Below are positions 1-64,000 of a stretch of DNA of 64,000 bases, in pieces. The stretch's first letter is position 1, and the number at the start of each line of letters is the position of its first letter. The notes under the pieces are model-generated. The model did not search any database. It was not told the DNA's origin and worked only from the letters and a program-made list of their open reading frames with translations. The stretch lies in assembly GCA_964016885.1 (NCBI GenBank), contig CAXHJY010001069.1, forward strand, positions 16,801-80,800, in the 5' to 3' direction. Made by a program: the position numbers and the translations under genes. Source of the DNA: Eledone cirrhosa. Taxonomy: Eukaryota.

Positions 1-244
1 GCCACCTACACCACCACCTACAATAACAACGCCATCAACCCTACCACCACCACCAAAGCCATCATCACCACCACCATCACCAAACACATCCCCCCACTTC
101 ACCACTGCCAATCCCTCCATCCGCTACTAAAGTTAACCCCTACCCGCCACCCCCACCCCACTACCACCCTACACTTAGATTCAAGAACACGAGGATATGG
201 ACAATTGGGTGTTGGTTTGTAATGTGGCTATTTTTAGAGGGACA

Positions 245-733
245 TGGTGGTGGTGTTATTGTTGTTGTTCTTGTGGTTGTTGGTAGTAGTGGTGGTGGTG
301 TTGTTGGTGTTGGTAGTAATGGTGGTGGTGTTGGTAGTAGTGGTGGTGGTGTTGGTCTTGTGGTTGTTGGTAGTAGTGGTGGTGGTGTTGTTGGTGGTGT
401 TGGTCTTGTGGTTGTTGGTAGTAGTGGTAGTAGTGGTGGTGGTGTTGGTCTTGTGGTTGTTGGTAGTAGTGGTGGTGGTGTTGTTGGTGGTGTTGGTCTT
501 GTGGTTGTTGGTAGTAGTGGTAGTAGTGGTGGTGGTGGTGGTGTTGGTGTTGGTAGTAGTGGTGGTGGTGGTGTTGGTAGTGGTGGTGGTGGTGTTGTTG
601 GTGGTGTTGGTCGTGTGGTTGTTGGTAGTAGTGGTAGTAGTGGTGGTGGCGGTGGTGTTGGTAGTAGTGGTGGTGGTGTTGTTGGTCTTGTGGTTGTTGA
701 TAGTAGTGGTAGTAGTGGTGGTGGTCGTGTTGG
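245..733. repeat. Compound (GGT/GTT/AGT)n trinucleotide low-complexity repeat
   Basis: Direct reading; recurring ggtgttggtcttgtggttgttggtagtagt block. Confidence 0.95.
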
Positions 734-804
734 TTCAGAATCCTATGGGGACCACCCCAAAGTCTAATACTGTTACATGGTTGTAATATAAATATACTCC
801 TCTA

Positions 805-857
805 CCTTTCACGGGACCCCAGACAATCTTTTGCGGAACCCACTTTGGGAGCCACTG
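805..857 (-). mobile_element. Terminus of a hAT (Charlie-like) non-autonomous DNA transposon abutting a SINE head fragment
   Basis: Reverse complement begins CAGTGGCTCCCAAAGTGGGTTCCGC, like Charlie TIRs. The next bases (ctctaaccactaagccatg) are the reverse complement of the SINE A-box region at ~34746. Confidence 0.45.
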
Positions 858-899
858 CTCTAACCACTAAGCCATGTGGTGCAGGATATTAAGAGTTAA

Positions 900-1590
900 A
901 TAACTCGCTGGAGGCTGGCTTACACATCAACATCTCCAAAACAAAATGTATGACAACTGATAAAACTAAGCCCATCTCCAAGTCACATTCTACAACCAGC
1001 AAATTGCTCAAGTTACGGAGTTTGTATATCTCGGTCACAAACTATCATCAAACAACAATGGAATGAGTGCTGCGCAATATCGAATCACTCTAGGTTTTGG
1101 CAGCTTTCAACAAGAACAAGGAAGTACTAACATCAAAACGAGTTTCCTATCATTTGAAGGCTAAGATCTTTGATACTTACATCCTACCAGTTGTGTTATA
1201 TGGTCTTGACTGTGTCAATTGGACACAAGATCACTTCAGAAGCTCTCTACATTCCAGAACCACATCATGAGACTTATGACTAGCAAGCGGCTCAGCGATC
1301 GTATCTGTATCAGTGAGCCGCTCAACATTACCAAACTTAGACCAATTACATCAATTGTCAAGTCAAGAGTACTCAAACTATACGGCCATATAAAAAGATC
1401 AACTCGTGGTGTGAGTAGGTTATTCCTGGAAGGAAGGTTGGCTGGTAAGAGAAGCAGAGGCCGGCAGCCAAAACTATGGCTTGATAATGTCAACTTATGG
1501 ACTGGACTTTTCTCTTTGAACTCTGCTGTTGGTGGTCGAACTTTGTGGAGAGAGATATCACATGTTAATGTGCAGTCTGCAACTGGCGGA
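900..1590 (+). mobile_element. Degenerate RTE-clade LINE, C-terminal RT/thumb fragment (frameshifted)
   Basis: Translates across frameshifts to GLHINISKTK..EFVYLG..LKAKIFDTYILPVVLYG..LYGHIKR..EGRLAGKRSRGRQPKLWLDNV, a typical RTE ORF C-terminus. Confidence 0.85.
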
Positions 1591-1884
1591 GTTTACCGTA
1601 AAAGTAGTAGTAACTGCAAGTTTAAGGCGGCAAACAAAAACAGCAAAAAACAAAAACAAAAACAAAAAAGACATGAGCAGGTAGTTGAGGTGGTTACTAC
1701 TAACACACATACACCAACACTACTACCATCACCACTCTCACCACCACTAACACACATACACCACCACCACCACCACTGCCACCACCACCACTACTACCAT
1801 CACCACTCTCACCACGACCATCACTCCTCACCAGCGGATGTAACTAATTAATTTGTTCAACTGGAGAGACTGTAAACAACTTGG

Positions 1885-1885
1885 A

Positions 1886-1920
<35 letters not shown>

Positions 1921-1956
1921 TTACTACTACTACTATCGCTACTACTACTACTATCG

Positions 1957-2010
<54 letters not shown>

Positions 2011-2084
2011 TCGCTACTACTACTACTACTACTACTACTACTAGTAGTAGTACTTCTGCTACTACTACTACTACTACTACTACT
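1885..2084. repeat. (ACT)n microsatellite
   Basis: Direct reading. Confidence 0.97.
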
Positions 2085-2317
2085 AACACCATCTTGTCCA
2101 ACACCAACAAGTTGGTGTAGGACAGAACAAAGGAGAGACACAAAATAAAAACCTAGTTACTGAGGAGGTCATATAATGTGTGACAAAAGAGCTTTGACAA
2201 TATATAAACAACCTTCCGGTTATCGAAACAAACCAACCAACCGGAAACTTATAATAAATTGAAGTCAAAATCACAGGTGCGTGTGTTTTAATTGGTAGCA
2301 TGACCCTCCCAAATTAT

Positions 2318-2357
<40 letters not shown>

Positions 2358-2359
<2 letters not shown>

Positions 2360-2637
2360 GGTGTTGGATGCTTAAAGCGTCCGTATGCGGTAGGCCGTAT
2401 GAACACTCAATGCCCTCGTAGAGCAGAGTTAGGAAAATCTGGTTCGTAGAATCGAGACGTATCTGACGACCGTGTTGATTTCAGAGTCAGGTCTGATCAC
2501 TATATCGGTTAGATCACTATATCGATCATATATCAGATCACTATATCGATCGTGCCTCGAGCTGGTCGCCCGAGAAACATTTGTAATATGTCCAATAAAT
2601 TCATTTCGTCGCAACACTGATTCTCTTTTTTCTGTGA
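2358..2637 (+). mobile_element. (TA)n-flanked PLE pLTR-like element, family A copy 1
   Basis: Homologous to 62671-62818; contains a hammerhead motif followed by AATAAA (2594-2599); (TA)n on both sides. Confidence 0.7.
2456..2592 (+). ncRNA. Type I hammerhead ribozyme motif with extended stem II
   Basis: Stem I GACGTAT/ATATGTC; CTGACGA 2463-2469; GAAAC 2574-2578; stem III AC-attt-GT; GTA cleavage triplet 2583-2585. Confidence 0.75.
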
Positions 2638-2654
2638 TATATATATATATTGAT

Positions 2655-3170
2655 TAATGTTCAGAGCCATCCTCAGCATTCTCGTGTAGCACCCATCCAC
2701 CATCTGAGTGAGTTTCTTGGTCAGTCTCTAAGTCCCAGACCCGTACAACAACACAGACTCCACTACAGCAACGAAGAGACGGATCTTCAGGTCTTTATGA
2801 AGGTCCGACTTTCACACCGATCTCAAACTGTGGCACGCCGCCCAGGCTTTGCTCTTCCTCTCGACCGCATCATCTTCTGTATTCCCAATCTTCGCTCCCA
2901 GATACAGGAAGTCCTCAACCAATTCTAGCGGCTTCCCGCCTACATTAGTAATCTTCTCTGGCTTCTTAATATTCTCTACCAGATACTTCGTCTTAATCTC
3001 ATTTATTCTCTGCCCCACACTCATCGACACAGACTCCACCTCCTGAATCAACTCCTCTGCCTCCTTCTCTGTGTTTGTCACCAGAACTATGTCGTCGGCA
3101 AATTCAGCATCCGATATCTTTTTCGCCTTAACTCTCCTGCTCTGAGCCGGTGTTACAGTAAAGCCTCCCA
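2655..3170 (-). mobile_element. RTE-like LINE reverse transcriptase fragment (inverted 5' part)
   Basis: FADD catalytic motif, RINEIKTKY, VEDFLYLG, KAWAAC, then ESVLLYG..DGCYTRMLRMALNI with in-frame stops. Confidence 0.9.
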
Positions 3171-3420
3171 AACGTCAGCTCGAGAGTAACACAGAGAGAC
3201 TGAGGTTAACTGGACATGCTCACCGACATCCAGAGTTGACACTACACTCAGTGCTCCTGTGGGAGACCCTGCATGGACACACTGGAAGAGGAAGACCGAG
3301 GTTGACATATGTTGATGTCCTAAGGACAGACACTGGTCTCTTGGAGGCGCAGGACATGGCAACGATAATGAGGGACAGAGACCGCTGGAGAGAACTCGTC
3401 CATGGATCTCGGGAATTTTA
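3163..3420 (+). mobile_element. 3' end of the same RTE-like LINE (sense part)
   Basis: RLRLTGHAHRHPEL..VLLWE..GRGRPRLTYVDVL..DRDRWRELV, a typical RTE C-terminus. Confidence 0.85.
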
Positions 3421-3447
3421 CCCGCCCTATATATATACAGATATATG

Positions 3448-3581
3448 TTTATCCCGGGTTCAATCAGGGGTAACCACAGCAAGTAAGCTACTCAATACAT
3501 AGCACAGTATCAATATTTAATATAGAAATGGCTTCTACAGGACTAGAACTGTTTAATTCGGAAGAAATCATCAGGAAACCC
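3448..3581 (-). mobile_element. PLE pLTR-like element family B with hammerhead motif (3530-3580; GAAA mutated to TAAA)
   Basis: Minus strand GGTTTC-CTGATGA-tttcttccgaat-tAAACAG-ttctagtc-CTGTA-GAAGCC; homologous to 48057-48245, 60335-60460 and 45878-45920. Confidence 0.7.
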
Positions 3582-3889
3582 ATCAGGCACATCTCCTCCT
3601 TCTCCCTCCCTCTCCCTTTCCATGTCCTTCACCCTCTCTCCCCTTCTGTAGCTCTTCTCCTTTCCCTCTACTTTTCTCCCTCTCTCTCTCTCTACTCTGC
3701 TCTCTATTTACCTCACACCACACCCCCTCCTGTTCTTTCTAGAGTTCTACCTCTTATCTTCCACTAGAGTTCTCCGATAGTTGCCTCACCCCCATCCACC
3801 CCCACCCCACATAGACACCGAGGTGCTCCTCCTCCCGCTCTGTTCCTCCTCTATCATATGTTCGGATTTGGTTTCACATTGAAAGATAG

Positions 3890-3975
3890 TTTTGCTTTAC
3901 TACTTCCGCTTCATGCTAAACTTCCGGTGGGTCTTTTGAAATCTTCCGATCTGGGATTTCACGCATGAGCGCGTT
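3890..3975. promoter_or_regulatory. Possible promoter-like segment with clustered ETS-type CTTCCG motifs
   Basis: acttccgc, acttccgg and tcttccga within 60 bp, plus CpGs in an AT-rich background; motif evidence only. Confidence 0.2.
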
Positions 3976-4174
3976 ACATGTGTGTGATCATGTGTGTGTA
4001 TGTGTTCTTGTGTGTTTGCAGACGCGTGTGTGTATGTGTGTGTGTGTATGCGTGTGTGTGTTCTAGTGAACGTGTGTAGATAAATGTGTGTATAGTTTAT
4101 TTAATTGTATACGCATAAGCAAAGACAGACGGTAATAACATACCGCATATAGTTATTTGTATCAGGTATGTCTG

Positions 4175-4207
4175 TGTATATATATATATATGTATATATA
4201 TATACAC

Positions 4208-4244
<37 letters not shown>

Positions 4245-4247
4245 CAC

Positions 4248-4284
<37 letters not shown>

Positions 4285-4291
4285 CACATAC

Positions 4292-4330
<39 letters not shown>

Positions 4331-4889
4331 CAGATATATATATATATATATACAGGTATATATATATATATATATATATATGTACATATATATATATATA
4401 TATGTACATATATATATATATGTACATATATATATATATATATATATGTACATATATATATATATATATGTACATATATATATATACATATGTACATATA
4501 TATATATATATGTACATATATATATATATATGTACATATATATATATATATATGTACATATATATATATATATATGTACATATATGTACATATATATATA
4601 TATATATATATGGACATATATATATATATATGGACATATATATATATATATATATATGGACATATATATATATATGGACATATATATATATATATATGTA
4701 CATATATATATATATATATATGGACATATATATATATATATGTACATATATATATATATATATGGACATATATATATATATATATATATATGTACATATA
4801 TATATATATATATATGGACATATATATATATATATATATGGACATATATATATATATATATATGTACATATATATATATATATATGGAC

Positions 4890-4920
<31 letters not shown>

Positions 4921-5095
4921 TATATATATATATATGGACATATATATATATATATATATATATAGACATATATATATATATATATATGTACATATATATA
5001 TATATATATGGACATATATATATATATATATATGGACATATATATATATATATATATGGACATATATATATGTATATATATATATATATATATAT
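4175..5095. repeat. (TA)n array punctuated by TGTACA/TGGACA
   Basis: Direct reading. Confidence 0.97.
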
Positions 5096-5305
5096 GAAAA
5101 CAGGGAGAAAGAGACGATTATTAGGAAGAAAAAAATATTTTTTCCCTTTTTATTTCCTTCTCTCTTTTTTCTGGGTCAGAAAATGATTAAAACGAAATAT
5201 TTTACTTTGTGTAAAGTGTTAAGGTATTAGTTAATTTATTTATTAATTAACAATAGCATTTATTTACCTATTTATATATTTAATAATTGTCTTTAACGGT
5301 TTCAG

Positions 5306-5411
5306 CATTTTTATGCATTATCCAATGATAGTGATATGTATTGGTGTAGAATGGTGGTGTTGCATATGTTAAAGAAATGGTGCAGAAAGAATAATGTTAT
5401 TTACAAACAAG
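5306..5411 (+). other. Candidate exon (possibly UTR or terminal)
   Basis: ggtttcag acceptor, AAG|gtttat weak donor; open phase-0 frame HFYALSNDSDMYWCRMVVLHMLKKWCRKNNVIYKQ; does not join 6454 in frame. Confidence 0.2.
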
Positions 5412-5591
5412 GTTTATGAAGTAAAAAGAAAAAAGAAAAAAAGGGGCGTAATGTGGAGCATAAAAAGTCAATGTGAAAGAAAAAATAATGTTATTTACAG
5501 GCATAGTTCTTGAAGTTAAGCAGATCAAAATGTGTTAATATATATATATATATATGTATATATAGACATATATATATATATATATATGTCC

Positions 5592-5657
<66 letters not shown>

Positions 5658-5984
5658 GTGTCTGTGTGTGTGTCTGTCTCTCTGTCTCTCTCTGTGTGTG
5701 TGTGTGTGTGTTGCACAATGCAAACGAAAGGCGAGTGCTGTATCAATTCATTATTTAAACAATGAACTGATTAAGCACTAAATTTCACCTTTCGTTATCA
5801 TCGTTCAACACACACACACACACACCTAGTCACGCAATTCACGACGGAGTCGTAAGGTCGCCATATTGGCATTCGGCGTTTCTAAGGCATTTTAAAAAAT
5901 CATGGCAGAACCCAACTCCTCTCTCCAGGTCTGAATACAACAGATTGCTTCTAGAAAAGGTGAGAAAGAGATATAGAGGAAGAA

Positions 5985-6120
5985 TAGACCCTAGTATTTG
6001 ACTGGTACTTTTTTTTATAGACCTCGAAAAGGATGTAAGGCAAAGTTGACCTTGGTGGGATTAGAACTCAGAGCCCGAACGAATACCGCAAAGCATTCTA
6101 TCCGACGTTCTGGTGACTCT
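5985..6120 (-). mobile_element. tRNA-derived SINE (Meta-domain-like family), diverged
   Basis: Reverse complement matches the gagttcaaat..tttgcctttcatcc..aaagtaccag core of 30337-30532. Confidence 0.8.
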
Positions 6121-6121
6121 A

Positions 6122-6196
<75 letters not shown>

Positions 6197-6453
6197 ACAC
6201 ACAATCACTCACACTCAAAACATTGAAAAAAAACCAGATGTTATATCACGTGAGCAACCACAGGTGAGATAGATAGATAGAGAGAGAGGACGAAAGGAAG
6301 CAAGGAAGACAGAGAGTCTACCATATGATTATGTCTGTCATTAGGGTCCTAATGATATGTCATAGATATATGTCATAGTTGATGTAATAATATTTAATGT
6401 CGTAGGTTATATATTAAATATATATAATTTACAGTTGAAATATATTTTCACAG

Positions 6454-6500
6454 TACGATAGTGTTGCCTCATATTTTATCTTTTGTTAATGGCGTCAATG
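6454..6500 (+). CDS. Candidate micro-exon (phase 2 to 1), TIVLPHILSFVNGVN
   Basis: ttttcacag acceptor and G|gtgact donor; phase-compatible with 28482-28548. Confidence 0.4.
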
Positions 6501-6568
6501 GTGACTCCTTTTATATTTCACACAAATACCTTTATATATATATATACATATACACATTCTCTCTCTCT

Positions 6569-6628
<60 letters not shown>

Positions 6629-7113
6629 TATACACACACACTCACACACTCACTCACTCACTCACTCACTCACACATACACACACTCACACATACACACA
6701 CTTACACATACACACATACACACACACTCCACACACACTCCACACACACACTCCACACACAAACACCATTTTATATTCACATATACACAAACACACACAC
6801 AGCCATACAAATATACTATCGTATACATACATTCACGTACACACGCACACACACACACACTCTCTCTCTGTCTCTCTCTCACACACACATATATATATTT
6901 ATATAAATACATATATCTGTGTGTGTGTGTATATGTATTTTATATATATGTATATATTGTTATACTTGGGGAGGGTCATACTGTTGTAATAATATGACCA
7001 GGAATAATAACAGAACTCACTGTTTCGTTGGTTTTCGCTTCTGTATCTTTTATATCTCCACAGTTAATTCATTCGGCCATCAATGTTTATCACTGATTGA
7101 CCAACGGTCAAAA

Positions 7114-7171
<58 letters not shown>

Positions 7172-7180
<9 letters not shown>

Positions 7181-7592
7181 TAAAAAAATAATGAATAAAA
7201 CAATGAAACAGTTCCTTATATTAAACAAAAAAAGTTCATTATTTAACGATCGTTTCTAGGATATATATGTGTTAGAATTGGCATGCATATTCAACAGATC
7301 TATGTACAAAATTATACAAAATTATACAAACTATCAAAATTAAATATACATACCAAACACATATATATGGCATATATATATAACACATAAACGGCATATA
7401 TATGTGTTTGGTATGTATATTTAATTTTGATAGTTTGTATAATTTTGTATAATTTTGTACATAGATCTGATGAATATGCATGCCAATTCTAACACATATA
7501 TATCCTAGAAACGATCGTTAAATAATGAACTTTTTTTGTTTAATATAAGGAACTGTTTCATTGTTTTATTCATTATTTTTTTAATATTTTAT
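7172..7592. repeat. ~198-bp near-perfect inverted repeat (7172-7369 / 7395-7592) in a (TA)n-flanked PLE-like element extending to ~7726
   Basis: Arms are reverse complements; the right arm has CTGATGA 7467-7473 and GAAACGATCGTT 7508-7519. Confidence 0.9.
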
Positions 7593-7752
7593 CTTGACTC
7601 TGTATTCCGTTTATCTTTCACCGAAAGTGATTTTTCATTGCATCTCTTCTTTCCATGATATCCGGACTACATTGAGTTCTTCATACGGATTGGACACTAC
7701 CGTAAACTCTTGGTAGATTTATCTACATATATATATATATATATATATGTCA

Positions 7753-10700
7753 ATCTTGTTGTCATATATCTCACACCTATCTTGGTCTTATTACCAACTA
7801 TCTTGCTGTCATATATCTCACACCTCTCTTGGTCTTATTACCAACTATCTTGTTGTCATATATCACACCTATCTTGGTCTTATTACCAACTATCTTGTCA
7901 TATATCTCACACCTATCTTGGTCTTATTACCAACTATCTTGTTGTCATATATCTCACACCTCTCTTGGTCTTATTACCAACTATCTTGCTGTCATATATC
8001 TCACACCTATCTTGGTCTTATTACCAACTATCTTGTTGTCATATATCTCACACCTCTCTTGTTCTTATTACCAACTATCTTGTTGTCATATATCTCACAC
8101 CTCTCTTGGTCTTATTACCAACTATCTTGTTGTCATATATCCCACACCTATCTTGGTCTTATTACCAACTATCTTGTTGTCATATATCTCACACCTATCT
8201 TGGTCTTATTACCAACTATCTTGTTGTCATATATCTCACACCTATCTTGGTCTTATTACCAACTATCTTGTTGTCATATATCCCACACCTATCTTGGTCT
8301 TATTACCAACTATCTTGTTGTCATATATCCCACACCTATCTTGGTCTTATTACCAACTATCTTGTTGTCATATATCCCACACCTATCTTGGTCTTATTAC
8401 CAACTATCTTGTTGTCATATATCTCACACCTATCTTGGTCTTATTACCAACTATCTTGCTGTCATATATCTCACACCTATCTTGGTCTTATTACCAACTA
8501 CCTTGCTGTCATATATCTCACACCTATCTTGGTCTTATTACCAACTATCTTGTTGTCATATATCTCACACCTATCTTGGTCTTATTACCAACTATCTTGT
8601 TGTCATATATCTCACACCTATCTTGGTCTTATTACCAACTATCTTGCTGTCATATATCTCACACCTATCTTGGTCTTATTACCAACTATCTTGTGGTCAT
8701 ATATCCCACGCCTATCTTGGTCTTATTACCAACTATCTTGTTGTCATATATCTCACACCTATCTTGGTCTTATTACCAACTATCTTGTTGTCATATATCC
8801 CACACCTATCTTGGTCTTATTACCAACTATCTTGTTGTCATATATCTCACACCTATCTTGGTCTTATTACCAACTATCTTGTTGTCATATATCTCACACC
8901 TATCTTGGTCTAATTACCAACTATCTTGCTGTCATATATCTCACACCTATCTTGGTCTAATTACCAACTATCTTGTCATATATCTCACACCTCTCTTGGT
9001 CTTATTACCAACTATCTTGTCATATATCTCACACCTCTCTTGGTCTTATTACCAACTATCTTGCTGTCATATATCTCACACCTATCTTGGTCTAATTACC
9101 AACTATCTTGCTGTCATATATCTCACACCTATCTTGGTCTAATTACCAACTATCTTGCTGTCATATATCTCACACCTATCTTGGTCTTATTACCAACTAT
9201 CTTGCTGTCATATATCTCACACCTCTCTTGGTCTTATTACCAACTATCTTGTCATATATCTCACACCTCTCTTGGTCTTATTACCAACTATCTTGCAGTC
9301 ATATATCTCACACTTCTCTTGGTCTTATTACCAACTATCTTGCTGTCATATATCTCACACCTCTCTTGGTCTTATTACCAACTATCTTGCTGTCATATAT
9401 CTCACACCTCTCTTGGTCTTATTACCAACTATCTTGCTGTCATATATCTCACACCTCTCTTGGTCTTATTACCAACTATCTTGCTGTCATATATCTCACA
9501 CCTCTCTTGGTCTTATTACCAACTATCTTGTCATATATCTCACACCTATCTTGGTCTTATTACCAACTATCTTGCTGTCATATATCTCACACCTCTCTTG
9601 GTCTTATTACCAACTATCTTGTCATATATCTCACACCTATCTTGGTCTTATTACCAACTATCTTGTTGTCATATATCTCACACCTCTCTTGGTCTTATTA
9701 CCAACTATCTTGTTGTCATATATCTCACACCTCTCTTGGTCTTATTACCAACTATCTTGTCATATATCTCACACCTCTCTTGGTCTTATTACCAACTATC
9801 TTGTCATATATCTCACACCTATCTTGGTCTTATTACCAACTATCTTGTTGTCATATATCTCACACCTATCTTGGTCTTATTACCAACTAACTTGTTGTCA
9901 TATATCTCACCTCTCTTGGTCTTATTACCAACTATCTTGTTGTCATATATCTCACACCTTTCTTGGTCTTATTACCAACTATCTTGTTGTCATATATCTC
10001 ACACCTATCTTGGTCTTATTACCAACTATCTTGTTGTCATATATCTCACACCTATCTTGGTCTTATTACCAACTATCTTGCTGTCATATATCTCACACCT
10101 ATCTTGGTCTTATTACCAACTATCTTGCTGTCATATATCTCACACCTCTCTTAGTCTTATTACCAACTATCTTGTTGTCATATATCTCACACCTATCTTG
10201 GTCTTATTACCAACTATCTTGTTGTCATATATCCCACACCTATCTTGGTCTTATTACCAACTATCTTGTTGTCATATATCTCACACCTATCTTGGTCTTA
10301 TTACCAACTATCTTGTTGTCATATATCTCACACCTATCTTGGTCTAATTACCAACTATCTTGCTGTCATATATCTCACACCTATCTTGGTCTAATTACCA
10401 ACTATCTTGTCATATATCTCACACCTCTCTTGGTCTTATTACCAACTATCTTGTCATATATCTCACACCTCTCTTGGTCTTATTACCAACTATCTTGCTG
10501 TCATATATCTCACACCTATCTTGGTCTAATTACCAACTATCTTGCTGTCATATATCTCACACCTATCTTGGTCTAATTACCAACTATCTTGCTGTCATAT
10601 ATCTCACACCTATCTTGGTCTTATTACCAACTATCTTGCTGTCATATATCTCACACCTCTCTTGGTCTTATTACCAACTATCTTGTCATATATCTCACAC

Positions 10701-13700
10701 CTCTCTTGGTCTTATTACCAACTATCTTGCAGTCATATATCTCACACTTCTCTTGGTCTTATTACCAACTATCTTGCTGTCATATATCTCACACCTCTCT
10801 TGGTCTTATTACCAACTATCTTGCTGTCATATATCTCACACCTCTCTTGGTCTTATTACCAACTATCTTGCTGTCATATATCTCACACCTCTCTTGGTCT
10901 TATTACCAACTATCTTGCTGTCATATATCTCACACCTCTCTTGGTCTTATTACCAACTATCTTGTCATATATCTCACACCTATCTTGGTCTTATTACCAA
11001 CTATCTTGCTGTCATATATCTCACACCTCTCTTGGTCTTATTACCAACTATCTTGTCATATATCTCACACCTATCTTGGTCTTATTACCAACTATCTTGT
11101 TGTCATATATCTCACACCTCTCTTGGTCTTATTACCAACTATCTTGTTGTCATATATCTCACACCTCTCTTGGTCTTATTACCAACTATCTTGTCATATA
11201 TCTCACACCTCTCTTGGTCTTATTACCAACTATCTTGTCATATATCTCACACCTATCTTGGTCTTATTACCAACTATCTTGTTGTCATATATCTCACACC
11301 TATCTTGGTCTTATTACCAACTAACTTGTTGTCATATATCTCACACCTCTCTTGGTCTTATTACCAACTATCTTGTTGTCATATATCTCACACCTTTCTT
11401 GGTCTTATTACCAACTATCTTGTTGTCATATATCTCACACCTATCTTGGTCTTATTACCAACTATCTTGTTGTCATATATCTCACACCTATCTTGGTCTT
11501 ATTACCAACTATCTTGCTGTCATATATCTCACACCTATCTTGGTCTTATTACCAACTATCTTGCTGTCATATATCTCACACCTCTCTTAGTCTTATTACC
11601 AACTATCTTGTTGTCATATATCTCACACCTATCTTGGTCTTATTACCAACTATCTTGCTGTCATATATCTCACACCACTCTTGGTCTTATTACCAACTAT
11701 CTTGTTGTCATATATCTCACACCTATCTTGGTCTTATTACCAACTATCTTGCTGTCATATATCTCACACCTATCTTGGTCTTATTACCAACTATCTTGCT
11801 GTCATATATCTCACACCTCTCTTAGTCTTATTACCAAATATCTTGTTGTCATATATCTCACACCTATCTTGGTCTTATTACCAACTATCTTGCTGTCATA
11901 TATCTCACACCTCTCTTGGTCTTATTACCAACTATCTTGCTGTCATATATCTCACACCTCTCTTGGTCTTATTACCAACTATCTTGTCATATATCTCACA
12001 CCTATCTTCGTCTTATTACCAACTATCTTGTTGTCATATATCTCACACCTATCTTGGGCTTATTACCAACTATCTTGTTGTCATATATCTCACACCTATC
12101 TTGGTTTTATTACCAACTATCTTGCTGTCATATATCCCACGCCTATCTTGGTCTTATTACCAACTATCTTGTTGTCATATATCTCACACCTATCTTGGTC
12201 TTATTACCAACTATCTTGCTGTCATATATCCCACACCTATCTTGGTCTTATTACCAACTATCTTTTGGTCATATATCCCACGCCTATCTTGGTCTTATTA
12301 CCAACTATCTTGTTGTCATATATCTCACACCTATCTTGGTCTTATTACCAACTATCTTGTTGTCATATATCTCACACCTATCTTGGTCTAATTACCAACT
12401 ATCTTGCTGTCATATATCTCACACCTATCTTGGTCTAATTACCAACTATCTTGTCATATATCTCACACCTCTCTTGGTCTTATTACCAACTATCTTGTCA
12501 TATATCTCACACCTCTCTTGGTCTTATTACCAACTATCTTGCTGTCATATATCTCACACCTATCTTGGTCTAATTACCAACTATCTTGCTGTCATATATC
12601 TCACACCTATCTTGGTCTAATTACCAACTATCTTGCTGTCATATATCTCACACCTATCTTGGTCTTATTACCAACTATCTTGCTGTCATATATCTCACAC
12701 CTCTCTTGGTCTTATTACCAACTATCTTGTCATATATCTCACACCTCTCTTGGTCTTATTACCAACTATCTTGCAGTCATATATCTCACACTTCTCTTGG
12801 TCTTATTACCAACTATCTTGCTGTCATATATCTCACACCTATCTTGGTCTTATTACCAACTATCTTGCTGTCATATATCTCACACCTCTCTTGGTCTTAT
12901 TACCAACTATCTTGCTGTCATATATCTCACACCTATCTTGGTCTTATTACCAACTATCTTGCTGTCATATATCTCACACCTCTCTTGGTCTTATTACCAA
13001 CTATCTTGTCATATATCTCACACCTATCTTGGTCTTATTACCAACTATCTTGCTGTCATATATCTCACACCTCTCTTGGTCTTACTACCAACTATCTTGT
13101 CATATATCTCACACCTATCTTGGTCTTATTACCAACTATCTTGTTGTCATATATCTCACACCTATCTTGGGCTTATTACCAACTATCTTGTTGTCATATA
13201 TCTCACACCTATCTTGGTTTTATTACCAACTATCTTGCTGTCATATATCTCACACCTATCTTGGTCTTATTACCAACTATATTGTTGTCATATATCTCAC
13301 ACCTCTCTTGGTCTTATTACCAACTATCTTGTTGTCATATATCTCACACCTCTCTTGGTCTTATTACCAACTATCTTGTTGTCATATATCTCACACCTAT
13401 CTTGGTCTTATTACCAAATATCTTGTTGTCATATATCTCACACCTATCTTGGTCTTATTACCAACTATCTTGTTGTCATATATCTCACACCTATCTTGGT
13501 CTTATTACCAACTATCTTGTCATATATCTCACACCTCTCTTGGTCTTATTACCAACTATCTTGTTGTCATATATCTCAAACCTCTCTTGGTCTTATTACC
13601 AACTATCTTGTCATATATCTCACACCTCTCTTGGTCTTATTACCATCTATCTTGCTGTCATATATCTCACACCTCTCTTGGTCTTATTACCAACTATCTT

Positions 13701-16700
13701 GTTGTCATATATCTCACACCTCTCTTGGTCTTATTACCAACTATCTTGTCATATATCTCACACCTATCTTGGTCTTATTACCAACTATCTTGTTGCCATA
13801 TATCTCACACCTCTCTTGGTCTTATTACCAACTATCTTGTCATATATGTCACACCTCTCTTGGTCTTATTACCAACTATCTTGCTGTCATATATCTCACA
13901 CCTCTCTTGGTCTTATTACCAACTATCTTGTCATATATCTCACACCTCTCTTGGTCTTTTTACCAACTAACTTGCTGTCATATATCTCACACCTATCTTG
14001 GTCTTATTACCAACTATCTTGTCATATATCTCACACCTCTCTTGGTCTTATTACCAACTATCTTGTCATATATCTCACACCTCTCTTGTTCTTATTACCA
14101 ACTATCTTGTCATATATCTCACACCTCTCTTGGTCTTATTACCAACTATCTTGCTGTCATATATCTCACACCTATCTTGGTCTTATTACCAACTATCTTG
14201 CTGTCATATATCTCACACCTCTCTTGGTCTTATTACCAACTATCTTGCTGTCATATATCTCACACCTATCTTGGTCTTATTACCAACTATCTTGCTGTCA
14301 TATATCTCACACCTCTCTTGGTCTTATTACCAACTATCTTGTCATATATCTCACACATCTCTTGGTCTTATTACCAACTATCTTGTCACATATCTCACAC
14401 ATCTCTTGGTCTTATTACCAACTATCTTGTCATATATCTCACACCTCTCTTAGTCTTATTACCAACTATCTTGTTGTCATATATCTCACACCTATCTTGG
14501 TCTTATTACCAACTATCTTGCTGTCATATATCTCACACCTCTCTTGGTCTTATTACCAACTATCTTGTCATATATCTCACACCTATCTTGGTCTTATTAG
14601 CAACTATCTTGCTGTCATATATCTCACACCGCTCTTGGTCTTATTACCAACTATCTTGTCATACATCTCACACCTCTCTTGGTCTTATTACCAACTATCT
14701 TGCTGTCATATATCTCACACCTCTCTTGGTCTTATTACCAACTATCTTGCTGTCATATATCTCACACCTATCTTGGTCTTATTACCAACTATCTTGCTGT
14801 CATATATCTCACACCTCTCTTGGTCTTATTACCAACTATCTTGTCATATATCTCACACCTCTCTTGGTCTTATTACCAACTATCTTGTTGTCATATATCT
14901 CACACCTCTCTTGGTCTTATTACCAACTATCTTGTCATATATCTCACACCTCTCTTGGTCTTATTACCAACTATCTTGCTGTCATATATCTCACACCTAT
15001 CTTGGTCTTATTACCAACTATCTTGTTGTCATATATCTCACACCTCTCTTGGTCTTATTACCAACTATTTTGTCATATATCTCACACCTCTCTTGGTCTT
15101 ATTACCAACTATCTTGCTGTCATATATCTCACACCTCTCTTGGTCTTATTACCAACTATCTTGTCATATATCTCACACCTCTCTTGGTCTTATTACCAAC
15201 TATCTTGTTGTCATATATCTCACACCTCTCTTGGTCTTATTACCAACTATCTTGCTGTCATATATCTCACACCTATCTTGGTCTAATTACCAACTATCTT
15301 GTTGTCATATATCTCACACCTATCTTGGTCTTATTACCAACTATCTTGCTGTCATATATCTCCCACCTCTCTTGGTCTTATTACCAACTCTCTTGTCGTC
15401 ATATATCTCACACCTATCTTGGTCTTATTACCAACTATCTTGCTGTCATATATCTCTCACCTCTCTAGGTCTAATTACCAACTATCTTGCTGTCATATAT
15501 CTCACACCTATCTTGGTCTTATTACCAACTATCTTGCTGTCATATATCTCACACCTATCTTGGTCTTATTACCAACTATCTTGCTGTCATATATCTCACA
15601 CCTCTCTTGGTCTTATTACCAACTATCTTGTTGTCATATATCTCACACCTATCTTGGTCTTATTACCAACTATCTTGTTGTCATATATCTCACACCTATC
15701 TTGGTCTAATTACCAACTATCTTGTTGTCATATATCTCACACCTATCTTGGTCTTATTACCAACTATCTTGTTGTCATATATCTCACACCTATCTTGGTC
15801 TAATTACCAACTATCTTGTTGTCATATATCTCACACCTATCTTGGTCTTATTACCAACTATCTTGCTGTCATATATCACACACCTCTCTTGGTCTTATTA
15901 CCAACTATCTTGCTGTCATATATCTCACACCTCTCTTGGTCTTATTACCAACTATCTTGTTGTCATATATCTCACACCTATCTTGGTCTTATTACCAACT
16001 ATCTTGTTGTCATATATCTCACACCTATCTTGGTCTAATTACCAACTATCTTGTTGTCATATATCTCACACCTATCTTGGTCTTATTACCAACTATCTTG
16101 CTGTCATATATCTCACACCTCTCTTGGTCTTATTACCAACTATCTTGTTGTCATATATCTCACACCTATCTTGGTCTTTTTACCAACTATCTTGCTGTCA
16201 TATATCTCACACCTATCTTGGTCTTATTACCAACTATCTTGTTGTCATATATCTCACACCTATCTTGGTCTTATTACCAACTATCTTGTTGTCATATATC
16301 TCACACCTATCTTGGTCTTATTACCAACTATCTTGTTGTCATATATCTCACACCTATCTTGGTCTAATTACCAACTATCTTGTTGTCATATATCTCACAC
16401 CTATCTTGGTCTTATTACCAACTATCTTGTTGTTATATATCTCACACCTATCTTGGTCTTATTACCAACTATCTTGTCATATATCTCACACATCTCTTGG
16501 TCTTATTACCAACTATCTTGTCATATATCTCACACCTCTCTTGGTCTTATTACCAACTATCCTGTTGTCATATATCTCACACCTATCTTGGTCTTATTAC
16601 CAACTATCTTGCTGTCATATATCTCACACCTCTCTTGGTCTTATTACCAACTATCTTGTCATATATCTCACACCTCTCTTGGTCTAGTTACCAACTATCT

Positions 16701-19700
16701 TGCTGTCATATATCTCACACCTCTCTTGGTCTTATTACCAACTATCTTTTTGTCATATATCTCACACCTATCTTGGTCTTATTACCAACTATCTTGCTGT
16801 CATATATCTCACACCTCTCTTGGTCTTATTACCAACTATCTTGTCATATATCTCACACCTCTCTTGGTCTTATTACCAACTATCTTGTTGTCATATATCT
16901 CACACCTATCTTGGTCTTATTACCAACTATCTTGCTGTCATATATCTCACACCTCTCTTGGTCTTATTACCAACTATCTTGTCATATATCTCACACCTCT
17001 CTTGGTCTTATTACCAACTATCTTGTCATATATCTCACACCTCTCTTGGTCTTATTACCAACTATCTTGTTGTCATATATCTCACACCTCTCTTGGTCTT
17101 ATTACCAACTATCTTGTTGTCATATATTTCACACCTCTCTTGGTCTTATTACCAACTATCTTGTCATATATCTCACACCTCTCTTGGTCTTATTACCAAC
17201 TATCTTGTCATATATCTCACACCTCTCTTGGTCTTATTACCAACTATCTTGCTGTCATATATCTCACACCTATCTTGGTCTTATTACCAACTATCTTGTT
17301 GTCATATATCTCACACCTCTCTTGGTCTTATTACCAACTATTTTGTCATATATCTCACACCTCTCTTGGTCTTATTACCAACTATCTTGTTGTCATATAT
17401 CTCACACCTCTCTTGGTCTTATTACCAACTATTTTGTCATATATCTCACACCTCTCTTGGTCTTATTACCAACTATCTTGCTGTCATATATCTCACACCT
17501 CTCTTGGTCTTATTACCAACTATCTTGTCATATATCTCACACCTATCTTGGTCTTATTACCAACTATCTTGTTGTCATATATCTCACACCTCTCTTGGTC
17601 TTATTACCAACTTTCTTGTCATATATCTCACACCTCTCTTGGTTTTATTACCAACTATCTTGTCATATATCTCACACCTCTCTTGGTCTTATTACCAACT
17701 ATCTTGTCATATATCTCACACCTCTCTTGGTCTTATTACCAAATATCTTGTCATATATCTCACACCTCTCTTGGTCTTATTACCAACTATCTTGCTGTCA
17801 TATATCTCACACCTATCTTGGTCTTATTACCAACTATCTTGTCATATATCTCACACATCTCTTGGTCTTATTACCAACTATCTTCTCACATATCTCACAC
17901 ATCTCTTGGTCTTATTACCAACTATCTTGTCATATATCTCACACCTCTCTTGGTCTTATTACCAACTATCTTGTTGTCATATATCTCACACCTATCTTGG
18001 TCTTATTACCAACTATCTTGCTGTCATATATCTCACACCTCTCTTGGTCTTATTACCAACTATCTTGTCATATATCTCACACCTATCTTGGTCTTATTAC
18101 CAACTATCTTGCTGTCATATATCTCACACCGCTCTTGGTCTTATTACCAACTATCTTGTCATACTTCTCACACCTCTCTTGGTCTTATTACCAACTATCT
18201 TGCTGTCATATATCTCACACCTCTCTTGGTCTTATTACCAACTATCTTGCTGTCATATATCTCACACCTATCTTGGTCTTATTACCAACTATCTTGCTGT
18301 CATATATCTCACACCTCTCTTGGTCTTATTACCAACTATCTTGTCATATATCTCACACCTCTCTTGGTCTTATTACCAACTATCTTGTTGTCATATATCT
18401 CACACCTCTCTTGGTCTTATTACCAACTATCTTGTCATATATCTCACACCTCTCTTGGTCTTATTACCAACTATCTTGCTGTCATATATCTCACACCTAT
18501 CTTGGTCTTATTACCAACTATCTTGTTGTCATATATCTCACACCTCTCTTGGTCTTATTACCAACTATTTTGTCATATATCTCACACCTCTCTTGGTCTT
18601 ATTACCAACTATCTTGCTGTCATATATCTCACACCTCTCTTGGTCTTATTACCAACTATCTTGTCATATATCTCACACCTCTCTTGGTCTTATTACCAAC
18701 TATCTTGTTGTCATATATCTCACACCTCTCTTGGTCTTATTACCAACTATCTTGTCATATATCTCACACCTCTCTTGGTCTTATAACCAACTATCTTGCT
18801 GTCATATATCTCACACCTATCTTGGTCTTATTACCAACTATCTTGTTGTCATATATCTCACACCTCTCTTGGTCTTATTACCAACTATCTTGTCATATAT
18901 CTCACACCTCTCTTGGTCTTATTACCAACTATCTTGTCATATATCTCACACCTCTCTTGGTCTTATTACCAACTATCTTGTCATATATCTCACACCTCTC
19001 TTGGTCTTATTACCAAATATCTTGTCATATATCTCACACCTCTCTTGGTCTTATTACCAACTATCTTGCTGTCATATATCTCACACCTCTCTTGGTCTTA
19101 TTACCAACTATCTTGTCATATATCTCACACCTCTCTTGGTCTTTTTACCAACTATCTTGTCATATATCTCACACCTCTCTTGGTCTTATTACCAACTATC
19201 TTGCTGTCATATATCTCACACCTATCTTGGTCTTATTACCAACTATCTTGCTGTCATATATCTCACACCTCTTTTGGTCTTATTACCAACTATCTTGCTG
19301 TCATATATCTCACACCTATCTTGGTCTTATTACCAACTATCTTGCTGTCATATATATCACACCTCTCTTGGTCTTATTACCAACTATCTTGCTGTCATAT
19401 ATCTCACACCTATCTTGGTCTAATTACCAACTATCTTGTTGTCATATATCTCACACCTATCTTGGTCTTATTACCAACTATCTTGCTGTCATATATCTCC
19501 CACCTCTCTTGGTCTTATTACCAACTCTCTTGTTGTCATATATCTCACACCTATCTTGGTCTTATTACCAACTATCTTGCTGTCATATATCTCTCACCTC
19601 TCTAGGTCTAATTACCAACTATCTTGCTGTCATGTATCTCACACCTATCTTGGTCTTATTACCAACTATCTTGCTGTCATATATCTCACACCTATCTTGG

Positions 19701-22700
19701 TCTTATTACCAACTATCTTGCTGTCATATATCTCACACCTATCTTGGTCTTATTACCAACTATCTTGCTGTCATATATCTCACACCTCTCTTGGTCTTAT
19801 TACCAACTATCTTGTTGTCATATATCTCACACCTATCTTGGTCTTATTACCAACTATCTTGTTGTCATATATCTCACACCTATCTTGGTCTAATTACCAA
19901 CTATCTTGTTGTCATATATCTCACACCTATCTTGGTCTTATTACCAACTATCTTGTTGTCATATATCTCACACCTATCTTGGTCTTATTACCAACTATCT
20001 TGTCATATATCTCACACATCTCTTGGTCTTATTACCAACTATCTTGTCATATATCTCACACCTCTCTTGGTCTTATTACCAACTATCTTGTTGTCATATA
20101 TCTCACACCTATCTTGGTCTTATTACCAACTATCTTGCTGTCATATATCTCACACCTCTCTTGGTCTTATTACCAACTATCTTGTCATATATCTCACACC
20201 TCTTTTGGTCTAGTTACCAACTATCTTGCTGTCATATATCTCACACCTCTCTTGGTCTTATTACCAACTATCTTGTTGTCATATATCTCACACCTATCTT
20301 GGTCTTATTACCAACTATCTTGCTGTCATATATCTCACACCTCTCTTGGTCTTATTACCAACTATCTTGTCATATATCTCACACCTCTCTTGGTCTTATT
20401 ACCAACTATCTTGTTGTCATATATCTCACACCTATCTTGGTCTTATTACCAACTATCTTGCTGTCATATATCTCACACCTCTCTTGGTCTTATTACCAAC
20501 TATCTTGTCATATATCTCACACCTCTCTTGGTCTTATTACCAACTATCTTGTCATATATCTCACACCTCTCTTGGTCTTATTACCAACTATCTTGTTGTC
20601 ATATATCTCACACCTATCTTGGTCTTATTACCAACTATCTTGCTGTCATATATCTCACACCTCTCTTGGTCTTATTACCAACTATTTTGTCATATATCTC
20701 ACACCTCTCTTGATCTTATTACCAACTATCTTGCTGTCATATATCTCACACCTCTCTTGGTCTTATTACCAACTATCTTGCTGTCATATATCTCACACCT
20801 ATCTTGGTCTTATTACCAACTATCTTGCTGTCATATATCTCACACCTCTCTTGGTCTTATTACCAACTATCTTGTCACATATCTCACACCTCTCTTGGTC
20901 TTATTACCAACTATCTTGTTGTCATATATCTCACACCTCTCTTGGTCTTATTACCAACTATCTTGTTGTCATATATTTCACACCTCTCTTGGTCTTATTA
21001 CCAAATATCTTGTCATATATCTCACACCTCTCTTGGTCTTATTACCAACTATCTTGTCATATATCTCACACCTCTCTTGGTCTTATTACCAACTATCTTG
21101 CTGTCACATATCTCACACCTATCTTGGTCTTATTACCAACTATCTTGTTGTCATATATCTCACACCTCTCTTGGTCTTATTACCAACTATCTTGCTGTCA
21201 TATATCTCACACCTCTCTTGGTCTTATTACCAACTATCTTGCTGTCATATATCTCACACCTCTCTTGGTCTTATTACCAACTATCTTGTCATATATCTCA
21301 CACCTATCTTAGTCTTATTACCAACTATCTTGTTGTCATATATCTCACACCTCTCTTGGTCTTATTACCAACTTTCTTGTCATATATCTCACACCTCTCT
21401 TGGTCTTATTACCAACTATCTTGTCATATATCTCACACCTCTCTTGGTCTTATTACCAACTATCTTGTCATATATCTCACACCTCTCTTGGTCTTATTAC
21501 CAAATATCTTGTCATATATCTCACACCTCTCTTGGTCTTATTACCAACTATCTTGCTGTCATATATCTCACACCTATCTTGGTCTTATTACCAACTATCT
21601 TGTCATATATCTCACACCTCTCTTGGTCTTATTACCAACTATCTTGTCATATATCTCACACCTCTCTTGATCTTTTTACCAACTATCTTGTCATATATCT
21701 CACACCTCTCTTGGTCTTATTACCAACTATCTTGCTGTCATATATCTCACACCTATCTTGGTCTTATTACCAACTATCTTGCTGTCATATATCTCGCCCC
21801 TCTCTTGGTCTTATTTCCAACTATCTTGTCATATATCTCACACCTCTCTTGATCTTTTTACCAACTATCTTGTCATATATCTCACACCTATCTTGGTCTT
21901 ATTACCAACTATCTTGCTGTCATATATCTCACACCTATCTTGGTCTTATTACCAACTATCTTGCTGTCATATATCTCACACCTCTCTTGGTCTTATTACC
22001 AACTATCTTGCTGTCATATATCTCACACCTATCTTGGTCTTATTACCAACTATCTTGTTGTCATATATCTCACACCTATCTTTGTCTTATTACCAACTAT
22101 CTTGCTGTCATATATCTCCCACCTCTCTTGGTCTTATTACCAACTATCTTGTTGTCATATATCTCACACCTATCTTGGTCTTATTACCAACTATCTTGCT
22201 GTCATATATCTCTCACCTCTCTGGGTCTAATTACCAACTATCTTGCTGTCATATATCTCACACCTATCTTGGTCTTATTACCAACTATCTTGCTGTCATA
22301 TATCTCACACCTATCTTGGTCTTATTACCAACTATCTTGCTGTCATATATCTCACACCTATCTTGGTCTTATTACCAACTATCTTGTTGTCATATATCTC
22401 ACACCTCTCTTGGTCTTATTACCAACTATCTTGTTGTCATATATCTCACACCTATCTTGGTCTTATTACCAACTATCTTGTTGTCATATATCTCACACCT
22501 ATCTTGGTCTTATTACCAACTATCTTGCTGTCATATATCTCACACCTATCTTGGTCTTATTACCAACTATCTTGTTGTCATATATCTCACACCTCTCTTG
22601 GTCTTATTACCAACTATCTTGTTGTCATATATCTCACACCTCTCTTGGTCTTATTACCAACTATCTTGTCATATATCTCACACCTCTCTTGGTCTTATTA

Positions 22701-25700
22701 CCAACTATCTTGTCATATATCTCACACCTCTCTTGATCTTATTACCAACTATTTTCTCATATGTCTCACACCTATCTTGGTCTTATTACCAACTATCTTG
22801 TTGTCATATATCTCACACCTATCTTGGTCTTATTACCAACTATCTTGTTGTCATATATCTCACACCTCTCTTGGTCTTATTACTAACTATCTTGTTGTCA
22901 TATATCTCACACCTATCTTGGTCATATATCTCACACCTATCTTGGTCTTATTACCAACTATCTTGTCATATATCTCACACCTCTCTTGGTCTTATTACCA
23001 ACTATCTTGTCATATATCTCACACCTCTCTTGATCTTATTACCAACTATCTTGTCATATATCTCACACCTCTCTTGATCTTATTACCAACTATCTTGTCA
23101 TATATCTCACACCTATCTTGGTCTTATTACCAACTATCTTGTTGTCATATATCTCACACCTATCTTGGTCTTATTACCAACTATCTTGCTGTCATATATT
23201 TCACACCTCCCTTGGTCTTATTACCAACTATCTTGTTGTCATATATCTCACACCTCTCTTGGTCTTATTACTAACTATCTTGTTGTCACATATCTCACAC
23301 CTATCTTGGTCATATATCTCACACCTATCTTGGTCTTATTACCAACTATCTTGTCATATATCTCACACCTCTCTTGGTCTTATTACCAACTATCTTGTTG
23401 TCATATATCTCACACCTATCTTGGTCTTATTACCAACTATCTTGTCATATATCTCACACCTCTCTTGGTCTTATTACCAACTATCTTGTCATATATCTCA
23501 CACCTCTCTTGGTCTTATTACCAACTATCTTGTTGTCATATATCTCACACCTATCTTGGTCTTATTACCAACTATCTTGTCATATATCTCACACCTCTCT
23601 TGGTCTTATTACCAACTATCTTGTCATATATCTCACACCTCTCTTGGTCTTATTACCAACTATCTTGTTGTCATATATCTCACACCTATCTTGGTCTTAT
23701 TACCAACTATCTTGTCATATATCTCACACCTCTCTTGGTCTTATTACCAACTATCTTGTCATATATCTCACAACTCTCTTGGTCTTATTACCAACTATCT
23801 TGTTGTCATATATCTCACGCATATCTTGGTCTTATTACCAACTATCTTGCTGTCATATATCTCACACCTCTCTTGGTCTTATTACCAACTATCTTGTTGT
23901 CATATATCTCACACCTCTCTTGGTCTTATTACCAACTATCTTGCTGTCATATATCTCACACCTCTCTTGGTCTTATTACCAACTATCTTGCTGTCATATA
24001 TCTCAAACCTATCTTGGTCTTATTACCAACTATCTTGCTGTCATATATCTCACACCTCTCTTGGTCTTATTACCAACTATCTTGTCATATATCTCACACC
24101 TCTCTTGGTCTTATTACCAACTATCTTGTTGTCATATATCTCACACCTATCTTGGTCTTATTACCAACTATCTTGCTGTCATATATCTCACACCTCTCTT
24201 GGTCTTATTACCAACTATCTTGTCATATATCTCACACATCTCTTGGTCTTATTACCAACTATCTTGTCATATATCTCACACCTCTCTTGGTCTTATTACC
24301 AACTATCTTGTTGTCATATATCTCACACCTATCTTGGTCTTATTACCAACTATCTTGCTGTCATATATCTCACACCTCTCTTGGTCTTATTACCAACTAT
24401 CTTGTCATATATCTCACACCTCTCTTGGTCTTATTACCAACTATCTTGTTGTCATATATCTCACACCTCTCTTGGTCTTATTACCAACTATCTTGTTGTC
24501 ATATATCTCACACCTCTCTTGGTCTTATTACCAACTATCTTGCTGTCATATATCTCACACCTCTCTTGGTCTTATTACCAACTATCTTGTTGTCATATAT
24601 CTCACACCTCTCTTGGTCTTATTACCAACTATCTTGCTGTCATATATCTCACACCTCTCTTGGTCTTATTACCAACTATCTTGTTGTCATATATCTCACA
24701 CCTCTCTTGGTCTTATTACCAACTATCTTGTTGTCATATATCTCACACCTCTCTTGGTTTTATTACCAACTATCTTGTCATATATCTCACACCTCTCTTG
24801 ATCTTATTACCAACTATCTTGTCATATATCTCACACATATCTTGGTCTTATTACCAACTATCTTGTTGTCATATATCTCACACCTCTCTTGGTCTTATTA
24901 CCAACTATCTTGTTGTCATATATCTCACACCTCTCTTGGTCTTATTACCAACTATCTTGTCATATATCTCACACCTCTCTTGATCTTATTACCAACTATC
25001 TTGTCATATATCTCACACCTATCTTGGTCTTATTACCAACTATCTTGTTGTCATATATCTCACACCTATCTTGGTCTTATTACCAACTATCTTGTTGTCA
25101 TATATCTCACACCTCTCTTGGTCTTATTACTAACTATCTTGTTGTCATATATCTCACACCTATCTTGGTCATATATCTCACACCTATCTTGGTCTTATTA
25201 CCAACTATCTTATCATATAACTCACACCTATCTTGGTCTTATTACCAACTATCTTGTTGTCATATATCTCACACCTATCTTGGTCTTATTACCAACTATC
25301 TTGCTGTCATATATCTCACACCTCCCTTGGTTTTATTACCAACTATCTTGTTGTCATATATCTCACACCTCTCTTGGTCTTATTACTAACTATCTTGTTG
25401 TCATATATCTCACACCTATCTTGGTCTTATTACCAACTATCTTGTCATATATCTCACACCTCTCTTGGTCTTATTACCAACTATCTTGTTGTCATATATC
25501 TCACACCTCTTGGTCTTATTACCAACTATCTTGTTGTCATATATCTCACACCTATCTTGGTCTTATTACCAACTATCTTGCTGTCATATATCTCACACCT
25601 CTCTTGGTCTTATTACCAACTATCTTGCTGTCATATATCTCACACCTCTCTTGGTCTTATTACTAACTATCTTGCTGTCATATATCTCACACCTATCTTG

Positions 25701-28477
25701 GTCTTATTACCAAATATCTTGTTGTCATATATCTCACACCTATCCTGGTCTTATTACCAACTATCTTGTCATATATCTCACACCTCTCTTGGTCTTATTA
25801 CCAACTATCTTGTCATATATCTCACACCTCTCTTGGTCTTATTACCAACTATCTTGCTGTCATATATCTCACACCTCTCTTGGTCTTATTACCAACTATC
25901 TTGCTGTCATATATCTCACACCTCTCTTGGTCTTATTACCAACTATCTTGCTGTCATATATCTCACACCTATCTTGATCTTATTACCAACTATCTTGCTG
26001 TCATATATCTCACACCTCTCTTGGTCTTATTACCAACTATCTTGCTGTCATATATCTCACACCTCTCTTGGTCTTATTACCAACTATCTTGCTGTCATAT
26101 ATCTCACACCTCTCTTGGTCTTATTACCAACTATCTTGCTGTCATATATCTCACACCTATCTTGGTCTTATTACCAACTATCTTGCTGTCATATATCTCA
26201 CACCTATCTTGGTCTCATTACCAACTATCTTGCTGTCATATATCTCACACCTATCTTGGTCTTATTACCAACTATCTTGCTGTCATATATCTCACAGCTA
26301 TCTTGGTCTTATTACCAACTATCTTGCTGTCATATATCTCACACCTATCTTGGTCTCATTACCAACTATCTTGCTGTCATATATCTCACACCTATCTTGG
26401 TCTTATTACCAACTATCTTGCTGTCATATATCTCACACCTATCTTGGTCTTATTACCAACTATCTTGCTGTCATATATCTCACACCTCTCTTGGTCTTAT
26501 TACCAACTATCTTGCTGTCATATATCTCACAGCTATCTTGGTCTTATTACCAACTATCTTGCTGTCATATATCTCACACCTCTCTTGGTCTTATTACCAA
26601 CTATCTTGTTGTCATATGTCTCACACCTATCTTGGTCTTATTACCAACTATCTTGTCATATATCTCACACCTATCTTGGTCTTATTACCAACTATCTTGC
26701 TATCATATATCTCACACCTATCTTGGTCTTATTACCAACTATCTTGCTGTCATATATCTCACACCTCTCTTGGTCTTATTACCAACTATCTTGTTGTCAT
26801 ATATCTCACACCTATCTTGGTCTTAATACCAACAATCTTGCTGTCATATATCTCACACCTCTCTTGGTCTTTTTACCAACTATCTTGTTGTCATATATCT
26901 CACACCTATCTTGGTCTTATTACCAACTATCTTGTTGTCATATATCTCACACCTATCTTGGTCTTATTACCAACTATCTTGTTGTCATATATCTCACACC
27001 TATCTTGGTCTTATTACCAACAATCTTGCTGTCATATATCTCACACCTCTCTTGGTCTTTTTACCAACTATCTTGTTGTCATATATCTCACACCTATCTT
27101 GGTCTTATTACCAACTATCTTGTTGTCATATATCTCACACCTATCTTGGTCTTATTACCAACTATCTTGTTGTCATATATCTCACACCTATCTTGGTCTT
27201 ATTACCAACTACCTTGCTGTCATATATCTCACACCTATCTTGGTCTTATTACCAACTATCTTGTCATATATCTCACACCTATCTTGGTCTTATTACCAAC
27301 TATCTTGTTGTCATATATCTCACACCTATCTTGGTCTTATTACCAACTATCTTGTTGTCATATATCTCACACCTATCTTGGTCTTATTACCAACTACCTT
27401 GCTGTCATATATCTCACACCTATCTTGGTCTTATTACCAACTATCTTGTTGTCATATATCTCACACCTATCTTGGTCTTATTACCAACTATCTTGTTGTC
27501 ATATATCTCACACCTATCTTGGTCTTATTACCAACTATCTTGTTGTCATATATCTCACACCTCTCTTGGTCTTATTACCAACTATCTTGTTGTCATATAT
27601 CTCACACCTATCTTGGTCTTATTACCAACTATCTTGTTGTCATATATCTCACACCTATCTTGGTCTTATTACCAACTATCTTGTTGTCATATATCTCACA
27701 CCTATCTTGGTCTTATTACCAACTATCTTGTTGTCATATATCTCACACCTCTCTTGGTCTTATTACCAACTATCTTGTCATATGTCTCACACCTCCCTTG
27801 GTCTTATTACCAACTATCTTGTTGTCATATATCTCACACCTATCTTGGTCTTATTACCAACTATCTTGTCATATATCTCACACCTATCTTGGTCTTATTA
27901 CCAACTACCTTGCTGTCATATATCTCACACCTCTCTTGGTCTTATTACCAACTATCTTGTCATATATCTCACACCTCCCTTGGTCTTATTACCAACTATC
28001 TTGTTGTCATATATCTCACACCTCTCTTGGTCTTATTACCAACTATCTTGTCATATATCTCACACCTATCTTGGTCTTATTACCAACTATCTTGTTGTCA
28101 TATATCTCACACCTATCTTGGTCTTATTACCAACTATCTTGCTGTCATATATCTCACACCTCTCTCGGTCTTATTACCAATTATCTTGTCATATATCTCA
28201 CACCTCCCTTGGTCTTATTACCAACTATCTTGTTGTCATATATCTCACACCTCTCTTGGTCTTATTACCAACTATCTTGTCATATATCTCACACCTCCCT
28301 TGGTCTTATTACCAACTATCTTGTTGTCATATATCTCACACCTCTCTTGGTCTTATTACCAACTATCTTGTCATATATCTCACACCTCTCTTGGTCTTAT
28401 TACCAACTATCTTGTCATATATCTCACACCTATCTTGGTCTTATTACCAACTATCTTGTCATATATCTCACACCTCT
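7753..28477. repeat. Satellite DNA, 47-bp and 44-bp monomers (ATCTTG[T/C]TGTCATATATCTCACACCT[A/C]TCTTGGTCTTATTACCAACT), roughly 450 copies
   Basis: Direct reading; the 44-mer lacks one triplet; kb-scale higher-order blocks are visible. Confidence 0.99.
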
Positions 28478-28481
28478 TTAG

Positions 28482-28548
28482 GGGAAAAAGGGGTGGGGTG
28501 TGGCTATATTCCACATTTGAATGGGACTTGTTACCAGATTTGTGGCAG
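28482..28548 (+). CDS. Candidate micro-exon (phase 1 to 2), (G)EKGVGCGYIPHLNGTCYQICG
   Basis: ctctttag acceptor and CAG|gtgccc donor; in frame with 6454-6500; the alternative frame GKRGGVWLYSTFEWDLLPDLWQ is also open. Confidence 0.45.
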
Positions 28549-29038
28549 GTGCCCTAAATTCAACCTCAAGCTTATTGAAAGGGATGATTCGAAATCAAAC
28601 ATCACAGACTGAAAATTATACTATCCTATACTGTACTATACTATACTATACTACACTATACTACACTGTACTATACTACACTATACTATACTAATCTGTT
28701 TCCTTCATTTCTCAAAGATATATCACTAAGCCACTTAACACATTGAAAAAAAAGCAAACAAACAAACAGATAAACAAATAAAGAAAGCCCCCTACCTCCA
28801 CTAAAAGTCGGAAGATGGAGGTATAGGTTTTCATGTAAGATATGACTGCTTCTAATAAATAGTAATGGACAAAACAGAGTAAAGAGGAAAGTTTTGGTTT
28901 ATAGTTTTGTAAGCAGAAGATTACATGATCTTTTGACATGTGTACATATGTATGTGATGTATGAATGTCTGTGGTATATATATATATATATATATATCTA
29001 TATATATATACACTCATATATATATTAATTCATATTTG

Positions 29039-29074
<36 letters not shown>

Positions 29075-29184
29075 AATATATATTAATACAAATATGTGAT
29101 ATACACATATATACATATATATATATAGATATATAAATATGTGTTTATATATATATGTATATATACATATATAAATACAAATGT

Positions 29185-29224
<40 letters not shown>

Positions 29225-29272
29225 GTATATATATATGTATTTGTATGTGTATATATATGTACACACATATAT

Positions 29273-29303
<31 letters not shown>

Positions 29304-29340
29304 AATATTTATACATATTTTTACATATTTGTATATATAC

Positions 29341-29395
<55 letters not shown>

Positions 29396-29644
29396 GCTGT
29401 TTGCCTCTTATCTTGGTAATCTATCAACTGAAACCATTTTCATAAGAGAAAGCTGTAAAAATCTGCTATATTATAACATTACACCATTGCTTTAAACATA
29501 CCACACACATATACATGCACTCACTCTCTCTCTCTCACATACACACACCTACTAGCTGTCTTTAACACACACACATATATATATACGCACACACATATAC
29601 TACCTCTCTAACACGCACAGACACACACACACACACTACCTCTC

Positions 29645-60520: not shown

Positions 60521-61158
60521 GTGTATATATATATATATTTAGAGTTATTTAAAGTTATGAATTAAAAAGGCATAACTTGCTTGTAGCTGCTTTGTTATTT
60601 CCGAGTGTGGAATGAACGGTTTCGACCTAAATTAACCGAAACCATGGTGAATTCCTGAGGTTGACTCTGTTCTGTAACGTCAGCCATATTTTTCTGCTCT
60701 TTACTTTCTCTATCTTTCCTCCTCCTCTTCTCTCTCTCTCTCTCTCTCTGTTACTCTTTTTATTTATTTTTATTTCTCCTCTCTCTACCGCTCTTTCTAT
60801 TTTCTTCTCTTTCTATCCTCCACTCTCTCTTTATCTCTTTCCTCCCCTCTCTCTATCTTTCTTTCTTTTCCTCTCTATTTATCTAGATATATCTATGTTT
60901 CTCGTTATTCCAGCCCCTCTCTCCATCATTATATCGTCCTTTCTCTCCTCTGGTCCTCTCCCCCTCCCCTTCTCTCCCCTTCTCGTGGCCACCCTCGACC
61001 CACGTCTCACCACTCCCCCCTCTCTCACCACCCCCTCTCTTCCCCTTCTCTCACCCCCCTCTCTACTCTTATGCCAGATCCACTTTAGTTCCAACTCAGA
61101 TGCTCCGAGTTGAGATATCAATGTCTGGCTGGATGGTTTTTCCGCTTTTGGCACGTCA

Positions 61159-61204
<46 letters not shown>

Positions 61205-61490
61205 GAGGAGGTGTGTGTGACCTAGTGGTAAGGGTATTAGACTTACGATCATAATGTCATGGGTTCGATTCTTGGGTTGTGTGTTGTGTTCTTGAGCAGA
61301 ACTCTTCATCTAACGTTGCTCCAGTATACTCAGCTGAAAATAAGTACCAGCAATAGCTGGGGATTTAACCCTGGTATGGACTGGCGTCCTGTCCAAGGGG
61401 AAGTCTTGTTCTTTCAGTCGCTTCACGCCAAGGAAACCAGGATAAGCACTGGCCAAATGAGCCTTCTGGCTTAAGATAGACTTTTAGACT
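61205..61490 (+). mobile_element. tRNA-derived SINE inserted in (CTA)n
   Basis: A and B boxes; central domain shared with 34738-34990 but a different 3' part. Confidence 0.85.
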
Positions 61491-61971
61491 TTAGGCTACT
61501 ACTACTACTACTACTACTACCATGACCACCACCACCAACACCACCACCACCATCACGGCCTTTAACAATAACGTAAACATCTCAAAGCTACCAACACTGG
61601 TCCTCAGACCTTTTAAAATACTTTACACATGTAGGGACCACTGAGGTTTTCTCTGTGGGTGTCAGACTTTTCCAATATTTACATATAAGATATGATATAC
61701 GTGTGGACCCCAAACAAAATTTAGAAACAGAATTCATAAGTGGACGATTCCAAAAATAAATTAGGCTATTATAAAATTGTAGTTGGGGATGGGTGGGGTG
61801 TGTATGTGGGGTTTGTGGGAGCTGGGGGTGGATTGTCGACTTTAATGAATATATAATTAAAGCACCTGCTGAAGAAAGGGTCGATATAATTGATCACGAT
61901 ATCTGTGGCTTTATTCCAATATAAGTCTTGATTAATAATATGAATATTTATCATAATAATTGTTTATGATT

Positions 61972-62295
61972 GAGACACAAAACCAGTGATTTGTGGGGGA
62001 AGGGAAGAGTCAATTAAATCGACCCCAGTACATTACTGGTACTTTAGATTATTGACCTCCGTAAGGATGAAAGGCAAAGTTAACCTCGATGGGATTTGAA
62101 GTCAGAACGTATAGGGCCGTAACTCTGTGCCACCAAGCATGGTGTCCGACGCTCTACCGGTTACTGCCAATCCAAAGCCTTAATATATATCATAATAATA
62201 TTTTCTACTTTAGGCACAAGGCCAGCAATCTTAGCTGAGGGGGCAAAGTCGATTAAATCTACCCCAGTACGTTACTGGTACTTTATTTTATCGAA
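61972..62295 (-). mobile_element. Two Meta-domain-like SINEs (61972-62180 near full; 62200-62295 3' part)
   Basis: Reverse-complement match to the family. Confidence 0.85.
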
Positions 62296-62302
62296 AAAAG
62301 TG

Positions 62303-62338
62303 TCTTAACGTTTCGGACATTAGTCCTTCATCAGAAAA
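62303..62338 (-). ncRNA. Minimal PLE-type hammerhead motif
   Basis: Minus strand tttt-CTGATGA-a-GGAC-taat-GTCC-GAAACGTT-aaga with palindromic AACGTT stem III. Confidence 0.7.
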
Positions 62339-62376
62339 TAAAAAGAGTGGGAAGAGAACGGAACGGAAAAAAATTG

Positions 62377-62432
<56 letters not shown>

Positions 62433-62442
62433 TATATATATA

Positions 62443-62643
62443 TAGGAAAAGAGTCAGGACCACGACGGCAGAGCTCAAGCCGCTTCGATAGTTATTTCTG
62501 GACAGTCCAGATCCAGCTGTCGAAAAGGCTTGAGCTCATCCGTCAGGGTCCCGACTCTTTTCCTATTAGCCACTCTACTACCAAAGTATCGAGTACTCTG
62601 GTCTGTTATGGTCCATCTCGTTCCTTACCACACTTCATTCGTT
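62443..62643 (+). mobile_element. Family C fold-back element, diverged
   Basis: Imperfect arms plus the shared tail. Confidence 0.85.
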
Positions 62644-62670
62644 ATATATATATATATATATATATATATA

Positions 62671-62818
62671 ATCAAGATGTATCTGAGGATCTTGCGATTT
62701 TCAGAGTCAGGTTCGATCATCACATCGATCGTGCCTCGAGCTGGTCGCCAGAGAAACGATTGTAATATGTCCAATAAATTCCATTCGTCGCAACACTGAT
62801 TCTCTTTTTTTTCTGTGA
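62671..62818 (+). mobile_element. Family A copy 2 with hammerhead motif at 62676-62771
   Basis: GATGTAT-CTGAGGA-TCTTGCGATT...GGTCGCCAGA-GAAAC-gatt-GTA-ATATGTC then AATAAA. Confidence 0.8.
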
Positions 62819-63231
62819 TATATATATACATATATATATACATGATATATATATATATATATATGCATGATATATATATATATATGTTAATAATTGTTGA
62901 TGATGTTGTTGTTGTGTAACGTTATGAAAAGCTCTCCGGTATAACAATAAGAACTAAGTTTAATATAGAAGCTTCTAGTCCAACAGATATTAATTTACTG
63001 GTTTTCATTCACTGAGTTTTGCACCTGTTTAGTTCTGAATATAGAATTGTTTTAATCTTATACGGCGGGGGTGTATATATGGCGGGGGTGTATATATGGT
63101 GGGGGTGTATATATGGTAGGGGTGTATATTGTGGTTAGGATGTCGGGAATGTATATACATATATATATACACATATATATGAATGTATATATGTATATAT
63201 ATATATATGCGTATATTTGTGTGTATATATT

Positions 63232-63282
<51 letters not shown>

Positions 63283-63321
63283 ATTTATATGTTTGTATAT
63301 GTATGTATATGTTTGTATATG

Positions 63322-63359
<38 letters not shown>

Positions 63360-63533
63360 CATATATATATATATGTATGTATATTTATATGTTTGTATGT
63401 ATATATATATGTGTGCGTGTGGGGGTGTATGTGTATATACAGACGCGTGCGCGCGAGAATATAAACTGACTGTCAAGCCCTCTTGTATAGTTTTTCATAT
63501 CACTTATAACAGACCATTGAAACGGCTGCTTCT

Positions 63534-63565
<32 letters not shown>

Positions 63566-63597
63566 TCGCTATCTCTCTCTCTCTCTCTCTCTCTCTA

Positions 63598-63658
<61 letters not shown>

Positions 63659-63747
63659 ATGTGTGTGTGTGAGTGTGTACTTTCTATACCATATACTCAT
63701 AACTTGCCACGCGCCCACGTACACCCACTCATTGATTGTTTTATCTA

Positions 63748-63855
<108 letters not shown>

Positions 63856-64000
63856 CGATGCCGCTTAATTGAATAGCTTACATTATAATTGTACAAATTG
63901 CTTAATAACATAATTTTCCAAAACACTTTTCTGTAAAATCTATGTAAATTTTATTGGATAATTGGTGTGAAAATCGCGTTAATTTACCAAAATTCTCAGA

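What the first reader, a model, noticed from the sequence alone, without database searches (positions are those of the whole stretch)
7753..28548. 20-kb satellite appears to derive from the exon-like sequence it abuts
Seen: the array ends at ctctttAG and is followed by TGTGGC-tatattccacatttgaatgggacttgttaccagatt-TGTGGC, a direct hexamer 42 bp apart (28499 and 28541). This segment aligns ungapped with the monomer tatatc(t/c)cacacctatcttggtcttattaccaa at 22-23 of 33 positions. The same frame reads YIPHLNGTCYQ versus YI(P/S)HLSWSYYQ, and about half of the differences are synonymous. A rare monomer at ~8692 (tgtggtcatatatcccac) is closer still. Inference: slippage between the two Cys-Gly TGTGGC codon pairs, or duplication of a paralogous exon, seeded an intronic satellite. 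That satellite now supplies the exon's polypyrimidine tract.
Basis: partly seen in the sequence, partly recalled or inferred. Interest (0 to 1): 0.85.

Follow-up and report, generated by a model that had tools for sequence, protein, structure and literature searches.

The report
Single-locus minisatellite, no exon support
This is a 20.7-kb array of about 446 near-identical 44- and 47-base units found at only one place in the genome; the sequence next to it resembles the unit only weakly and is likely an old diverged copy rather than an exon, so the feature is likely an ordinary, if large, minisatellite.

Summary
The array is real: 7753-28477, about 446 units of 47 or 44 bp, 0.9% internal divergence, confined to this contig (447 of 447 genome matches). 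The flank at 28505-28537 matches the unit at 22 of 33 positions. That beats shuffles (p about 0.002-0.004), but real genomic windows reach the same score in 19 of 978 cases, so kinship is likely, not proven. The exon reading is not supported. The peptide has no credible relative, the donor is weak, and the acceptor look follows from a 69%-pyrimidine array. The hexamer is absent from the array and is spaced 42 bp, not 44/47, and the 8692 unit is no closer overall. Contig overlap places the array about 70 kb upstream of the start codon of a nitric oxide synthase gene, and no coding exon of it or of the chloride-channel gene across the gap lies here. One low-depth contig in run X1 carries the flank without the array. 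A mild synonymous excess (5 of 11, p 0.01-0.04) is the only point for coding. No RNA run holds the stretch. Verdict: ordinary single-locus minisatellite, likely grown locally, with a decayed edge unit.

The parts
7753..28477 (+). Head-to-tail minisatellite array, about 446 units; 47-bp and 44-bp units interspersed, with block duplications of 1.4-4 kb
   Evidence: single locus:
28478..28504 (+). 27-base purine-rich spacer unlike the unit; holds the AG (28480-81) read as acceptor and the first TGTGGC
   Evidence: sequence
28505..28548 (+). Unit-like flank, 22 of 33 identical to the unit, starting 43 bases after the last unit's matching motif; likely an old diverged unit
28549..28611 (+). Possible second, more decayed unit (matching motif 50 bases after the first, another reading frame); single-copy in the assembly
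   Evidence: gapped alignment extends to 28567; self-similarity 361 of 5000 shuffles, 7 of 5000 with run X1's two letters
7172..7730 (.). Young dispersed element with a 206-bp palindromic head, inserted in (TA)n and abutting the array's left end; not part of the array
   Evidence: (40 of 40 scored matches 100% identical, 223 candidates)

Best explanation
The array is a single-locus minisatellite of about 446 units that likely grew in place from a local 45-50-bp duplication, and the unit-like flank is likely an old, non-coding, diverged unit left outside the homogenised array. Shown: size, unit classes, 0.9% divergence, one locus, exact block duplications, position upstream of the NOS start codon by contig overlap. 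Inferred: repeated slippage and unequal exchange amplified and homogenised the units while the edge copy drifted to about 33% difference; the purine-rich spacer marks a later rearrangement or replacement at the junction; the array has no function of its own.
For: One locus only: 336 of 336, 341 of 341 and 447 of 447 genome matches lie on this contig, controls 0. Exact internal duplications of 1191 bases at offset 1434 and 589 at offset 3500, and rare variants recurring in blocks. Flank likeness exceeds shuffles, 7 of 11 differences are transitions (expected share 0.33, P 0.036), the motif spacing is 43 then 50 bases, and the gapped alignment crosses a unit boundary and the proposed donor. 0 of 20 flanks of ten neighbouring minisatellites pass the same test, while this flank scores 0 of 200 shuffles. 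Eleven other minisatellites (period 29-123, 5 or more copies, 90% or more match) lie in 180 kb of C24 here. Divergent units at array ends and birth at one locus are the standard model (PMC5615363, passages).
Against: The likeness is weak: 19 of 978 masked genomic windows score as high; with BLASTN-like scoring it is not significant (330 of 2000); an apparently unrelated 51-bp repeat on the same contig scores as well against the unit (6 and 10 of 150 shuffles versus 4 of 150 for the flank). There is no divergence gradient towards the edge (0.77% in the last tenth, 0.68-1.32% overall) and 27 unlike bases intervene. One contig of run X1 (depth 2, 3 differences in 136 bases) has the flank behind 99 non-array letters, so the adjacency may be secondary. 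The 5 of 11 synonymous differences (P 0.012 fixed frame, 0.038 best of six) are not explained except by chance and after-the-fact choice of frame.
Confidence: 0.55

Rival explanations
1. The likeness is chance. The array arose from a seed that is now fully absorbed, and a deletion or rearrangement put it next to unrelated unique DNA of similar composition.
For: 19 of 978 real windows reach the score, and two flanks were open to inspection; scoring-dependent significance; an unrelated 51-mer scores alike; abrupt edge with a 27-base spacer; the X1 contig joins the flank to other sequence exactly at 28476.
Against: Shuffle p 0.002-0.004; transition excess and near-period spacing; 0 of 20 control flanks behave so. 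The X1 contig is single, depth 2, and its loose end is not in the assembly (0 matches), so it cannot be placed.
Confidence: 0.33
2. One reading: 28482-28548 is a real exon (or a paralogous exon was copied); slippage between the two hexamers seeded an intronic satellite that now supplies the polypyrimidine tract.
For: AG at 28480-81 with 12 of 14 pyrimidines upstream; a GT at 28549; open frame; 5 of 11 differences synonymous, P 0.012-0.038. A non-coding 5' exon of the NOS gene, or a gene hidden in the scaffold gap, is not excluded.
Against: No Pfam family, no candidate among proteins of 77-2000 residues, best PDB E 0.74, Atlas top score 0.80, own genome only self plus E=2. The two hits among 1.84 billion representatives are sums of 2-14.5-bit matches over 7 and 4 repeats. 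Donor CAG|GTGCCC scores -0.4 bits, reached by 14% of 2691 GT sites (recalled matrix). 6 of 15 AGs inside the array have an equal tract. Hexamer spacing 42 versus period 44/47, 0 copies in the array. NOS coding starts about 70 kb downstream and the CLC gene stops left of the gap. The flank exists without the array in X1.
Confidence: 0.08
3. The unit came in with a mobile element and amplified inside or beside it.
For: A young, high-copy element abuts the left end; transposon origin of minisatellites is common (PMC6947457, passages).
Against: None of 6 other copies of the element examined is followed by the unit; no unit copy elsewhere at up to 3 mismatches in 25 bases; right flank unique; left flank not unit-like (192 of 200 shuffles).
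Confidence: 0.04

Closest known systems
Single-locus minisatellite (VNTR) with interspersed variant repeats
   Same: Head-to-tail units of 44/47 bp at one locus, variant units mixed along the array, block duplications.
   Different: Larger than the usual definition (up to about 100 units in PMC6947457, passage); length polymorphism not shown here.
Haber and Louis (1998) model of minisatellite birth between 5-10 bp direct repeats (seen as described in PMC6947457; original not read)
   Different: Repeat spacing 42 bp versus period 44/47; the hexamer is absent from all units; such hexamer pairs occur in 44 of 442 control windows.
CapA satellite of New World monkeys, from a NOS1AP intron sequence (seen as described in PMC7210261; original not read)
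   Same: Tandem array proposed to derive from single-copy sequence by duplication and unequal crossing-over.
   Different: CapA is about 1.5 kb, multi-locus, about 5% of the genome, with clear homology; here a 47-bp unit at one locus with borderline homology.
Divergent units at satellite array ends (PMC5615363, passage)
   Same: Edge copy far more diverged than the homogenised interior.
   Different: Here the change is abrupt, with no gradient and a 27-base spacer.

Membership tests
single-locus minisatellite | head-to-tail units of about 10-100 bp | tested here: met
   period 47/44
single-locus minisatellite | confined to one locus | tested here: met
   447 of 447 matches on C1096 at up to 3 mismatches
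single-locus minisatellite | array of at most about 100 units (PMC6947457) | tested here: not met
   about 446 units; size is intermediate to satellite DNA
single-locus minisatellite | copy-number variation between haplotypes | tested here: inconclusive
   run X1 holds the same unit classes in similar shares (0.23/0.39/0.37 versus 0.27/0.36/0.37); contigs give no allele lengths
classical satellite DNA family | many loci or very long heterochromatic arrays | tested here: not met
   one 20.7-kb array in the assembly; collapsed copies cannot be excluded
Haber-Louis slippage origin | spacing of the flanking short repeat equals the period and each unit keeps one copy | tested here: not met
   42 versus 44/47; 0 TGTGGC in the array; drift since birth could blur this
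protein-coding exon | homologous peptide in relatives | tested here: not met
   a 22-codon exon is near the detection limit
protein-coding exon | consensus splice donor and acceptor | tested here: inconclusive
   AG and GT present; donor weak (recalled matrix); acceptor tract not specific
protein-coding exon | lies between coding exons of one gene | tested here: not met
   CLC stop left of the gap, NOS Met1 at C24:8395876, no NOS match on the contig; gap content unknown
protein-coding exon | spliced RNA junctions | not testable with these tools
   no RNA run holds the stretch
protein-coding exon | synonymous excess | tested here: inconclusive
   5 of 11; P 0.012 fixed frame, 0.038 best of six
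transposon-embedded tandem repeat | other element copies carry the unit | tested here: not met
   0 of 6 copies examined; no unit elsewhere

The most novel reading that the evidence does not exclude
The flank is a lineage-specific or non-coding 5' exon of the downstream nitric oxide synthase transcript (or of a gene in the scaffold gap); a copy of it seeded a 20-kb array that is present on some haplotypes only, so that the array rewires this exon's splice acceptor and NOS expression between alleles.
Probability: 0.06. Interest if true: 0.55.

Novelty: new member of a known kind. Interest (0 to 1): 0.13.

Why it matters
As read here it matters little: one more locus-specific minisatellite in a region that holds eleven others in 180 kb, larger than its neighbours and probably the reason a contig was left out of the chromosome. 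It is useful as a marker and for closing the gap upstream of the NOS gene. It would matter if RNA showed the flank to be spliced, because an exon-born array that feeds back on that exon's splicing would be a rare, testable case of satellite birth with a phenotype.

Tried and rejected
RNA evidence: 24 runs listed, none with half the words; the five on record as RNA are metatranscriptomes at share 0.04; X3, X7 and X14 laid nothing, which is no proof of absence. Saposin-like and Cys-rich protein hits: rejected as repeat-summed noise. p53 hits in PDB: E 0.74 or worse. NOS N-terminal exon: rejected, residues 1-410 of the long isoform are one block at C24:8395876-8397135 and nothing matches the contig. 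A zinc-finger gene left of the gap whose 5' exons might lie here: rejected, the finger is a stop-flanked fragment in 3 copies in 180 kb, likely a LINE end (recalled). Minus-strand frames of the flank: no Pfam family. A wider family of 46-51-bp repeats related to the unit: not significant (6-105 of 150 shuffles). Loose end of the X1 contig: 0 matches in G000 at 2 mismatches, none on the contig. Rfam: one tRNA-like hit, unrelated. Earlier findings: none returned.

Full report
Observation. Tandem Repeats Finder gives a period-47 array in two rows, 7753-25174 and 25160-28475, 94% matches. Of 442 anchored intervals, 310 are 47 bp, 122 are 44 bp and 10 are other lengths; 432 units differ from six reference classes at 0.9% of sites, with no rise towards the right edge (0.77% in the last tenth; range 0.68-1.32%). 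A core count gives 446 units; the pure pattern stops at 28477 and a 27-base purine-rich spacer follows; exact internal duplications reach 1191 bases at offset 1434 and 589 at offset 3500. TGTGGC stands at 28499 and 28541.

Is it locus-specific? Yes, in this assembly. An exact 27-mer has 336 matches in G000 and 336 in the window; a pattern fitting both unit and flank has 341 and 341; a 25-mer with up to 3 mismatches has 447 and 447, controls 0. The flank 28476-28620 matches only itself, and 28694-28974 only itself apart from 32-43-base pieces, nearly all on one simple repeat. Run X1 holds the three unit classes at depths 364, 614 and 584, shares 0.23/0.39/0.37 against 0.27/0.36/0.37 in the window, so the array is not an assembly artefact; X1 may or may not be independent of the assembly.

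How strong is the flank likeness? Ungapped 22 of 33. Dinucleotide shuffles of the flank reach the score 5, 13 and 9 times in 3000 for three flank lengths; 12 of 1718 overlapping windows elsewhere in the window do, and 19 of 978 repeat-masked windows from the contig and seven other loci. Gapped alignment extends to 28567, across a unit boundary; flank shuffles reach it 0, 6 and 330 times in 2000 under three scoring schemes, unit shuffles 24, 12 and 286 times; masked real windows 19, 21 and 291 of 978, unmasked ones 43, 35 and 399 of 1206. For kinship: 7 of 11 differences are transitions (P 0.036), the matching motif recurs 43 and then 50 bases on, and 0 of 20 flanks of ten neighbouring minisatellites pass the same test while this flank is reached by 0 of 200 shuffles. 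Against: a 51-bp repeat at L032:8841 scores as well against the unit (6 and 10 of 150 shuffles; flank 4 of 150). I put real kinship at about two in three. The unit at 8692 is 22 of 33, no closer than the common unit; the flank-like letters are rare alleles (10 and 3 of 437 units), more likely derived than ancestral (inference).

Is the flank an exon? The array's plus strand is 69% pyrimidine with only 15 AGs; 6 of these have 12 or more pyrimidines in the 14 bases before them, as the edge AG has. The donor CAG|GTGCCC scores -0.4 bits with a recalled human-like matrix; 14% of 2691 unmasked GT sites score as high. The 43-residue frame P0001 has no Pfam family, no candidate among proteins of 77-2000 residues, best PDB E 0.74, Atlas top score 0.80, and in G000 only itself and one E=2 match. 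Two hits among 1.84 billion representatives (E 1e-4, 5e-4) are sums over 7 and 4 repeats of 2-14.5 bits each. A 22-codon exon is near the limit of such searches, so this is not proof. The one point for coding is 5 synonymous of 11 differences: P 0.012 for a fixed frame, 0.038 for the best of six, in 20000 simulations; the frame was chosen after the fact. The hexamer pair is 42 bases apart, not 44 or 47, is absent from the array, and such pairs occur in 44 of 442 control windows.

Genomic context. Contig C1096 is 80,800 bases. Pfam on the 146 longest of 262 unmasked frames of 38 or more residues, plus three flank frames, gave two hits, RVT_1 and DUF6451. Window 55684-64000 is colinear at 97-100% with C24:8353182-8361652, just right of a 200-N gap at C24:8351164, so the contig extends into that gap; its left end overlaps nothing on C24, so the order to the left rests on the scaffold. 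Left of the gap a CLC chloride-channel gene (PF00654) ends with a stop shortly after C24:8330469. To the right lies a nitric oxide synthase gene (94% to the O. bimaculoides protein over 47 residues) whose long isoform starts at C24:8395876; nothing in it matches the contig. The array end projects about 70 kb upstream of that start. Pfam on the 63 longest of 124 frames between the two genes gave one zinc-finger hit, a stop-flanked fragment in 3 copies. The array is therefore intergenic or in a 5' non-coding intron, not between coding exons of either gene; a gene hidden in the gap is not excluded. Eleven other minisatellites lie in these 180 kb. The NOS match points to an octopod genome.

The X1 contig. 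One 280-base contig at depth 2 covers 28476-28611 with 3 differences and continues upstream with 99 letters that are not the array. The 30 letters shown are not in G000 at 2 mismatches. It may be an array-free haplotype, a paralogue missing from the assembly, or a chimera. If real, the AG and flank exist without the array, which undercuts 'the satellite supplies the tract' and also suggests the junction is a rearrangement point. With X1's two letters the second decayed unit matches the first better (7 versus 361 of 5000 shuffles), in another reading frame, which fits a DNA-level duplication rather than a peptide repeat (inference).

Left edge. 7172-7592 is a 206-bp, 98% palindrome, head of a young element: 40 of 40 scored matches to 7590-7730 are identical, of 223 candidates. 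Six copies examined have palindromic heads of varying length, end in (TA)n and carry no unit. This resembles the inverted 5'-truncated insertions of Penelope-like elements in microsatellites (PMC8557442, passages), though that paper says the Naiad clade is inactive in cephalopods; membership was not tested.

Mechanism. Shown: one locus, variant units, block duplications, abrupt edges. Inferred: a local duplication of a 45-50-bp seed, then slippage and unequal exchange amplified and homogenised the interior while an edge copy drifted; later events put a spacer on the right and an element on the left. Confidence 0.55; chance likeness with secondary adjacency 0.33; exon-seeded 0.08; element-borne 0.04.

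Comparison with what is known. Birth at one locus by slippage and divergent units at array ends are the standard model (PMC5615363, passages). Slippage between 5-10-bp repeats is the Haber-Louis model (PMC6947457, passages; original not read). A satellite from single-copy intron sequence is known as CapA (PMC7210261, passage; original not read). Searches (listings only, apart from the passages named) showed no report of an exon-seeded array serving as that exon's tract, but they were narrow and cover only part of the literature. No supplements were read. The finding is a new instance of a known kind; interest 0.13.

Noticed in passing
window 55684-64000 = G000:C24:8353182-8361652; gap at C24:8351164: Unplaced contig C1096 overlaps chromosome-scale C24 at 97-100% just right of a scaffold gap and extends about 70 kb into it, upstream of the NOS gene.
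   Followed up: yes
window 7172-7730; L047-L052: Young high-copy element with a palindromic head of variable length, inserted in (TA)n; Penelope-like arrangement. Other short palindromic elements occur at 52448-52608, 54721-54904, 59372-59564.
   Followed up: partly
window 59053-59154 (+): 102-base segment with AG before and GTAAGT after, stops in all frames, ATG just before the donor; candidate non-coding 5' exon about 39 kb upstream of the NOS start codon.
   Followed up: partly
window 28476, run X1 record 6: A depth-2 contig joins the flank to 99 non-array letters not found in the assembly: possible array-free haplotype, paralogue or chimera.
   Followed up: partly
window about 62320-62360 (-) and 3560-3590 (-): Short CTGATGA...GAAAC-type motifs that look like minimal hammerhead ribozymes (recalled motif); Rfam gave no hit at gathering score.
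   Followed up: no
C24:8258285-8378209; L032:8841-9192; window 43344-43639: Dense set of other minisatellites, periods 29-123 bp, up to 42 copies.
   Followed up: partly
window 735-1645 (+) and 2552-3240 (-): Broken LINE reverse-transcriptase fragments (RVT_1 at 2815-3174).
   Followed up: partly
C24:8265471-8292235 (+), 8305470-8330600 (+), 8395876 onward (+): Compact gene row: LIM-domain gene (zyxin/LPP-like, recalled), CLC chloride channel (CLC-6-like, recalled), PDZ-bearing nitric oxide synthase.
   Followed up: partly
window 51997-52067 (+): tRNA-like Rfam hit (40.9 bits), probably a SINE head.
   Followed up: no
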